Below are positions 1 through 64,000 of a DNA stretch of 64,000 nucleotides, one piece after another; the first letter of the stretch is position 1, and each line of letters begins with the position of its first letter. The DNA comes from an uncultured virus (IMG/VR IMGVR_UViG_3300021426_000082). Its lineage: Duplodnaviria; Heunggongvirae; Uroviricota; Caudoviricetes. The position numbers and the translations under genes were made by a program. Under the pieces are notes generated by a model. It was not told where the DNA came from and did no database searches. It saw only the letters and a list, made by a program, of their open reading frames with translations. The DNA lies in the IMG/VR virus record IMGVR_UViG_3300021426_000082. One strand, 5' to 3'.

Positions 1-94
1 TAATTGAAAACCCCACTGTGTTAAAAACGGTTGTGGTACTTCCGAAAGATGGGTGTATCAAAGCGTGGGCTGAAGCTATAGGAGAAGGGCAGAA

Positions 95-235
95 ATGACA
101 TACACACAGCATTTGATCAAAAATTGGAAAGTGGCATTTCACGCGCTGCACGACTTCTTTGCACACTTCATTCATGGTCTGTTCCCGTGGATAAAGATAC
201 AGCATCATCAACCATATCAGAAAGGTGGTGAGTAA
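95..235 (+). CDS. small hypothetical protein (46 aa, not in ORF track)
   Basis: GGAGAAGG RBS then ATG at 95; open to TAA 233-235 (MTYTQHLIKNW...), abutting the next start. Confidence 0.5.
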   Translation: MTYTQHLIKNWKVAFHALHDFFAHFIHGLFPWIKIQHHQPYQKGGE

Positions 236-658
236 ATGAGTTGGGGAATAGCAGACACGGCTCCTGAGATTGAAAAGATTAAAACTGAATCGGCGGATTA
301 TCTTAACGGTCTAAATAGCTGTGGTGTGATTGATTATGATACATATTCATACGCTTTTGATTTTTATGCTGATTTAATTGATAAAGCGTATTCTCTGGGA
401 AAAAAAGAATCAGAATGGATTCTTTGCAGTAAACGTATGCCAGAGGAACATGAATGGATTGGAACCAAAAGGTTCGGCACAACGATTTCGGATGAGGTTT
501 ACGTTACATTCGAAGCACCTGACGGGCAGCGATTTACAAAACATATCAGTTTTCAAAACGGCAAGTTAAGTCATGCAGATGAGAAGACGATGCAAGTATG
601 GTTTAAAGGCGCAAAACCGATAGCATGGAAACCACAGCCAGAACCGTATAAAGGATAG
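236..658 (+). CDS. phage hypothetical protein with DUF551-like C-terminal motif
   Basis: EWILCSKRMPE...IAWKPQPEPY signature. Confidence 0.6.
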   Translation: MSWGIADTAPEIEKIKTESADYLNGLNSCGVIDYDTYSYAFDFYADLIDKAYSLGKKESEWILCSKRMPEEHEWIGTKRFGTTISDEVYVTFEAPDGQRFTKHISFQNGKLSHADEKTMQVWFKGAKPIAWKPQPEPYKG

Positions 659-706
659 CATGATATGGCGCAGTTACCGTGTTGGAGTAGAAAAGGAGTA
701 AGAAGC

Positions 707-1228
707 ATGGGAAAGAAATATATCATCGAGTTACCGGAAAATACACATTGGGTTCAGTGGATTATGGAAGGGACAGAAGACCATCATCCGTACATGGATT
801 TTAAGAGTGTGGAAGACCTGACACCCTACACCGAACCAGGCCTTGAGCAGATCAGGAAAGAGGCGTATGACAATGGGTATCATGACGGGTGTAACGCTTG
901 CTATGAAACTGCAAAAGACCTTATGGAAAAGAAAAAGGATGAAGCCTATAAGCGTGGTCTTGCCGACGCATGGGAAGCGGCGAGGAAGATACACCGCATG
1001 CCGGAAGGGGATATTCTCGATTTATTCCCAGATTGTTATGCAGCGGTATGCACTGCGGCGCAGGCAATCCTCAAGTATGACGCTTCCGAAGCAATCGCGA
1101 AGCTGAAAGTTTACGAGCAGGAGCAGGAAGATGATGCGTGTCGAGACAAAGAGAAAGTAATATCATTAGCTAATGATATTGGGATTCATAAATTATATGC
1201 ACTTGCAAGGGAGATTCGTGGCGAATGA
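707..1228 (+). CDS. phage hypothetical protein
   Basis: AAGGAG RBS before ATG 707; ATGA overlap with the next gene. Confidence 0.65.
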   Translation: MGKKYIIELPENTHWVQWIMEGTEDHHPYMDFKSVEDLTPYTEPGLEQIRKEAYDNGYHDGCNACYETAKDLMEKKKDEAYKRGLADAWEAARKIHRMPEGDILDLFPDCYAAVCTAAQAILKYDASEAIAKLKVYEQEQEDDACRDKEKVISLANDIGIHKLYALAREIRGE

Positions 1229-1908
1229 GTCATAAAATTGACATGATAGGAAAAAGATTTACAAGGCTTGTCGTAGTTTCCGAAAGTAAACCGCATATAA
1301 AACCTTCTGGGCAAAAGGTGGCCATGTACAAATGCTTATGTGATTGCGGAAACTTTACAATCGTACCTGGGACACATCTTCGGAGTGGACATTCTCAAAG
1401 TTGTGGGTGTCTGAAAGCAGAACAGGAAAAGCATGGAACAACAAGGCTTGCGAGAATATGGCGCAATATGATCCAACGGTGTAATGACCCAAATAGCGCG
1501 TCATACAAAAGGTATGGAGCAAAGGGAATAACTGTTTGCGATTCGTGGATAGAGAGTTATGAGATTTTTAAAGCGTGGGCGAAGAAGGCAGGATATGAAG
1601 ACGGGCTTACACTTGACAGGATTGACAATACAAAAGGGTATGAGCCTGTAAATTGCAGATGGGCGACATATAAAGAACAGGCAAACAACAAAAGTAATAA
1701 TCTCCTTTTGACGTACAAAGGAGAAACGCATACGGCATCGGAATGGGCAGATGTTTACGGTATTGATGTTTTTAAAATTTACAGGAGAAAGTCAAAAGGT
1801 TGGAGCGATGATAGGATATTTGATTGGCTTGAAAGAAGCACCGGAGAAGGCCGTCATTTCCCCGAAATCGCAGCAGTCCTTGAGAAAATGCGAGGTGAGC
1901 AGGGATGA
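1225..1908 (+). CDS. HNH homing endonuclease
   Basis: IGKRFTRL..CLCDCG..SCGC, WRNMIQRC, YGAKGITVC, LTLDRIDNTKGYEPVNCRWAT motifs. Confidence 0.85.
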   Translation: MSHKIDMIGKRFTRLVVVSESKPHIKPSGQKVAMYKCLCDCGNFTIVPGTHLRSGHSQSCGCLKAEQEKHGTTRLARIWRNMIQRCNDPNSASYKRYGAKGITVCDSWIESYEIFKAWAKKAGYEDGLTLDRIDNTKGYEPVNCRWATYKEQANNKSNNLLLTYKGETHTASEWADVYGIDVFKIYRRKSKGWSDDRIFDWLERSTGEGRHFPEIAAVLEKMRGEQG

Positions 1909-2177
1909 TTGATGCGGGTACGATTTTGGAAGTTACAAGAAATCTGATAGGTGATACCGAACCATACGGCGATTCTGACATTGACAGAGAACGGACGCAG
2001 AATCTCGACAAACTGATTTATATCATTGATGAACTTCTCTATGACGTTGAGAAGGTGGCAGTTAACAAAAATCGTCACGAAGGCTCTATGCGGATGATGG
2101 GCGAAAAGGCACATAAAGCACTGAATGATTATTGGAGTTGGATTGAAGGCTACTTGAGGGATGAACGGGATGGATGA
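1905..2177 (+). CDS. phage hypothetical protein
   Basis: overlapping ORF in operon; GAGGTG RBS. Confidence 0.6.
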   Translation: MIDAGTILEVTRNLIGDTEPYGDSDIDRERTQNLDKLIYIIDELLYDVEKVAVNKNRHEGSMRMMGEKAHKALNDYWSWIEGYLRDERDG

Positions 2178-2562
2178 CTTGATTAGCATACGGCAGGCGA
2201 TTGAAGCACTAAAAATTTGCGATGCCAACTATGACGGTACTAACTGCGATAAATGTCCGTTAAGAGACGATAGGTGGAATGGTGCATGGTGGGATGATGA
2301 AACTGATTGTCACACAAAACTGATGCGTGATACGGCGAAACTGTTAGAAACGTTGTCGTCACAGCCAGAACGTAAGAAGGGGAAGTGGGTATTCAACAAT
2401 GGACTAAAACAGTTTTTCTGCGACCAATGTGGCGAACCGTCATTAACTTATGATGATATTTATATTTACGGCATGGATTTTACAAATTTCTGCCCGAACT
2501 GTGGAGCAGATATGAGATATGAGCAGGATCAAAAAGAGGAAAAACAAAAGGAAAAAGCATGA
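2161..2562 (+). CDS. Zn-ribbon hypothetical protein
   Basis: KGKW..CDQCG...NFCPNCGADM motif typical of Firmicutes phages. Confidence 0.65.
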   Translation: MNGMDDLISIRQAIEALKICDANYDGTNCDKCPLRDDRWNGAWWDDETDCHTKLMRDTAKLLETLSSQPERKKGKWVFNNGLKQFFCDQCGEPSLTYDDIYIYGMDFTNFCPNCGADMRYEQDQKEEKQKEKA

Positions 2563-3152
2563 GTAAGCTATACTGGCAACGAAAAAGAAAAGGACTATGT
2601 ACGCATTGCGGAAAACCGAATGACACAAATACTGTGTTATGTGAAGAGTGCCGTGTGTATGTAAGGGGACTGCAAAGGGAACGGACCGAATATAAACGCA
2701 GGATAGGTCAATGTATATATTGCAGCGAAAAAGCTATTGAGGGATCGTCCTGCTGTGAAAAGCACGAAGAATATTTCTGGAACAAGAACGCAAGCAGGAA
2801 ATATAGAAAATACCTTAAAACGCGGTATGACAGACTGAAAAGCCAGGGCATTTGCGTTACATGCGGGAAAAGAAAAGCTGACGCGGGTGTGAGGTGTGCT
2901 ACGTGTGCAGCAAAATATAAATCCTATCCAAAAGAGCGAATGAAAATGAAATATCAGGGCCGTGTGAATAATGGCCTTTGCCCAAGGTGCGGACAGGAAG
3001 CCCAGGGGGATATGAAAATATGTCCTGACTGCCGAAAAAAAGCAATGGAAAAATATTACAAACAGAAGGAACTGCGCAAACAGGGGGAAATAACGAATGG
3101 CAGGAAACAAGCAGTATATCCGTATGGTCAAAGAGTTCCGCAGACGGGTTGA
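2559..3152 (+). CDS. multi-Zn-finger repeat protein
   Basis: four GxCxxC...CxxC/H units separated by basic helices. Confidence 0.65.
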   Translation: MSKLYWQRKRKGLCTHCGKPNDTNTVLCEECRVYVRGLQRERTEYKRRIGQCIYCSEKAIEGSSCCEKHEEYFWNKNASRKYRKYLKTRYDRLKSQGICVTCGKRKADAGVRCATCAAKYKSYPKERMKMKYQGRVNNGLCPRCGQEAQGDMKICPDCRKKAMEKYYKQKELRKQGEITNGRKQAVYPYGQRVPQTG

Positions 3153-3381
3153 ACATATCGTACCTCAGTGTTACGCATGTATCGCGCTTGCCTTGCACCG
3201 AGAGTTCGGATGGGGGTTCACCAGGATAAACAGATTGTTCGTGAGTTCTCAGGAAATATGGAACGAATCAATAGAACGTGATATTGATATGGTGCAGATG
3301 TGTCTGGATGAAACAGGAATAGAGTGCAGGTCAGCAGTTGAGCATGATCATTTGCAAGGAGAAAGAAAGGGAAATGGATGA
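3097..3381 (+). CDS. phage hypothetical protein
   Basis: ALHREFGWGFTRINRL motif; RBS present. Confidence 0.6.
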   Translation: MAGNKQYIRMVKEFRRRVEHIVPQCYACIALALHREFGWGFTRINRLFVSSQEIWNESIERDIDMVQMCLDETGIECRSAVEHDHLQGERKGNG

Positions 3382-3812
3382 ACAATCTGAAACCGTTATT
3401 TACTTCAAAATCTGATGAATGGTCGACTCCACAGGATATATATGACAAACTCAATAAGGAGTTTTGTTTTACGCTCGACCCATGCGCCACGGTTGAAAAC
3501 TATAAATGCAATACGTTTTTTACCATAGAACAAAACGGTTTATTGCAAAATTGGGGGGGGCAAACAGTGTTCTGTAATCCTCCATACTCACAGATTGGTT
3601 TATGGGTTGAAAAAGCGTTTAGAGAAAGCAGAAAAGATAATACAGTTGTCGTGCTTTTGGTTCCGTCCAGAACAGACACAAAGTATTTTCACAATTTCAT
3701 CTATCACAGAGCAGAAATACGGTTTATACGGGGCAGGCTGAAATTTGGGGACAGTAAAAATTATGCCCCATTCCCGTCAATGGTAGTTATCTTTCGCGGG
3801 GCATACACATAA
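3378..3812 (+). CDS. phage Dam-type DNA N6-adenine methyltransferase
   Basis: SDEWSTPQ, LDPCA, FCNPPYS, VPSRTDT, FIRGRLKFG. Confidence 0.9.
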   Translation: MNNLKPLFTSKSDEWSTPQDIYDKLNKEFCFTLDPCATVENYKCNTFFTIEQNGLLQNWGGQTVFCNPPYSQIGLWVEKAFRESRKDNTVVVLLVPSRTDTKYFHNFIYHRAEIRFIRGRLKFGDSKNYAPFPSMVVIFRGAYT

Positions 3813-3825
3813 ATGGAAGGCATCA

Positions 3826-4479
3826 ATGGTAGCTAAGACAAAAGAACAAAGAGACTATTGTAAGGAACACGGCATCTGTACTTACTGTGGGAAACCAAAG
3901 GAAGATGACAGGTTCCTAAGATGTGTAGAGTGCAGAAAAAGATTTGCAACAGAACAGCAGAAACGTCGTGAACAATATAGAAAGCTGGGGCTATGTGTTG
4001 AATGTGGCAAGGTCCCTGTGTTCTGCGGCGACAAGCGGTGCGAGAAATGCAAAGAAAAACAGGATTTATACAACGCACATGCCAATAGGACAAAAGAACA
4101 GTGGCGGAAAGCGAACAGGGACCGTTATTACAGACTGAAATCAAAAGGACTGTGTACCAAGTGCGGAAGTCGTAAAGCTATGAAATGGGGGCTGTGTATA
4201 GATTGCTATGTCAAAGACAAAAGAAGGCCCACACGATCAAAGAACGGGATACCGCGCGAACAATGGGGGGAGTACGGGCTGTGCTATTCATGCGGAAAAG
4301 AAAAGCGGATAGAAGGAAAAAAGATATGCGCTAAATGTATGAGCAACAATACCATCATGCAGGCCCGGCAATATATTAATGACCATCCCTGGGCAAAGGA
4401 CAACAACATAATATTCAAAAACAGGCGGCCAGAAGATGACCGCCTTTCACATGCTCAATCAATACAACAAGATAATTAG
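3826..4479 (+). CDS. multi-Zn-finger repeat protein (paralog of 2559-3152)
   Basis: four CxxC..CxxC units; shares RYxRLKSxGxCxxCGxRKA. Confidence 0.65.
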   Translation: MVAKTKEQRDYCKEHGICTYCGKPKEDDRFLRCVECRKRFATEQQKRREQYRKLGLCVECGKVPVFCGDKRCEKCKEKQDLYNAHANRTKEQWRKANRDRYYRLKSKGLCTKCGSRKAMKWGLCIDCYVKDKRRPTRSKNGIPREQWGEYGLCYSCGKEKRIEGKKICAKCMSNNTIMQARQYINDHPWAKDNNIIFKNRRPEDDRLSHAQSIQQDN

Positions 4480-4628
4480 AATAGCACAACATGATTTATA
4501 ATACCGCAGAAAACGCGTATTGAGCGCATCCAGCCGTTTTAAGCGGCCGCAGGTAGAAATATAAGGCGGAACGTAACGCGCCCTATATCGGCATTTAAGA
4601 GAAGTTTCAACACAAATTATTAACCAGC

Positions 4629-4684
4629 AAAAAAAGACGCATTGAAAAGCCGTTTACAAACGGACCTTCAATGCGTCTCATTTC
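4629..4684. terminator. bidirectional intrinsic terminator between convergent operons
   Basis: A-tract, AGACGCATTGAA...TTCAATGCGTCT stem, T-tract. Confidence 0.6.
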
Positions 4685-4747
4685 TCAGATATGCTATCAC
4701 ATAACTAAGTTACTACACTTAAAAGATAGCATATTAAACTGCCTGTG

Positions 4748-4990
4748 TCAATCAATCCTCCGGAAACCATCCACCATGTAAATGACACCAAGGCAACTGC
4801 CATTGTCCCAATTTACGTGTACGGTACCTGTGTCGTCAACGCCGATCACTGTACCTTCTGTTCCGATTGGCGGGGCCTGCGGGTCGTCCATGTGGGTGAG
4901 TTCCACACGACAGCCCCTGGGGAAATTATCTCTAAGCATATCAATAGTTCCGCGTGTTAACGTTCTCATATTAACCTTAGATAGTCTCAT
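4748..4990 (-). CDS. DUF4314-like protein
   Basis: FPRGCRVEL..MDDPQAPPIGTEGTV..VDD.G.VHVNWDNGS.LG. Confidence 0.8.
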   Translation of the reverse strand: MRLSKVNMRTLTRGTIDMLRDNFPRGCRVELTHMDDPQAPPIGTEGTVIGVDDTGTVHVNWDNGSCLGVIYMVDGFRRID

Positions 4991-5076
4991 ATAATCCTCC
5001 TTTAAATGTTTTTTGTAACGCCTACTATTCTTCGGACTTCCGACTTAACGGCCACCTTTCGGCAGTTCTGAAACAT

Positions 5077-5262
5077 TCAAGGACGGTCTGTAAAGATGCT
5101 GACCATTGGCTTTCCCGTATCGGGGTCAACCTGCGCCCAATCAATCCGCTCGGTCTGATAACAGACCTTATAACCGATACCGGGATAATACGGATTGTTT
5201 GCAAAGCAGCGTTCCTGGTCGCAACCTTCACACCTGCCCTTGCAGATGTAAAGTTTTTTCAA
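5077..5262 (-). CDS. hypothetical protein
   Basis: RBS GGAGG; overlaps upstream ORF. Confidence 0.5.
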   Translation of the reverse strand: MKKLYICKGRCEGCDQERCFANNPYYPGIGYKVCYQTERIDWAQVDPDTGKPMVSIFTDRP

Positions 5263-5507
5263 GATGCACCTCCTTCTGTGTCAATAAGCTCTATCTCGTC
5301 ATAGCCGCAGTGATAGCGGTTGTGGTATTCTCTGTTATTCACTTTCGGAAAATCATCAAAAGAGAATTGAACAAAGATTCTTTGCAGTTCCGTAATGGTG
5401 ATGGTGGAACCATACCAGGGATTGTCCTTGCATGGTTCCATTGTCCGGAAATCAATAGGTTTATAGATGGCTTTTGCCCCTGCTTTTAATCTGGTGTCCA
5501 CGATCAA
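5259..5507 (-). CDS. hypothetical protein
   Basis: RBS GGAGGTG; operon context. Confidence 0.55.
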   Translation of the reverse strand: MIVDTRLKAGAKAIYKPIDFRTMEPCKDNPWYGSTITITELQRIFVQFSFDDFPKVNNREYHNRYHCGYDEIELIDTEGGAS

Positions 5508-5798
5508 TCACCTCCCGCGCTTGTAAAGCCCTAAGTAATAATAGTGATCATCATTGCGGCCGAACGCCATGTAAAGGGAAGCACCGTTTCTGTCACACGA
5601 ATGAGGTTCTCCCATAAGGAAACCTGCGTTCATATAGACTGAAAACTTCTTGTAAGTCTCAGTCACCGCGACCCTGGGTAATCTGTACGGCGGCAGGCAG
5701 TTAAGCATCTCCTCATAGATGTCTGCATCAATCTCCTGTCCGGGAACAGCAGAAAACGTCCTGTCATTGGCCCAATCATCAGTTGTATAGATGTTCAT
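5508..5798 (-). CDS. hypothetical protein
   Basis: RBS GGAGG; IYEEMLNCLPP..GFLMGEP. Confidence 0.6.
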   Translation of the reverse strand: MNIYTTDDWANDRTFSAVPGQEIDADIYEEMLNCLPPYRLPRVAVTETYKKFSVYMNAGFLMGEPHSCDRNGASLYMAFGRNDDHYYYLGLYKRGR

Positions 5799-5812
5799 CT
5801 CATAACCTCCTT

Positions 5813-6406
5813 TCATAAATCAATCAGTTCTGCGGCATTGAGAAGAACCTTCTCAATTTTCTCGTCGCTGATATTAAGGTATCGTGCCGTGGTAGCGGCA
5901 GAAGAGTGCTGTAAAAGCCTGCGGACCAGCTCTAAGTCGTGGCCGCTTGCCTCATAAGCATTTGTGCCGAACGTCTTTCTCGCGCTGTGACTGCTGACGT
6001 TCCTGAAGTCGTCGCCTAAAACGTCGCACGCTTTTTTGATCGTCTTGGATACGGCCCTGGATGTGATAGGGAAAAGCAGTTCGTCATCAGCGATATGATT
6101 TTCTTCTGCGTAGGTTCTCAGAAACTTAATGATGCAGGCCGGGACCAAAAAGCACCGCGCTTTGCCTGTTTTCTGTTCCTTGATATTGAAATAGTATTTG
6201 TTTCCGGACTTAACAAAAGAAGTAAGTCGAAGCTGTAACACGTCGCCCAGCCTGATTCCGGTCGTCTTTTCAATCTGAATGATAGCGGCTACACGCGGAT
6301 TGGGCTCGATGCGCTTTCCGGTTTTTCCACCTGTACCGTTAGCAATAGTTCTGATCAATGCTTTATACATGTTGTCGTCCATAGCGACTGTTTTCTTGTT
6401 TGCCAT
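5813..6406 (-). CDS. minimal tyrosine recombinase (catalytic domain only, XerC/D-like)
   Basis: TGIRLGD (R), EQKTGK (K), HSARK (HxxR), LQH, TARY (Y); 197 aa, no arm-binding domain. Confidence 0.9.
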   Translation of the reverse strand: MANKKTVAMDDNMYKALIRTIANGTGGKTGKRIEPNPRVAAIIQIEKTTGIRLGDVLQLRLTSFVKSGNKYYFNIKEQKTGKARCFLVPACIIKFLRTYAEENHIADDELLFPITSRAVSKTIKKACDVLGDDFRNVSSHSARKTFGTNAYEASGHDLELVRRLLQHSSAATTARYLNISDEKIEKVLLNAAELIDL

Positions 6407-6492
6407 AATGCAACCTCCTTTTTTGATTTAATTCGCTGCCCGTTACTTTGAATGTACGGTGTGTAGCGTTACAGGGCTTTAATGCCCTGTCA

Positions 6493-6690
6493 TCAGCTTT
6501 CAGCGCTTTTATTCTCTGCCGTGATAGCTGATAATTCATAGCTGTCAATTTCATCCGCACTCAGCCTCCGGTCATACACAAGAATGTCATGGTATCTGCC
6601 GGTGTTATCATCTTCTCTGCGGATCAATCCGCGCATCGGCTGGCAACCGATTGAGAAACCACGCAGCCGCATGCCGTATTTAAATTCCAT
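6493..6690 (-). CDS. stand-alone DarA C-terminal-like domain (defence against restriction)
   Basis: YGMRLRGFSIGCQP...GRYHDILVYDRRLS..E..SYEL resembles DarA_C, recalled from memory. Confidence 0.6.
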   Translation of the reverse strand: MEFKYGMRLRGFSIGCQPMRGLIRREDDNTGRYHDILVYDRRLSADEIDSYELSAITAENKSAES

Positions 6691-6856
6691 CTGCGTCTCC
6701 TTTCGAATTTTGTTCAATGGTATCGACTGTGTAATGTTCAATGTTGTCATCTGTCTCGATAGCGTGGTGGAAAAATCCGAACCATGTTTTTGCGGAAACG
6801 GTTTCTTCTGTTACGGTTCCGTCAATCCATTCAATGTAAACACGGAAATGTCTCAT
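6680..6856 (-). CDS. hypothetical protein
   Basis: ATG at 6856 with RBS AAGGGGTG; coupled to neighbours. Confidence 0.5.
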   Translation of the reverse strand: MRHFRVYIEWIDGTVTEETVSAKTWFGFFHHAIETDDNIEHYTVDTIEQNSKGDADGI

Positions 6857-7134
6857 ACCGTCACCCCTTTCAGAATTTTCTTTACGCAGGTGTCGAACCT
6901 TTTGATTGCTTTTTCTGCATCGTACTGGAATAACCAAGACTTGATTTCCATGCTGGGCTGTTCGGCTTCCACAACGAAGATTGCTCCGATAGGTGTCTGC
7001 AGCTTGTAAAGCCATGCGTGTCTTTTGCCAATGGACGCTTCTTTCAGGGTGAAGAAGCCTGCTCCTTCATCTTCCGGCTCGATTCCGCCGAAGAGCTCCC
7101 TTTCGAATAGGCCGGTATTGGTTTCGTATTTCAT
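6853..7134 (-). CDS. hypothetical protein
   Basis: AAGGAG RBS before ATG 7134. Confidence 0.55.
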   Translation of the reverse strand: MKYETNTGLFERELFGGIEPEDEGAGFFTLKEASIGKRHAWLYKLQTPIGAIFVVEAEQPSMEIKSWLFQYDAEKAIKRFDTCVKKILKGVTV

Positions 7135-7174
7135 GTCCTGTCTCCTTTCAAGATTTTTACGAAAAGGGAAGCTG

Positions 7175-7363
7175 TTACACTTCCCTGTTTTCAATTTTTG
7201 TAAAGTCGTTCCAGTTGAAGGCGTAAAGAGGAAAAATAGATTTTCCTTCCGGCCCATTAATAAATTTTTCACCGTCAAAGTATTCTACGATGTGTTCAAT
7301 GGTTCCGTCTTTGTGCTGTACTACGTCGCCTGCTTTGAGGTTGTACCATTCTTCTCTTGTCAC
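7175..7363 (-). CDS. hypothetical protein
   Basis: strong RBS, GTG start. Confidence 0.55.
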   Translation of the reverse strand: MTREEWYNLKAGDVVQHKDGTIEHIVEYFDGEKFINGPEGKSIFPLYAFNWNDFTKIENREV

Positions 7364-7377
7364 GATCCTCTCTCCTT

Positions 7378-7779
7378 TCAGATAATCTCAACTCCAAGTT
7401 TCTCTGCCGCCTGATACATAACCTGTTCAAACTCTTCTGCGTCAGCTTCATCCCATTCCTGTTCCATATCAGCAAATCCGCAAAGGGTTCTGCAGTCCTC
7501 GCCGTTCCAGGTATCGGAATTTTTGATCTTTTCAGCCACAGCTACGATTTCCATGATGTCCGTGTAGTTTCTCATGGATTCGTAAATGATGTTGCCGTCC
7601 TCGTCAACTTCTGCCTGCGCTACGTAGAAATCGGTTCTGCGCTTCCTGTCTGCCGGAGCCATGTGATACCATTCTCTTGTAGCTTCCCTGATGGCTTCTG
7701 CCTTTGTGGTTGCATCCAACTTCTCTTCAAAGATGTCAACCATGCCTGCGGTACGTTCGTCTACTAAATACCAATTCAT
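7378..7779 (-). CDS. acidic hypothetical protein
   Basis: GGAGAGG RBS; very Glu/Asp rich. Confidence 0.6.
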   Translation of the reverse strand: MNWYLVDERTAGMVDIFEEKLDATTKAEAIREATREWYHMAPADRKRRTDFYVAQAEVDEDGNIIYESMRNYTDIMEIVAVAEKIKNSDTWNGEDCRTLCGFADMEQEWDEADAEEFEQVMYQAAEKLGVEII

Positions 7780-7805
7780 TTTGCTTACCTCTCCTTTCAA
7801 AATCT

Positions 7806-7988
7806 TTATTCCTCGTTATGCTCTACGTAAACTGTCTTCCAGCCGTCAATAGCTGCGGGTCTGTCAAGGTAATCAATCGGAAGTCGCTGAATAATAAATT
7901 CTCCTTCGACATTCCAACCCCTGTACCGGTACTTCCTTGTGTCTACGATCAATTCCCGCTTGATGCGCTTGATAAACTCTTTTTTCAT
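7806..7988 (-). CDS. hypothetical protein
   Basis: AAGGAG RBS. Confidence 0.55.
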   Translation of the reverse strand: MKKEFIKRIKRELIVDTRKYRYRGWNVEGEFIIQRLPIDYLDRPAAIDGWKTVYVEHNEE

Positions 7989-8105
7989 ATCATTTCTCCT
8001 TTTAGATTATTTCAAACTATATAACTATCATCACTTTGCCTGCTCTGTATTTATCCCGGCTTGCAACGGGCCTCGGCTACATTAGGTGGCGGTATTAAAC
8101 CGCCT

Positions 8106-9248
8106 TTATTTACGCGTATTGGTCCATGTCCCGAACATTCCCTTCCGGTTCCATGCAAGGTAATTGACCACGTTTGCAATCTCTTTCTCGCTTGCATAGC
8201 CACCCTGCAGTCTAACGGGGTTCTCGGTTCCGGGCTTGACATAAAGCAGGTCTCCCTGGCCCATGAGTTTCTCGGCACCTTTGACACCTAACATTACAAC
8301 CGATCCGGTTGCATTGACTGTCTGCAGACAAACCTTGCAGGGGATGTTCTGCTTGATCAATCCGGTTACAACGTCGGCCTTGGGATACTGTGTAGCAAGT
8401 ACCATGTGAATACCGACCGCCCGCGCTTTCTGTGCGATACGAACAATGTTGTTCTCCAGGGCTTTCCTGGCCGCGTTGCTTTCCTGCTTTGCTGTCATCA
8501 TCAGGTCTGCAAGCTCGTCAATGATCAGGACCTTATACGGCATCTGACCGCCCTGTTTGTTATATTCTTTGATGTTCTTGACGCGGGCCTTTGCCAGTGT
8601 GCGGGTCCTGCGGTCCATCTCTTTTGTGAGGCTATCAAGAAGCCTGATAGCATCATCGGCATCAAATACTGTTTTGCAGCACTTTGCGCCTTCGTAGGGT
8701 GCGAACTCAACGCGCTTCGGGTCGACCAGATAAAGCTCTAAGTCGTCCGGGGTATGATTCATGAGCAGGGACAGGATCATGCAATTAATGAAAACGGATT
8801 TACCGGAACCAGTGGTTCCTGCTACTAACATATGAGGCATTTCGTTGATCCGGCCCGTGATAACGTTCCTGTTCATATCCATGCCGATGACAACATTCAG
8901 GTTATTGTCTTTCGGCAGGTATCCTAATAAATCACCCGCCAGGACTGTATCAACGCGCTTCGGCACGTCAATATTGATTGCACCGTTTTCAATGTTCATG
9001 CGCAGACCGTTAAGACCAAGAGCAATAGCGAGCTCCTTTTCAAGTCTCATAATTTTCGCTGCATAGCCAACTTCCGGAACAATACGGAAACGGGTGATCG
9101 TCGGTCCCTGTACTGCGTCGATTGTTTTTGTTTTGCACTTGCAACCCGTCAGGACCTCGGCTATTGCCTGCTTTTCATTATCGACGTTTACAACCGCCCA
9201 TCTTTTGTGACGGCTCATAACCTCATCAACCTTTGGAAACCTATACAT
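8106..9248 (-). CDS. FtsK/SpoIIIE-like DNA translocase motor (alpha and beta domains, no TM or gamma domain)
   Basis: GPTITRF alpha domain, PHMLVAGTTGSGKS Walker A, VDPKRVEF, IIDELADLM, ATQ, GAEKLMGQGDLL. Confidence 0.9.
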   Translation of the reverse strand: MYRFPKVDEVMSRHKRWAVVNVDNEKQAIAEVLTGCKCKTKTIDAVQGPTITRFRIVPEVGYAAKIMRLEKELAIALGLNGLRMNIENGAINIDVPKRVDTVLAGDLLGYLPKDNNLNVVIGMDMNRNVITGRINEMPHMLVAGTTGSGKSVFINCMILSLLMNHTPDDLELYLVDPKRVEFAPYEGAKCCKTVFDADDAIRLLDSLTKEMDRRTRTLAKARVKNIKEYNKQGGQMPYKVLIIDELADLMMTAKQESNAARKALENNIVRIAQKARAVGIHMVLATQYPKADVVTGLIKQNIPCKVCLQTVNATGSVVMLGVKGAEKLMGQGDLLYVKPGTENPVRLQGGYASEKEIANVVNYLAWNRKGMFGTWTNTRK

Positions 9249-9454
9249 TTGAAACCTCCTTTATTTCATTTTGTGCGGTGTCGATTACTTCAGAAACGGG
9301 GACGGCCTTTTGTTTCCGTCCCCTATGCTCAAATAATCGGCGGGTCGCTGTTTAACCTTACCTGTTGTCAATCTCCGCAAGTTCGCGGCAAATAATGTCA
9401 ATCATGGTCTTTCCGTCTGTCATTAGCATTGTGTCATCCTCCTCTATGATTTTT

Positions 9455-9721
9455 TTAATTGCAGAAAGCTACTTCTTCATTGTTTTCGTTAAACCAAGTC
9501 TTTACTTTTTTATATTTTGCGGACCGGATAGAATTAATCATTTCCATAATCTCATTCCAGGTATATCCGGATTTCCGCACAATAAATTCATGGTTCCAAT
9601 ATCCGTTACTTTCGTAAAACAGATACTTTACATTCTTTTGATCAAGCAATTTTACTAATGCTTTAGCATCGGCAATATATCCAAATGGATAACCGAATTT
9701 TAATGCGACCTCATTTACCAT
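9455..9721 (-). CDS. hypothetical protein
   Basis: AAGGAGG RBS; own promoter upstream. Confidence 0.6.
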   Translation of the reverse strand: MVNEVALKFGYPFGYIADAKALVKLLDQKNVKYLFYESNGYWNHEFIVRKSGYTWNEIMEMINSIRSAKYKKVKTWFNENNEEVAFCN

Positions 9722-9774
9722 ATTTCCCTCCTTAAATGTTAAATGTGATAAACAATTATGTTCTACATGTTGTA

Positions 9775-9803
9775 ATTATACCATTGTGTAATGATATATT
9801 CAA
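9775..9803 (-). promoter_or_regulatory. sigmaA-type promoter
   Basis: minus strand TTGAAT-17 bp-TATAAT with extended TG. Confidence 0.7.
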
Positions 9804-9922
9804 TAGGTACTGGTTCCTTTTTTTGATTAAAGAACCATAAAAGCATCAGCATGTATCTGGTGCTTTTATCAATCTTCAATCAAAAGGGACCGCTGATCAT
9901 TAGCGGCCCCTTTTATATGTTT

Positions 9923-10144
9923 TTAGTTGATACCCAAAACATCCATATTAATAATTGCTTCCCTGGCGTGCTTGGCGTTCTCAATAATCTTTTCACAATC
10001 TTCAATCAGGTGATCAAGGTCATCAGCTTCAGAAAAACGCCTGAAACATTCCATAGAATCATTAGCGCGTTTCATATGCTTTTCAATCTGTTCCCTCCAT
10101 AACATGATCGTGACTTCCCTGCGGGTTCCTGTAATAATCTGCAT
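9923..10144 (-). CDS. hypothetical protein
   Basis: AAGGAGG RBS. Confidence 0.55.
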   Translation of the reverse strand: MQIITGTRREVTIMLWREQIEKHMKRANDSMECFRRFSEADDLDHLIEDCEKIIENAKHAREAIINMDVLGIN

Positions 10145-10233
10145 TTTGTATCCTCCTTGTGTTTTGATCAATAACTAATGGTTTAGGCATGGCCAGGAAC
10201 CGTAGCTCCTGGCCTAAACTAAACCCTTACTTA

Positions 10234-11424
10234 TTATTCTGCCTTTTTGAATATCGTTCCGTTTCTTCCGTCTGCAATACCCAGGGCCCACACGTTTGTA
10301 TCATAGGCGCATCTGCGGGGCTTCCGGTTTATTGCTCTATCGGTTCCGCTTTTCAGTGTTACGCGGTCTGCCGTGACTTTTGTTACCTTGTATGTTTTCT
10401 TTTCATACCCGTTTCCGGTCCACACGTCCACCGTGTACTCGTCGCCCGTTTTATAGGGGTGCTGCGCTTCCTGATTTTCAAAACCAGTCGCGTCAATGAC
10501 TTTGACTATCTCAGCATAAGACGCTTTTAACTGGAACCCGCCCGCGTCATAGACAATGTTCTTCGGGCCTGTGCTCAATACCTTTACATTTCCCTTCCAG
10601 TGTGCGTTGAGCTTAACAACGTAACCGGGTTTAATGTTTTCTTTGCTGAACACGACCTCGCCGCGCATTTCTCTGTAATAGGTGTATTTTCCGATTGCCT
10701 GATCAATAATCTGCTCGGCATCCTCAATCCACCGATTGACTTCTTCCGCGGTCACTTCCTCACCGTTGTACCGCTTGAATGTTTTTCCGGATTCAATAGC
10801 GGCCAGGCGTTCTTTATAGCTTGCCAGGTTTTTCTTCTGTGCTCTGATCGTTTTCTCTGCCTCGTCCATGCGTCTCTGGCAAAAATCAGGGCTTTTCTTT
10901 TCTGTGCTATTGCGGGCGGCCTCGGCGCGGTCTGCATAATATCCGGCCTTTTTAAACTCGTCCCAGCCACGTTCCCACGCGGCCCACATCCGATCCCGCT
11001 GTCTGGTAAAGGAACGGCCTGCGGATGTGTTAATGTTCGGTTGCGTGAAAAAAGCAATATCACCGCGCATATTCTCAATCGGGGCCTGCAGTCGCTTGCC
11101 TTCTGCGTTTGCCTTTTCTGCTTTGGCCTCATACCGATCAGCACGCGCCTCGGCTTTTTCCGCTTTGACCTGCATCTGCTCCGCAAAACTCAGCACCTCG
11201 CCGGTTTTGCCCGCGTTTTCAAGCCCTAAACCAATAGCGACCTGCTCCGCCAGATACAGGTGCGGAAACTTGCAACGGCTCACCCAGGCTCCGGTTCTGC
11301 GGGAAAACAGAAAATTGCTTTTCACTTTCTGCTTGTCTGCGTCGGACAGGTTCATATAATCCGTCTTTTCGAAGTGCAGTTCTAATTTCTGCGTTTCGTT
11401 GTTAATTACATAGTAGTTACTCAA
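10234..11424 (-). CDS. DUF3560-like protein of mobile elements
   Basis: FLFSRRTGAWVSR, KAEARADRY, AFFTQPNINTSAGRSF..RDRM. Confidence 0.65.
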   Translation of the reverse strand: MSNYYVINNETQKLELHFEKTDYMNLSDADKQKVKSNFLFSRRTGAWVSRCKFPHLYLAEQVAIGLGLENAGKTGEVLSFAEQMQVKAEKAEARADRYEAKAEKANAEGKRLQAPIENMRGDIAFFTQPNINTSAGRSFTRQRDRMWAAWERGWDEFKKAGYYADRAEAARNSTEKKSPDFCQRRMDEAEKTIRAQKKNLASYKERLAAIESGKTFKRYNGEEVTAEEVNRWIEDAEQIIDQAIGKYTYYREMRGEVVFSKENIKPGYVVKLNAHWKGNVKVLSTGPKNIVYDAGGFQLKASYAEIVKVIDATGFENQEAQHPYKTGDEYTVDVWTGNGYEKKTYKVTKVTADRVTLKSGTDRAINRKPRRCAYDTNVWALGIADGRNGTIFKKAE

Positions 11425-11505
11425 TTTGTTTCCTCCTTTTGAATACTGATTAAAAGCTCAATCGACGGGTCAATATTGGCTATTGGCCCGCCTATCAACA
11501 ATCAA

Positions 11506-11862
11506 TCAATAGATTCTCTTAACAGGAATGACGGTCAATCCGGCCGCCGTGATGCGGTCAATAGCATCGTTGTATTTTCCGCCTCCGTCATAGCGTTTGA
11601 TCGTTTCATAGCGTCGGCAGTCTTTGAGAATGACCAGCTCGCGGTTTACTATGAACATATCGACCTGGAACAGGTCAGCCCGTTCAACCCCAGCCTTCCG
11701 CGCTTTTGTAACCGCGTCAAACTGATCACGGCCGGGAGCATCTTTAAACCGACGCACGCCGCGGACCAGGCCGCGGGTTTTGTCGTTCTCGTCCTTTGCT
11801 GTCAGGGTGCTCGCGCTGACCCTTACTGCATAATCTTTCAAGTCCTCAATTTTCATATTCAC
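11506..11862 (-). CDS. hypothetical protein
   Basis: GGAGGTG RBS, coupled to upstream gene. Confidence 0.55.
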   Translation of the reverse strand: MNMKIEDLKDYAVRVSASTLTAKDENDKTRGLVRGVRRFKDAPGRDQFDAVTKARKAGVERADLFQVDMFIVNRELVILKDCRRYETIKRYDGGGKYNDAIDRITAAGLTVIPVKRIY

Positions 11863-12326
11863 ACCTCCTCAATGGTCAACACAACCGCGGGCCCCTTCTT
11901 ATATTCGTTAGTACGGAAGGACGGGGCACCAACGTATACTTCCCTGATCCCTGTCAATTTACAACCGGCCCCGACAAAATCAGCTATTGTCTGGACTGCA
12001 TCGGTCCAGGTGTTGCTTATTGTCAATTCCTGAATACCGTTCTCACGGTAAAGGGAAACAACGTCGGCCGGGGTTGCGGCATACAAAGAATGATCAATGT
12101 CAGGGGCCGCGTTCCCGCGTTTCCGGGACTCCGTGTAAATCCTGACCGCTTCCGCAACCGCGGCGCCGTTGCTATTGACCTTTGCGCACGTTGCATCATG
12201 CAGCGCCCGCGCTTCTTCATAGATGCGCTCGGCTTCTGCATCGTTTCCGGCATTTTCGGCCGATATGACCGCATCACGCAGAGCATCGACGCGGGCCAGG
12301 TCTGCATAAATAGATTCAAGTGTCAT
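11859..12326 (-). CDS. hypothetical protein
   Basis: AAGGAGG RBS; RENGIQELTISNTW..GCKLTG. Confidence 0.6.
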   Translation of the reverse strand: MTLESIYADLARVDALRDAVISAENAGNDAEAERIYEEARALHDATCAKVNSNGAAVAEAVRIYTESRKRGNAAPDIDHSLYAATPADVVSLYRENGIQELTISNTWTDAVQTIADFVGAGCKLTGIREVYVGAPSFRTNEYKKGPAVVLTIEEV

Positions 12327-12427
12327 TTGTGACCTCCTTTAATTGTTTTGTGATTGGCTACTTAATCACCCCGCGAACACTATCAATGTTCGCAGGTTCT
12401 TTAAAAAGTCAATCAATCAATCAGCAA

Positions 12428-12925
12428 TCAATCTTCTTCGTCATACGCAACGGGCATCACCAGACCGAGGCGGGCATTGAGATAATTAGCGGCCACGATG
12501 CAGGGACCTCGGCGGTTCCCGCGCTCCTGTACTACATAAACATGTTCAATCCCGCCGTACTCGTTGATGAATCTTTCCTGAATGTATACGCGGCGGGGGC
12601 GGTCCCTGTCATCGGTTCCGGTAAACTTTACAAGTTTATCGCCTTCTTTATTTAAGACGATCCCGGCAGGTGTCATATGATCAGCTTCGGGAAGGTTTGC
12701 GGTCTTTCTGTAAATCTCACCAACGGCCGCATGTTCAAACCTGGCACAATCCAGAAAACAAAACTGGCGCGGGATTTTGTAGAGACGGAACCCGCCAACA
12801 CAGAAATAAATATTGTCCTCGTCAGCATCGGCCAGAATCCTTTTTCCGGGCCTTTTGTCAGTTGCAGACTTTAAGACGCGGGTCTGCATCTCAATCATGA
12901 GTTTTTCATAGTCAAATTTTTTCAT
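12428..12925 (-). CDS. hypothetical protein
   Basis: AAGGAGG RBS before ATG 12925; ends GLVMPV. Confidence 0.6.
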   Translation of the reverse strand: MKKFDYEKLMIEMQTRVLKSATDKRPGKRILADADEDNIYFCVGGFRLYKIPRQFCFLDCARFEHAAVGEIYRKTANLPEADHMTPAGIVLNKEGDKLVKFTGTDDRDRPRRVYIQERFINEYGGIEHVYVVQERGNRRGPCIVAANYLNARLGLVMPVAYDEED

Positions 12926-13021
12926 TGTGACCTCCTTTTGTAGTTTTGTTGTATTTATGGATTCATCACAAACGGCCAACGGATAAACCGCTGGCCGCCT
13001 CTGTCAATTCATAAATAGCAA

Positions 13022-13336
13022 TCAGTTTTCGGTTATATCCTCCTCGAAGTGCTCAACCATTGCCGCGGCTGCGGTGAATCTGTCAGTCACAGAGAAGGGA
13101 CGCGCGCCGATGCTGCAAAACTCGCGCATGTAACGCTTGGCGGCTTCTGTCATAACCGGATAAAAAGCATCAATAGCGCGCTCCGGGTCATAGTTACCGC
13201 GCTTAAAATGCTTTTTCAGGGTTCCAACGACGTTCCAGAGCCACCTATAAAGATTCTCGTCACCGTTCAGCGCGTAAAGCTCAAGCTCGGTTGCTTCGTG
13301 GCTGGGGTTGATATACATGTTTTTTGTGCGTTTCAT
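13022..13336 (-). CDS. hypothetical protein
   Basis: AAGGAGG RBS; ATELELYALN..LY..KRGNYD. Confidence 0.6.
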   Translation of the reverse strand: MKRTKNMYINPSHEATELELYALNGDENLYRWLWNVVGTLKKHFKRGNYDPERAIDAFYPVMTEAAKRYMREFCSIGARPFSVTDRFTAAAAMVEHFEEDITEN

Positions 13337-13425
13337 AGCGAACCTCCTTTTTTGTGAAAACTTGTTAACATGCCGAAGCGGTCAAGATTTTTCAATCCTG
13401 GCCGCTTCCGTATATTGGCAAGTGT

Positions 13426-13707
13426 TCAATTCTGGGCTGGTGCAACCTGATCAAAAGTAAACCAGGCGGATGTTTTAAGAAACATGCCTTCCGGCATCTC
13501 GGTTCCGTCCTTTTTTGTGCGGGCGGGTGTGTGTTTCCAGATTGCAAACTTGGCAACCGCTGTCTGGCCCTTTTGGACCTGGAAGCCTAAATCCTGCCAG
13601 CCCTTGTAAGTATGGATCGTTTCCGGCATCCCGTTCTCGTCGGTCTTGAGGATACCCGCCTCGGCAAGTGCTATTGCGTTCTGAAAAATAATCTGATTAT
13701 TGGTCAT
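13426..13707 (-). CDS. ArdC N-terminal-like ssDNA-binding (anti-restriction) domain protein
   Basis: HTYKGWQDLGFQVQKGQTA...F..DQV motif. Confidence 0.65.
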   Translation of the reverse strand: MTNNQIIFQNAIALAEAGILKTDENGMPETIHTYKGWQDLGFQVQKGQTAVAKFAIWKHTPARTKKDGTEMPEGMFLKTSAWFTFDQVAPAQN

Positions 13708-13796
13708 AGTGTAACCTCCTATATTTTTTATGAATTAATGTTTTCACCTGACCGCGGCGACCCTTTTGATCAGGTCACCCGGCCCCCGAAAAAACA

Positions 13797-14021
13797 TTAA
13801 ATGTTGTTCGCGTGTAACTCGGTGTATACGTCGTGAACGCCAGAACCATATTTAATAGCGGTGGAAGCGTCGGGCTTTTCAAACCGGACAACACGACGAT
13901 TTAAAAAGCCGTATTTTGTACCGTGTACCTCGTTGAACATGAAAAGCATCCCTTCAGCAAAAGAAAAATCAGTAAGCCTTGCCGCGTCATTGATTTTTTT
14001 GATTAGCTCAAACTGTTTCAT
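13797..14021 (-). CDS. hypothetical protein, first gene of leftward operon
   Basis: AGGAGG RBS. Confidence 0.55.
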   Translation of the reverse strand: MKQFELIKKINDAARLTDFSFAEGMLFMFNEVHGTKYGFLNRRVVRFEKPDASTAIKYGSGVHDVYTELHANNI

Positions 14022-14069
14022 ATATAACCTCCTACTTGAAATACAATAATTGTCTACATGTTGTACTTT

Positions 14070-14703
14070 CAGTCTGAACCGGACCTATGCGGCCTCGTCC
14101 CAGGTGAAAGATTCAATTCTAAACATTGACTATTGATCAATGGTTACAATTCAATCCTTCACGAAGAAGGGCGCCAGGGTTCTCTCCCTATTTTCTGCAG
14201 GCCCTACACATTTTAGGCGGGTTTCCTACTTTTTTGCCGCTTGGGTATCGTCGGGAGGCTGGCTATTCTGTTTATTTGATCAGTTATCAGTTACTATGAA
14301 TCAGGGTTTATAGTTACTTGAAAATAGGTTAATGGTTACTGTTTACCGAATCTCACGCCTCGGCCCGCGGTTACTTTTTAACGCTTTTCACTTGGCGGCT
14401 GGTTCCCTTTTATGCAGCGTGTATACCAGCAACTCGTTCCTGCCTTCGTCAATATTGAGTGTTCAATATTGGCGGGATCGTCTTAGCGCCTTGATCCATC
14501 GGCGGCGTTAATCATTGAAAAGTGTTAACTGCTTTCACTTTGTAATTTTGTCGCCCGGCGTCGTGTTTCTTTTTGGTGTTTTACGTCCTGATCACGGGCG
14601 ACCGCTTCTTTATTAGATTAAAAATGTTCGGTTAGACAACCCGCCAGGCGGGAAACCTTTTGCGGTTCCGGTTCCTTTTTATTGGCTCCGGTTCCTTTTG
14701 TTG
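14070..14703 (-). ncRNA. candidate large structured RNA / early leader
   Basis: ~630 nt without a listed ORF downstream of a minus-strand promoter; several long helices. Confidence 0.45.
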
Positions 14704-14708
14704 TCTCT

Positions 14709-14737
14709 ATCCTATCATTGTGTAATGATAATTACAA
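14709..14737 (-). promoter_or_regulatory. sigmaA-type promoter of leftward operon
   Basis: TTGTAA-17 bp-TAGGAT with extended TG; spacer nearly identical to the promoter at 9775-9803. Confidence 0.6.
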
Positions 14738-14811
14738 TATCGGAATATTACACAAAATAACATTGAGTAATGATATGTTTGTTTAGTGAAAATGTACAAC
14801 ATGTTGTACTT

Positions 14812-14840
14812 TTGACATCTGGCCGTGTTTATGCTATTCT
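14812..14840 (+). promoter_or_regulatory. sigmaA-type promoter of RHH gene
   Basis: TTGACA-17 bp-TATTCT, preceded by perfect palindrome GTACAACATGTTGTAC (14794-14809). Confidence 0.65.
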
Positions 14841-14869
14841 ATGATACATATAACAACGGGGGTCTGAAA

Positions 14870-15157
14870 ATGAGTACAAAAAGCGATGCTTCGAACCGAT
14901 ACACGGCGAAGAATTACGATAGAATGAATATCATTGTAAAAAAGGGTATGAGGGACCATATAAAGGAATACGCAACCGCGAAGGGGATGTCTATAAACCG
15001 TTTGATTAACAGGGCACTGGCTGACACTGTACCAGGGTTTGAGATGATCGACGGGATACCGATTGATAAAAGGGGACCGGAAACCCTGACGGGAACCGCC
15101 CCGGTTGATCAGGAACGCAGCGACGGGAACGACGGGAACCCGAAAAAAGCCTTTTAA
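14870..15157 (+). CDS. ribbon-helix-helix (Arc-like) regulator
   Basis: KNYDRMNIIVKKG.RD.IK.YA..KGMSIN..I..A. Confidence 0.75.
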   Translation: MSTKSDASNRYTAKNYDRMNIIVKKGMRDHIKEYATAKGMSINRLINRALADTVPGFEMIDGIPIDKRGPETLTGTAPVDQERSDGNDGNPKKAF

Positions 15158-15368
15158 AAGCGTTTTTAGCGGGGTTATATCGCACTGGTATATTTACACC
15201 TGAAAAGCAGAAAAGCGCCTGTAAACGGAAAATAAAAGGATTTAAAGGGAATATAAACCGCGGGGACCGCGGGAAAACAGAAAACATGATACAGATACAT
15301 TAAACCGCGTTAAAGTGCCTATATTGGCTTTTTACGCGGTTTTTATATTGATATAAGGGGTTTATACC

Positions 15369-16100
15369 ATGAGAAAAGCAAAAAGCCCGGAAACGGGCGA
15401 AAAAAAGGAAAATACAACCGGATCAGGCTGGCTCGATCGTGACGAGGTAAAAAAGACGGGGACCGGAAAACACGACGGACACAAAGACGGCAGACCTACA
15501 CGGGATGAGCGCGGCACCCGCTTGAAAGTATACCGCCGATTTAAAGAAGGCAGAGACTTTCATAAAACACCCCCGGAACGGGCCGCAGCTTATATTGATT
15601 TAATGTATAGGGCAATCGATATGGAACCCGACGAAAACGGGGTATATAAGAAGCGCGTTCCGTATGACCTGAAAACGGTTGACGGGTTCCTCGCCGCGAC
15701 CCAGGAATATATAGATTGGCTAAATACCCAGGCCGCCCGCGGGGTGGATATATACCCGGATATAGAAGGCTTTTGTGCTTTTTGCGGTACATATCGCGAA
15801 CGCGTCTGGGATTTGTGTAAATGTGGTGACCCAGAGCTTGGGCACGTTGTAAAAGGGGTTATAAACTCTTTTGCGTCGTGGAAGAAGCAGGCTGCACTTA
15901 ACGGGGAGATACCCGCGGTTGTATTTGCCGTCGATTTTAACAATAATCACGGCTATGTACAGAAGCCAGTTGTCGAATTAAACAACAATACGGCGGTAGT
16001 GGAGCTCCCGTCCGCGTCTGACATAAAAGCCCGCCTGCAGGCCGTAAACCCCGCCAGAATAGCCGAAAACGACGGTAAAAAGGGCCTTCCTGGGCGATAG
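15369..16100 (+). CDS. terminase small subunit
   Basis: PDIEGFCAFCG, KQAALNGEIPAVVFAVDFNNNHGY; upstream of packaging genes. Confidence 0.65.
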   Translation: MRKAKSPETGEKKENTTGSGWLDRDEVKKTGTGKHDGHKDGRPTRDERGTRLKVYRRFKEGRDFHKTPPERAAAYIDLMYRAIDMEPDENGVYKKRVPYDLKTVDGFLAATQEYIDWLNTQAARGVDIYPDIEGFCAFCGTYRERVWDLCKCGDPELGHVVKGVINSFASWKKQAALNGEIPAVVFAVDFNNNHGYVQKPVVELNNNTAVVELPSASDIKARLQAVNPARIAENDGKKGLPGR

Positions 16101-16319
16101 TGGTTCCTTTAATCTACATTATAGGCACCGCAAGCCCGCCAGCATGGACTGCGGAACGCCCGCGCCCGCGTCCCCGCGCCCGTCTGATCAGGCCGGGAAC
16201 CCGCGCCCGCGCCGCGCCTGGCCCCCGGCCGGGGGTTTGATCAGGCCCCCCGCCGCGTCCAGTCACCCCCCTGAGCAACCCAAAAACCAAAAGGCGAACC
16301 GCCAAAACAAAGGGGGAAG

Positions 16320-16717
16320 GGGTATACCCAAAGGCCAAATCACGGTGAATGGGTAAACCCCTCCCTAAAAATAGGGCAAAAAGGGTTTACAAATGTATAC
16401 CCCTACAAGTCGCGATGGTCGGAAAATGGCTTATTTATGCGGAAAACTGGCATCGTGGTCAGGGGTATACAAATGTTTACAAATGTATACCCCACCTCAA
16501 AAACAAGGAAAAATGACCGATTTTCGCGGTGGTCGGAGAGGGGTAAACCCTTCAAAAAGGCTGAAAATGGGGTAAACCCCTGCACAAATCACGATGGTCG
16601 TTTTTAAAGAAATGGCTTAAAACCGTGGTTTTTTGGGGTATACCCTGAGTGAAAATCGCGGTGGTCGGAAAGGCCAAAACCTCAAAATTTCCCGGAAAAT
16701 AAAAAGGGGGTTTACCC
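16320..16717. repeat. cluster of GGGTWWACCC palindromes and direct repeats (candidate pac or origin)
   Basis: GGGTWWACCC at 16320, 16351, 16541, 16570, 16636, 16708; TTTACAAATGTATACCCC twice; CGCGRTGGTCGG three times. Confidence 0.75.
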
Positions 16718-16736
16718 CTGATGAAAGGAAAACGAT

Positions 16737-17012
16737 ATGCCCAGCAGAAATTCAGAAGTATTCTCTGTACGCCTTAATGATGGGTATAGGGAGAGATTTA
16801 TGGAGATGCTTGACGCTTCAAAAAGCACAGCGAAAGACGTTATGCAGAGTTTCATTTCCCTGCTCGATGAGGGTGAACTGGAAATCAGGAACGGCAGGAT
16901 CGTCGTGGTCAACCGTCTTGACATTTCAGAACTTGAAGCCGTCGCAAGGAGAGCAAAGCTGTCTCCGCAGGAACTTTTAAATAAAATGTTGAATGGTGTT
17001 CGTCTGCGATGA
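16737..17012 (+). CDS. small DNA-binding (RHH-like) protein
   Basis: VFSVRL beta strand followed by helices. Confidence 0.5.
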   Translation: MPSRNSEVFSVRLNDGYRERFMEMLDASKSTAKDVMQSFISLLDEGELEIRNGRIVVVNRLDISELEAVARRAKLSPQELLNKMLNGVRLR

Positions 17013-17046
17013 CGATACAACATGTTATAATTCGAGGTACAACAAA

Positions 17047-17361
17047 ATGGAATGGATTACCAAAACACGGACGGGCAACGTGAGAAACCTGCCCGATGTA
17101 TCTGTAAGACATAAGTACGGGACCACGTTCATTATCCGTGAGGACCTGGCTGAGAAGATAAGCGATACCGGATTTGTAGCAATCGGGCACGAGGATGAAA
17201 AGGTATACTTCAAGCCTATGTCCAAAGAGGAAGGCTATAAGCTGTGTGTCTATAACTCTAACAGGAGCATACAGATCAGACAGTCCTTAAAGATCGCGGA
17301 TGGTCCTTATGAGCTTCAGTACGATTTTGCAAAGAAAATGTATTATATAGCATCTGCATAA
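17047..17361 (+). CDS. hypothetical protein
   Basis: GAGGT RBS before ATG 17047. Confidence 0.55.
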   Translation: MEWITKTRTGNVRNLPDVSVRHKYGTTFIIREDLAEKISDTGFVAIGHEDEKVYFKPMSKEEGYKLCVYNSNRSIQIRQSLKIADGPYELQYDFAKKMYYIASA

Positions 17362-17370
17362 GGGGGAAAG

Positions 17371-18063
17371 ATGGAAGTATATCTCAACAGTATCACGGGC
17401 ATAGATGATGCCATGGTATCCCTGTTCATGAGTAAACAGCACTGGACGCGGGGAAAAGAAGAGTTCATTAGGGACGTGGTAAGGAGTTCTCTTGACCACA
17501 AGGGAAAGCTGGTCCATGCACGCGAGGAGTATACGGAACTGATTGAAAAGGTCTGTAAGTACGGAAAGCAGCACACGGAACTTCTCCGGTACATAAAACT
17601 GTCAGTCACGGTGAACGGACTGCATAGGGCAGGCCAGGACGATTGGGACAGTCATGTAAGGCGTATGGATGCCATGGTGAGAGCTTCTACACGGCTGTCC
17701 GATTTCACAACAGAGGTATCGGATTTCTACAAAGAAAAGATAATCCCCTTCGCAGATGCGGGTATAGAGATTCCGGATACAATCATTCACGATGAACACG
17801 CCTATGTGAGATATGCCAACGGATATATACGCGAGGATATGAAAAAAGACAAGGACGTGAAACGTGGTCTGTATCTTCTCAGTATCCCTTCAAGTTTCAT
17901 TTACAAGATTGGACTTGCTGATCATTCGCACATGTATAAGCTGCGGAATGAGAACAGTACTGCGAATCCGGAAGTTAAACAGTGCATGGAAATGCTTTCA
18001 GACCAGATAGAGGATTTCCAGCCCATGTTCACAAGAAAGTTCATGGAGGGTATCAAATGCTGA
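17371..18063 (+). CDS. hypothetical protein, possibly divergent ThyX-like
   Basis: HTELLRYI.LSVTV.GLHR..QDDWDSH..STR loosely recalls the ThyX fold. Confidence 0.35.
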   Translation: MEVYLNSITGIDDAMVSLFMSKQHWTRGKEEFIRDVVRSSLDHKGKLVHAREEYTELIEKVCKYGKQHTELLRYIKLSVTVNGLHRAGQDDWDSHVRRMDAMVRASTRLSDFTTEVSDFYKEKIIPFADAGIEIPDTIIHDEHAYVRYANGYIREDMKKDKDVKRGLYLLSIPSSFIYKIGLADHSHMYKLRNENSTANPEVKQCMEMLSDQIEDFQPMFTRKFMEGIKC

Positions 18064-18217
18064 GAATGTTCGTGGTCATATGGCTTGTATTCTGCGGGAT
18101 AAAAGAGGTGGTCAATCTGGCAAGCCGTGAATACGACAAAACAATTACGGCCGCAAAGATAAGTAAAATCCTCATAATCGCGGCAACCATACATTATGTG
18201 ATCAACTGAGGTGAGAT

Positions 18218-18415
18218 ATGGAACCTGGGGACATCGCACTTGTAATGTGCATTTACGAATCATGGGAAGATGGCCTTTACGGATTGCGGACGGTGGATAC
18301 AAAAACCACAATTCTTGCATCCGAGGATGAGATTTATCTGCCAAAGGTCAAAAGTGACGCAGAACGTTTTGCTGATTATGCGGACGAAAAAAGGAGAATG
18401 AATGGACGAAGTTGA
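18218..18415 (+). CDS. hypothetical protein
   Basis: GAGGTG RBS. Confidence 0.5.
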   Translation: MEPGDIALVMCIYESWEDGLYGLRTVDTKTTILASEDEIYLPKVKSDAERFADYADEKRRMNGRS

Positions 18416-18677
18416 TTTACTCAGAACAGAGAACGCAGAACTCCGGGAACAGGTAAAGGAACTGCGAGTGCAGGTGAGCGATTTTGAAAAGAGCACCGCG
18501 GACCAGGAAAAGGAACTGGCCAGGCTGAAAGCTGAAAACGATGAACTTAATACCAAAGTTTCAAAACTCAATGCCTCGCTTGGTTTCTACAAAAAACAGT
18601 ATAGTTACATGAGCATTGCGCATGACGTAACAATGGAGAAATTGATGTATGAACGTTCCAAGGCACAGCAATCATGA
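18402..18677 (+). CDS. coiled-coil hypothetical protein
   Basis: heptad repeats; AGGAG RBS. Confidence 0.6.
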   Translation: MDEVDLLRTENAELREQVKELRVQVSDFEKSTADQEKELARLKAENDELNTKVSKLNASLGFYKKQYSYMSIAHDVTMEKLMYERSKAQQS

Positions 18678-18824
18678 ATACCTGGTGGAGTGGAAAAGCA
18701 AAAAGACCGGAATCAAAAGAACGTTCAAGGCGCTCACCACAGATTCAATATCCGCGATGCTTCTGTGTAAAATTCAGAACGGACGGAAGAAAAAACAGAG
18801 AGATGATGTAGAGGTGATAAAGGT

Positions 18825-19043
18825 ATGCAGACTGTCTTAATATCAGGTGTTGACGGAACTATTGTAAACTTTGAACACGTAACAAGGATTTACAAACAGG
18901 GCGGCTATATACATGCCGAACTCACCACAGGGAAACAGATTCCTTTGTATTTCAACAAGAATTATGATGCGGTAAACAGTTACTTCGACAGCCTTATTGA
19001 CAACATACTTGACATAAGAGTTTTCAGGATGAGAACAGACTAA
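18825..19043 (+). CDS. hypothetical protein
   Basis: GAGGTG RBS; stop overlaps terL start. Confidence 0.55.
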   Translation: MQTVLISGVDGTIVNFEHVTRIYKQGGYIHAELTTGKQIPLYFNKNYDAVNSYFDSLIDNILDIRVFRMRTD

Positions 19044-21658
19044 TGGACAATCTTCAGATAATTGACCAGCTTTTACAGACAGACTTAACCAACTATATCA
19101 ATCTCAGGGACCTGCTTGCAATGTCCAAAGAAATACGCGGGGACGATGCGGAAATGTCCAAGCTGATCATGCAGAAAGTAAGGGAAGTAGCAATAGCACA
19201 ATGTATGGAAGGCAGGGACGATTTCTATACACTGTATAATGATGCTCTGCTCTTGATGGCTTCTGTACACAAAGATTTTGATTCGTTCCTGCTTTATGTC
19301 GAGAAAGACAGGGAGCCGCGTGAATCATTTTATATACCGCGTCGCAAACAGCTTCTTGATTATGTCGTCAAGCCGATGCAGAGACTTCTGGATGGTGAGA
19401 TTGATATACTTTCAATCTCAATGCCACCTGGAACCGGAAAAGGGCAATTACCAAGTGCAAAGATACTGACACCTGATGGATTTAGAAGGCTTGGCGATAT
19501 AAGGGTAGGTGATTTTGTAATATCAGGCACAGGGAACGTTGCTGAAGTCCTTGGCGTGTTCCCGAAACCGCGGATGCCTGTATACGAAGTAGTGTTTGAG
19601 GACGGAACGAAAGTGAAGTGCTCACAGGACCACATATGGCGCGTCCAGAACAGAGACGGCCGCAGATACGGATGGTATCAGAATGTAGAAGTAAAAGACA
19701 TGCTTGACCGCGTTGTAATTGACCGCCATCTGAATTACAGTGTCGATTATGTTCCGCCGATAGATATTCAGGACAAAGAACTGCCGATAGACCCGTATGT
19801 GTTAGGGGTACTGCTTGCTGACAACAAGTACGGAGTGGGCATCAGGGTAACGACTGCTGATAAATATATTATCGACGCCATCACAAACCTGGCACCCATT
19901 ACAGCCAGACACGTCATCGGGAATGATTACAGGGTTGTCTCAGATGGTTGGCTTGAACGCGAACTTACAAAATACGGCCTGTTCCGTATAAGCAATCAGG
20001 ATAAATTTATACCGGACGATTACAGGTACAATACTTACTACAACCGATTTGAGCTATTGCGCGGACTGCTCGATATGGACGGCGTTATAGATGGCGACAG
20101 CGTTAAGTATCAGGCACCTTCAAAAAGATTTGCGTCATACCTGATTGAACTGGTGCAGTCGGTAGGTGGATACGCCAAAGAAGAAAACGATCTTGAAATC
20201 ACTATAAAATTCGGGGACGTGGAGCATAACCCGTTCCATGTACCATACAAAGCAGATGGCTTCTTGCCGTCTATGGACAGAAAACTGTGGAAACGTCGCA
20301 TAAGGCGGATTGATTACGTGGGTGATATGGAAACGATATGTATTTACATTAATGACCCATCTCATCTGTATATCACAGACGGTTATGTGATTACCCACAA
20401 TACGACGCTCGGAGAGTTCTTTACTGCTTTTTATATGGGGTTGTACCCTGAACGTTATAATCTGATGTCGTCTCATTCCGGTTTTATGACGCGGATGTTC
20501 TATGACGCGGTACTTAATATCATTACGTCAAAAGAATACCGATGGAGTGATATTTTTCCTACTGTGAAATTCGAATCCACAAACGCCAAAGAGGAATCAA
20601 TCAACCTTGGCAAGTGGAAGCCGTTTAAATCATTGACATGCAGACCTATCCACGCGTCTCTGACAGGTGTTACAAGATGCAATGGCCTGCTATATTGTGA
20701 TGACCTGGTATCCGGTATTGAAGAAGCGTTATCCATAGACCGCCTGAACAAGCTGTATGGAGAATATGTGACCGATTTAAAGTCACGAAAAAAACAAGGG
20801 GCCGCCGAACTGCATATTGCGACCAGATGGTCAGTACACGATCCGATTGGAAGATTACAAAGACAGTACGACAATTCCGGAAATGCGGAGTTCGTATCGG
20901 TTCCGGATATAGATGTCCATACGGGCGAATCAAATTTCGATTACTCATACGGAACGGGCTTCGACACGGCCTATTTCAACGATATGGAAAAAACCATGGA
21001 CGATGTAACATATCGTTGTCTCTACAAAAACGATCCGATAGAACGCGAAGGAATCTTGTACCACCCGAATGAACTGCTCAGGTATTTTGATCTTCCTGTT
21101 GACGACGAGGGAAAAACAAAGGAACCCGACGCAATCATAGCGGTGTGCGATACAAAAGATACCGGAACGGACTACAATTCGCTTCCAGTGGTTTACGTTT
21201 ATGGTGACAAGTATTATTTAGAGGATATTGTATTTAAGAATATTGACCCCGGCACGCTTGATGAACTTAACTCAAATATGCTTGTCAAACACAGGGTACA
21301 GGAAGCCAGGTTCGAATCAAACAAAGAAGGCTCCAGAACCGCAAATGAGGTAGAACGGAAAGTAAAAGAAAAAGGTGGCAGATGCCACATAACCAAAAAG
21401 TACACTACTCAGAACAAAGAGACAAAAATAATCGTGACCTCATCCTGGGTGAAACAGCACGTTTATTTTAAAGATGAGACTTGCTATGAACCGAAGTCTG
21501 ATTACGGCGTTTTCATGAGTTATTTATGCAGCTACACACAGTTGGGGAAGAACAAGCATGATGACGCACCTGATTCGATGGCCATGCTTGCGCAGTTCGC
21601 AGACAATTTGATCGGAACAGCGATGGTCGTGATGAGCAGGGAGGAATTAGGGTTTTGA
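19043..21658 (+). CDS. terL: terminase large subunit with intein
   Basis: ISMPPGTGK|TT Walker A after splicing, LLYCDD Walker B, ATRW, RNase H nuclease (VCDTKDTGTD, KHDDAPDS). Confidence 0.92.
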   Translation: MDNLQIIDQLLQTDLTNYINLRDLLAMSKEIRGDDAEMSKLIMQKVREVAIAQCMEGRDDFYTLYNDALLLMASVHKDFDSFLLYVEKDREPRESFYIPRRKQLLDYVVKPMQRLLDGEIDILSISMPPGTGKGQLPSAKILTPDGFRRLGDIRVGDFVISGTGNVAEVLGVFPKPRMPVYEVVFEDGTKVKCSQDHIWRVQNRDGRRYGWYQNVEVKDMLDRVVIDRHLNYSVDYVPPIDIQDKELPIDPYVLGVLLADNKYGVGIRVTTADKYIIDAITNLAPITARHVIGNDYRVVSDGWLERELTKYGLFRISNQDKFIPDDYRYNTYYNRFELLRGLLDMDGVIDGDSVKYQAPSKRFASYLIELVQSVGGYAKEENDLEITIKFGDVEHNPFHVPYKADGFLPSMDRKLWKRRIRRIDYVGDMETICIYINDPSHLYITDGYVITHNTTLGEFFTAFYMGLYPERYNLMSSHSGFMTRMFYDAVLNIITSKEYRWSDIFPTVKFESTNAKEESINLGKWKPFKSLTCRPIHASLTGVTRCNGLLYCDDLVSGIEEALSIDRLNKLYGEYVTDLKSRKKQGAAELHIATRWSVHDPIGRLQRQYDNSGNAEFVSVPDIDVHTGESNFDYSYGTGFDTAYFNDMEKTMDDVTYRCLYKNDPIEREGILYHPNELLRYFDLPVDDEGKTKEPDAIIAVCDTKDTGTDYNSLPVVYVYGDKYYLEDIVFKNIDPGTLDELNSNMLVKHRVQEARFESNKEGSRTANEVERKVKEKGGRCHITKKYTTQNKETKIIVTSSWVKQHVYFKDETCYEPKSDYGVFMSYLCSYTQLGKNKHDDAPDSMAMLAQFADNLIGTAMVVMSREELGF
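19442..20401 (+). mobile_element. class 3 intein (320 aa) with LAGLIDADG domain in TerL Walker A
   Basis: starts GQLPSAKILTPDG, block B CSQDHIW, block F TICIYI, ends YITDGYVITHN followed by Thr; LLRGLLDMDG. Confidence 0.88.
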
Positions 21659-21855
21659 GCAAATACAGCTTTTCGGAAAATCTCAGGATGATCAGGGAAG
21701 AGAGAGAGATGTCACAAAGAGAGCTTGCGACAATATTGAGAGTAAGTCACTCGACGGTCAGCAGTTGGGAAACAAGTTCCAAGTATCCAACGATAGACAG
21801 AGTTTACGATATAGCCCGCGCCCTTGGTGTGCCAGTAACGATGCTCGTCAAATAA
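21655..21855 (+). CDS. XRE-family HTH regulator
   Basis: LRMIREEREMSQRELA..VSHSTVSSWE..YP. Confidence 0.85.
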   Translation: MSKYSFSENLRMIREEREMSQRELATILRVSHSTVSSWETSSKYPTIDRVYDIARALGVPVTMLVK

Positions 21856-21879
21856 TTATAAAAAAATAGTACAACACAG

Positions 21880-21908
21880 TTGACATATAAAGCACAACAA
21901 GATAAAAT
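21880..21908 (+). promoter_or_regulatory. sigmaA-type promoter
   Basis: TTGACA-17 bp-TAAAAT before the HU gene. Confidence 0.7.
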
Positions 21909-21936
21909 AAACTCGTTGGCGGACAGGAGGTAGTTA

Positions 21937-22230
21937 ATGAAACATTCCGAATTTGTAAAACGTGTTGCCGATATGTCTGGGATGTCACTTGAGGATACAA
22001 AAGATTTTGTAAACTGTGTTCTTAACGTGATTTCCAAAGAACTGATCAATGGCGGTGAAATGTGGTTCCCAGGATTTGGACGATTCTACACATATGAAAT
22101 GCCCGAAAGGGAAGGAACCGACCCGCGGACGCACGAAAAAGTGAAATACCCCGCAAAGCGATATGCAAAGTTCAAAGTGGGACGCGTACTTAACAACGCT
22201 ATTGCAGAACACGACAAGAATAACCAGTAA
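21937..22230 (+). CDS. HU family DNA-binding protein
   Basis: FPGFGRF...REGTDPRTHE..KFKVG. Confidence 0.9.
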   Translation: MKHSEFVKRVADMSGMSLEDTKDFVNCVLNVISKELINGGEMWFPGFGRFYTYEMPEREGTDPRTHEKVKYPAKRYAKFKVGRVLNNAIAEHDKNNQ

Positions 22231-22672
22231 CCTTCTTTTTCATATATACTCCTCATTTTTTTGTGAAACCCAACCTTGTCAACAGGGCAAACCGTTACAG
22301 GCGGTATCTTTTAGGTCAGTTTTGTTTTTTCATATATCCTTTCTAATTTGTTTGCATGCGTGACCGTCAAAAGCCATGCGTGTATTAGTTGCAGAACGCT
22401 GGTGCGTTATTTGTAACCTCCTCCCCCGGTATCCACTGAAGGATGATTAAAGGCTGCCGCAGGCCGCTGGGGGTATCAAGGCTGAGAGCCAATGTCGCCT
22501 GTCTTGTGACTTTCAAGAAATCGCCTCCAATCTATCCCTGATTTCTAAAAGCAAGACGAAATGTGCAGTCAACATGATCGGCTTTCCTATGGTGCCTGAA
22601 AAAGATCATGCGCAAGGATACGGACCGTCTTGTTACGCGGCAGGTGCGGTCCGTATCTCCATCTGTAATAAT

Positions 22673-22696
22673 AGCGGATTTAAGGTCCGCTTTTTT
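22673..22696 (+). terminator. intrinsic terminator
   Basis: AGCGGATT-TA-AGGTCCGCT followed by T-tract. Confidence 0.6.
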
Positions 22697-22716
22697 GTTT
22701 ATCAAGAGGTATTTAA

Positions 22717-23241
22717 ATGCAGTTTGAAAAGGTGTCAAAGGACGCGTTTGCAAGCGATATGAAAAGGACCTACTTCAGTACATATCGCGGTGCAGAGGAC
22801 ATAGACTTTCTTATAGACAAGGCGTATGAGAGAATCAGCACCCCTGTCAGAAAAACAAAACGTTCGGCGGGATATGATTTCTTCATCCCTGTAAGTGTAG
22901 GGCTTATGCCCGGTGAGAAATGCGTTGTTCCTTCCGGAATCAAACTGAAGTTTGACGATAAAGACGACTGCTGGCACCTCAACATCTATTCGCGTTCAAG
23001 CATTGGGATCAAAAAAGGTGTGATCGTCAGCAACGGGACCGGGATAATTGATGCAGACTACTACAACAATCCGGATAACGAAGGAGACATCATGATTGCC
23101 TTGTGGAACACAAGCAAAAGTTTCCAGCAGATAGTGAGCGGGACCAGATGCTGTCAGGGGATATTTGAAATCCATGGGCTAACGGTGGATGATAGTGCCG
23201 ATGGTGAACGTATGGGGGGACTTGGGAGCACAGGCTTATGA
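22717..23241 (+). CDS. dut: trimeric dUTPase
   Basis: SAGYDF, SRSS, GIIDADYY, QGIF, RMGGLGSTG. Confidence 0.92.
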   Translation: MQFEKVSKDAFASDMKRTYFSTYRGAEDIDFLIDKAYERISTPVRKTKRSAGYDFFIPVSVGLMPGEKCVVPSGIKLKFDDKDDCWHLNIYSRSSIGIKKGVIVSNGTGIIDADYYNNPDNEGDIMIALWNTSKSFQQIVSGTRCCQGIFEIHGLTVDDSADGERMGGLGSTGL

Positions 23242-23426
23242 TGACGGCACCATGTAAAGACTGCCCGGACCGGAAAACGGGATGTCACTCAACTTGTCAT
23301 AAATACATTGAATTTGATAACAGGAACAAAGAACGAAGGGAAAAGCGTTTGCGGTCCTTTGAAGCTGTAAGTGTGACACGCGAATCAATCCACAGGGCAA
23401 TAAAAGAAAAACATGTAAGACACTGA
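23238..23426 (+). CDS. small Cys-rich phage protein
   Basis: PCKDCPDR..GCHSTC..Y. Confidence 0.6.
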   Translation: MMTAPCKDCPDRKTGCHSTCHKYIEFDNRNKERREKRLRSFEAVSVTRESIHRAIKEKHVRH

Positions 23427-23508
23427 ATTTTACTCAGAGTAGAGAAAAACGACTTGACGTAAAAAATGGTTTAAACTGAAGGAAAATACTGGCTGGATTT
23501 AAATAATA

Positions 23509-23613
23509 ACCGCGGGACACGCGGGGATAGCCTGCTTATGCTCAGCCCGGCAGGGCTGTCGAACAGGAAGCCCCCACTTCTTAGCGCCAGCGAAAGTGGT
23601 GGGAGTATGTCAC
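23509..23613 (+). mobile_element. orphan IS200/IS605 right end / TnpB omega-RNA scaffold
   Basis: ACCGCGGGACACGCGGGGATAGCCTG...GAACAGGAAGCCCCCACTT..AAGTGGTGGGAGTATGTCAC; no tnpB ORF. Confidence 0.75.
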
Positions 23614-23627
23614 AATCAGTAATAGTT

Positions 23628-23747
23628 CAGTTGACTTGACCGCTGTAAGGTGATGGACATTCCACTCACCGGAGCTTTTCCGGAATTTGGAGTTTTATGG
23701 TTTACCGATTTCAGGAAGGCATCAAGAACGATGCAGAGAAGAACATA
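23628..23747 (+). ncRNA. orphan Cas12f-type tracr scaffold plus one 36-nt repeat and guide
   Basis: CAGTTG-ACTTGA-CCGCTG-TAA-GGTGA..TCACC scaffold as at 58602 and 60214; repeat 23692-23727 resembles 58692-58727. Confidence 0.75.
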
Positions 23748-23900
23748 AAAATTTATTGCCCGCATTGCAGGAAATACGGTCGCGACAAACTACTTTTCCA
23801 AGTCGATAAGACAACGACAGGGAGAGTGATTATAAAATGCCGTGGCTGTCGTAACCTTGTGACAATAGAACTGGTAAAAGGTGAGCCGAAAGAGCCGTGA
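23697..23900 (+). CDS. Com-like zinc-ribbon regulator
   Basis: IYCPHC...KLLF...IIKCRGCR; GGAG RBS; first gene of late region. Confidence 0.65.
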   Translation: MVYRFQEGIKNDAEKNIKIYCPHCRKYGRDKLLFQVDKTTTGRVIIKCRGCRNLVTIELVKGEPKEP

Positions 23901-23916
23901 AAGCGGCTCTTTTTTT
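23883..23916 (+). terminator. terminator with tandem GAGCC motif (copy 1)
   Basis: GAGCCgaaaGAGCCG-TGAAAG-CGGCTC-TTTTTTT. Confidence 0.7.
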
Positions 23917-23977
23917 GGATTTTAAGCAAGAATCTGGAGTTTTGCGAAAACGTGAAGCCATCAAAAGAGAGGGAAAC

Positions 23978-25555
23978 ATGCTTGAAAAAGATGTGACTCG
24001 TCAGTATGGACGTTTAAAGATAAGGACTGACGAAAAAGAAATCACAAAAGATAATATAGAAGCCGTAGTATCCCTTGCATGGGCCGAACATCAGCACAAC
24101 GCTAAACGCGAGGAATGGCTCATAGATTACAAAAAAGGCGACCAGCCTATTCTCGACAGGGTTAAAAAGGTACGCAAGGATCACAATGCAAAGGTAGTAG
24201 AGAATAACGCGTCGAAGATCGTAGACTTCCATAAGGCATACTGCTTTTCACAGCCCATTACACTTGTGCAAAGAGCAAAGAGAGAGGTGGGGAAACCGGA
24301 ACAGGCCGGAGAGGAAGATGATTTAAAAATCAGTCTCCTTAACAAAATGATGGTTGAGCAGGGCAAGCCGGGAAAAGACATCAAATTAGCAGAAGATGTC
24401 TTTTCGTGCGGACTTGGATATAAGATGGCTATCCCCATCAGGGAAAAACTTGTTAGGCGCGGACGTTGTTCTGCGTTTGAAATCTCTGTCCCGAACCCCC
24501 TCACAACATTTATGGTATATTCCAATGATGCCTATGATGAGGAAATGCTGGCATGTACCTACAATGTCCGGAAAGACGGGAAAGTGGACCTGACTGCCTA
24601 CTCTGAAAACTATTGTTTTGAACTGCGGGCAGAAAAGGTAAGTTCACTCGGAACGACGAATATAGCGGACTTTAAGATGGTCAAAAAGGTCACACCGAAC
24701 ATCCTGGGTATTATCCCTATTGTTGAGTATTCGATTACAGACCGTATGGCTATCTTTGAAAAGGTCATCCCGATCATGGATGCGATTAACCTGATTGATT
24801 CAGACCGCGTTAATGATATTACACAGCACGTCCAGTCCTTATTGTGGATGCATAACTGCCTGCTTGACAAAGAACAGAAAGAACAGCTTGTGGATGGCAA
24901 TGGTGTCGTGATGACAAAATCCACAGGTGACGGGCACGAAGCGAAGATTGTCTATTTGTCGCAGGTTCTTGACCAGTCCGAGGTTCAGAAAGAAGTTGAC
25001 CACCTTGTAGCGCAACTGCAGGAAATCACATCGACACCATCATGGAGAGAAGCAAGCGGAGGCTCCACGACAGGTGCAATGCAGTTGTCTAACGGTTGGC
25101 AGTGCGCGGAACTGTTCGCAAAGGTTGTTGAACAGCAGTTCAACGCAGCAGAACAGAAATTCCTGGACATTTGCATACAGATTATCAAGGCGGACGAAAG
25201 AGATTTTGACGGCCTGAAAGACATAGAGCTTGCTGACATTGAACCTCATTTCTGCCGTACAAAGACTTACGATCTTGTGAGCAAAGTCAACGCACTTGTG
25301 TCATTGTTAAATGTAGGTGTCGATGGACTTACAGCTTTCAATACAGTTGCATTGTTTACTGACTGTCAGCAGGCGTGGATTGATTCTGCACCTACGATCC
25401 TGAGACTGCAGGAGAACATCGGAAAGACGCAAACCGATATGTCGTGGCGGGCAACGCGTGACGAAGATGGAAACGGCGGAGAAAACAATACAGAAAAAGA
25501 CATAACCGAAGAAACAATGTCACCGAGCAAGGTGGCGGAGGTGGACGGTGTATGA
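23978..25555 (+). CDS. portal protein (SPP1 gp6-like)
   Basis: YKKGDQPIL, KVVENNASKIVDF, IPIVEY, FEKVI..MDAIN; position. Confidence 0.85.
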   Translation: MLEKDVTRQYGRLKIRTDEKEITKDNIEAVVSLAWAEHQHNAKREEWLIDYKKGDQPILDRVKKVRKDHNAKVVENNASKIVDFHKAYCFSQPITLVQRAKREVGKPEQAGEEDDLKISLLNKMMVEQGKPGKDIKLAEDVFSCGLGYKMAIPIREKLVRRGRCSAFEISVPNPLTTFMVYSNDAYDEEMLACTYNVRKDGKVDLTAYSENYCFELRAEKVSSLGTTNIADFKMVKKVTPNILGIIPIVEYSITDRMAIFEKVIPIMDAINLIDSDRVNDITQHVQSLLWMHNCLLDKEQKEQLVDGNGVVMTKSTGDGHEAKIVYLSQVLDQSEVQKEVDHLVAQLQEITSTPSWREASGGSTTGAMQLSNGWQCAELFAKVVEQQFNAAEQKFLDICIQIIKADERDFDGLKDIELADIEPHFCRTKTYDLVSKVNALVSLLNVGVDGLTAFNTVALFTDCQQAWIDSAPTILRLQENIGKTQTDMSWRATRDEDGNGGENNTEKDITEETMSPSKVAEVDGV

Positions 25556-26216
25556 TATTGAAAAATTTTTCGATGAAATGAACGTCCTGAAATCTGAGAA
25601 AGAAAGACGTATCAAAACGGCAAACCTGATAGATGATGCCATGCGTGATTTCTTTGCATCTCAGATTATAGATGTGGAAGAGGGTATTTATCCCGAAAGA
25701 AGTAAAAAGGGATATTACACAGATTTACTGATAGACCTGTACTTCACATTCCTTCCGGAAAAAGAACGCTATTCTGACGAGTTTGAGGGTAAGGCCGGGG
25801 AGTTTGCGCAGAACATCCAGAATACGACGGATAAAGCTGTTCTTGGCAATACTGATAAGCAAAAGAAATCAGGTTCAAAAAACGCGCAGGAAAAACCAGA
25901 CGGGACAAACGAGGTTTCCGATGCGCAAAAGAAAACGGTATTTTCAGATAATCGTGCAAGGCTGATAAGCCTTAATGAGAGCTTACAAATCTGGAATACC
26001 ATACGCCACAAAGAACTTAAAGGAAAGCAAGCAACACACACATGGCAGAGCATGGAAGATGACAGGGTAAGACCTACTCATGTTGAAGCAGATGGCCAGA
26101 CGGTCCCAATAGAAGAGCCGTTCAAGGTTGGTAAGTATCTGCTCATGTATCCAGGGGACAGTTCCCTGGGGGCAGGTGAAGAAGAAATCATACTTTGCCG
26201 TTGTTATGAATTATAA
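25548..26216 (+). CDS. minor head protein (Mu gpF / SPP1 gp7-like)
   Basis: W.SMEDDRVRPTH..ADGQ..F.VG...MYPGD..CRC. Confidence 0.85.
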   Translation: MYDIEKFFDEMNVLKSEKERRIKTANLIDDAMRDFFASQIIDVEEGIYPERSKKGYYTDLLIDLYFTFLPEKERYSDEFEGKAGEFAQNIQNTTDKAVLGNTDKQKKSGSKNAQEKPDGTNEVSDAQKKTVFSDNRARLISLNESLQIWNTIRHKELKGKQATHTWQSMEDDRVRPTHVEADGQTVPIEEPFKVGKYLLMYPGDSSLGAGEEEIILCRCYEL

Positions 26217-26218
26217 AA

Positions 26219-26272
26219 GAGCCATTGAGCCGGGTTATGCGGACACTGCAAGTCCGTGTGATCCGGCTTTTT
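26219..26272 (+). terminator. terminator with tandem GAGCC motif (copy 2)
   Basis: GAGCCattGAGCCGGGTTATGCGGAC...GTCCGTGTGATCCGGCTTTTT. Confidence 0.65.
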
Positions 26273-26305
26273 GCGTATATAGGTGTCACAGCTTATTTGC
26301 GCGCT

Positions 26306-26416
26306 GAGGGTTAGAGAAAATCCTCTGCATAGCAGGAAACAAACGCATCACACCTGAGAGAACAGGTAAAAAAACGCAACCATTAGTCGAGTGCAGAGAC
26401 GCACTTTAAAAAACGC
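26306..26416 (+). repeat. three AGAGA-loop hairpins each followed by AAACGC, in scaffold gene leader
   Basis: GAGGGTT/AATCCTC, ACCTG/CAGGT, AGTGC/GCACT stems. Confidence 0.65.
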
Positions 26417-26432
26417 GAAAGGAAAACTCAAT

Positions 26433-27071
26433 ATGGCAAACGCGAACCAGAAAGTGGAACCCGTAAATCCTACACCTGAAACAGCAGAAGTTCAGACCGA
26501 GGAAACCCCCGTTGTGAACGAAACAAAAGGTAACGAGATCACCATGGAGGGACTTCTTGTTGAAATCCAGCAGTTAAAGGCTGACAACGCCCGTCTTAAA
26601 ACTTCCAATGACAAGATTATGTCTGAGAATGGCGGCCTTAGAAAATCTCTGAGAGCAAAGCAGACAGCAGAGGAAGCCGAAGCGGAGGAAAAAGCCAAAG
26701 CTGCGCAGGCTGAGAAAGAGCGTGTTAATAGCATTGAGCGTGAGCTTGCGGTCATGAAGGCTACTAACCGTTACATGAAGCTCGGCATGACAGAAGAGGA
26801 TGCTCTGCAGACTGCAACCGATGAGATTGACAAGAATATGGACGCGTGGACTGCAAGTGTAGGCAAGTATCTGGCTAAGGCAGAGGAAAGAGCATACACA
26901 CGCGCAAGAAGCGAACTTCTCAAGGAGATGCCCGTTCCTCAGTCTGGCAACGGAAGCTCTATTGACTATGAATCACTGTACGAACATGCAGTTAACGAAG
27001 GTGATTCGGTGGCACAGGCCGCCGCAATCCTGAAACAGAGCATGGAGGCAGGTAAGATCAAAATTAATTAA
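26433..27071 (+). CDS. capsid scaffolding protein
   Basis: acidic N-terminus, coiled coil, position before capsid gene. Confidence 0.75.
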   Translation: MANANQKVEPVNPTPETAEVQTEETPVVNETKGNEITMEGLLVEIQQLKADNARLKTSNDKIMSENGGLRKSLRAKQTAEEAEAEEKAKAAQAEKERVNSIERELAVMKATNRYMKLGMTEEDALQTATDEIDKNMDAWTASVGKYLAKAEERAYTRARSELLKEMPVPQSGNGSSIDYESLYEHAVNEGDSVAQAAAILKQSMEAGKIKIN

Positions 27072-27086
27072 AGTGAGGTAATTATC

Positions 27087-28064
27087 ATGGCAGTTGCTAC
27101 ATCTTTTGCACTCCCTAACTACAGCGGTATGCTGTTCGTCAAAGGCAAACACCGCACACCTTTTTCAACCCTTATCGGCGCACGTCCCATGCAGACCAAC
27201 CATGTTGAGTTTGCAGTTGGCCAGACTTATGATGCGCCCATCGGAAGCCAGCCTGCGATTTCCGAAACCGCGTCTCTGACTGCTCCCGAACCGTCCTTCG
27301 TAACAAGGACACAGAACACTAACGTAACTCAGATTTTCCAGGAAACCGTAGCTGTTTCTTATGGAAAGATGTCCAACATGGGAACCCTGTCCGGTCTGAA
27401 CGCTGCAAATCAGGAAGCAAATCCCGCTGACGAGCTTGCTTTCCAGATTGCACGCACGATGGAAAAGATCGCTATGCAGGTTGAGTACACCATGATCAAT
27501 GGCGTATACGTTAAAGCTGATGCCGACAACGTTGCCAACAAGACCAGAGGTATCCTGGCGGCAATCCCCGCCTCCAACACAATCGACCTTCAGTCCACCG
27601 ACCAGGCCCCTGTAGCCCTGACTTATGACACTGTTGCGGAAGCACTTGCACTGATCCACGACCAGGGCGGTGACACCACTGACATTATCCTTGGTGTAAA
27701 CGCGACCACTCTGCTGCAGCTCAACTGGGATGCACGTAAGAACAACATGACCATTGTTCCCGCGAGCAGAAACGTCAACGGTCTGGCAATCGACACTGTT
27801 ATTACTGCCCTTGGCACAGTAGCGGTCACACTGATTGATTCCCTTCCCGATGGCACAGCACTCCTGTTCAACCCGAATGTTTGTGCGCCTGTATTCCAGC
27901 CCGTTCCTGAAAAGGGTAACTTCTTCCTGGAGCCCCTTGCAAAGACTGGTGCGGCAGATAAGTATCAGATTTTCGGACAGCTTGGACTGGATCATGGTCC
28001 TTCCTTCTATCATGCGAAGATCACCGGCATTACCACAAAGAAGCCTTCCGAACTGTCGGAATGA
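27087..28064 (+). CDS. major capsid protein
   Basis: NYSGMLF..TPFS, NVTQIFQE, EPLAKTG...QIFGQ.GLDHGP..H.KIT. Confidence 0.85.
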   Translation: MAVATSFALPNYSGMLFVKGKHRTPFSTLIGARPMQTNHVEFAVGQTYDAPIGSQPAISETASLTAPEPSFVTRTQNTNVTQIFQETVAVSYGKMSNMGTLSGLNAANQEANPADELAFQIARTMEKIAMQVEYTMINGVYVKADADNVANKTRGILAAIPASNTIDLQSTDQAPVALTYDTVAEALALIHDQGGDTTDIILGVNATTLLQLNWDARKNNMTIVPASRNVNGLAIDTVITALGTVAVTLIDSLPDGTALLFNPNVCAPVFQPVPEKGNFFLEPLAKTGAADKYQIFGQLGLDHGPSFYHAKITGITTKKPSELSE

Positions 28065-28231
28065 TTAAGCCCAGCGAGGCTGACACAAATGCTGATGGCG
28101 AATACTCTGAAGCCGAACTGTCAGCCCTGACGGTAAATCAGATTAAGTCATTAGCGGCGTCGCTGGGTTATACCATCACGGCTATTAAGAAAGCTGACAT
28201 AATTGCAGAGTTCCTGCAGCAGCAGGGCTAA
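28061..28231 (+). CDS. small Rho-N/HeH-like protein (56 aa, not in ORF track)
   Basis: ATGA overlap with capsid stop; ELSALTVNQIKSLA..KKADII. Confidence 0.6.
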   Translation: MIKPSEADTNADGEYSEAELSALTVNQIKSLAASLGYTITAIKKADIIAEFLQQQG

Positions 28232-28247
28232 TTGAGTGAGGGCAGAC

Positions 28248-28577
28248 ATGGAAACAAATGAAATCAAAATCCTTTTAGGGGACCCGGAGATGACAAATGC
28301 AGAAGTGGATGCCCTCATGCGTAAAGCAAAGGCAAAGGCCATAAATCACTATTTCTGGCATCCTGACGACAACCCCGGATATAACGAAAGAGAAGATTTC
28401 CTGGAACGGTATGAGTATGAGATTGTAGACGTTGCGAAGGCCATTATAGCCTCTGATGCAAGGGGAGGACTTGTACAGCATACCGAACTTGGAATCACGG
28501 ATAATTGGGGCAAAACAGGTGTGTCGTCCATAGATGAATCGCTGAATGAAATCCCGCGTAAAACATACGTAATGTAA
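28248..28577 (+). CDS. head-tail connector (adaptor)
   Basis: position; size; HTELGI motif. Confidence 0.65.
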   Translation: METNEIKILLGDPEMTNAEVDALMRKAKAKAINHYFWHPDDNPGYNEREDFLERYEYEIVDVAKAIIASDARGGLVQHTELGITDNWGKTGVSSIDESLNEIPRKTYVM

Positions 28578-28587
28578 GGGGGCTATA

Positions 28588-29007
28588 ATGCCGAGAGGAT
28601 ACCCATATCTCAAACTGAAAGACCTTGCATATTTACAGCAGGAGTTCTGGTACACGACTTATAAAGATAAAGAGGTTGTACTTGACGACGAAGGATACGA
28701 AACGGGTGAATACAGGATTACTTATAACAACCCTGTAAAAGCAAAAGCCCGTGTGGGTTATCTGAACTGGTACAACAGCGCGTCGCCGTTTGGTAAGGAT
28801 GTAGTGTATGACAAGGGATTGTCTACGGTACAGGATTTGCCAATAGACGAGTACACGCTTCTCTATATCGACGTGACACCAGATATTAAGGCAGACGGTT
28901 CAACTGACACACCACCCGATTATACGTGTGTAGCAGTCAGAAAAGACCTTAACCGTAATGTTTGGGCCATAAAGAAGATAAAGGGCTATGAAGAAAATAA
29001 CGGTTAA
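28588..29007 (+). CDS. head closure / stopper protein
   Basis: ETGE..Y.NPV, FGKD..YD, PDY; position. Confidence 0.65.
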   Translation: MPRGYPYLKLKDLAYLQQEFWYTTYKDKEVVLDDEGYETGEYRITYNNPVKAKARVGYLNWYNSASPFGKDVVYDKGLSTVQDLPIDEYTLLYIDVTPDIKADGSTDTPPDYTCVAVRKDLNRNVWAIKKIKGYEENNG

Positions 29008-29503
29008 TCCATATGACCCTGACAGCGTACAGAACGCAATCAAAGAGCTTAGAGACTACGCAGAGAAAATCAGTGATGCCGCTGACAGGGTAGTTGAAAA
29101 AGCAACGCAGAAATGCGCGGAAGAAATGATTGCAAATATCCCGTGGGATATAGCTGCGCGCAACCAGAATTATGATCCTGAAATCTACACTGAGTATGCA
29201 GACGGAAAAGGAATGATAATCACGGACGGTTCAACACCTTATCTTGAATTTGGGACAGGTGTTGTAGGCCAACAGTCGGGTTATCCCGATGGTGAGTATC
29301 TTGCAAATGCCGGATGGGAATACGCGTCCGGCCCGTTTGTGTTCACGACAAAGAGTGGGAAAACAGGATGGTTCTGGCAGAACGTTGTGGGCGACTGGTG
29401 TTTCACAGAAGGTATGCCGGGAAGCCACTTCATGCACGATGCCGTAGAGAATATAGCGCGGGAAATACCAGAAATGCTGAAAGAGGAACTGGCCAATGCT
29501 TAA
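28988..29503 (+). CDS. HK97 gp10-like neck/tail component
   Basis: YLEFGTG...TEGMP..FM..A. Confidence 0.75.
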   Translation: MKKITVNPYDPDSVQNAIKELRDYAEKISDAADRVVEKATQKCAEEMIANIPWDIAARNQNYDPEIYTEYADGKGMIITDGSTPYLEFGTGVVGQQSGYPDGEYLANAGWEYASGPFVFTTKSGKTGWFWQNVVGDWCFTEGMPGSHFMHDAVENIAREIPEMLKEELANA

Positions 29504-29867
29504 AGACAGGACCAACGAATATTATACCGGGCTGTTGCATTACCTACAGGAAACAGATGATGCAAAGTTGACAGGTGGACAAAAGTACAACGATACCCCG
29601 CCGAGTTTTCCTTGGATGTATTTCACGCAGATAAGCGGTGCGGGCAGACTGCATACCTTGTCTAACACAGAGGAAGGTATGTATGTGTGCTATCAGGTGG
29701 AATTGTACAATAAGACATCTATCAACGCCCTGCGGATAATGGCCAACAATGCAAGGGTATATATGTTCTCACAAGGGTTCCGGACAGAAACATTCAGGCC
29801 GATGGATAATGTAGCTGATAGAAAAATAAACAGGTTTGTAATGACGTTTATAAAACTTGAAACATAA
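29496..29867 (+). CDS. tail terminator
   Basis: PPSFP, YQVELY, M.SQGF; position. Confidence 0.65.
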   Translation: MLKDRTNEYYTGLLHYLQETDDAKLTGGQKYNDTPPSFPWMYFTQISGAGRLHTLSNTEEGMYVCYQVELYNKTSINALRIMANNARVYMFSQGFRTETFRPMDNVADRKINRFVMTFIKLET

Positions 29868-29882
29868 CAAAGGAGCAGGACT

Positions 29883-30326
29883 ATGGCAGAGATTACCAAT
29901 GTTACATATCTAATGCGCAAAACTGGTAGTAGCAATACGTTTACGAAACTGTGTGACATTTTCTCTTATCCTGATATGAAAGGCCAGCCTGAGACAATCG
30001 AGGTCACGACACTTTCACGGAAGAAGAGAAAAGCATACATCAATGGACTTCAGGATGGCGGTGAAGCCATGGAGTTCGGTGTCTACTATGACAAGACAAC
30101 CTACGAGGCACTGTACGCCATCGAGCAGGCAGATGCCGCAATTACCAATATTGCGGACCTTGCCACTTACCAGCTCTGGTTTGGTGAGGAAGGTGTGAAC
30201 GGCAAGTTCGAGTGGCAGGGAAAACTGACAACTGGTATTCCTGGTGGCGAGCCGAACGCGGCAAGAGAGATGCGTATCTATATCACTGACGAAGGTGAGA
30301 ACGAACTGCATTACGTCACGACCTAA
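29883..30326 (+). CDS. major tail tube protein
   Basis: PDM.GQPETIEVTTL..YINGLQD. Confidence 0.8.
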   Translation: MAEITNVTYLMRKTGSSNTFTKLCDIFSYPDMKGQPETIEVTTLSRKKRKAYINGLQDGGEAMEFGVYYDKTTYEALYAIEQADAAITNIADLATYQLWFGEEGVNGKFEWQGKLTTGIPGGEPNAAREMRIYITDEGENELHYVTT

Positions 30327-30343
30327 TTAAAGTAGCACCACGA

Positions 30344-30371
30344 GAGGGCAGTTGTAATGACTGCCCTTTTT
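30344..30371 (+). terminator. intrinsic terminator
   Basis: GAGGGCAGTT-GTAA-TGACTGCCCT followed by T-tract. Confidence 0.7.
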
Positions 30372-30404
30372 AAAAACAAGGACATATAGCGGAAAGGACA
30401 GCTA

Positions 30405-30788
30405 ATGACACAGAAGAAGTTTTTTATCCTTAAAACCGATAACGGAGATGTCACATATCCAATTCCTGACCTGGATTTTTCTAACCTTGTTTGTGACTTA
30501 GAGGAATACGGGATCAATGTTTACAATCTGACACAGAGCGATAGCACACAGTATTTCTCAACACTGAGGGCTATCTTGGCTATCATCATCAAGGCAGACA
30601 GCCTTACATCAGCAGGAAAAGCCCTGACAGTACACCTCAAAAACGGCGGTGAGACAGACGCTATTTTAGAGGTGTTCACAGAGGCAATGAAACAGGCGGG
30701 TTTTGGGACGACCGCGGAGGAGACGGAGACCGAAGCGGAAGAGACCAACGATCAGACTACGAAAGAGACCGCGAAAAGAAAGAAATAA
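30405..30788 (+). CDS. tail assembly chaperone (gpG-like)
   Basis: position; contains slippery G GGT TTT at 30698-30704. Confidence 0.75.
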   Translation: MTQKKFFILKTDNGDVTYPIPDLDFSNLVCDLEEYGINVYNLTQSDSTQYFSTLRAILAIIIKADSLTSAGKALTVHLKNGGETDAILEVFTEAMKQAGFGTTAEETETEAEETNDQTTKETAKRKK

Positions 30789-31177
30789 AAAAATATGGCT
30801 CTTACACAGAGCTTGTCAATAAAGTTTGGTTGCCGAAAGCGCTTTACCTTGGTATCAGCGAGGAAAAATTCTGGCATATGAATCCGAGAAAGATGGAGCC
30901 GTATGCAGAAGCCATGAACATGAGAGTTCAGGATGAAAATCGCAGAATCGAGGTAACGGCATGGGCGAATGGCCTTTATGTATATAAAGCGGTTGGTGCG
31001 ATATTCGGCAAACACGCGCCTAAATATCCGAGCAAGCCTGACACCATCTTCCATGATGGGAAAGCAGAAAAGGATAGCATGACCGATGCTGATAGATTCT
31101 ATCAATACATGGTATGGCGTAACGCCCAAAAAAACAGCAAACCCACGGGGAATAGGCTGACGAGCCGAAAAACGTAG
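30698..31177 (+). CDS. tail assembly chaperone -1 frameshift extension (gpT-like)
   Basis: -1 frame open from the slippery site into ORF 30830-31177 (GISEEKFWHMNP). Confidence 0.75.
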   Translation, partial: GFWDDRGGDGDRSGRDQRSDYERDREKKEIKKYGSYTELVNKVWLPKALYLGISEEKFWHMNPRKMEPYAEAMNMRVQDENRRIEVTAWANGLYVYKAVGAIFGKHAPKYPSKPDTIFHDGKAEKDSMTDADRFYQYMVWRNAQKNSKPTGNRLTSRKT

Positions 31178-31251
31178 TCCTTGCGTCTTTTCCCGTGTTT
31201 GCATTTTAAAGGACAATTCAAGGTTAAAAGGACGACCATAGGAGATGCGAA

Positions 31252-34200
31252 ATGCCTACTATTGATCAGTTAGTCATTGAGATAGAAAATAAGGCAAAAG
31301 GCACTTCCAATGGCATAGAGCAACATGTGGCGGCGCTCGAAAAGCTAAACAACGCGCTGAGCGGTGTTGGCAATGTAAAAGAGTATGCCGATGCAATATC
31401 AAAACTTGCCAATGCAACCGGACAGATTGATAAAAAATCTTTCTCGTCTTTCACGGGGAGCCTTAAAAGATTTGCTCAGTCTGCACAGGTGGCTGATGGC
31501 AGGATCACAGAATTAACAAACGCGCTGGCTAATCTTGCTAATGCCACAAAAGGCATGGATGCAAGTGGCTTGTCGTCCGTAGCTGATGCGGTTTCCAAGA
31601 TGGGCGGGATGAACAGCGAAAACGTTGACCGTCTTGCCACAATGATAGAGCAACTGCAACAGAAACTTGACGCGGCGAACGCAGATGGAACAAAGGTTAA
31701 AGTCGATACCGATGAGGCCGAGCAGAAAGTTGACAACCTCAACGAGAAGTTAGACCAGACACCCGAAGAAGTAACCGTTGCAGAAACAACAGAGACACCA
31801 GATGTACAGGGACCTTCAGGCGTAGACGTTACACCCCCTACATCAGCGTGGCAGGGGTTTGGACAGGTACTTGGGAATGTGGCATCTTATCTGCAGATGT
31901 CCATTCCTGGTCCAATCGGCGCGGTTGTAAGCGGACTATCCAGTATAGCAAGAGTAGGCATAGGGGCTTTTACTGGAGTTGCAAGAGGCGCAGGATTAGC
32001 TATAAGCGTATTGGGGAAGGTCGGCAGTAAGGCTATTCAAGCGGGTAGCGCGATACTTTCATTACCCGGACGGATAGGGAGTGCGCTTTCCTCAGCGATA
32101 ACAAAGTTTCCGGTGCTCGGAAATGCCATCCAGGGCATACAAGGTAAACTTAGTTCCGTTGGCCGACTTCTGACATTCATGCTGTTAAGGAAGGCGTTTA
32201 CGGCATTAATCCAGAACGCAAAGCAGGGGCTTGACAATCTGGCCATGTACTCTGATTCGATTGGATCACGGTTTAACCAGAGTATGTCAACATTATCCTC
32301 TGATTTTTCGTGGGCCGGGAACGCACTTGCAACCGCGTTTGAGCCAATACTGAATATCGCTATCCCTATCATAGATGCGCTTATGACACATCTTGTCGCA
32401 GCTATGACGGTGATTGCGAGGTTCTTTGCGGCCCTTGGTGGTTCTGCCACATACACAAAGGCTATCAAGTTAAACAACAACTATGCGAAGTCGTTAGGTA
32501 GCTCGACGGGGGCAGCGAACAAAAACGCAAAGGCTACGCGCGGAACAGGAAAGGCGGCCAAGAAAGCATCTGAGGACCTTAAATCCTACACGACTTCCAT
32601 AGATGAGTTAAATATACTTGAACCCGATAAGTCTGCGTCCACTGGTTCTGGTGGTTCCGGTGGTGGCGGTGGTGGCGGCATCGGCGGAGGTGGCATTGAT
32701 GTCGGCTCCATGTTCGAAACTGTCACATTAGACAGCGAAGCGCAGAATTGGGCAGAGATGTTCAGGAACGCGTGGAAAAATGCTGACTTTACAGAGATAG
32801 GTGCTATTGTAGGCACTAAACTCCGGGATTCGCTCAATAACATAAACTGGACTGACATTCAGAAAACATGCAACAAGATCGCAAAATCCATTGCCACGTT
32901 CATTAACGGATTTGTTGGCGTTGATGGTTTGTGGGAATCTGTAGGCATGACGTTAGCTCAGGGAATGAACACACTTGTCTATATGCTCAATACAGCGGTC
33001 ACTACGCTTAATTGGAAAAGCATAGGTGCGGCCGTTGCAAAGACAATCAAAAGTGCGTTTGTAAACTTTGACTGGTACGCTGCGGCGTTAACATTAGGCA
33101 ATACAATAGGCGGTATCCTCGATGCAATAACAGGATTTATCCAGGAAATAGACTGGAAAAAAGTGCCGAAAGTGCTGTTCGATACTATCATCAAAGTTAT
33201 AAAGGGGTTTGGTGACAGCGGGCTTGTTTCTGCTATTGCGGAATTATTAGGCTCAGCCGTTGGCGCGGTAGTAGGCATGATAGGCGGAATATTCGGAAGT
33301 ATAGGTTCCGCTATTGCTAAGTGGTGGGGAAGCATCACTGATCAGTTGCCGAGCCTTACAGAACTCAACCCGATAGACTGGCTCTACGAAGCGGGCAAAC
33401 TTGTTATAAAAGGTCTGCTAAAGGGTATTGGCGATGCTATTACTGGTATTGCGGGATGGATCAATGACAATATCTTTACCCCGTTTATTGAAGGGTTTAA
33501 GAGCATATTCGGTATCCACAGCCCCTCGACCGTCATGGAAGAGATGGGCGGTTATCTTATCGAAGGACTTTTGAACGGTGTATCACTTGCATGGGATACA
33601 GTAACAGAGTTCTTTAGTGGTGCATTAGAAGGATTAAAAGCCTTCTTTAAAGACCCGATTGGAACCATAAAAGTCACCGTCGAAAAAGGTGTTGACAAGG
33701 CTAAAAAAGTCTGGAACACGTTTAAGAACAGCGAAGCCGTTAAGACGCTGAAAAGCAAAGTCAAAGCAGGATTTAATAAAGCCAAAGAAAAGTGGGATGC
33801 CTTTAAGAACAGTGATGCCGTAAAGAGTGTTAAAGCGAAAGTCGAGGGCGCGTTTAATTCTGCAAAAGAAAAGTGGGACGCTTTCAAGGATAGCGAAGTT
33901 GTCAAGAGTGTTAAGGGCAAAATTGATAGCACATTCACATCTGCCAAAACTGCTTTTGAAAAGATCAAAGACAGCAAAGCGGTCAAGACTATCACGGCTG
34001 TTCTGACAGGGGCTTTCAATACCGCCAAGACAAAGTACGAAGAAATCAAAGATAAGGCAACTAAGTGGGTCGGTAATGGCGGACTGTCTACTGCCTTCAA
34101 TACGGCTTCGAACGCATACAATTCCCTTAAAGATTATGCGCGAACATTCACTGGCAAAGGAAATACGAACAGCACCTTTACCACAGCAAAAAATGCGTTC

Positions 34201-35274
34201 TCCGGTATTGTTGATTATTACAAGACGTTTACCGGAAAAGGCAAAACAGACAGTGGATTCACGACTGCGAAAAAGGTATTCTCCGGAATCGTAGACTATG
34301 CAAAAACGTTTACCGGAAAAGGTAAGACAGACAGCACCTTTACAAGCAACCAGAAAACATTTAAGAGCATAGTAGATTACTTCAAGACGTTTACTGGTAA
34401 AGGTAAGACAGACAATACCTTCACAAGCAACAAAAGCACCTTCAACAGCGTCAGCAATTACTCAAAGATGTTCACTGGTAAAGGTGAGTTAGCGAAAACA
34501 TTTAGTGACAGCAAGAGCACATTTAACGGTGTAACAAACAAGTCGGCAACACTGACGCTGAAGGCATCGGACAAATTCTCCGACACATACAAAAAGTTTA
34601 GCGATAAAGACGGCAAAAAGAAAAGCGCAACGCTGACACTAAAAGCAGTTCTTAGTGGATTTACCGTTAACGTCAAGAAAATCCTTGGATGGGCGCAGGG
34701 TGCGTTCTTTGATAAGGGCAGATGGCGTAGTGTTGCGTTTGCGGCACAAGGCGGTATGTTCAACATGGGACAGCTTTTTGTGGCACGTGAAAAAGGCCCT
34801 GAGCTTGTCGGTACAATCGGCGGACATACAGCGGTCATGAATAATAACCAGATCGTTGGGTCGGTTGCAACCGGTGTCGCGATTGCGGTACAGCGTGCCT
34901 TTTCTAACGTCGCTACGGCTTTATATAACGCTTTTTCGGGAATGAGCCTTATGGTGTCTATGCCGTCTACAAATGCCGGATATTCGGTAAATACGGGGTA
35001 TAACATTGACAGTATCCTCGGAAATGCCGTTACCGCAATAACAGCGGGTATGCTTGAACAGCAGGTACAGCAGACAGCAAACATTAAATATGCGGTCAAA
35101 GAAGCCGTTGCAGAAGTGCTTGACGAAATCGGCATGTACCGTTATCAGCAGAATGTTGATGATGTGATTTCAAGCATTAACGACAAAGAGATGGTCGCCA
35201 ATATCTCAGACAGGGATATAGCAAGAGCCAACAGAACAGGATCAACGAAACTCGGTGTACAAATCATAACCTGA
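31252..35274 (+). CDS. tape measure protein
   Basis: 1340 aa helical, IDELN, FGIHSPS, periodic repeats, AQGG..ARE.GPELVG. Confidence 0.92.
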   Translation: MPTIDQLVIEIENKAKGTSNGIEQHVAALEKLNNALSGVGNVKEYADAISKLANATGQIDKKSFSSFTGSLKRFAQSAQVADGRITELTNALANLANATKGMDASGLSSVADAVSKMGGMNSENVDRLATMIEQLQQKLDAANADGTKVKVDTDEAEQKVDNLNEKLDQTPEEVTVAETTETPDVQGPSGVDVTPPTSAWQGFGQVLGNVASYLQMSIPGPIGAVVSGLSSIARVGIGAFTGVARGAGLAISVLGKVGSKAIQAGSAILSLPGRIGSALSSAITKFPVLGNAIQGIQGKLSSVGRLLTFMLLRKAFTALIQNAKQGLDNLAMYSDSIGSRFNQSMSTLSSDFSWAGNALATAFEPILNIAIPIIDALMTHLVAAMTVIARFFAALGGSATYTKAIKLNNNYAKSLGSSTGAANKNAKATRGTGKAAKKASEDLKSYTTSIDELNILEPDKSASTGSGGSGGGGGGGIGGGGIDVGSMFETVTLDSEAQNWAEMFRNAWKNADFTEIGAIVGTKLRDSLNNINWTDIQKTCNKIAKSIATFINGFVGVDGLWESVGMTLAQGMNTLVYMLNTAVTTLNWKSIGAAVAKTIKSAFVNFDWYAAALTLGNTIGGILDAITGFIQEIDWKKVPKVLFDTIIKVIKGFGDSGLVSAIAELLGSAVGAVVGMIGGIFGSIGSAIAKWWGSITDQLPSLTELNPIDWLYEAGKLVIKGLLKGIGDAITGIAGWINDNIFTPFIEGFKSIFGIHSPSTVMEEMGGYLIEGLLNGVSLAWDTVTEFFSGALEGLKAFFKDPIGTIKVTVEKGVDKAKKVWNTFKNSEAVKTLKSKVKAGFNKAKEKWDAFKNSDAVKSVKAKVEGAFNSAKEKWDAFKDSEVVKSVKGKIDSTFTSAKTAFEKIKDSKAVKTITAVLTGAFNTAKTKYEEIKDKATKWVGNGGLSTAFNTASNAYNSLKDYARTFTGKGNTNSTFTTAKNAFSGIVDYYKTFTGKGKTDSGFTTAKKVFSGIVDYAKTFTGKGKTDSTFTSNQKTFKSIVDYFKTFTGKGKTDNTFTSNKSTFNSVSNYSKMFTGKGELAKTFSDSKSTFNGVTNKSATLTLKASDKFSDTYKKFSDKDGKKKSATLTLKAVLSGFTVNVKKILGWAQGAFFDKGRWRSVAFAAQGGMFNMGQLFVAREKGPELVGTIGGHTAVMNNNQIVGSVATGVAIAVQRAFSNVATALYNAFSGMSLMVSMPSTNAGYSVNTGYNIDSILGNAVTAITAGMLEQQVQQTANIKYAVKEAVAEVLDEIGMYRYQQNVDDVISSINDKEMVANISDRDIARANRTGSTKLGVQIIT

Positions 35275-35290
35275 TGAAAGGAGTGGCGGT

Positions 35291-35683
35291 ATGGCAACAA
35301 TCACGATTGACGGCGTAGAACTTCCGTCCCCCTACAGAGGATTAAACTTTATTCAGGAAACGATGGTCAACTCCGGCCGCAACGCTAATGGTGTTGTGGT
35401 CGGAGAAAAAGTCGGCAGAATGAACTATAAGATTGATGCGCTTGAATGGAGGGATGTATCTGCGGAACTTTGTTCCAGGATACTCCTTCCGTTCTACAAC
35501 AAGTTTTTTGTGACAGCAAAGATACCCGACCCCGTACACAACAGGTTCATTACCATTAAAATGTATCCGGGAAACAGTGAGGAACACCCGCTTACTGGAT
35601 GGGTAGACGCGAATGGATTACCGACGAGATACGAATATGTAAAAGTAAACCTGATAGATTGCGGGGTAGTGAACGATGTTTAA
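35291..35683 (+). CDS. distal tail protein
   Basis: ITIDGV.LPSP, SGRNANG..VG, MYPG; position after TMP. Confidence 0.7.
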   Translation: MATITIDGVELPSPYRGLNFIQETMVNSGRNANGVVVGEKVGRMNYKIDALEWRDVSAELCSRILLPFYNKFFVTAKIPDPVHNRFITIKMYPGNSEEHPLTGWVDANGLPTRYEYVKVNLIDCGVVNDV

Positions 35684-38600
35684 TGCAGGGACAGCTTACA
35701 GAAATGAAATGAACAAAGAACTGCGGGGACAGTCTTTTGTGACGATTTCTGTTAGGCTGTCCAATTTTATTGCACAGAGCGGATACACAATCACGTCCAA
35801 TGCTATTAATTTTACCAGGGACGTAGGAAACATCTATGGAATACGTATCACATTTGGGACAAGCAGGCCGAACAGTATTTATCTGGCTGGCAAAAGATAT
35901 ACGGTAGATGCAGATGTGTTTGAGACAAACGATGTGTTTGAAGGTGGCTTGTCGTTATCGGCAACCAATTTACTGCAGTACGATGTCGCGGGCGTTGAGT
36001 TCGGGATCAATGAACTTGTATTTGAGAACGATGACATACTGAGCACTTCAAGACTGAACAAAGTAAACCCCTTATCTGCCGAACTGCCGGAACAGACATT
36101 CACTTTTTCTCTGCACGACTATAACGGGGATTATAGCTGGGCGGACCGATCATCATTATTGTATGCGTTCCAAAAGAAACAGCCCGTAAGATGGAAGTAT
36201 GGACGTGAGATTGAACCGGAACAGCTTACGGACAGAGACGAAGAGGACCTTACAGACCGCGAGGGAAATCTTCTGGTGACGGATGATTATGTGGAAATCC
36301 CTGGCGGTGATATGTGGCTCAATACATGGACGGTCGGGACAGACAGCATAACATTAACCGCGTCAAGCAAGTTGTCCTTTATGGACGATATGTTTTATGA
36401 CGGTGACGCTATGTCCGGAAAGACCCCTGCGGAAATGGCACAAGCCGTACAGGACTACTTTAATACTGCAGAAGCGTCAAGAAGCGGACAGTCTGTAACG
36501 GTTATATGTAATATAACAGATACAACAACCGATGCGCCTATACCAGTTGAATCGTGTAAGAACTGTCTGCAGTTGATTGCGAACGCGTGTCGCGGTTCAC
36601 TGTATCAGGACCGAAACGGTGTTATCCGGATAGAGAGATTGTCCGATACTGCAGAGGATTATACCCTTGGCGGAATCAACATAATGAAAGCCCCCGTTGC
36701 GTCGAAACTTGAAGAAGTGGACGTTATCAATATTTCAGAGGCAAGCTATGATGTGTCGTCTCAGATGACAGACGTTGCTACGGTCACGATCACAGAACTT
36801 GATACGGATGTATATGTGACGTTCGATACACCGATTGATGCAACAAGTACAATACTGTTATCAAACAGCAACGTCACCCTGGTCGAAGCCCACTCCTATT
36901 CCGCAACTTTAAGAACAACTGTAGCGGGTGAAGTGACCATAAGCGCATATCCTCTTCTGGTGGGTTCTGTTACTCACAGGGCGGTAGGAAACGCGAACGG
37001 CACCAACATTAAGAACATAGAAAATCCGCTTACTGTATTCAATGAGGATTACATGGCGTGGTATGTGGATTATTTCTGCAACGACATCGAATACTCTATT
37101 ACGTATCGTGGCGACCCGTGTATTGATGCACTTGACCTCATTTATATTCAGGACGAAACATTAGATAAAATCCGGATTGTAGAAGAGGAATTAAAAACTT
37201 CTGTAGGTGTGGGACTGGACTGCACAATAACGGCCCGACGCATTGAATCAAACGGTGTCAGCACCAAAGGCAAGACCAACTATAAATCGTCTGTATTCGG
37301 GTTATCATCCGCTGATTTAAAAGCACAGGAAGCGTTAGAGCTTGCGCAGAACGCAATCAATAGTGTCCGTATCGAGTATGCCTATTCTAATTCGGCTACG
37401 GTCGCGCCCACTGACGGATGGACCACAGAGACGTTACCGAAGGCAGATGGCTTATATATCTGGCAGAGGACCGTAACTGAATCTGAATCAGGGGAAACCC
37501 CTTCTGACGCGGCTTGTATAAGCGGTGCAGACGGTACAGGAATAAGTGATATTGTCGTTACATATCAGGCATCTGATAACGGTGTTTCTGCACCTACGGG
37601 AACATGGAGCAGTACCATTCCTTCTGTAAGCGCGGGCAGTTATTTGTGGACGCGAACACAGACAATAACATCTGACGGAAACTCCACATACTCCTATTCA
37701 GTGGCAAGGCAGGGGCAGGATGGTGCTGACGGAACCTCTGTTACTATCCTCGGAAGCTACAACACATACGCAGAGTTAATAGCCGTGCATCCTACAGGTG
37801 ATAATGTGGGTGATGGCTATATGGTCGGTTCTGACCTGTATATATGGAACGGGACCACATGGCAAAATGTTGGACAGATAAAAGGTGCAGACGGAACAGA
37901 CGGTTTAACATATTATGTACACTTAGCTTATGCTACGTCTGGTGACGGTGAAGAAAACTTCTCTACAACAGCGTTCGACGGTGCAACGTATTTAGGCACG
38001 CTTACCAATACAACGAGCACAGGATCAACTGTACCCGCGGATTATTCATGGTCACTGTTCAAAGGTGAAAACGCGCTTACAATACAGATTGAATCTTCTG
38101 ACGGAACAACATTCAAAACCTCAGCCATTGATACGATTTTATACGCGTCACTGTATGACGGACAGACGGAAGTTACTGCATCGAATTACGGTACATTCAG
38201 GTGGTACAGGGACGGCGGAACAACCGCAGTAGGAACAGGCGGTTCGCTTACCGTATTATTGCCGACAGTCGAAAAGGCTGTATATACGGTAAAGCTGATT
38301 GATACGTCTAACAATATCATAGCAAGCGCGTCCATAACGCTGACTGCTATCAGGGACATTGCAGAAACATACTGGCTTTACTATACATCGGCCACACAGT
38401 CCACACCTACTAAACCTACATCAATTACAACCATTCCGCCTACTGGATGGGACATAGGCATTGAACCGGATTATGTAGAAGGCTCAACGGATTATGTATA
38501 TGTAATGCAGTTGACGGTGTTTACCGATGAATCTTTTGCATATACCGACCCAGCATTATCAGCGTCCTATGAAGCAGCGAAGAAGGCGGCGGCCGATGCA

Positions 38601-40064
38601 GCAACCGCGCAGGCAAGTGCGGACGCAGCGCAGGCCACAGCAGACGCAATACCCGCAACAGTTCCAGGGGTCAACTTGTGGCCATTCTTTTCACATGACC
38701 TTACTGACGTTTATGACGTGAACACAAATCCGGAAGGATATTGGGTTAAGAATGGAAATTACAGATGGTCGAACGATAACAGATTTGTATTTACACGTCT
38801 CGAAGATGGGTGGATGCACGTACACATAGATAACAACAATGGAACAGGAACAATAAGGAACGATAGTTGTTATCCTCGCTACAATCCATCTGTTAAGACA
38901 GGAAAAAAATATACATTTCTTGTTGAGTTCCGGAATAATAGCAGTACGGGGGCCGCTTCCGGTTCAGATTTCTATCTTGTACAGAATAATGGTTCGGTAC
39001 AGTTTTGGGGACAGAACACTCCAGATGCGCCCGCAGGAAAAATAGATGGTATCGGTGGCACTTCCACGTTGATTTCCAATGTACCCTCAGACGGCAGTTA
39101 CGCTTTTTCGAGGTTCTATAAGTATTCGGAACCGGAAGGCTCCGGACACTTTACAACGGAAAATGCTATGGTGGCGTTCACGTTCAGGGCAAACGCAGGT
39201 GCGGTTCTTGATTATGATATTCGACTAAGCCTTTATGATGGCGAGTATATGGGGCCGTATGTTCCATATGTCATTAGCGACACAAGCGAGATACGACAAA
39301 CCGCCGATGAAGCACACGACACCGCGAACATAGCGTTAACAACCGCGAACGACAAGAACACTGTCTACTATGACACACCGCCATCCGGAACAGAATTTTC
39401 TGACGGTGACGTGTGGTTCGACGCGGACAATGATAATGCAATCCACGTCTGGAACTCAGATACAAACAGGTGGGAGTTACGGCAGGTTGGTGAAGATGCT
39501 ATCAGTAATCTGTCTATAACCAATGCCAAAATCCAGGACGCGACAATTCAGGACGCAAAAATCGTATCGGTAGCCGCCAAAAAAGTTACCGCCGATATGA
39601 TCACATCGAATAGCGTTGACGCAAATAAAATGAATGTCAGGGTTATTCAGGACGCGTCTGGAGAAAAGTTTTACCTTAATTTGGTAACAGGTGAGTTCCG
39701 GTCAGAGCACACACAGACAATGCAGGAATCTATCAACCTGCTATCAGAGAACGATTTACTGTTTCAAGCCCCCGCTACTACTAACGGTGACAGTGTAACT
39801 TTAAATGCAGTTGTTTATAAATCTGGCGTTGATATTGCAAGAACGTTTGCACCAACATGTTTTTCGTGGTATCTTATAACTGAGGATGAGGACACACTAC
39901 TCGGAACGGGATATTCAATCACGGTCAACAAATCAGAAGTTGGATACAACGGATGTGTCAGAGGTGTTTTCCAGACCACTGACATTGAAGATATAACAGA
40001 CAGGAACAGCAACGCTTTAACAACGAGAACAGGCGTAACACTTACAGCAAGGCACGCCAGTTAG
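35676..40064 (+). CDS. baseplate hub / central tail fibre protein
   Basis: CLQLIANA..LYQDRNG, YRGDP, YLWTRT repeats, GQDGADG, ITNAKI. Confidence 0.8.
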   Translation: MFNAGTAYRNEMNKELRGQSFVTISVRLSNFIAQSGYTITSNAINFTRDVGNIYGIRITFGTSRPNSIYLAGKRYTVDADVFETNDVFEGGLSLSATNLLQYDVAGVEFGINELVFENDDILSTSRLNKVNPLSAELPEQTFTFSLHDYNGDYSWADRSSLLYAFQKKQPVRWKYGREIEPEQLTDRDEEDLTDREGNLLVTDDYVEIPGGDMWLNTWTVGTDSITLTASSKLSFMDDMFYDGDAMSGKTPAEMAQAVQDYFNTAEASRSGQSVTVICNITDTTTDAPIPVESCKNCLQLIANACRGSLYQDRNGVIRIERLSDTAEDYTLGGINIMKAPVASKLEEVDVINISEASYDVSSQMTDVATVTITELDTDVYVTFDTPIDATSTILLSNSNVTLVEAHSYSATLRTTVAGEVTISAYPLLVGSVTHRAVGNANGTNIKNIENPLTVFNEDYMAWYVDYFCNDIEYSITYRGDPCIDALDLIYIQDETLDKIRIVEEELKTSVGVGLDCTITARRIESNGVSTKGKTNYKSSVFGLSSADLKAQEALELAQNAINSVRIEYAYSNSATVAPTDGWTTETLPKADGLYIWQRTVTESESGETPSDAACISGADGTGISDIVVTYQASDNGVSAPTGTWSSTIPSVSAGSYLWTRTQTITSDGNSTYSYSVARQGQDGADGTSVTILGSYNTYAELIAVHPTGDNVGDGYMVGSDLYIWNGTTWQNVGQIKGADGTDGLTYYVHLAYATSGDGEENFSTTAFDGATYLGTLTNTTSTGSTVPADYSWSLFKGENALTIQIESSDGTTFKTSAIDTILYASLYDGQTEVTASNYGTFRWYRDGGTTAVGTGGSLTVLLPTVEKAVYTVKLIDTSNNIIASASITLTAIRDIAETYWLYYTSATQSTPTKPTSITTIPPTGWDIGIEPDYVEGSTDYVYVMQLTVFTDESFAYTDPALSASYEAAKKAAADAATAQASADAAQATADAIPATVPGVNLWPFFSHDLTDVYDVNTNPEGYWVKNGNYRWSNDNRFVFTRLEDGWMHVHIDNNNGTGTIRNDSCYPRYNPSVKTGKKYTFLVEFRNNSSTGAASGSDFYLVQNNGSVQFWGQNTPDAPAGKIDGIGGTSTLISNVPSDGSYAFSRFYKYSEPEGSGHFTTENAMVAFTFRANAGAVLDYDIRLSLYDGEYMGPYVPYVISDTSEIRQTADEAHDTANIALTTANDKNTVYYDTPPSGTEFSDGDVWFDADNDNAIHVWNSDTNRWELRQVGEDAISNLSITNAKIQDATIQDAKIVSVAAKKVTADMITSNSVDANKMNVRVIQDASGEKFYLNLVTGEFRSEHTQTMQESINLLSENDLLFQAPATTNGDSVTLNAVVYKSGVDIARTFAPTCFSWYLITEDEDTLLGTGYSITVNKSEVGYNGCVRGVFQTTDIEDITDRNSNALTTRTGVTLTARHAS

Positions 40065-40110
40065 AGCCATGAGCCGACATTCATTTTTTATGAACGTCGG
40101 CTCATTTTTT
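40064..40110 (+). terminator. terminator with tandem GAGCC motif (copy 3)
   Basis: GAGCCatGAGCCGAC...GTCGGCTCATTTTTT. Confidence 0.7.
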
Positions 40111-40132
40111 GTTTTCCCAAAAAGGAAAGATA

Positions 40133-41797
40133 ATGAGACAGGAAGTAGAAGTTAATATCTTTAATACGTCTGTTATAAAAAACAAGTTTGCAGAGGTTGA
40201 ATCAACGGTTGACGGTTTTGTGCAGACGTTCACAAGCGAATATGACACTGGCGACACTGTTACATCAAAGATAGAACAGTTAGCAAATACAATCAATTTA
40301 GAACTTGATCAAAAGGTTGGTGAAGATGAGGTAATCAGCAAAATCAACCTGTCTACCGAAGGCATTTATCTGCAGGGGAATCTGATCAATTTCAACAACC
40401 TGTTATGTATATCAAGTGACAGAGATTCAGACATACCGCAGTTCTATTTGTCACCGCAATACGGATTGATAATAGCAGAAGAGGCCCCGACATCTGATAC
40501 AGAAGTCGCCTTAATGGAGGTCTACAACAGCCGAGTTACTTCGACCGGATTTGATGTATACAACGGAAACGAAAGACTTTCACATTTTGGTGAAGAAATA
40601 GACCTCGGAGGAAATGAATCCAACGGTAATAAGCTGATAAAGATAGCACAAAATTATCTTTATATGGGTTCCACAGAGCTTATGCCGGGCGTCTACACAT
40701 CTGCGCCAGCAAACACGGAAGAAGACCCTGACATTGTAGAAGAAACAAGCGAAAGCACGCAAAGTACAAAAACTCCATTGCTGGCCGCTGGAAATTCAGA
40801 TGAAGGTCAAGATGAAGATGACCCTGACAAAGAGGAAGAAATTGTAGAAGCGTCTCTTCCTGTCTTTTACGCATATGCGGGAGCTGCGGCCTATAAATCA
40901 GGCGTGAACGAATCAGTAGTCGGGGACCATTACAATGGCTATTTCCTTGTATCGGTCGATGATGAGTTCCATCCGAGGTATCAGCTATGTGACATTATTT
41001 ATGGTGCGGACGGAACTCCCGTAGATGATTCAAACGTAGGCGCATATTCCTTGTCAGTAGGGCAGGGACTTGCTGGAGGTGATTATGCAGTAGCCACGGG
41101 AAAAGCGGTTGCGGGCGGCCTGATGTCATTTGCTCATGGTATGGCATTAGCGAACGGCGACTATAGTGCGGCCATAGGAACGGGCGTAGAAGCATATGCA
41201 CCATATGAGTTTGTGGTTGGCACCTATAACGAGTTTGCGACCTATACGGTTGATGAGGAAGATGAACAGGGCCAGATCATTCCAGGGGCAGAAGAACCGG
41301 ACCCAGAAGATGCAAACAGGCTTTTCGTGGTCGGAAACGGTGAATCAGACCAAAAGCGTGCAAATGCTTTCGAGGTCTTTAAAACCGGACGAGCAAAGAT
41401 GGCCGGAAACTTAGAGATGGGCGGTGTACTTATAAGCGAGGAGTTTCCTTATGTGACTGCCGCAGACATGGCAAGTCGTGTGGTGTGGAATACAACACTT
41501 GTTGATACGAACGCTCAGTTGGAAACCAATGTTTACAGATGGGGGCGAGTAGTTACTATCTTTGGTTCGTTCACAGCGAAAGTGAACATACAGAACGGTG
41601 TTGATTATAAGATAGCAACCGGATTTCCGAAAGCATCTATCAGGGGGCAGTTCCCTGCTATGAACGTCACTAAGTCCGCGTTGGTGAATTTATCTATCGG
41701 TGGAAATGGTGCGTTGAATAGATGGTACGCAGGCACGATTGCCGCTGGAGATTTTGTGAGATTTAGCTACACGTATATTTGTCAGAAGAACAGTTAA
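40133..41797 (+). CDS. tail fibre / receptor-binding protein
   Basis: VISKINLS, YadA-head-like repeats, LFVVGNG..RANAFEV, C-terminal head domain. Confidence 0.7.
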   Translation: MRQEVEVNIFNTSVIKNKFAEVESTVDGFVQTFTSEYDTGDTVTSKIEQLANTINLELDQKVGEDEVISKINLSTEGIYLQGNLINFNNLLCISSDRDSDIPQFYLSPQYGLIIAEEAPTSDTEVALMEVYNSRVTSTGFDVYNGNERLSHFGEEIDLGGNESNGNKLIKIAQNYLYMGSTELMPGVYTSAPANTEEDPDIVEETSESTQSTKTPLLAAGNSDEGQDEDDPDKEEEIVEASLPVFYAYAGAAAYKSGVNESVVGDHYNGYFLVSVDDEFHPRYQLCDIIYGADGTPVDDSNVGAYSLSVGQGLAGGDYAVATGKAVAGGLMSFAHGMALANGDYSAAIGTGVEAYAPYEFVVGTYNEFATYTVDEEDEQGQIIPGAEEPDPEDANRLFVVGNGESDQKRANAFEVFKTGRAKMAGNLEMGGVLISEEFPYVTAADMASRVVWNTTLVDTNAQLETNVYRWGRVVTIFGSFTAKVNIQNGVDYKIATGFPKASIRGQFPAMNVTKSALVNLSIGGNGALNRWYAGTIAAGDFVRFSYTYICQKNS

Positions 41798-41808
41798 AGG
41801 AGAAAACG

Positions 41809-42585
41809 ATGTCGATAGCACTAAACGAGCTTACGGTGCAGAACAGTATCACTACGGGTGAAAAATTCATAGTAGCAGGTACAAGCTCTGAAGTACAGGT
41901 GGATTATTCCACGCTTGCAAAAGCCATAATTGAGCAATGGACGGGGAGTAGCCTTGGTGGATCAAATCGGTCCTTAAAAGCCATATTAGATGAAATCAAC
42001 GGGAACTATGTACCATATAAAGCGTCATCTCCGATAATGATTCAGCAAAACACGGACCTTAACACATTAACTACTACAGGAATTTACTATTGTAATACAA
42101 ACAATATAGCAAGCTCCCTTACAAACTGTCCTGTAAATGTAACTTTCCGTCTCAATGTATACGCCATAGGCGCGAGGGATTCTGGAACATACGCATACAT
42201 TTTTCAAGAGATTATTCCCTACAATAGCACTGTAATTTATCGGAGACGGTGCGCCACTGGTGCGACAGCGGACGTATGGACATACGGGGACTGGACTGTA
42301 TTGAGTGACCCGACAGCATATAGGGGAATTGCTATCCCTGCAAACAGCGACCTCAATACCTATATCACTCCCGGCAAGTATGTTTCTGGAGATTCTGCCG
42401 TTTCTAACTCACTGACTAACTGCCCGGTCACAGGTTTTGGATTTACGATGACTGTAGAGGTTAGTTCTGCGAATTATTTCAAACAAATAATTATTGACAA
42501 CTCCATGAACATTTATCTGCGGAGACTCACATCGGGTGGTAAGTGGGGAACATGGCTCAAGGTAACAACAACAGCGGTAACGTGA
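41809..42585 (+). CDS. tail fibre protein with two pyocin-knob-like domains
   Basis: two DLN..T.G.Y...LTNCP units. Confidence 0.7.
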   Translation: MSIALNELTVQNSITTGEKFIVAGTSSEVQVDYSTLAKAIIEQWTGSSLGGSNRSLKAILDEINGNYVPYKASSPIMIQQNTDLNTLTTTGIYYCNTNNIASSLTNCPVNVTFRLNVYAIGARDSGTYAYIFQEIIPYNSTVIYRRRCATGATADVWTYGDWTVLSDPTAYRGIAIPANSDLNTYITPGKYVSGDSAVSNSLTNCPVTGFGFTMTVEVSSANYFKQIIIDNSMNIYLRRLTSGGKWGTWLKVTTTAVT

Positions 42586-42601
42586 TTAAGGGGGATGACT
42601 T

Positions 42602-42913
42602 ATGGAGTTTACACGAGGTGAAACACCTACTTATATTGTTGATTTCAGCACTTGCGAGATTGATACCACAGATGTATCCAGAGCAGTACTTATCGTTAAA
42701 CAGCTTGGCATCGAAATAAACCTGACATCTGGCATCGTCATCGACAACGAAAGCAACACTATATCATACCATTTCTCGCAGGAAGAGACGCTCCGTTTTG
42801 CGACCGGGAAGCTTCAGCTACAGCTTGATGTTGTCACAAACGATGAGGAAAGAAGTGTAGCAAGCAGGAATGTTGTTAGGGTCGTTGACACGATCATAGA
42901 CGAGGTAATCTGA
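42602..42913 (+). CDS. BppU-N-like adaptor
   Basis: RGETPT...FSQEETL. Confidence 0.6.
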   Translation: MEFTRGETPTYIVDFSTCEIDTTDVSRAVLIVKQLGIEINLTSGIVIDNESNTISYHFSQEETLRFATGKLQLQLDVVTNDEERSVASRNVVRVVDTIIDEVI

Positions 42914-44094
42914 TGGATAGAGAATTAAGAACACAGGCCCGTCTGAGCAAGAGAACTCTTACAACACAGGCTGATATAGGTAACACCATATACGGCACAG
43001 AGGTACATTCCGTCAACGGCAAAACAGGACATGTTGTTCTGGACGCAGGGGATGTGGGAGCATTACCTTCTGATACCCCTATTCCTTCTCTGGATGGGTA
43101 TGCTACTGAAGAGTGGGTTGGTGAACAGGGGTATGCAACTCTGGCTGACATTCCTACGGATGTTAGTGCTTTCAACAATGACGCAGGATACATTACAAGG
43201 CATCAGGATATAAGCGGTAAAGCGGACAAGGCAACCACACTTGCAGGATACGGAATCGAAAACGCTTACACGAAGGAAGAAGTCGATGCGCTTGTAGATG
43301 GGCAGACCTCTGGTGTCAAGTCTGTCAACGGTAAGACTGGTGTTGTCACGATCACAGCGCAGGAATTGGGTGCGCTGACAGAACATCAGGACATCTCTGG
43401 CAAGGCAGATAGGTCGGAAATCCCCACAAAGACATCGGAACTGACTAACGATTCTGGTTTCCTTACACAGCATCAAGACTTGACCCCGTATGCCCTCAAA
43501 TCAGAAATCCCTGTTGTTCCTGCTAATGTTTCCGCTTTTACAAATGATGTGGGCTACCTTACTCAGCATCAGGATTTATCAGACTATGCGCTGAAAGCAG
43601 CCGTATACACCAAAGCACAGGTAGATACGGCACTACAGGCAAAAGCTGACGCATCAGATGTCCTTACACCGCTTATCGGTGACGCAGATAACATTACGCC
43701 TCGACAGGTCATGGACTGTCTGGAAGAAGGCAGGAACGTCAGTGTAAGCAAGGAATTTGAGTTCAGTGGCGTTAACTTCAATTTGACATTTACGGCATGG
43801 AACCGGGTCACAGATGTACCATATGAAGGGCAGTATGCAGACCTTGTTATATCCAATACGATTGCCGTTTTTGGCGAAAGCTACTACCTGTTCGAGATGT
43901 TAGGCGGTAAATACAATAATGGAACGCTTCCGTGGCAGATTATGTCAACGCAGATTATAACCCCTCAAGATTTATCAGATTATGCTCTGAAGAGCGACAT
44001 CCCTACTGTCACCAATGATTTTACGGATGCTTACAAGGGCAAAGTTGATTCATTATGGGATGATTATCAGGATGCCATAACAGCTTTAGGTTAA
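42913..44094 (+). CDS. side tail fibre-like protein
   Basis: VxSVNGKTG, HQDISGK, SAFTNDxGYLT repeats. Confidence 0.7.
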   Translation: MDRELRTQARLSKRTLTTQADIGNTIYGTEVHSVNGKTGHVVLDAGDVGALPSDTPIPSLDGYATEEWVGEQGYATLADIPTDVSAFNNDAGYITRHQDISGKADKATTLAGYGIENAYTKEEVDALVDGQTSGVKSVNGKTGVVTITAQELGALTEHQDISGKADRSEIPTKTSELTNDSGFLTQHQDLTPYALKSEIPVVPANVSAFTNDVGYLTQHQDLSDYALKAAVYTKAQVDTALQAKADASDVLTPLIGDADNITPRQVMDCLEEGRNVSVSKEFEFSGVNFNLTFTAWNRVTDVPYEGQYADLVISNTIAVFGESYYLFEMLGGKYNNGTLPWQIMSTQIITPQDLSDYALKSDIPTVTNDFTDAYKGKVDSLWDDYQDAITALG

Positions 44095-44106
44095 GGGGGT
44101 GATAAA

Positions 44107-44922
44107 ATGACAAAAGTATTGACTCCCAAAATTGAGGCATTGACGGCATATGCCAACACCATAACCGGGAAAAGCGATACGACCTTATCTGATGCGGTGG
44201 CAAGTCTGGCCGATGGATATGGACAAGGTGGGCAATCCTATGAAGGGATAGAGGTTGTCACCGATTCAAACGGAAAGATAACAGACTATATCTTCCATAT
44301 GGAGACAGTGCCAGATTTTGTGCTTAACTATCTTGGGAACGACAGGAATGATAGGGATGACGGTGTACCGAATGTTAAATTTGCTGTGAAACCAAAACAT
44401 ATCGGCAATTTCGCTTTTTACCAAGCGCATGCAAAGATGGACTGGTCAGGTCTTTCAGAATTGGAAACCGTTAATGGAAAGTGTTCTTTATTGCTGTCTT
44501 ATGGCTTCTACAATAACTGTAGTGCCGATGTCGTCAGCCTCCCTAAATTTGTTGGATATACGATAACAGATAATGCCACGAGTTTGTTCGGTTCTAGTAG
44601 CGCATACGCACCAAAGGTATTCAATCTGCCAGTGTGCGTCATTGTTCCACAATACGCATGGTATAAATATTCGACGGCTGGTCTTGATGTAACGATAGGC
44701 AGTATCGGCCATGCAGTTACAGGTTCAAGAGCACAGCCATTCGGCTCGACTTCCAAGGCAAGTGGAACGGTAACAATATACACCAAAGGCGATGTGCTTG
44801 ACAGCTTAATAACCGCAGTACAGCAGAACGCAGGAGCAAATATCTCTTTTGTCTATAAGGCATCAGAGGCTACGACTTACAACGGAACAAGTTATCAGGC
44901 AGGAGACACTATCACAGTATAA
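44107..44922 (+). CDS. virion-associated protein
   Basis: AN.ITGK.DTTL.DAV..L..GYG N-terminus. Confidence 0.55.
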   Translation: MTKVLTPKIEALTAYANTITGKSDTTLSDAVASLADGYGQGGQSYEGIEVVTDSNGKITDYIFHMETVPDFVLNYLGNDRNDRDDGVPNVKFAVKPKHIGNFAFYQAHAKMDWSGLSELETVNGKCSLLLSYGFYNNCSADVVSLPKFVGYTITDNATSLFGSSSAYAPKVFNLPVCVIVPQYAWYKYSTAGLDVTIGSIGHAVTGSRAQPFGSTSKASGTVTIYTKGDVLDSLITAVQQNAGANISFVYKASEATTYNGTSYQAGDTITV

Positions 44923-44935
44923 GGGGTAAAAAATC

Positions 44936-45166
44936 ATGTTATATCTTATCGTTTTAATCGTCACAAACACAGACGGCACTTATAGCTACTACACCTACGA
45001 TTTCCGCAGTTTTGCTACGGCACTTGTCAACTATGACCGTAAACAGGCTGAGACAACCGCAAATACGGCGATAGCATACTACTCCATCAAGCTGATGGAT
45101 GCGACAGGCAACATCCTCAAGAGCGAGGAGCGTGACCTTACAAGCCTGAGGGAGCAGGACGCTTAA
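44936..45166 (+). CDS. hypothetical protein
   Basis: RBS; operon context. Confidence 0.55.
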   Translation: MLYLIVLIVTNTDGTYSYYTYDFRSFATALVNYDRKQAETTANTAIAYYSIKLMDATGNILKSEERDLTSLREQDA

Positions 45167-45178
45167 CGAGGTGACAGA

Positions 45179-45505
45179 ATGAGTAAGATTATCAAAGGTA
45201 CGACACCAACGATCCTGCTCGATTTCTCTGTCTTCGAGCTGGACGTATACGACATCACAAAAATCTCCATGATACTAAAACACGGCGAGAAAGAATGGGA
45301 CGTATCAGACCGCATCGACTTCAATCGTGGCGAGAAACAGGCTACTCTGCATTTTAGTCAGGAGCAGACGTTTGCGTTATCAGCGCAACACACAATCTAT
45401 GTACAGGTCGATGTGCTGATGAGTGACGGTGAAGTATACCGTGTCGCAGAAGGTGAGTACAAGGTCGAATGGACATTAAGAAAAGAGGTGCTGAAGAATG
45501 AATGA
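45179..45505 (+). CDS. BppU-N-like adaptor (paralog of 42602-42913)
   Basis: KGTTPT..DFS...FSQEQT. Confidence 0.6.
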   Translation: MSKIIKGTTPTILLDFSVFELDVYDITKISMILKHGEKEWDVSDRIDFNRGEKQATLHFSQEQTFALSAQHTIYVQVDVLMSDGEVYRVAEGEYKVEWTLRKEVLKNE

Positions 45506-46502
45506 GAATGTTATCCCCATGAGAATCGAAGGTGGTGAGATACAGGTCAAAGCGACTTTAGGACAGACCGTCATCAAGGTTGTTGCCCCGGATGAGTATG
45601 TCGGGGATACCGAAGTCACACCGTCAGACCAGACGCAGGTGCTTGAGACCAAAGATAGACTGGTGAGAGAGGATATTACCATCAATCCTGCCCCGACAGA
45701 AATTCTCAGTACAGACCACAACGGCGTATTCACACCATCTGACGGCAAGGTGGGCTTTTATCAGGTCGATGTCAATGTCAATCCCGACCTGCGACCGCTA
45801 TCCGTGAGCGAGAACGGCAGTTATCAGCCTGATGGGTTTGATGGGTATAGTCGGGTCGATGTGGATGTTGAGGGACAATGGATAGACTATGACGATGTCC
45901 CTGTGACACTGCCCGAAGAGTATCAAAGAGTAGAATATATCGAGTCGGGCGGAACACAGTTTATCGAGTTGCCGATTGGGTTTTACCCTACAGATACGAT
46001 TAGTTTTAAAGGTGCAAACAATCAGTATACAATTGATGATAAATATCTTGTTGCTCCCCGACAGTGGAACAACGACAGCAACAGATTTGCGTTGTTAGGG
46101 AGCAACAGAACCTCTTTCAATAGCCACATTTCTGCTTTTGGATATGGGAGCAGCCCTACAAGTGAAACGTATTATTCTGCGCGAGTTGATAGAGATAGCA
46201 ATTTTCATACGATTGTTTACTCAAACAAAGTATCTCTTATCGACAGGGGTCTTGGAGCTATTGGGGTTGGCAATATTTCTTTTGGGTCAGAAACTGCAAA
46301 CCTTAGACTTTTTTACGGCTATAATTCCAACACGGCAGGCAAAATCTGCTACTACATCCACAAAAAAGCAGACGGCAGAAAACTTGCCTTGTATGCCTGT
46401 TACCGCAAGTCAGACGGAGTTATCGGCATGTATGACATCGAAAATGACGTTTTTTACACCAATGACGGTACGGGCGATTTTACAAAAGGACAGGACATTT
46501 AA
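45498..46502 (+). CDS. virion-associated carbohydrate-binding-type protein
   Basis: LPEEYQRVEYIES.GTQ, GMYD...FY.N.G.G.F. Confidence 0.6.
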   Translation: MNENVIPMRIEGGEIQVKATLGQTVIKVVAPDEYVGDTEVTPSDQTQVLETKDRLVREDITINPAPTEILSTDHNGVFTPSDGKVGFYQVDVNVNPDLRPLSVSENGSYQPDGFDGYSRVDVDVEGQWIDYDDVPVTLPEEYQRVEYIESGGTQFIELPIGFYPTDTISFKGANNQYTIDDKYLVAPRQWNNDSNRFALLGSNRTSFNSHISAFGYGSSPTSETYYSARVDRDSNFHTIVYSNKVSLIDRGLGAIGVGNISFGSETANLRLFYGYNSNTAGKICYYIHKKADGRKLALYACYRKSDGVIGMYDIENDVFYTNDGTGDFTKGQDI

Positions 46503-46799
46503 CCGCCACCATCCCCACCTGACATATGGGGTAGAGGAGACAGCTAACACCAACCCCGGCAACCCTAAGCAAAGAGGACAGGCATTAATGACATCAGAGA
46601 TTTTGACAGCAGTAGTCGTTGCTATCTTGAGTAGCAAGCTGTGGGACTTCCTTGCTTCAAGATTCAAGCGCAAGGACCATGAGTGTTACTGACAGTAGAA
46701 TTTCGTTTCTTTAATCGTGTAAGTGGTTCCTATTTTTCTTGTCGTGATAAATAATAAAATAGGAAAGAATATTGCAACACAAATCATCAAGAGGCAACA

Positions 46800-47114
46800 A
46801 TGAAAATTATAAAAGAGTTAAGTGGCTATATTGACGAAGAAATACAGGACGCAGGTAAGTATATCAAGCGTGCTCTGCAGTACAAAGAAGAACAACCAGA
46901 CCTTGCAAGGTTGTTTTACAATCTGTCTATGCAGGAGATGGAGCATATGAACGAACTGCACAAACAGGTCGTTCAGACCATTCAGGAATACCGAAAAACA
47001 AACGGTGAACCTCCTGCGCCTATGATGGCGGTTTATGAATATATCCACGAAAAGCAGATTGAAAACGCAACCGAAGTAAAGGCGATGCAGGCTATGTACA
47101 AAGAAAGAGGTTGA
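46800..47114 (+). CDS. ferritin-like four-helix protein
   Basis: IDEEI.DA..Y, QEMEH...LH. Confidence 0.55.
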   Translation: MKIIKELSGYIDEEIQDAGKYIKRALQYKEEQPDLARLFYNLSMQEMEHMNELHKQVVQTIQEYRKTNGEPPAPMMAVYEYIHEKQIENATEVKAMQAMYKERG

Positions 47115-47118
47115 TTGA

Positions 47119-47499
47119 ATGAACAACTTTCAAAACCCATATAACTACAATCCATATGGCTTCAACAGATTCCCGACTTATGAAGTGATCAAAGTCAATG
47201 GAAAACCTGGCGTTGACGCATTTCAGATGGGGCCTAATTCATCCATTCTTTTACTCGACGAAACCGCAAATCTTGTGTGGCTTGCTCAGACTGACGGTGC
47301 GGGATACAAGACAGCTACACCGTTCACTATCACACCTTTTGTTGAAAAGCCTCCCGTAGACATGAACGCGCTGACAGAAAAGATTGACGGCATTGAAGCT
47401 GAATTAAAAGAATTGAGGGAAATGTATGCAAAATCAGATACTTCAAGCACTACACCAAAACAGCGGAATGAATCAAAATCCCGTCAACAGCAACAATAA
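47119..47499 (+). CDS. hypothetical protein (module gene 2)
   Basis: VNG..G..AF.M.PNS..LLD...TDGAG. Confidence 0.6.
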   Translation: MNNFQNPYNYNPYGFNRFPTYEVIKVNGKPGVDAFQMGPNSSILLLDETANLVWLAQTDGAGYKTATPFTITPFVEKPPVDMNALTEKIDGIEAELKELREMYAKSDTSSTTPKQRNESKSRQQQQ

Positions 47500-47698
47500 C
47501 ATGATGAACGTTGTGCAAGCGATTAGGATGTCAAGGAACCCTAATCTTATGTTACAGCAACTTGCGCAAAACAATCCCAATGTAGCTAACGCCATGAGTT
47601 TGATTCGGCAATACGGTGGCGACCCACAAAAAGCCTTCTATGAAGAAGCGAAAAAGAGAGGTATTGATCCGAACCAGATAATTGGCATGCTAAGATAA
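47468..47698 (+). CDS. Asn/Gln/Met-rich hypothetical protein
   Basis: NP.LML..L...NP, GGDP..AF...RGIDP. Confidence 0.6.
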   Translation: MNQNPVNSNNNMMNVVQAIRMSRNPNLMLQQLAQNNPNVANAMSLIRQYGGDPQKAFYEEAKKRGIDPNQIIGMLR

Positions 47699-47755
47699 AA
47701 GTCTGGCCAGACTTAAAGTAACTCATTAACCAATCAATACATTTTCACGGAGGAA

Positions 47756-48418
47756 ATGAAAATGGCAGATGGAAACCTCAGCCCTGCTGACATCATGGCG
47801 ATGACGAACAATGACGGTATGGGTGGCAACAATGCGTTCTTTTGGATTTTCGCACTCCTGCTCCTTGGCGGTGTAGGTGGTGGCGGCTTCTATGGTAACA
47901 ACGGATACCGCCCGCAGTACGCTACTCAGACAGACGTGCAGAACGGCTTTAACTTTGCAGACCTGCAGGACCAGAACCGCGACATCATGAACGCAATCAC
48001 TGGCGGAACCGCACAGGCGGTAGCTGCTACACAGCAGGCAAAGTATGACAACATTAATGTCATGAAGGATGTGCAGATGGCACTTGGTTCTCAGATTGCG
48101 GATGTTCGTGCAATGGAACAGAATATTCTGGGAAACCAGGACGCCTGCTGTTGTAGCACGAAGATGCTTCTTGCAGAACAGGCCGCTAACACCAACGCCC
48201 AGATCGCGAAGAACCAGTACGATCTGAGCATGCAGATGGCCGGTATGGAACAGCGTCTTACATCCAAAATGGATGCGAACACTATTCAGGACCTTCGCGA
48301 CAAGGTATCTAAACTGGAGATGGATCAGGCGACCGCTGGTGTTGTAAGGTATCCTAATAATTGGAGTTTTAATGCTGGCCAGTTCCCTCAGTGTTTTTGC
48401 GGTAGTTGCAACGGATAA
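47756..48418 (+). CDS. membrane-anchored coiled-coil protein with CCC-like motif
   Basis: FFWIFALLLLGG TM segment, ACCCSTK, C-terminal FCGSCNG. Confidence 0.65.
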   Translation: MKMADGNLSPADIMAMTNNDGMGGNNAFFWIFALLLLGGVGGGGFYGNNGYRPQYATQTDVQNGFNFADLQDQNRDIMNAITGGTAQAVAATQQAKYDNINVMKDVQMALGSQIADVRAMEQNILGNQDACCCSTKMLLAEQAANTNAQIAKNQYDLSMQMAGMEQRLTSKMDANTIQDLRDKVSKLEMDQATAGVVRYPNNWSFNAGQFPQCFCGSCNG

Positions 48419-48431
48419 CAGGAGGTGATCA

Positions 48432-48806
48432 ATGCTCCAGGCTTATAGTATTAATGTGGAAGCCCCTGCAGATGGTATTGTACCTTTTAACAATGTCATC
48501 GTAGATAAAGGCTGTGCGGAAGAGTTAACGGGTGTCGGGACCATTGAGCTTGAAAAAGCGGGAATGTATCTTGTACTTGTTAACGGTACTGCATCTGCGT
48601 CCACCACTGTACAGCTTGTGCGCAACGGGGTATCACTTCCACAGGCACAGGCGACAGGCACCTCCCTGGCGTTTTCTACGTTTATTCAGGTGCCGGGAAA
48701 TAATAGCAACTGTAACTGCCGTACCTCACCCGTTACGTTGCAGTTAAGTAATTCAACAGCAGTCACACTTTCTGTCATAAACATCGTTGTCAGAAAAGTA
48801 GCATAA
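48432..48806 (+). CDS. C1q/BclA-like beta protein
   Basis: VPFNN..GC, GMYLV, final IVVRK strand. Confidence 0.5.
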   Translation: MLQAYSINVEAPADGIVPFNNVIVDKGCAEELTGVGTIELEKAGMYLVLVNGTASASTTVQLVRNGVSLPQAQATGTSLAFSTFIQVPGNNSNCNCRTSPVTLQLSNSTAVTLSVINIVVRKVA

Positions 48807-48875
48807 ACTATTCCGCAAGTCTCTGTTAGGGGACTTGCGGATTTAAAATAATCAGTGTCTATGTAATCACAAACA

Positions 48876-48921
48876 GAGCCGTGAGCCGATTTCCAATAAT
48901 GGGAGGTCGGCTCGTTTTATT
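48876..48921 (+). terminator. terminator with tandem GAGCC motif (copy 4)
   Basis: GAGCCgtGAGCCGATTTCC-AATAAT-GGGAGGTCGGCTC-GTTTTATT. Confidence 0.65.
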
Positions 48922-48961
48922 ATGTCAATTCCTCCCGCAGTAACACAGGAGGAATAAGATC

Positions 48962-49348
48962 ATGAACACATGGGAGTTTTTCGCAGCGGTACTTGCGTCA
49001 TCTGGATTGTGGACTGTAATCAACACATTGTTACAAACACATATCCAGAGAAAATCAAAGCTCATGCAGACGGTTGAAGAAATCAAAGAAAAGATGGAAA
49101 GGGATAGTGCCGAACGCGAAAAGGACAAAGCCATTGAAGCCCGCACAAGAATCATAAGGTTCGACGACGAACTGTATAACGGGATGAAACATAGTCGTGA
49201 GTATTTCAAACAAATCCTCAGCGACATCGACAACTACGAAAAATATTGTGCAGAAAATCCGAGCTTCAAAAATTCAGAAGCAGTAGAAGCTATTGCCAAC
49301 GTTCGTAAGACCTACGAGGAATGTAGAGAGAATCATAAATTTATTTAA
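48962..49348 (+). CDS. lysis-cassette membrane protein
   Basis: N-terminal TM (LASSGLW), RIIRFDDEL..H..EYF. Confidence 0.65.
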   Translation: MNTWEFFAAVLASSGLWTVINTLLQTHIQRKSKLMQTVEEIKEKMERDSAEREKDKAIEARTRIIRFDDELYNGMKHSREYFKQILSDIDNYEKYCAENPSFKNSEAVEAIANVRKTYEECRENHKFI

Positions 49349-49350
49349 AA

Positions 49351-49463
49351 TACCGTAGGGCATACGGGAATATACGCTTGTGGACATTATGTAAGACGAA
49401 CCAACAGGGACGCAGTAGTGGTTGAAGCAAGAATCCCACGACTTTAGTTGTGTGGAATGTCAA
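49351..49463 (+). mobile_element. orphan IS200/IS605 right end / TnpB omega-RNA scaffold
   Basis: TACCGTAGGGCATACGGGAA.TACGCTTGTGGA..GTAAGAC..TGAAGCAAGAATCCCACGACTTTAGTTGTG..GTCAA; no tnpA or tnpB. Confidence 0.8.
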
Positions 49464-49481
49464 TTAACGGAGGATTTAATT

Positions 49482-49742
49482 ATGGATTTAGGTGTAATTT
49501 CTTATCCTGCAATCGTAATCATCTGCTGGCTCATTGGATATGCGGTAAAGCAGACAGCTATTGATAACAAGTGGATTCCGGTCATTGTAGGTGTAGCTGG
49601 TGCAATCATTGGGATTATCGCGTTTAAGACAGTACCCGTATTTCCCGCCGAAGATTGGCTTACTGCCCTTGTGATTGGTATTGTCTCCGGTGAGACTGCA
49701 ACGGGCGTTGACCAGGTTTATAAGCAGTTGAACGAGGGTTAA
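49482..49742 (+). CDS. holin
   Basis: three TM segments, NKWIPVI, GIVSG.ATG..Q..KQ. Confidence 0.85.
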   Translation: MDLGVISYPAIVIICWLIGYAVKQTAIDNKWIPVIVGVAGAIIGIIAFKTVPVFPAEDWLTALVIGIVSGETATGVDQVYKQLNEG

Positions 49743-49744
49743 TA

Positions 49745-51160
49745 ATGGCGGACAAAGGATTCGACATCTCCTATCATAACGGGAGTATAAATTTCAAAAA
49801 GGCAAAGGCGGACGGGATTAAGTTTGCTATCCTTCGCGAGGGATACCGAAAAACCATTGATACAAAATTTATTGAGTATGTAAATGGCGCGAAGGAAGCG
49901 GGTATTGATATACATGGTGTCTATCATTTCTTTTACCCGCTTAAAGAGGCAGATGTCATTGAGGAAGCTAAGTCGTGCATTGCCAATGTTCAGAAAGCCG
50001 GACTTGGTAAGGATATTATTATCTTTGCCGACTTTGAGTATGACACGTTCAGCAACGCAAAGAGAAAAGGCACTTCGCTGAGCAAATCCGTTGTAACGCC
50101 TTGGACAATTCTGTTCTGCGATTACTGCAGGTCCCAGGGATATAAAGTAGGTGTCTACACAAATCAGGACTATTACAAGAACTATTATGATATGTCCAAG
50201 ATCAAAGAGAAGGAATATATCATCTGGCTTGCTGATTATTCCGGTGGCCCGAATTATCCCTGTACTTATCAGCAGTACACATCAAGCGGGAAATGTGCGG
50301 GCGTTAATTCGAGCGGGCTTGATATGAATTATTACTTCGGTGAACCCGTCAAGACTACGCCCATTACAGAGTGCGACACTTCCCAAAGACAGGCGGTTGT
50401 TGACGTTTTCGAAAGTTGGAAGGGCTATTCGGAAGGCAACGGAAAGCACAAAAAGATTGTAGACATTTACAATGCTTACCTTGCTACTGCAGTAAAAGCC
50501 AATTCCACTTGTAATTACCGCGTTTCGTACACTGACGCCTGGTGCGCGACTGCGAACAGTGCAGCATACATTAAGGCCGGACTTGCTGACTTCTTCCCTA
50601 TTGAATGTTCCTGTCCTCGAATGGTCGCCAATGCAAAAAAGATGGGTATATGGAAAGAGGCAGACGGGTATATTCCTGAACCCGCTGACAGTGTTCTTTA
50701 TGACTGGCAGGACGGTACAAATTATGCGACAACCGATAATACCGGCACTCCAGATCATATCGGCATGATTGTATCAGTAGACAAAGAAGCGGGTACGATG
50801 CTTGTTGTCGAGGGCAACAAAAATGATGCCGTAGAGTACCGGACACTGAATATCAACGGAAGATACATTAGAGGATTTATCCATCCTGAAATCAGCGGTA
50901 CAGTGTCAAGCAAAACAGTTACCTCCGCATCTGCACCGTCAAAAGATGTTGCGTGGGCCGGAAAGGTCACAGCTTCCTCCCTTCGTGTCAGGACATGGGC
51001 AGGAACAGAGAACGGTACATGTTCTTTCAGTCCACTTAAAAAAGGAACGGAAGTATATGTATGCGACACAGTTAAGGATAAATCCGGAAATGACTGGTAC
51101 TACATCAAGTACAACGGCAAATACGGGTTTGTCCACAGTGCTTATATCAAAAAGGTGTAA
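49745..51160 (+). CDS. endolysin: GH25 muramidase, CHAP and SH3
   Basis: GFDISYHNG, DFE; AWCA..DHIG..VEGN; C-terminal WYYI...GFV. Confidence 0.9.
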   Translation: MADKGFDISYHNGSINFKKAKADGIKFAILREGYRKTIDTKFIEYVNGAKEAGIDIHGVYHFFYPLKEADVIEEAKSCIANVQKAGLGKDIIIFADFEYDTFSNAKRKGTSLSKSVVTPWTILFCDYCRSQGYKVGVYTNQDYYKNYYDMSKIKEKEYIIWLADYSGGPNYPCTYQQYTSSGKCAGVNSSGLDMNYYFGEPVKTTPITECDTSQRQAVVDVFESWKGYSEGNGKHKKIVDIYNAYLATAVKANSTCNYRVSYTDAWCATANSAAYIKAGLADFFPIECSCPRMVANAKKMGIWKEADGYIPEPADSVLYDWQDGTNYATTDNTGTPDHIGMIVSVDKEAGTMLVVEGNKNDAVEYRTLNINGRYIRGFIHPEISGTVSSKTVTSASAPSKDVAWAGKVTASSLRVRTWAGTENGTCSFSPLKKGTEVYVCDTVKDKSGNDWYYIKYNGKYGFVHSAYIKKV

Positions 51161-51162
51161 TT

Positions 51163-52326
51163 ATGGTAAAGGTTTATATACCTGGATTTGCGATACCAGC
51201 AAGTGGTATCAAATATGGTGATTATGCCTGCTTTTATGACGAGAACGGTAACGCATTAGTGTTTGACGCAGGCCAACGGCCTGCGTCAGCTATTTTCCGT
51301 GAGTGGATTAAAAAGCAGGGGTTTAAAAAGATATGGGCCGTTGGAACCCATGCTCATACCGACCACATAAACGGGATTCTTGATATTATCTATGATCCTG
51401 ATATAGAGCTGGATAAGGTATGGATGACAAAATATGACGCAATTAAATCTTACACAAACAGTTCGTACAAATACAAATCATGGTATGAACGTGTCTGCAA
51501 TATGTATGAGCGATGCGCAAAAGGACTGTATGATTTATGCGTCAAAAATAATATTTCCGTAGGATGGCTCAACACAGGAACGCATATAAGAATAGGCAAT
51601 ATCCATTGTCAGGTATTATGGCAGGCGTTAAACAGCTATGGTAGCCCCGGTGACGACGGCATAGCGGGTTCATGGCTTAATAACTTTTCTCCGCTTGTAT
51701 TATTCGATTTTGGGTACTTTTGCGCGGGTGATAACAGATTGTCCCACGCCTATGCCAGAAACGCCTGTAAACGCGTAATAGTGGCAAATATACCGCATCA
51801 TGGTAACTATGCAGATAAACAGGCATTTGCAAAACTGCGACCGAAGGCAGCTTTCTACAACTACGGAGAAAAGAACGGTGCCATTGGTAAGGACACGGGT
51901 TTTACATCATGGACAATCCCGGTGATAAGAAACGTCGGTGCTGACATATGGAACAACTTTACACACGGAAGTATCACCATGACATTCACGGATAAAGAGG
52001 TCACTATCAGCACACAGCGCGGGGGTAACAAGACATACTCCCTCGACGAATACAAGAACTGGTCACGGTCAGACAAAGAGCTTGCAGTAGAAGTTATGTT
52101 AGAGATTCATGGTAAAGGTGATACGCGAAAGAACAGGCTGGGCACAAGATATGCAGACGTGCAGAAGATTGTAGAAACATTCTGTAAGGACCACGATGCC
52201 TTAATCGACGCGATTGCAGACTATATTATCAGGGGGCTGGCCGGGAATGGTGAAACCAGAAAAGTTCTGCTTGGTGGTTACTATTCCGAAGCGCAGGCCC
52301 GTGTGAATGAAAAGTTAAGAGGTTGA
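51163..52326 (+). CDS. MBL-fold (ComEC/Pce-like) hydrolase with CW_7 repeats
   Basis: GD, DAG, THAHTDHING, AGD, PHHG; LAVEV..HGKGDTRK..LG..Y..VQ. Confidence 0.75.
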   Translation: MVKVYIPGFAIPASGIKYGDYACFYDENGNALVFDAGQRPASAIFREWIKKQGFKKIWAVGTHAHTDHINGILDIIYDPDIELDKVWMTKYDAIKSYTNSSYKYKSWYERVCNMYERCAKGLYDLCVKNNISVGWLNTGTHIRIGNIHCQVLWQALNSYGSPGDDGIAGSWLNNFSPLVLFDFGYFCAGDNRLSHAYARNACKRVIVANIPHHGNYADKQAFAKLRPKAAFYNYGEKNGAIGKDTGFTSWTIPVIRNVGADIWNNFTHGSITMTFTDKEVTISTQRGGNKTYSLDEYKNWSRSDKELAVEVMLEIHGKGDTRKNRLGTRYADVQKIVETFCKDHDALIDAIADYIIRGLAGNGETRKVLLGGYYSEAQARVNEKLRG

Positions 52327-52327
52327 T

Positions 52328-53590
52328 ATGACCAGAATACATTTTCCATATTTTGATGCTGAGTGGGGAAGTATGGCAATCCTCCAATCACTGACAGAGT
52401 TCATGATCATAGACACATTCGGCATTGGCCAGACGCACGCCAGAAAATATGTCATGGATTTGTTAGGCAATAACAATGCGTCAATGCTTTTCACGCATCC
52501 TCACAAGGATCACAACAAGGATTGCAGATATTATATTGAAAATGGCAAAATCAAAACCTTATATATCAGTAATGTCCCCGCACGACAGGAATCCAATAGC
52601 GACAAGACCAGGTTAAATGAGTATGTCAATCTGGTCAAAAAGCATGGCGGGAAAGTAGTCTATCTCAAGACCGGAGATGTAATAACGGTAGGTGCCGCTA
52701 AGGTAAAAGTATTATTAGCACCTAACCTTGGTGGTAACAACGCCAATTCGCTGTGTTTGAAAATCACCGCAGGAAAAGTGTCAGGACTGATTCTCGGTGA
52801 CGCGACAGAAGGCACGCTCAAAAAACTTGTATCAGTCGCGGGGAATGAACTTGGTGATATAACATGGTGGCGGACAAACCATCATTGTGTACCAGAGAAC
52901 AATCCTCTATGGTGGATACAGAGGATCAAACCCACGGTAGTCATATCTGACTGCAACGGTGATAACAATACCACGTTCAAAAACTCATGGGGGCGGACCG
53001 TGTATACCCGTTGTGAGTATGCAGATGGGAATATATACTCAACACAGCATAATCATGATTTGGTTTTTGAAATGCGTTCCGGACTGTTCAGACCTGTATC
53101 CATCGGCAGGAACTATAAGACCGTGATTAAGAACGGCAGGCAGGTACTTGTAAACAAATCCGCACAAGTTTTCTGGAAGGGTAATTTCCTTAAAGAAGAT
53201 AAATCAGACAAAGAGCTTGCTGCAGAAGTGCTGTTACGTATCCATGGCAACGGTGATACCCGCAAAGAGAGATTAGGCACAAGATTTAATGACGTGCAGA
53301 AACAGGTAAGTGTATTGGCTGGCAATAGAGAAGAATTGTTATGGACACTGGCTGGATGTGTACTCAAAGGATACTTCGGGACCGGAGACACGCGTAAGAA
53401 AATTCTGAATGTTGGTGACGGTGAAATGTATTATGATGACGTTCAGGAAAAAGTAAAACTCACAATCAAAGGTGCCGATGAAGTCATAGCAAATAAGTAC
53501 GGCAAGGGCAACGAACGCATTGAAAAACTGAAAAAGGCGGGTTATGATCCTGTAGTCGTCCAGGATTATGTCACGCTATTACTTACATAG
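52328..53590 (+). CDS. MBL-fold hydrolase with CW_7 repeats (paralog)
   Basis: THPHKDH, NANSL, LGDA, NHH; three CW_7-like repeats (YGKGNER..L..AGYDP..VQ). Confidence 0.75.
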   Translation: MTRIHFPYFDAEWGSMAILQSLTEFMIIDTFGIGQTHARKYVMDLLGNNNASMLFTHPHKDHNKDCRYYIENGKIKTLYISNVPARQESNSDKTRLNEYVNLVKKHGGKVVYLKTGDVITVGAAKVKVLLAPNLGGNNANSLCLKITAGKVSGLILGDATEGTLKKLVSVAGNELGDITWWRTNHHCVPENNPLWWIQRIKPTVVISDCNGDNNTTFKNSWGRTVYTRCEYADGNIYSTQHNHDLVFEMRSGLFRPVSIGRNYKTVIKNGRQVLVNKSAQVFWKGNFLKEDKSDKELAAEVLLRIHGNGDTRKERLGTRFNDVQKQVSVLAGNREELLWTLAGCVLKGYFGTGDTRKKILNVGDGEMYYDDVQEKVKLTIKGADEVIANKYGKGNERIEKLKKAGYDPVVVQDYVTLLLT

Positions 53591-53630
53591 CGAGAAGCAC
53601 ACCGGCCTGCAGGCTCAGTGTTTCAAATAG

Positions 53631-53662
53631 AACAACCTCGGCTACAAACCGAGGTTGTTTTT
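53631..53662. terminator. terminator between lysis genes and repressor
   Basis: AACAACCTCGG-CTACAAA-CCGAGGTTGTT. Confidence 0.75.
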
Positions 53663-54329
53663 AATATAGTTTCCTTCTGATTTCAAATACTTTTCCGACT
53701 ATCTCAATAGGCATCTTCTCTATATCATCAAGGTCGTATGTCATCGGCATATACATAGGGTTAATGCTCTGCAGGTAGATGTGTTTATCGTCGCGCTTTA
53801 TGACCTTGCACGTTGCGTCGTCACCATTCACTCTGACAACGGCTATCTCACCGTCCTCTACGTTTTCCTGGACGCGCACAACAACCATATCCCCGTCCTC
53901 AATTTTCGGGTACATTGAATCACCGCGGATGATCAGACCAAAAAAGTCTCCGCGCCTTTTCAACTCTGACGAGATTTCTGTACTATCAATAATGTTTTCC
54001 TCTGCGAATATAGGCATACCCGCCGCGACCCTTCCGACAACAGGGATTTTAATAAGTCCGTTAACAGCCCTGCTTTCAATTTTGCTTTCATATTGAACAC
54101 GGATGTCGTCGTCAAGCATCTGCAGTAACTCATCAAAGCTCATACCCATTGCTTTTGCGCAACTTTTGATGGTGGTTATGGTGGGTATGATTTCTGTATC
54201 CGTTCCATATCTTTTCCCGCGCCTGAGTGCATAGAGATATGTACGACTTAACCCTGTGCGCTTTTCCATCTCAGCAAGTTTCATATCGTGCTCGTCACAA
54301 TAGTTCACAAGGATTTCACCTAATTTCAT
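53661..54329 (-). CDS. CI-like repressor (HTH plus S24 autopeptidase)
   Basis: N-terminal HTH; VAAG cleavage site, GDSM, ATCK. Confidence 0.92.
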   Translation of the reverse strand: MKLGEILVNYCDEHDMKLAEMEKRTGLSRTYLYALRRGKRYGTDTEIIPTITTIKSCAKAMGMSFDELLQMLDDDIRVQYESKIESRAVNGLIKIPVVGRVAAGMPIFAEENIIDSTEISSELKRRGDFFGLIIRGDSMYPKIEDGDMVVVRVQENVEDGEIAVVRVNGDDATCKVIKRDDKHIYLQSINPMYMPMTYDLDDIEKMPIEIVGKVFEIRRKLY

Positions 54330-54364
54330 GTATAGTCACCTCCCCTCACGCTTTATCTAATTTA

Positions 54365-54440
54365 AGTATACCGTGTTGTGCAAAAATGTCAAACGCAATT
54401 AACATTTTATGTTGACAGTAAGAGTACAACGTGATAAATT
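54365..54440. promoter_or_regulatory. divergent cI/cro promoters
   Basis: minus TTGACA-16-TATACT; plus TTGACA(54412)-17-TAAATT; GYACAAC motifs. Confidence 0.7.
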
Positions 54441-54495
54441 AAGAGAGTGCAAAAAGTACAACAGAGTTAACATTATAATACAGAAAGGAGGCCCG

Positions 54496-54726
54496 ATGGG
54501 GATTAGAGACAAGAGGGTGTCGCTTAAAATGACACAAGAAGAGCTTGCTGAAAAAGCAGGCGTGGCAAGGCAGACGATTATCAATCTGGAGAATGGTCTG
54601 CGAGCAGATGTTAAGGTGCTTACACTCATTAAGATTGCAAAGGCACTTGATTGTAAGGTGGAAGAGATACTTCCACAGGAAGAGGAAGAAAATGCTGATA
54701 GTTCCGATCCCGATGAGCAGGTATGA
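54496..54726 (+). CDS. Cro-like HTH regulator
   Basis: MTQEELAEKAGVARQTI..LENG; AAAGGAGG RBS. Confidence 0.85.
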   Translation: MGIRDKRVSLKMTQEELAEKAGVARQTIINLENGLRADVKVLTLIKIAKALDCKVEEILPQEEEENADSSDPDEQV

Positions 54727-54904
54727 AGAACTGCTCCACAAAGAGACGGTGCATGACACCTTAAAGTATGCACACGAGAACCACATGCTTTATTCCGAAA
54801 CAGGAAACATCTTTTGGGGAAAGCCCCGCGAAGAAAAGATGGATGAAGTAATGGACGATCTTCCGTATTGCCTGCGCGAGGAAGCTGGTGCTGACAATGT
54901 ATAG
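54692..54904 (+). CDS. hypothetical protein
   Basis: GAGG RBS; overlap with neighbours. Confidence 0.5.
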   Translation: MLIVPIPMSRYEELLHKETVHDTLKYAHENHMLYSETGNIFWGKPREEKMDEVMDDLPYCLREEAGADNV

Positions 54905-55082
54905 GTGCAAACTTGGAATAAGGCCCGAATGTATATCATGTGGTGAGTGTTACGCAAAGCCTGTAATGATAGATTGTGACGGGGTAGAGATATACGCAGG
55001 TGACACCTACTACAGCATTGGCGGGCTTATTGTTTCAGAAGAGACGTTAGAAAGCTGCAGACAGACAGCAGAAGAGGAGTAA
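54888..55082 (+). CDS. small Cys-containing protein
   Basis: ECISCGEC...IYAGDTYY. Confidence 0.55.
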   Translation: MLTMYRCKLGIRPECISCGECYAKPVMIDCDGVEIYAGDTYYSIGGLIVSEETLESCRQTAEEE

Positions 55083-55086
55083 AAAA

Positions 55087-55986
55087 ATGGCTAACGAATT
55101 AGCAAAAACACAACAGCGCGGTATTTCTGCATACCTTAATAATCCGGAAGTAAAACAGAATGTTATAAGCGTTGTTGGTGATAAGGAATCACAGAAGTTT
55201 ATAAGCTCCATTGTCAGCGCGGTGCAGACCAATCCGGCACTGGCAGAGTGCAGTAATAAAAGCATCCTGTCAGTAGCGTTGCTCGGACATTCCCTTAATC
55301 TGCCACAGTCGCCACAGTTGGGCATCTTTTATTTTGTCCCTTACAACAACTCGAAAAAGATCAAAGACCCGAATACGGGCCGGACAGAAACTATCACGGT
55401 CAAAGAGGCGACGTTCCAGTTATCCTGGAAGGGATATATACAGCTTGCTATGCGGTCCGGTCAGTACAAGCAGATTAACGCCACAGAGGTCAGAGAAGGA
55501 GAGCTTATTTCCTATAATCCTATCACGGAGGAAATTGACCTGCGGGCAATCACTGACTTTAATGACAGAATGAATAGGCCCGTGATTGGCTACTATGCGT
55601 TCTTTACTCTTACAAACGGATTCCGGAAAGAGCTTTACTGGTCCCGTGAACAGATGGAATCACATGCAAGCAGGTACAGCAAGGCTTACAAGAGTGATAA
55701 GAAGTACGGCTCTTCAAGGTCGTTCTGGTCCACTGATTTTGACGCGATGGCCAAAAAGACAATGATCCGTCAGCTTATTTCCAAATGGGGAATTATGTCA
55801 GTCGATATGCAGACCGCCTACGAATCCGACATGGCCATGATTGACGACAATGGAAATCCGGATTATGTAGACAATAAACCGGAGGTCGAAACCGCGACTG
55901 ACGTATACCTGGAAGAACAGCCAGTGGAAACCGAACCCGTTGAAGGTGAGATTTTAGACGACGACGGAAACCCGTTATTCGCATAA
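55087..55986 (+). CDS. recT: RecT-family single-strand annealing protein
   Basis: FYFVPY, FQL.WKGYIQLA.RSGQY, W..DFDAMAKKT. Confidence 0.92.
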   Translation: MANELAKTQQRGISAYLNNPEVKQNVISVVGDKESQKFISSIVSAVQTNPALAECSNKSILSVALLGHSLNLPQSPQLGIFYFVPYNNSKKIKDPNTGRTETITVKEATFQLSWKGYIQLAMRSGQYKQINATEVREGELISYNPITEEIDLRAITDFNDRMNRPVIGYYAFFTLTNGFRKELYWSREQMESHASRYSKAYKSDKKYGSSRSFWSTDFDAMAKKTMIRQLISKWGIMSVDMQTAYESDMAMIDDNGNPDYVDNKPEVETATDVYLEEQPVETEPVEGEILDDDGNPLFA

Positions 55987-55995
55987 GGAGGCACA

Positions 55996-56226
55996 ATGGA
56001 GATTTTGACAACCGTATCGAGGATGATTAAGGATTCCTCAGATATTCCTATCAAACACGGGGACCTGATTGTTTTTGAGACAGCAGACCACCGTTCTGTT
56101 ATTGGAAGATTTGTGGAGATTACGGACCGTGGTTCTTTGAGGTTTGAGAGTACGATCAGTGGCAACGAGTTCTGCGTCATGCCGAAGAGCATCGTTGTCA
56201 GCCATCATATGAAAGAGGACGAATGA
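55996..56226 (+). CDS. hypothetical protein
   Basis: AAGGAGG RBS. Confidence 0.55.
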   Translation: MEILTTVSRMIKDSSDIPIKHGDLIVFETADHRSVIGRFVEITDRGSLRFESTISGNEFCVMPKSIVVSHHMKEDE

Positions 56227-57050
56227 TGGAGTTAACAAACGACAATTATTACTCTATGGAGAGCAATATGTACTACTGCTCAGTCAGTCAGTACAAATCA
56301 TTCATAGGCACACCAAGCAATCCCGCCTGTGAAGCTGCGGCCATGGCAGACCTGAGAGGTGAGATAGAACATAAAGCAGTATCAACTGCATTGTTAGTCG
56401 GTTCTTATGTTGATGCGTATTATTCCGGTGAGTTTGATCAGTTCATTGACGAGCATCCTGAGATATTCAGAATGAACGGGACACTGAAATCAGCGTTCAA
56501 GCAGGCAAATACAATGATTGCCAGAAGTAAAAAAGATGCGCTTTTCCAGAGATATATGGAAGGCGACAAACAGCTTATTCTCACTGGTGACATTGAGGGT
56601 GTCCCGTTCAAAGTCAAGATAGACAGTACGGACCACAAGAGGATTACCGACTTAAAAACGGTCCGGAAAATCTCTGAGACGTTTTTTGTCAAGGATTCCG
56701 GTGAGAGAATCACGTTCATAGAAAAATGGAACTATGACCTGCAGGCCGCTATTTATCAGGAAATATACTTCCAAAACTACGGAAAGAGATTGCCGTTCTA
56801 TATATGCGCAGTCGATAAAAGCCGCAGTTCGATAGATGGTTCTTTCCACCCCAGGATTGCGGTCATACAGATACCGCAGTCAGCTATGGACGACAGGCTT
56901 GCAGAGGTCAGACATAATGTACGTCGCATAGAAATGTTAAAGACCGGAGAGATAGAGCCGATTGCCTGTGGTGTATGTGACTACTGCGCAGACACATTAC
57001 CGCTTACAAGGCCGATCAGCATTGATGAATTGTTAACGGAGGTGCAATGA
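56223..57050 (+). CDS. PD-(D/E)XK exonuclease (DUF3799/RecE-like)
   Basis: LT.DNYYS, SVSQYK, K.KID, DLKT, YDLQAAIYQ, CG.CDYC. Confidence 0.85.
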   Translation: MMELTNDNYYSMESNMYYCSVSQYKSFIGTPSNPACEAAAMADLRGEIEHKAVSTALLVGSYVDAYYSGEFDQFIDEHPEIFRMNGTLKSAFKQANTMIARSKKDALFQRYMEGDKQLILTGDIEGVPFKVKIDSTDHKRITDLKTVRKISETFFVKDSGERITFIEKWNYDLQAAIYQEIYFQNYGKRLPFYICAVDKSRSSIDGSFHPRIAVIQIPQSAMDDRLAEVRHNVRRIEMLKTGEIEPIACGVCDYCADTLPLTRPISIDELLTEVQ

Positions 57051-58591
57051 GACTTGTAAAGATTTCTGCATCATCGGTGCAGATTAAGTCAAACGACAAA
57101 GAGTTTGAGGGATTAAGGATCAATGACCTGATGAGGATTACAGATGGCACAGCAAACCTTGTGGTCATGGTCAGCAACATCACGTCAGCAGATACGGACG
57201 ATGACGAGATGTTTATCAGGGCGACAAAGATGCGCGTTGTAGACTGCGACATCATAGGCTCGATTACGGACGGTCATTTCCATACTGACATTAATACGTA
57301 TCCCACAACCGACGTAAGCATTAGCGGTATCACTCAGGACGAGTTCAGGAACATGCTCATGAAGTTTGAGAACAACGGATTCAAGCTGGGCGTGTATGCC
57401 GACTATGAAGTAGACGCTTATGTAAATGCGAACAAGTTGTTCCAGAGACACGCCTGCCTGCTTGGTAATACGGGTTCCGGTAAATCCGAAACGGTAGCAA
57501 AGATACTGCAGGAGATTTCCAAAAAGCGGTCAACGAATGTCCTGGTATTCGATATTCACGGTGAGTATTCGAACATTAGCTACGTCAAGAGCTATAAGGT
57601 AGGAACGGATGACTGTCCTATTCCCATCTGGATGTTCGGTTTTAATGGTATCGTATCCAATATCCTGCGCATCAAAGAAGAAAGCTCAACAGTGGTCATG
57701 ACTGCACTCAGGAAATGCTATTACCAGGTGTGTCCGGATGGTAAAGAAAACAAACCTATATGGTTCGACTACAAAGCCTTAATCAATGCCATGGTCAACC
57801 TCAACACCGAGGTTATAGGTACGGGCGACTTCTATAAGACAGGCGACAGAGCAGGTCAGGAAAAGACAAAGGCCGGAGAGTTCAACGGAAAGCTCGATAC
57901 AGTGATTGCAAAACTCAAAGACCGCTTAGAGGATTCCCGTTACAGGTTCCTTTTCAACGATCCTGGACAGGGGGCTTTACACACATTGTTCTCTATCCTG
58001 TTTGAAAAAGGTGGCGTAAAGAGTTTTGATTTTTCAGATGTTCCCCATGATGTAGCAGTCCCGATCATCGGAATTATCACAAAACTTGCCTATGACGGTC
58101 AGCGGACACAGAGAGATATTTGCCCCATGGTCATTTTCTGTGACGAGGCACATGTATATATCCCTGCATCCGATCAGTTATCATCCTCACAGCGACGCAT
58201 GACAGAGACGTTTGAAGAGATTGCAAAAGAAGGCCGTAAGTTCGGCGTGACACTTTTCCCGGCAACGCAGCGTCCTTCAGAGCTTAACAGAACAATCCTG
58301 GCTCAGTGCGGTAATTTTATTGTAATGAAACTGAACAACGAGAATGATAAGACCATCGTTAAAGGTATGTTACCCGAAGGTAATGTAGGCATCGTAGAAT
58401 CAACAACAATGTTCAGGCCGGGTGATTGTATCGTCATCGGTGATGCAAGTCCTATCCCTATCAAAGTGCATGTTGACCTCGCAGACGAAAGACCCACAAG
58501 CAGGACTATTGATTTCTGGTCAGAGTGGGATAGGGAAAGAGAACAGGCAGACGTGAATGACATTATAAGCAGCTATTTATCATCGTTTTGA
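57047..58591 (+). CDS. HerA-like ATPase (DUF87, with HAS-barrel-like N-terminus)
   Basis: RHACLLGNTGSGKS, FDIHGEY, CDEAH, IAKEGRKFG, TQRPSEL, QC.N. Confidence 0.85.
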   Translation: MRLVKISASSVQIKSNDKEFEGLRINDLMRITDGTANLVVMVSNITSADTDDDEMFIRATKMRVVDCDIIGSITDGHFHTDINTYPTTDVSISGITQDEFRNMLMKFENNGFKLGVYADYEVDAYVNANKLFQRHACLLGNTGSGKSETVAKILQEISKKRSTNVLVFDIHGEYSNISYVKSYKVGTDDCPIPIWMFGFNGIVSNILRIKEESSTVVMTALRKCYYQVCPDGKENKPIWFDYKALINAMVNLNTEVIGTGDFYKTGDRAGQEKTKAGEFNGKLDTVIAKLKDRLEDSRYRFLFNDPGQGALHTLFSILFEKGGVKSFDFSDVPHDVAVPIIGIITKLAYDGQRTQRDICPMVIFCDEAHVYIPASDQLSSSQRRMTETFEEIAKEGRKFGVTLFPATQRPSELNRTILAQCGNFIVMKLNNENDKTIVKGMLPEGNVGIVESTTMFRPGDCIVIGDASPIPIKVHVDLADERPTSRTIDFWSEWDREREQADVNDIISSYLSSF

Positions 58592-58601
58592 TAGATGTGC
58601 T

Positions 58602-58669
58602 CACCTGACTTGACAGGTGTAAGGTGAGGGAAGATTCCACTCACCAGAGCCTTCCGGAAGGCATCAAGG
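58602..58669 (+). ncRNA. natural single-guide scaffold (tracr fused to repeat half)
   Basis: CACCTG-ACTTGA-CAGGTG, GGTGAG/CTCACC, GCCTT-CCGG-AAGGC, ends ATCAAGG. Confidence 0.75.
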
Positions 58670-58764
58670 ATAACTGTACAGATTCTTTTTTGTTTTATGG
58701 CCTTCTGGTTTCGGTAAGGCATCAAGGAGGAAATAGCAAACTTGCTTTCGGGAAGGCATCAAGA
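58651..58764 (+). CRISPR. degenerate micro-array upstream of Cas12f-like gene
   Basis: three AAGGCATCAAG ends (58668, 58726, 58763); one full 36-nt repeat 58692-58727; spacers of 22 and ~15 nt. Confidence 0.65.
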
Positions 58765-58848
58765 TGGATATGTTTATGTATGGCATGGTTGTCTGATACA
58801 TAAAGGAGAGAGCAGGCACAAAAAAAGCAAAAGAAAAGAAAGGCACCA

Positions 58849-60201
58849 ATGGCAAAAGATAGTTATGTTATGACGCGCAAAATCCAGGTGATTCCGGTAG
58901 GAGATAAGGAGGATATAGACAGGGCATACAAGTACATTCGTGATGCACGATACGTCCAGAACAGAGCGTACAATCTCCTTATCTCAACGGTATATGCGGC
59001 GATCATATCAAGAAAGAGTAACGAAGAAATAAACACGATATACAAAAGGGGTTCCAGAAAGCCAAAAGAAAATGATCCCGAATACAGTCTTTATGACTAT
59101 GACACATATCATTTTCCGGTAGGGCTTCCGATAGCGTCGGGGCTTAGCCAGCGTGTTAAGAGCGATATTAAAAAAGCAAAGCAAAACGGATTGTTTAAGG
59201 GTAATTCGTCCCTGCCTAACAAGAGAAGAACATCGGCGTTAGAGCTGCATCCTGATTATGTTAGGGTGATGGCTGAGAACAAAAGGCCCAATGGGTTGTA
59301 TCACAAGTATGATTCTGATGACGAGTTCTACGAGGCGTTAAGGACTGGAACACCAGAAATATACTGGAAGTTCTGCAACGGAATAGAGTTCAAGATGGTC
59401 ATACGGAACCCAAGGAAAGACGCATGTATCCGGTCAGAACTCGAAAAGATATTCAAAGGCGAGTATGCGATTAACGGGTCGCACATTAACATCTCAGACA
59501 GCGACAACAAGATAATTCTTTTCCTGACATTCACTGTACCTAAATCAGACAGGCAGTTGCTTGAAGATGTGACAGTAGGTGTAGATGTAGGGATGGCGAT
59601 ACCTGCGGTATGTGCGCTTAATAGCAATCCTGGGCCGAGATTATTTACGGGAACATACATCGTAGACGGCAATACTCACAAAGGAACGTCAGAGCTATTA
59701 AGACAGCGGACTTCAATTCAGAATCAGCTTAGAAGGCATCAAAGCGGACTTAAATACAGTAGTGGTGGTCACGGCAGGGCAAAGAAGCTACGGTCGCTTG
59801 AAAAGCTGAAGGACAGGGAAAGGAATTTTGTAAACACCTATAACCACAGGATTTCAAAAGCGGTCGTTGATTTTGCGCTGAAACACAAAGCGAAATATAT
59901 CAACATCGAAGAATTAAAAGGATATGATGCTAATGATTTGATTCTTCGTAACTGGTCATACTACGAACTGCAGAACATGATCACTTACAAGGCAGAGCGT
60001 TACGGAATCACTGTCAGGAAAATAGAACCCGCCTATACTTCTCAGACGTGTTCATGTTGCGGAAACGTCAGCAAAGCACAGAGAAGGAGCCAGAGTGAAT
60101 TTGTCTGCATTAATCCTGATTGCGAGAACTACATGAAAGTGGTCAATGCGGATTACAATGCCGCCAGAAACATCGCAATGTCAACTAAATATGTAAAATA
60201 G
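58849..60201 (+). CDS. cas12f: Cas12f-like (TnpB-superfamily) compact RNA-guided nuclease
   Basis: RuvC D246 (VGVDVG), E354 (INIEEL), D435 (NADYNAARNI); GGHGRAKK, LRNWSYYELQ, YTSQTCSCCG; flanked by tracr-like scaffolds and repeats. Confidence 0.88.
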   Translation: MAKDSYVMTRKIQVIPVGDKEDIDRAYKYIRDARYVQNRAYNLLISTVYAAIISRKSNEEINTIYKRGSRKPKENDPEYSLYDYDTYHFPVGLPIASGLSQRVKSDIKKAKQNGLFKGNSSLPNKRRTSALELHPDYVRVMAENKRPNGLYHKYDSDDEFYEALRTGTPEIYWKFCNGIEFKMVIRNPRKDACIRSELEKIFKGEYAINGSHINISDSDNKIILFLTFTVPKSDRQLLEDVTVGVDVGMAIPAVCALNSNPGPRLFTGTYIVDGNTHKGTSELLRQRTSIQNQLRRHQSGLKYSSGGHGRAKKLRSLEKLKDRERNFVNTYNHRISKAVVDFALKHKAKYINIEELKGYDANDLILRNWSYYELQNMITYKAERYGITVRKIEPAYTSQTCSCCGNVSKAQRRSQSEFVCINPDCENYMKVVNADYNAARNIAMSTKYVK

Positions 60202-60213
60202 TCAGCGATGGCT

Positions 60214-60270
60214 CGGTAGACTTGACTGCCGTAAGGTGAGGTCAAACAGGCACTCACCAGAACCCTTGCA
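60214..60270 (+). ncRNA. tracrRNA-like scaffold with anti-repeat
   Basis: CGGTAG-ACTTGA-CTGCCG, GGTGAG/CTCACC; ACCCTTG complementary to repeat CAAGGGT. Confidence 0.75.
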
Positions 60271-60285
60271 AAGTTAATAATTGGC

Positions 60286-60443
60286 CCTTTGGAGGACTGT
60301 AGAACCACAAGGGTATCAAGGCTACAGTGTTGGACATAGAAAACATTGATGCCTTTGGAGGACTATTAAACCGCAGGGGTGTCAAGGGCAAACTTAGCAA
60401 ATGCTACCCTTTGGAGGACTGTAAAATCACAAGGGTATTAAGG
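60286..60443 (+). CRISPR. mini CRISPR array: three 36-nt repeats, spacers of 30 and 20 nt
   Basis: CCTTTGGAGGACTGTAGAACCACAAGGGTATCAAGG at 60286, variants at 60352 and 60408. Confidence 0.85.
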
Positions 60444-60467
60444 TCAAGGTAGAAAGGACTTAAAAAA

Positions 60468-60848
60468 ATGACCAAAAAGACTTTCGCAGGCACAAAAAAT
60501 GCAGGGGTGTCAAGGAAGGATTCAATCATAGTAGACATGCGCTATGCAAATTATGACCTTATTGACGGTCGGCCTGACGTGCATAGGCATCATGTATTCA
60601 TGGGGGCAAAACAGCGTGATTTAGCCGACGAAGATGGTTTGTGGATACCGCTTTCAGAACAGCACCATGAATACGGTTTAAGACCGGATACAGGCGTTAG
60701 ATGTGACGTGCATCATTGTAAGATATTCAGACAGCTTACTCAGATTATCGGTCAGTTAGCATGGGAACTCGACTATGTTGCCGATGATCAAAAGAAAAAA
60801 GAAGCAAGAGAGGCTTTCCGGAAAAGATACGGTCAGTCTATGCTTTAA
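60468..60848 (+). CDS. HNH-like (Ref-like) phage nuclease
   Basis: HRHHVF.G..R.L..EDGL..PL...HH. Confidence 0.55.
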   Translation: MTKKTFAGTKNAGVSRKDSIIVDMRYANYDLIDGRPDVHRHHVFMGAKQRDLADEDGLWIPLSEQHHEYGLRPDTGVRCDVHHCKIFRQLTQIIGQLAWELDYVADDQKKKEAREAFRKRYGQSML

Positions 60849-60893
60849 TAGTACAACATGTAGGAACAATCTGTTAAACAAAGGAGGTTTTGT

Positions 60894-61367
60894 ATGGCGT
60901 GGGTAAAAGGAATCCCGCCGAAAATGCTGCATGACAAGCTCGGTATTTATCGCGAGGGCGGGTGGCACGCAGAGATGGACCGTTGCTGGGTTGACGGGAC
61001 CTATTGTGTATGCTCACGAATCATTAGAACACAATTCGGCAACGTGGAGCATGTAACGATCACAAAGGGCGGTGGTACGTATGACGGTTCCGGTGAGGTG
61101 ACTTGGGCGGAAAAGATGCGTATTAAGAATGAACTGTTCGGGGAGAACAGATTTGCTATTGAGGTTTTCCCGAAACAGAAGAACCTGGTTGATGTGTGCG
61201 ATGTCTATCACCTTTGGGTATTTGACAAAAAGGTAAATATGCCTTTTGGAATCGGCAAAAAAGAAATGGTCCATGCTATCAACCGCGGTTATAACATAAC
61301 GCCCGCTGAACTGGAAACGTTAAACAGCGCAATTAACAAAGGAGAGACTATTGGAAGTCTGGCGTGA
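60894..61367 (+). CDS. phage hypothetical protein
   Basis: TWAEKMRIKNELFGE...AIEVFP...LVD....HLW. Confidence 0.65.
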   Translation: MAWVKGIPPKMLHDKLGIYREGGWHAEMDRCWVDGTYCVCSRIIRTQFGNVEHVTITKGGGTYDGSGEVTWAEKMRIKNELFGENRFAIEVFPKQKNLVDVCDVYHLWVFDKKVNMPFGIGKKEMVHAINRGYNITPAELETLNSAINKGETIGSLA

Positions 61368-61896
61368 GGTTCCAGGTTATAACGGAAGGTATTTTGCAAG
61401 CAACAAGGGCCGGATTAAAAGCTATACCGGACACATACTTTCGATGATCAAAAGGTGCCGTGGTGAGAATGTAAGATATGTTGTCACGACAACCAAAAGT
61501 GACAACCGCAGGGGGGCGGCGAGTGTAGCCAGAATGGTATGGCTTGCTTTTAATGGTATTCCACCTCCGGGATACATGGTGGTGCATAAGAATGGTTTTC
61601 AACACGACAACAGGCTTTCAAACCTTATGTTGATGCCAAGAAAGTCACCGCCGCTGATACCACCTAACCAGAAACCAGTCATCAAAATATCAAAATCTGG
61701 AGAGATATTAGAGCATTACACATCTGCAAAAGAGGCGGGTGACGCTAACTACTTTGCAGATACGACTATATCAAGGAGGGCGTTAGGGCAGGTCAAATAT
61801 CCTTTGGATGGCGGGATAGACTTTTGCTATGACACGAACGAAAGCTACAAAATGGCCCTTAAAAGGCTGGGACTTAAACCGAAGAACCTGTATTGA
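61351..61896 (+). CDS. NUMOD4-HNH endonuclease
   Basis: EVW..VPGY.GRY..SN.GR, HKNG..DN...NL. Confidence 0.8.
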   Translation: MEVWREVPGYNGRYFASNKGRIKSYTGHILSMIKRCRGENVRYVVTTTKSDNRRGAASVARMVWLAFNGIPPPGYMVVHKNGFQHDNRLSNLMLMPRKSPPLIPPNQKPVIKISKSGEILEHYTSAKEAGDANYFADTTISRRALGQVKYPLDGGIDFCYDTNESYKMALKRLGLKPKNLY

Positions 61897-61920
61897 CGAA
61901 AGGGACAAACGCTTTTGGGA

Positions 61921-62442
61921 ATGAAGGAACAGACACCTGAAATATGGAAGGACATTCCTGGTTATGGTGGTAAATATCAGGCATCTATACATGGCAATAT
62001 CCGAAGGGTATATGAAAGCGGAAAGACAAGGCAATTAACACCTTGGCATCGTAAGATGAGAGGAAGTCCCCGGCTTGTAGTCAAGCTGACCCACGAAGGA
62101 AAGAGCAGGGAGGCCGTGGTCTTAGGTCTTGTGGCCCTGACGTTCATAGGGCCTCGTCCAGAGGGATACGTGCCATATCACATAAACGGTATGCAGAGCG
62201 ATAACAGCGTCAGGAACATTGCGTATATATCCAGAAAAGAACTTGGACGACTGACCGGACCGGGAGCACGCAGAAAGCCAGTGGCTAAGATAGACGCTAC
62301 AGGAAATGTGGTCGAATACTATTCGTCTGCAAGGGAAGCGGGCAGAAAGAATCATATGTCATATCAGGCCATCTTGGACAGGTGCAACGGAAAAATAAAG
62401 AACCCCACGGCTCTTGATGGACATAACTATTTATGGGATTGA
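61921..62442 (+). CDS. NUMOD4-HNH endonuclease
   Basis: EIWKDIPGY.GKY, HING..SDN...N, NUMOD1-like tail. Confidence 0.8.
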   Translation: MKEQTPEIWKDIPGYGGKYQASIHGNIRRVYESGKTRQLTPWHRKMRGSPRLVVKLTHEGKSREAVVLGLVALTFIGPRPEGYVPYHINGMQSDNSVRNIAYISRKELGRLTGPGARRKPVAKIDATGNVVEYYSSAREAGRKNHMSYQAILDRCNGKIKNPTALDGHNYLWD

Positions 62443-62453
62443 AAGGAAAATAC

Positions 62454-63224
62454 ATGGGGATAGAACTTCTATCTGGCGACTGCTTAGAGTTAATGGGCCA
62501 TATCCCTGACAAATCAATAGACATGGTTCTCTGTGATTTGCCCTATGGAATATTAAATAAAAGCAATCCGAAAGCAAAATGGGATTCAGTGATCAGTTTT
62601 GATAAGTTGTGGGAACAGTATAAACGGATAACAAAAGACAATGCTGCAATCGTCCTTTTTGGAAGTGGCATGTTTACCGCAAGACTGATGCAGTCGAATG
62701 AAAAGATGTGGCGATACAACCTCGTGTGGGACAAGGTAATGAAAAGCGGTTTCCTTAATGCGAACCGTATGCCACTTAGACAGAATGAGGACATATGTGT
62801 TTTCTACAAAAGATTGCCGACGTACAATCCGCAGATGGAAAAATGTGCTCCACATAAGCGGAACCACACCAGGGGGAACATGCTCAACCAGACAGAGAAT
62901 AATTGCTACGGTGAGTTTAAGAACGTCCAGACAATCATATCGGATGAGAAGTACCCGACAAGCATAATCTCTATTCCAAAAGAACATTCGGTAGGAAAGT
63001 TTTTCCACCCGGCACAGAAACCCGTTGCCCTATTGGAATACCTTATCAGGACATTCACAAACGATGGTGACACTGTACTTGATAACTGCATGGGTAGCGG
63101 TTCAACAGGGGTTGCTTGCGTCAACACAAACCGGAACTTCATAGGGATTGAGATAGACAGTGATTATTTCAATATAGCGGTAAACAGGATTCACGAAGCA
63201 GAAGAAAGGAAAAAGCATGAGTAA
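62454..63224 (+). CDS. DNA N4/N6 methyltransferase (beta class)
   Basis: GDCLE, CDLPYG, HPAQKPV, LDNCMGSGSTG. Confidence 0.92.
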   Translation: MGIELLSGDCLELMGHIPDKSIDMVLCDLPYGILNKSNPKAKWDSVISFDKLWEQYKRITKDNAAIVLFGSGMFTARLMQSNEKMWRYNLVWDKVMKSGFLNANRMPLRQNEDICVFYKRLPTYNPQMEKCAPHKRNHTRGNMLNQTENNCYGEFKNVQTIISDEKYPTSIISIPKEHSVGKFFHPAQKPVALLEYLIRTFTNDGDTVLDNCMGSGSTGVACVNTNRNFIGIEIDSDYFNIAVNRIHEAEERKKHE

Positions 63225-63399
63225 GAAAAGAAAGAAACAGAAGATCAGAATCAGATTTAGAGACGGAAAAATCGACATCATCCCGCAGAAGTTCTGGGAC
63301 GATTACGAGGTCAACGGCGGCCTGTTCGTCATAAAGAAGAAGGGCGCATGGGTGGCTTTCTATCAGATGGACATCATCGAGTGCATGGTAGTCGGCTGA
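63217..63399 (+). CDS. hypothetical protein
   Basis: RBS; overlap with MTase. Confidence 0.55.
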   Translation: MSKKRKKQKIRIRFRDGKIDIIPQKFWDDYEVNGGLFVIKKKGAWVAFYQMDIIECMVVG

Positions 63400-63439
63400 G
63401 GTTTCGAAAATTGTGAGGTTCACAAAGAAAGGAAATTGT

Positions 63440-63661
63440 ATGACAGTCTATATCTTTACGTCATTTCCGAACCTCCCTGACAGAATGGAAAAGACAGAAC
63501 TTGTAGCTGCATCCATTGCAAAAGGTGAAGAGGAAATGCGCAAGCGGTATCCGGATATGAAAAGTGTAGGTAATAACCACTACTTACTTAACACAACGGA
63601 TGGACGTTCCATTGATCATAAGCTCCTTGGAAAAGTACGCGCCTGGAACGTGGTGGAATGA
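63440..63661 (+). CDS. hypothetical protein
   Basis: AAAGGA RBS before ATG 63440. Confidence 0.5.
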   Translation: MTVYIFTSFPNLPDRMEKTELVAASIAKGEEEMRKRYPDMKSVGNNHYLLNTTDGRSIDHKLLGKVRAWNVVE

Positions 63662-63678
63662 ATAGGAAAGAGATTGAA

Positions 63679-64000
63679 ATGAAAGAACCGTTAATAATTG
63701 ACTTATTCGCGGGAGGCGGCGGTGCTTCGGTCGGAATCGAGATGGCGCTTGGTCGGTGCGTAGATATTGCCGTAAACCATGACGAGATGGCAATCAAAAT
63801 GCACGAAACCAATCACCCTGACACACTGCATCTGACCGAGGATATTTTCGCAGTTGACTTAAAAGAATATGTTGGCGGAAAGAAAGTCGCTCTTGTCTGG
63901 GCCTCGCCGGATTGTACGGGCCACTCCAAAGCTAAAGGCGGGCAACCAAGGAACAGAGGATTAAGGGTGCTTCCGTGGGCGGTATATAAACATGCGAAAG
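63679..64000 (+). CDS. DNA cytosine-5 methyltransferase (runs off window edge)
   Basis: MKEPLIIDLFAGGGGAS...NH..WASPDC..HSKAKGG. Confidence 0.88.
   Translation, partial: MKEPLIIDLFAGGGGASVGIEMALGRCVDIAVNHDEMAIKMHETNHPDTLHLTEDIFAVDLKEYVGGKKVALVWASPDCTGHSKAKGGQPRNRGLRVLPWAVYKHAK

What the first reader, a model, noticed from the sequence alone, without database searches (positions are those of the whole stretch)
60214..60443. Downstream tracr plus 3-repeat mini-array with a different repeat family and unequal spacers
Seen: 36-nt repeats at 60286, 60352 and 60408 differ from each other at several positions. They share mainly the GG(C/T)ATCAAGG-type end with the upstream repeat type, yet the local anti-repeat has changed in step. 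Spacers are CTACAGTGTTGGACATAGAAAACATTGATG (30 nt) and GCAAACTTAGCAAATGCTAC (20 nt). The tracr starts 13 nt after the nuclease stop, where TnpB omega-RNAs normally sit. Inference: spacers were gained through host Cas1-Cas2 or by recombination, possibly the neighbouring RecT.
Basis: partly seen in the sequence, partly recalled or inferred. Interest (0 to 1): 0.75.

Follow-up and report, generated by a model that had tools for sequence, protein, structure and literature searches.

The report
Phage Cas12f tracrRNA with mini-array
A rumen phage carries a tiny CRISPR-type nuclease with its own helper RNA and short guide arrays, one of several matched guide cassettes, most likely used against rival mobile DNA.

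Summary
Window 60207-60515 (+) carries a folded scaffold (two hairpins plus an anti-repeat) that starts 13 nt after the stop of a 450-aa nuclease. Four 37-nt repeats follow, not three; the last is degenerate. Spacers are 29/30, 19/20 and 35 nt.

The nuclease (58849-60201) belongs to the Cas12f (type V-F) family: its best solved relatives are CnCas12f1 and RhCas12f, and the RuvC D-E-D residues are intact. The window is a temperate siphovirus-like phage from bovine gut metagenomes and has no cas1, cas2 or cas4.

The scaffold is a conserved RNA: 11 of 15 pairs show compensatory changes across 27 copies. The loop of hairpin 1 (ACTTGA) pairs with the repeat tail (TCAAG) as a pseudoknot. The anti-repeat matches only its own repeats.

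The window holds three such cassettes: upstream, downstream, and an orphan at 23.6 kb. In 95 related loci there are 217 scaffolds, all on the nuclease strand, and most are followed by 1-4 repeats.

Spacers turn over between near-identical phages. No protospacer was found, so the target is unknown. How spacers are gained (host Cas1-Cas2 or RecT) is untested.

Verdict: a real Cas12f guide cassette. The multi-cassette layout is a new variant of a known kind.

The parts
58849..60201 (+). 450-aa Cas12f-family (TnpB-derived) RNA-guided nuclease. RuvC D246, E354 and D435 and the CxxC...C zinc ribbon are present.
   Evidence: Pfam PF07282 at 4.8e-21. PDB phmmer: CnCas12f1 8hr5 at 2.4e-66 and RhCas12f 9nzp at 4.6e-52 over residues 8-449. 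The catalytic columns are invariant in 26 aligned sequences. Translation.
60207..60275 (+). Downstream (D) tracr-like scaffold. Hairpin 1 is 60214-60231 with loop ACTTGA at 60220-60225. Hairpin 2 is 60235-60258. The anti-repeat ACCCTTG is 60262-60268.
   Evidence: CM R1 scores 65.9 bits (this sequence was in the seed). Covariation in 11 of 15 pairs. The fold shows three stems.
60285..60321 (+). D repeat 1 (37 nt). Its 3' part CAAGGGT pairs with the anti-repeat. The tail TCAAG pairs with the hairpin-1 loop.
60322..60350 (+).
   Evidence: No convincing protospacer.
60351..60387 (+). D repeat 2 (81% to repeat 1). Pairing with the anti-repeat is kept through a G-U wobble.
60388..60406 (+). D spacer 2 (19/20 nt)
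   Evidence: The IMG/VR 19-20-mer hits are near chance expectation and lie in unrelated contexts.
60407..60443 (+). D repeat 3 (92% to repeat 1). The tail TTAAG still pairs with the loop through a G-U wobble.
   Evidence: read
60444..60478 (+). D spacer 3 (35 nt). It contains the ATG of the mechanical ORF 60468-60848.
   Evidence: The PHROG match of that ORF starts only at residue 34.
60479..60515 (+). D repeat 4, degenerate (26 of 37 to repeat 2, last 15 nt identical). It is the end of the cassette. A related contig is homologous only from 60515 onwards.
   Evidence: family D2. tables 7 and 8 (X7 record 21).
58595..58669 (+). Upstream (U) scaffold fused to its first repeat, like a single-guide RNA. 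Hairpin 1 is 58602-58619 (loop ACTTGA). The anti-repeat GCCTTCC and repeat GGAAGGC form a hairpin at 58649-58662. The tail ATCAAGG is 58663-58669.
   Evidence: CM 57.9 bits. Fold z-score -2.31.
58670..58764 (+). U mini-array: spacer 58670-58699 (30 nt), repeat 58700-58727 (28 nt), spacer 58728-58743 (16 nt), repeat 58744-58764.
   Evidence: families D3 and D4
58812..58829 (+). GCAGGCACAAAAAAAGCA just before the nuclease start. It matches the middle of D repeat 4 (60486-60503) at 17 of 18 positions. The 14-mer occurs only at these two places in the window.
   Evidence: (family D9)
23621..23728 (+). Orphan (M) cassette 35 kb from the nuclease. It has a scaffold 84% identical to U, the anti-repeat GCTTTTCC, a long loop, the repeat GGAAGGC and the tail ATCAAGA. 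The would-be guide runs into a Com-like zinc-finger ORF (23697-23900) just before the portal gene.
   Evidence: (53.6 bits). Identical M-type sequence appears in contigs of two other runs (table 7: X2 and X8 at 58659).

Best explanation
Window 60207-60515 is a guide-RNA cassette of a phage-encoded, adaptation-less type V-F-like (Cas12f) CRISPR system.

How it most likely works: the cassette is transcribed on the + strand, probably with or just behind the nuclease mRNA. It yields a compact scaffold of two hairpins. The anti-repeat base-pairs with the 3' part of each 37-nt repeat. The hairpin-1 loop (ACTTGA) forms a 5-bp pseudoknot with the repeat tail (TCAAG). The roughly 20 nt that follow each tail act as the guide. 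The 450-aa nuclease binds this RNA and cuts DNA that matches the guide next to a still unknown PAM. By analogy with solved Cas12f complexes it would bind as a dimer.

The same nuclease is served by two more cassettes of a second, largely non-cross-pairing repeat type: U upstream and M as an orphan. The most likely use is interference with competing phages or other mobile DNA in the lysogen or during infection.

What is shown here: the anatomy, the family of the nuclease, conservation and covariation of the RNA, cognate pairing, and variation of the arrays between related phages. What is inferred: transcription, processing, cleavage, and the nature of the targets.
For: Nuclease family: PDB phmmer hits are all Cas12f-type proteins, TnpB or Cas12p. 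The best are CnCas12f1 at 2.4e-66 and RhCas12f at 4.6e-52 over the full length. The structure names were confirmed by passages in PMC13186708. D246, E354 and D435 are invariant in a 26-sequence alignment.

RNA: in 27 scaffolds, 11 of 15 predicted pairs carry compensatory changes. CM R1 finds 217 matches at E <= 0.001 in 95 related loci, all on the nuclease strand.

Pseudoknot: 69 of 138 unique parsed cassettes have a loop/tail complement of at least 5 nt. Shuffling gave 27.5 +/- 3.6 (maximum 38 in 1000 shuffles). Fourteen different complementary tail motifs occur.

Cognate pairing in the window. The substitutions among the D repeats that fall in the paired segments keep pairing through G-U wobble (read).

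Array behaviour in relatives: the period is 63-69 nt in 127 of 143 units. Spacers turn over between loci whose nuclease genes are at least 95% identical (0 of 17 and 0 of 8 shared).

The window's own lineage: contigs from four runs of four other studies keep the nuclease gene. The spacer bin 60325-60401 is uncovered in three of the four runs. Loose ends show different sequence after repeat 1 (X2) and after repeat 2 (X8). The distal part from 60429 onwards is conserved in X2 and X6.

Context: the window is a temperate phage with no cas1, cas2 or cas4. [quoted passage not shown]
Against: There is no evidence of expression: no RNA run holds the locus, and the promoter scans are at chance level.

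No protospacer was found for any window spacer in the window itself, in INPHARED phages, in PLSDB plasmids, in IMG/VR or in JGI metagenomes. None was found for the spacers of two relatives either.

The window's repeats differ from one another (81-92%) and its spacers are irregular (29, 19 and 35 nt; upstream 30 and 16 nt). Relatives are regular, so part of the array may be decaying.

Fold energies of the D and M cassettes are not better than shuffles (z -0.85 and -0.92). The three window scaffolds were in the CM seed, so their scores are not independent.

The scaffold is only about 65 nt. Published Cas12f guide RNAs are longer (129-156 nt for one family, PMC13186708).
Confidence: 0.65

Rival explanations
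1. Decaying relic. The scaffold with the first repeat and guide may still work, but the rest of the downstream array is a degenerating remnant with no function, and the unequal spacers are deletion scars.
For: Repeats are only 81-92% alike. Units measure 66, 56 and 72 nt against a family mode of 66. Repeat 4 is degenerate. No targets were found.
Against: Substitutions in the segments that pair with the anti-repeat and with the pseudoknot loop are all pairing-preserving. The identical array is present in an independent 4.7-kb metagenome contig. The distal part is conserved in two other studies.
Confidence: 0.2
2. Selfish homing or allelic exclusion in the TnpB manner. The last guide of each cassette is simply the flanking phage sequence (after 60515, after 23728, after 58764). 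It directs cleavage of sibling phages that lack the cassette at that site. Repair by the neighbouring RecT and exonuclease then copies the cassette in.
For: The first unit of U and M is a fused scaffold-repeat-guide, like an omega RNA. A related contig (X7) is homologous to the window only from 60515 onwards, exactly at the end of repeat 4, with different sequence before it. Orphan single-guide cassettes far from the nuclease occur in the window and in 1 of 9 related phage records searched whole. RecT and a PDDEXK exonuclease lie 3 kb upstream. TnpB homing is established (Meers et al. 2023, seen only as a reference-list entry in PMC11656645).
Against: Any inserted array must end at a repeat, so the breakpoint is expected anyway. 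There is no TnpA and there are no transposon ends. The element is single-copy in two host genomes. Internal spacers are clearly not flanking sequence. No PAM is known. Only one contig shows the empty allele.
Confidence: 0.12
3. A host-dependent viral mini-array. The repeats copy a host CRISPR system and the phage borrows host Cas proteins, as described for archaeal and bacterial viruses. The neighbouring nuclease is an unrelated TnpB.
For: Viral mini-arrays of 1-2 spacers with host-type repeats are known (PMC11656645, passages). Cas1 is present in 3 of 5 bacterial genomes that carry relatives.
Against: The cassette carries its own anti-repeat and pseudoknot partner, and these co-vary with the repeat across the family. 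Scaffolds always lie beside and on the strand of the nuclease. In Anaerotignum sp. MSJ-24 the 14 copies of the repeat occur only next to the nuclease.
Confidence: 0.03

Closest known systems
Type V-F CRISPR-Cas12f systems (CnCas12f1, RhCas12f, OsCas12f, AsCas12f)
   Same: The effector is homologous over its full length. A tracrRNA is encoded beside the gene. The array lies downstream on the same strand, the guide is 3' of the repeat, and adaptation genes are usually absent (PMC10691335).
   Different: The locus is on a temperate phage. One nuclease has three scaffold copies with two repeat types. The arrays have only 3-4 repeats, which are diverged, and the spacers are unequal. The scaffold is much shorter than published Cas12f guide RNAs. 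Dimer formation and the PAM were not tested.
TnpB with omega (right-end) RNA of IS200/IS605 elements
   Same: The RuvC/zinc-ribbon fold family is the same (PF07282). The RNA starts at or near the gene's 3' end. The first U and M units are one-piece scaffold-plus-guide RNAs whose guide is the flanking DNA.
   Different: No TnpA was found among the window ORFs scanned. No transposon ends were seen, though I ran no dedicated search for them. The element is single-copy in two host genomes. There are several repeat-spacer units with foreign spacers that turn over.
TranC (transposon-CRISPR intermediates; Jin et al. 2025, recalled; described in bioRxiv 10.64898/2026.03.27.714800, passages)
   Same: These are TnpB-sized nucleases with short arrays (medians of 4.5-5 repeats, 32-38-bp repeats) and a split tracr/crRNA. 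They have no associated adaptation genes, and one member lies in a Caudoviricetes genome. The family here likewise contains both fused (omega-like) and split (tracr plus array) forms.
   Different: Clade membership could not be tested because no TranC sequence was at hand. The closest solved relatives here are Cas12f proteins. Several cognate tracr/array cassettes per nuclease are not mentioned in the passages I read.
Virus-borne CRISPR mini-arrays (PMC11656645, passages)
   Same: The arrays are very short, lie in a virus genome and lack adaptation genes. The proposed role is competition between viruses.
   Different: Those arrays use host-type repeats and host Cas proteins. Here the phage brings its own nuclease and its own tracr scaffold.
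Omega-RNA arrays of nuclease-dead Cas12f/TnpB linked to sigma factors (PMC10691335, passages)
   Same: A whole scaffold-plus-guide unit is duplicated so that one protein can address several sites, and the tracr is fused to half a repeat.
   Different: Those proteins have lost RuvC residues and regulate transcription in Bacteroidota. Here the catalytic residues are intact and the cassettes also carry true repeat-spacer arrays.
Cas12 hacker / Cas12p (bioRxiv 10.1101/2025.01.20.633832, passages)
   Same: It is a phage-encoded miniature Cas12 with a tracrRNA. The 3' end of the repeat forms a pseudoknot with the tracrRNA.
   Different: It is a different, larger protein (500-700 aa). It is only a weak PDB hit here (9jfs, 4.1e-09, C-terminal 80 residues only).

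Membership tests
Type V-F CRISPR-Cas (Cas12f) | Effector homologous to Cas12f with the RuvC D-E-D triad and a zinc ribbon | tested here: met
   (8hr5 at 2.4e-66; 9nzp at 4.6e-52 over residues 8-449)
Type V-F CRISPR-Cas (Cas12f) | CRISPR array next to the effector gene | tested here: met
   Four repeats at 60285-60515 and three repeat units at 58649-58764. They are small and diverged.
Type V-F CRISPR-Cas (Cas12f) | tracrRNA with an anti-repeat complementary to the repeat | tested here: met
   Complementarity and covariation were tested by computation only. The RNA itself was not observed.
Type V-F CRISPR-Cas (Cas12f) | RNA-guided, PAM-dependent dsDNA cleavage by an asymmetric homodimer | not testable with these tools
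   No assay was possible and no protospacer was found from which to infer a PAM.
Type V-F CRISPR-Cas (Cas12f) | Adaptation module (cas1, cas2, cas4), present in some V-F1 loci only | tested here: not met
   None among 70 window ORFs scanned with Pfam and 63 with PHROGs. It is not a defining feature for most of the Cas12f branch (PMC10691335).
TnpB / omega-RNA of IS200/IS605 | TnpA or transposon ends, and several copies in a genome | tested here: not met
   No transposase family was hit in the window. One copy each in two host genomes that carry relatives. The window's own host genome is not held.
TnpB / omega-RNA of IS200/IS605 | A single RNA whose 3' guide is the DNA flanking the element | tested here: inconclusive
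   This is true in form for cassette M and for the terminal units. The internal units carry foreign spacers.
TranC | Membership of a published TranC clade, and use of both right-end RNA and tracr/crRNA | not tested
   No TranC sequences were available to me and the Cell paper is not in the library. Fused and split RNA forms coexist in this family.
Virus-borne host-dependent mini-array | Repeats identical to the host's CRISPR repeats | not testable with these tools
   No host genome is held. In a relative, the repeat occurs only beside the nuclease.

The most novel reading that the evidence does not exclude
Phage Cas12f loci are assembled from several self-contained guide cassettes that pair with one another only weakly. 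Each cassette has its own scaffold, anti-repeat, pseudoknot partner and mini-array. Some are orphan single-guide RNA genes tens of kilobases from the nuclease. The cassettes are gained, lost and reshuffled between phages without Cas1-Cas2. Their terminal guides, which read into the neighbouring phage genes, let the phage cut and convert sibling genomes that lack the cassette. This would be RNA-guided homing or allelic exclusion that uses the adjacent RecT and exonuclease.
Probability: 0.15. Interest if true: 0.85.

Novelty: new variant of a known kind. Interest (0 to 1): 0.55.

Why it matters

The wider picture is the interesting part. One miniature nuclease is served by two to seven scaffold copies. 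In these copies the pseudoknot loop, the anti-repeat and the repeat have co-evolved into different pairings. This was seen in 95 related loci from phages and gut bacteria.

If these pairs are truly orthogonal, they are a natural set of compatible guide scaffolds for one very small nuclease, which would help multiplexed editing.

The family also holds fused (omega-like) and split (tracr plus array) guides side by side. That makes it a live sample of the step from transposon RNA to CRISPR array, a step the literature has so far mostly inferred.

It also raises a question: how do arrays turn over so fast in phages that carry no adaptation genes?

Tried and rejected
Rfam: no family explains the region. 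The only match up to E = 1 was SNORD43 at E = 0.27, outside the cassette.

Close relatives of the phage: none in IMG/VR, either with the nuclease as a single query or with the portal protein.

Protospacers for the window's guides:
- No hit within 3 mismatches elsewhere in the window or in the 160 loci, apart from one chance-level 3-mismatch hit shared by three near-identical loci.
- The 20-mer of spacer 1 hits two IMG/VR contigs with the same sequence, but the match stops at 20 nt.
- The 19-mer of spacer 2 hits four IMG/VR contigs, two of them at 20 of 20. One lies in an intergenic palindrome-rich region and one inside a 607-aa ORF, so the contexts are unrelated. By my own rough estimate about 1 hit is expected by chance.
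- The 24-mer of spacer 1 in JGI metagenomes found only an identical copy of the same locus.
- blastn of both arrays against INPHARED phages gave only chance-level hits. Against PLSDB plasmids there were hits only inside the nuclease gene, at E of 0.2 or above.

Protospacers for relatives: two arrays searched against phages gave no match. Two spacers searched in IMG/VR matched only themselves. The 132 family spacers searched against all held loci gave nothing convincing.

Expression: no RNA holder is listed for the locus. Promoter- and terminator-like sites are at shuffle level.

Rejected idea: that the 5' half of each repeat is a copy of the anti-repeat, meaning the array arose by duplicating the scaffold's last hairpin. 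Mean best identity was 0.56 against 0.57 for shuffled controls in 79 unique cassettes.

Rejected idea: that the palindrome TAGCANNTGCTA inside spacer 2 is an operator of this phage. There were 3 matches against 1.6 expected, and none lies in the immunity region.

Origin of the D scaffold: it is not clearly a recent duplicate of U or M (69-71% identity, the same as to foreign scaffolds). U and M are 84% alike. In-situ divergence versus import stays open.

Literature: searches for several natural tracrRNAs per type V nuclease found nothing relevant. These searches cover only the open-access library.

Earlier findings of this scan: nothing for this genome or this sequence.
Full report
**What is at the coordinates.** Three 37-nt direct repeats lie at 60285, 60351 and 60407, with 100, 81 and 92% identity to the first and spacings of 66 and 56 nt. 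The two spacers read exactly as quoted. The structured region in front of the repeats starts 13 nt after the TAG (60199-60201) of a 450-aa ORF (58849-60201).

First, a fourth copy of the repeat's last 20 nt lies at 60496-60515 (family D2). Aligned over 37 nt (60479-60515), it matches repeat 2 at 26 positions, with the last 15 identical. The array therefore has four repeats and three spacers of 29/30, 19/20 and 35 nt. Second, the ATG of the mechanical ORF 60468-60848 sits inside spacer 3. That ORF's only family match (phrog_7566) starts at residue 34, so the gene more likely begins at the Met codon at 60537, behind the array.

**The protein.** Pfam finds only the Cas12f1-like TNB domain (PF07282, 4.8e-21). 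Against solved structures, all 16 hits are Cas12f-type proteins, TnpB or Cas12p. The best are 8hr5 (2.4e-66) and 9nzp (4.6e-52, aligned over residues 8-449). Passages in PMC13186708 name these CnCas12f1 and RhCas12f. The RuvC residues D246, E354 and D435 and the zinc-ribbon cysteines are invariant in a 26-sequence alignment.

The family is large. There are 1530 proteins at E <= 0.001 among 5286 candidates, but apart from an identical cluster the best is 67% identical and the rest are 57% or less. The few names that sources give are 'IS605 OrfB family transposase', 'endonuclease [Caudoviricetes sp.]' and 'transposase [Bacteroidales bacterium]'.

**The surroundings.** PHROG and Pfam scans show a temperate siphovirus-like phage. 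Its genes include:
- a large terminase (19043-21658) and a portal (23897-25555);
- a major head protein and a tape measure (31252-35274);
- tail fibre proteins, a holin and endolysins;
- a CI-like repressor (53661-54329, minus strand) and an integrase fragment (5813-6406, minus strand);
- RecT (55087-55986), a PDDEXK exonuclease (56223-57050) and a HerA-like ATPase (57047-58591) just upstream of the nuclease;
- two HNH endonucleases and a methylase downstream.

No Cas1, Cas2, Cas4 or TnpA was hit. No host genome is held. Public runs that hold the stretch are mostly labelled bovine gut metagenomes: 20 rows from 9 studies, and none is an RNA holder.

**The scaffold is a real, conserved RNA element.** The region after the nuclease and the region after the HerA-like gene align with each other. 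Both fold into the same two hairpins. A motif scan then found a third copy at 23621-23687.

I collected relatives of the nuclease from IMG/VR and from GTDB genomes. In IMG/VR, 223 of 552 candidate stretches were confirmed and 80 kept. In GTDB genomes, 200 of 600 were confirmed and 80 kept. I aligned 27 scaffolds. RNAalifold predicts two hairpins, and 11 of the 15 pairs have compensatory double changes.

A covariance model built from this alignment finds the three window copies, which were in the seed, at 65.9, 57.9 and 53.6 bits. Nothing else in the 64 kb scores better than E = 0.025. In 95 related loci it finds 217 matches at E <= 0.001. Every one is on the strand of the nuclease gene, upstream and/or downstream of it, with one to five copies within the roughly 6 kb held per locus. 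Rfam has no family for it.

**How scaffold and repeat fit together.** After hairpin 2 comes a short anti-repeat. Its reverse complement lies in the 3' part of the following repeats, and 5-7 further bases (the tail) precede the spacer. In the window the tail is (A/T)TCAAG(G) in all three cassettes, and the loop of hairpin 1 is ACTTGA, which is complementary to it.

Across the family the loop and the tail change together. Examples are TTTTG/CAAAA, CTTTG/CAAAG, TTTGG/CCAAA, TTTCG/CGAAA, TTCAG/CTGAA, TTTTA/TAAAA, TTTGA/TCAAA, TGTGA/TCACA and TTTCA/TGAAA. With a crude automatic parse, 69 of 138 unique cassettes have a complement of at least 5 nt. Shuffled tails gave 27.5 +/- 3.6, with a maximum of 38 in 1000 shuffles.

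A pseudoknot between the 3' end of the repeat and the tracrRNA is described as a general feature of Cas12 guide RNAs in the Cas12 hacker preprint (passages). The part that differs between the upstream and downstream repeats is the part that pairs with the anti-repeat.

Duplex energies bear this out:
- D anti-repeat with D repeats: -10.7 to -15.1 kcal/mol. With U/M-type repeats: -5.7 to -7.8.
- U anti-repeat with U/M repeats: -13.5 to -20.1 kcal/mol. With D repeats: -4.3 to -8.9.

The differences among D repeats 1-3 that fall in paired segments keep pairing through G-U wobble (CAAGGG to CAGGGG, and TCAAG to TTAAG). The other differences lie in the 5' and middle part of the repeat.

**Three cassettes in the window.**
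- U (58595-58764): the anti-repeat and the first repeat form one tight hairpin (GCCTTCC/GGAAGGC), so the first unit looks like a natural single-guide or omega-type RNA (fold z -2.31). Two more short hairpin repeats follow, with spacers of 30 and 16 nt.
- D (60207-60515): this is the finding under review. The anti-repeat and repeat 1 are separated by a 16-nt linker.
- M (23621-23728): this cassette is 35 kb away, between a dUTPase gene and the portal gene. It has one repeat unit closed over a long loop. Its would-be guide runs into a Com-like zinc-finger ORF whose ribosome site and ATG lie inside that loop.

U and M scaffolds are 84% alike. D is 69-71% like them and just as close to foreign scaffolds. 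Its repeat resembles that of a rumen Pseudobutyrivibrio locus, L090. Whether D diverged in place or was imported stays open.

**The family context.** Most related phage loci carry proper small CRISPR arrays behind each scaffold. Repeats are about 36 nt, and 127 of 143 units measure 63-69 nt with a mode of 66. Cassettes hold 1-5 repeat tails, and 9 in two cases. By a rough rule, about half of the loci (49 of 91) have cassettes on both sides of the gene. One phage, L079, has one cassette upstream and four different ones in tandem downstream, each with its own loop/tail and anti-repeat/repeat pairing.

Some bacterial loci differ. The Roseburia locus L085 has only the fused single-guide form. Anaerotignum sp. 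MSJ-24 (L082) has a 14-repeat array, and its repeat occurs nowhere else in that genome. The element is single-copy in both genomes.

I searched nine related phage records whole with the model (a tenth was not held). One of them has two further orphan scaffolds 55 kb from the nuclease. By eye, both are fused single-guide units, and the first is followed by a terminator-like hairpin and a T run. The window's orphan cassette is therefore not unique.

**Do the arrays change?** Within groups of IMG/VR loci whose nuclease genes are at least 95% identical over at least 1100 nt, results were as follows:
- one group of 6 loci has 17 distinct internal spacers, none shared;
- a group of 5 has 8, none shared;
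- a group of 15 has 15, of which 9 are shared.

For the window's own lineage I laid contigs of four runs from four other studies. All four hold the nuclease gene, mostly at 90-99% likeness. The bin 60325-60401 (spacer 1 to spacer 2) has no cover in three of the four runs. The bin 58708-58784 has no cover in two runs and little in a third. Loose ends show other sequence directly behind repeat 1 (X2) and behind repeat 2 (X8). X6 has contigs that join the end of the U scaffold to 58803 or 58835, although the tool warns that such joints are weak. From 60429 on (the end of repeat 3, spacer 3 and repeat 4) the sequence is conserved in X2 and X6.

This pattern has a variable tracr-proximal part and a conserved distal part, which is the polarity of a growing CRISPR array. 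It rests on contigs that break at repeats, so it is suggestive only. One X8 contig runs through spacer 1 with two compensating indels, and I cannot tell whether it carries the same spacer. An identical copy of the whole locus sits on a 4.7-kb JGI metagenome contig and may come from the same sample.

**Targets.** I found none. The full list of searches is under Tried and rejected. The only exact hits (a 20-mer of spacer 1, and 19-20-mers of spacer 2, in IMG/VR) are close to what chance gives in a collection of that size by my rough estimate, and they lie in unrelated contexts. The biological role is therefore inferred from the family and from the literature on virus-encoded CRISPR (PMC11656645; bioRxiv 10.64898/2026.03.27.714800). 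The latter reports that a phage-borne TranC array targets phages.

**Comparison with what is known.** The cassette is what one expects beside a Cas12f-type gene. PMC10691335 (passages) states that the greater Cas12f branch is linked to arrays but not to Cas1, Cas2 or Cas4, and that arrays lie downstream of the gene. It also says V-F arrays are short, and it describes omega-RNA arrays and tracr-half-repeat fusions in a nuclease-dead Cas12f offshoot. The TranC work describes TnpB-sized nucleases with 3-20 repeats and a split guide RNA. I saw it only through passages of a later preprint and otherwise recall it.

I did not find one feature in the papers I could search. That feature is one active nuclease with several scaffold copies whose pseudoknot and anti-repeat pairings have diverged together with their own mini-arrays, placed on both sides of the gene and sometimes far from it. 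That search covers open-access text only. The Cell paper on TranC and the Cell paper on virus-encoded CRISPR systems are not in the library, and their supplements may bear on this.

Turnover is real. The strict 66-nt period in relatives argues for a ruler-type integrase acting in trans, and Cas1 exists in 3 of 5 bacterial genomes that carry relatives. The window's own units (66, 56 and 72 nt; upstream 58 and 37 nt) and a 17-nt spacer seen in a related contig do not fit that ruler. They would fit decay or a recombinational route. Nothing here tests RecT.

**Verdict.** The object is a guide cassette of a phage-encoded Cas12f-type system. Its function in interference is likely but not shown, and its targets are unknown. 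The multi-cassette architecture of the family is the part worth following up.

Noticed in passing
window 23621-23900: This is an orphan scaffold-plus-repeat cassette 35 kb from the nuclease. The ribosome site and ATG (23697) of a Com-like zinc-finger ORF lie inside the loop of its anti-repeat/repeat stem, and the would-be guide is codons 11-20 of that ORF. An intrinsic terminator follows at 23888-23913, just before or overlapping the portal gene start. Binding or processing of this RNA could affect expression of the Com-like gene.
   Followed up: partly
window 58812-58829 and 60486-60503: GCAGGCACAAAAAA(A/T)GCA occurs only at these two places in the window. One copy is just before the nuclease start codon and the other is inside degenerate repeat 4. 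The nuclease gene plus the D cassette is therefore bracketed by repeat-4-like sequence, as after a recombination or duplication between repeats.
   Followed up: partly
L174 2500-3420 (viral record G006, 125.5-126.3 kb): Two orphan fused single-guide cassettes lie 55 kb from the Cas12f-like gene of that 175-kb phage. Each is preceded by a duplicated end of the preceding ORF. The first is followed by a terminator-like hairpin and a T run.
   Followed up: partly
L079 3900-5000: Four different tracr/mini-array cassettes stand in tandem behind one nuclease gene, with one more upstream. Each has a different pseudoknot pair (TTTCG/CGAAA, CTTTG/CAAAG, TTTCG/CGAAA, TTTCA/TGAAA).
   Followed up: partly
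window 61351-61896 and 61915-62442: Two adjacent NUMOD4/HNH_3 homing-endonuclease-like genes lie directly downstream of the Cas12f locus. A further HNH gene is at 1225-1908 and methylases are at 3378-3812 and 62433-63224. The region is rich in selfish nucleases.
   Followed up: no
window 57047-58591: A HerA/FtsK-like ATPase (DUF87 plus HerA_C) ends 11 nt before the upstream scaffold. It sits between the RecT/exonuclease pair and the Cas12f locus. Its role is unknown.
   Followed up: no
L166 1440-1580: A 60-kb IMG/VR phage contig has a 20 of 20 match to spacer 2 in an intergenic region. That region holds three copies of a TAGCA-NN-TGCTA palindrome and looks like an operator cluster. The 5' flank is GTTA. 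This could be a true target or chance.
   Followed up: partly
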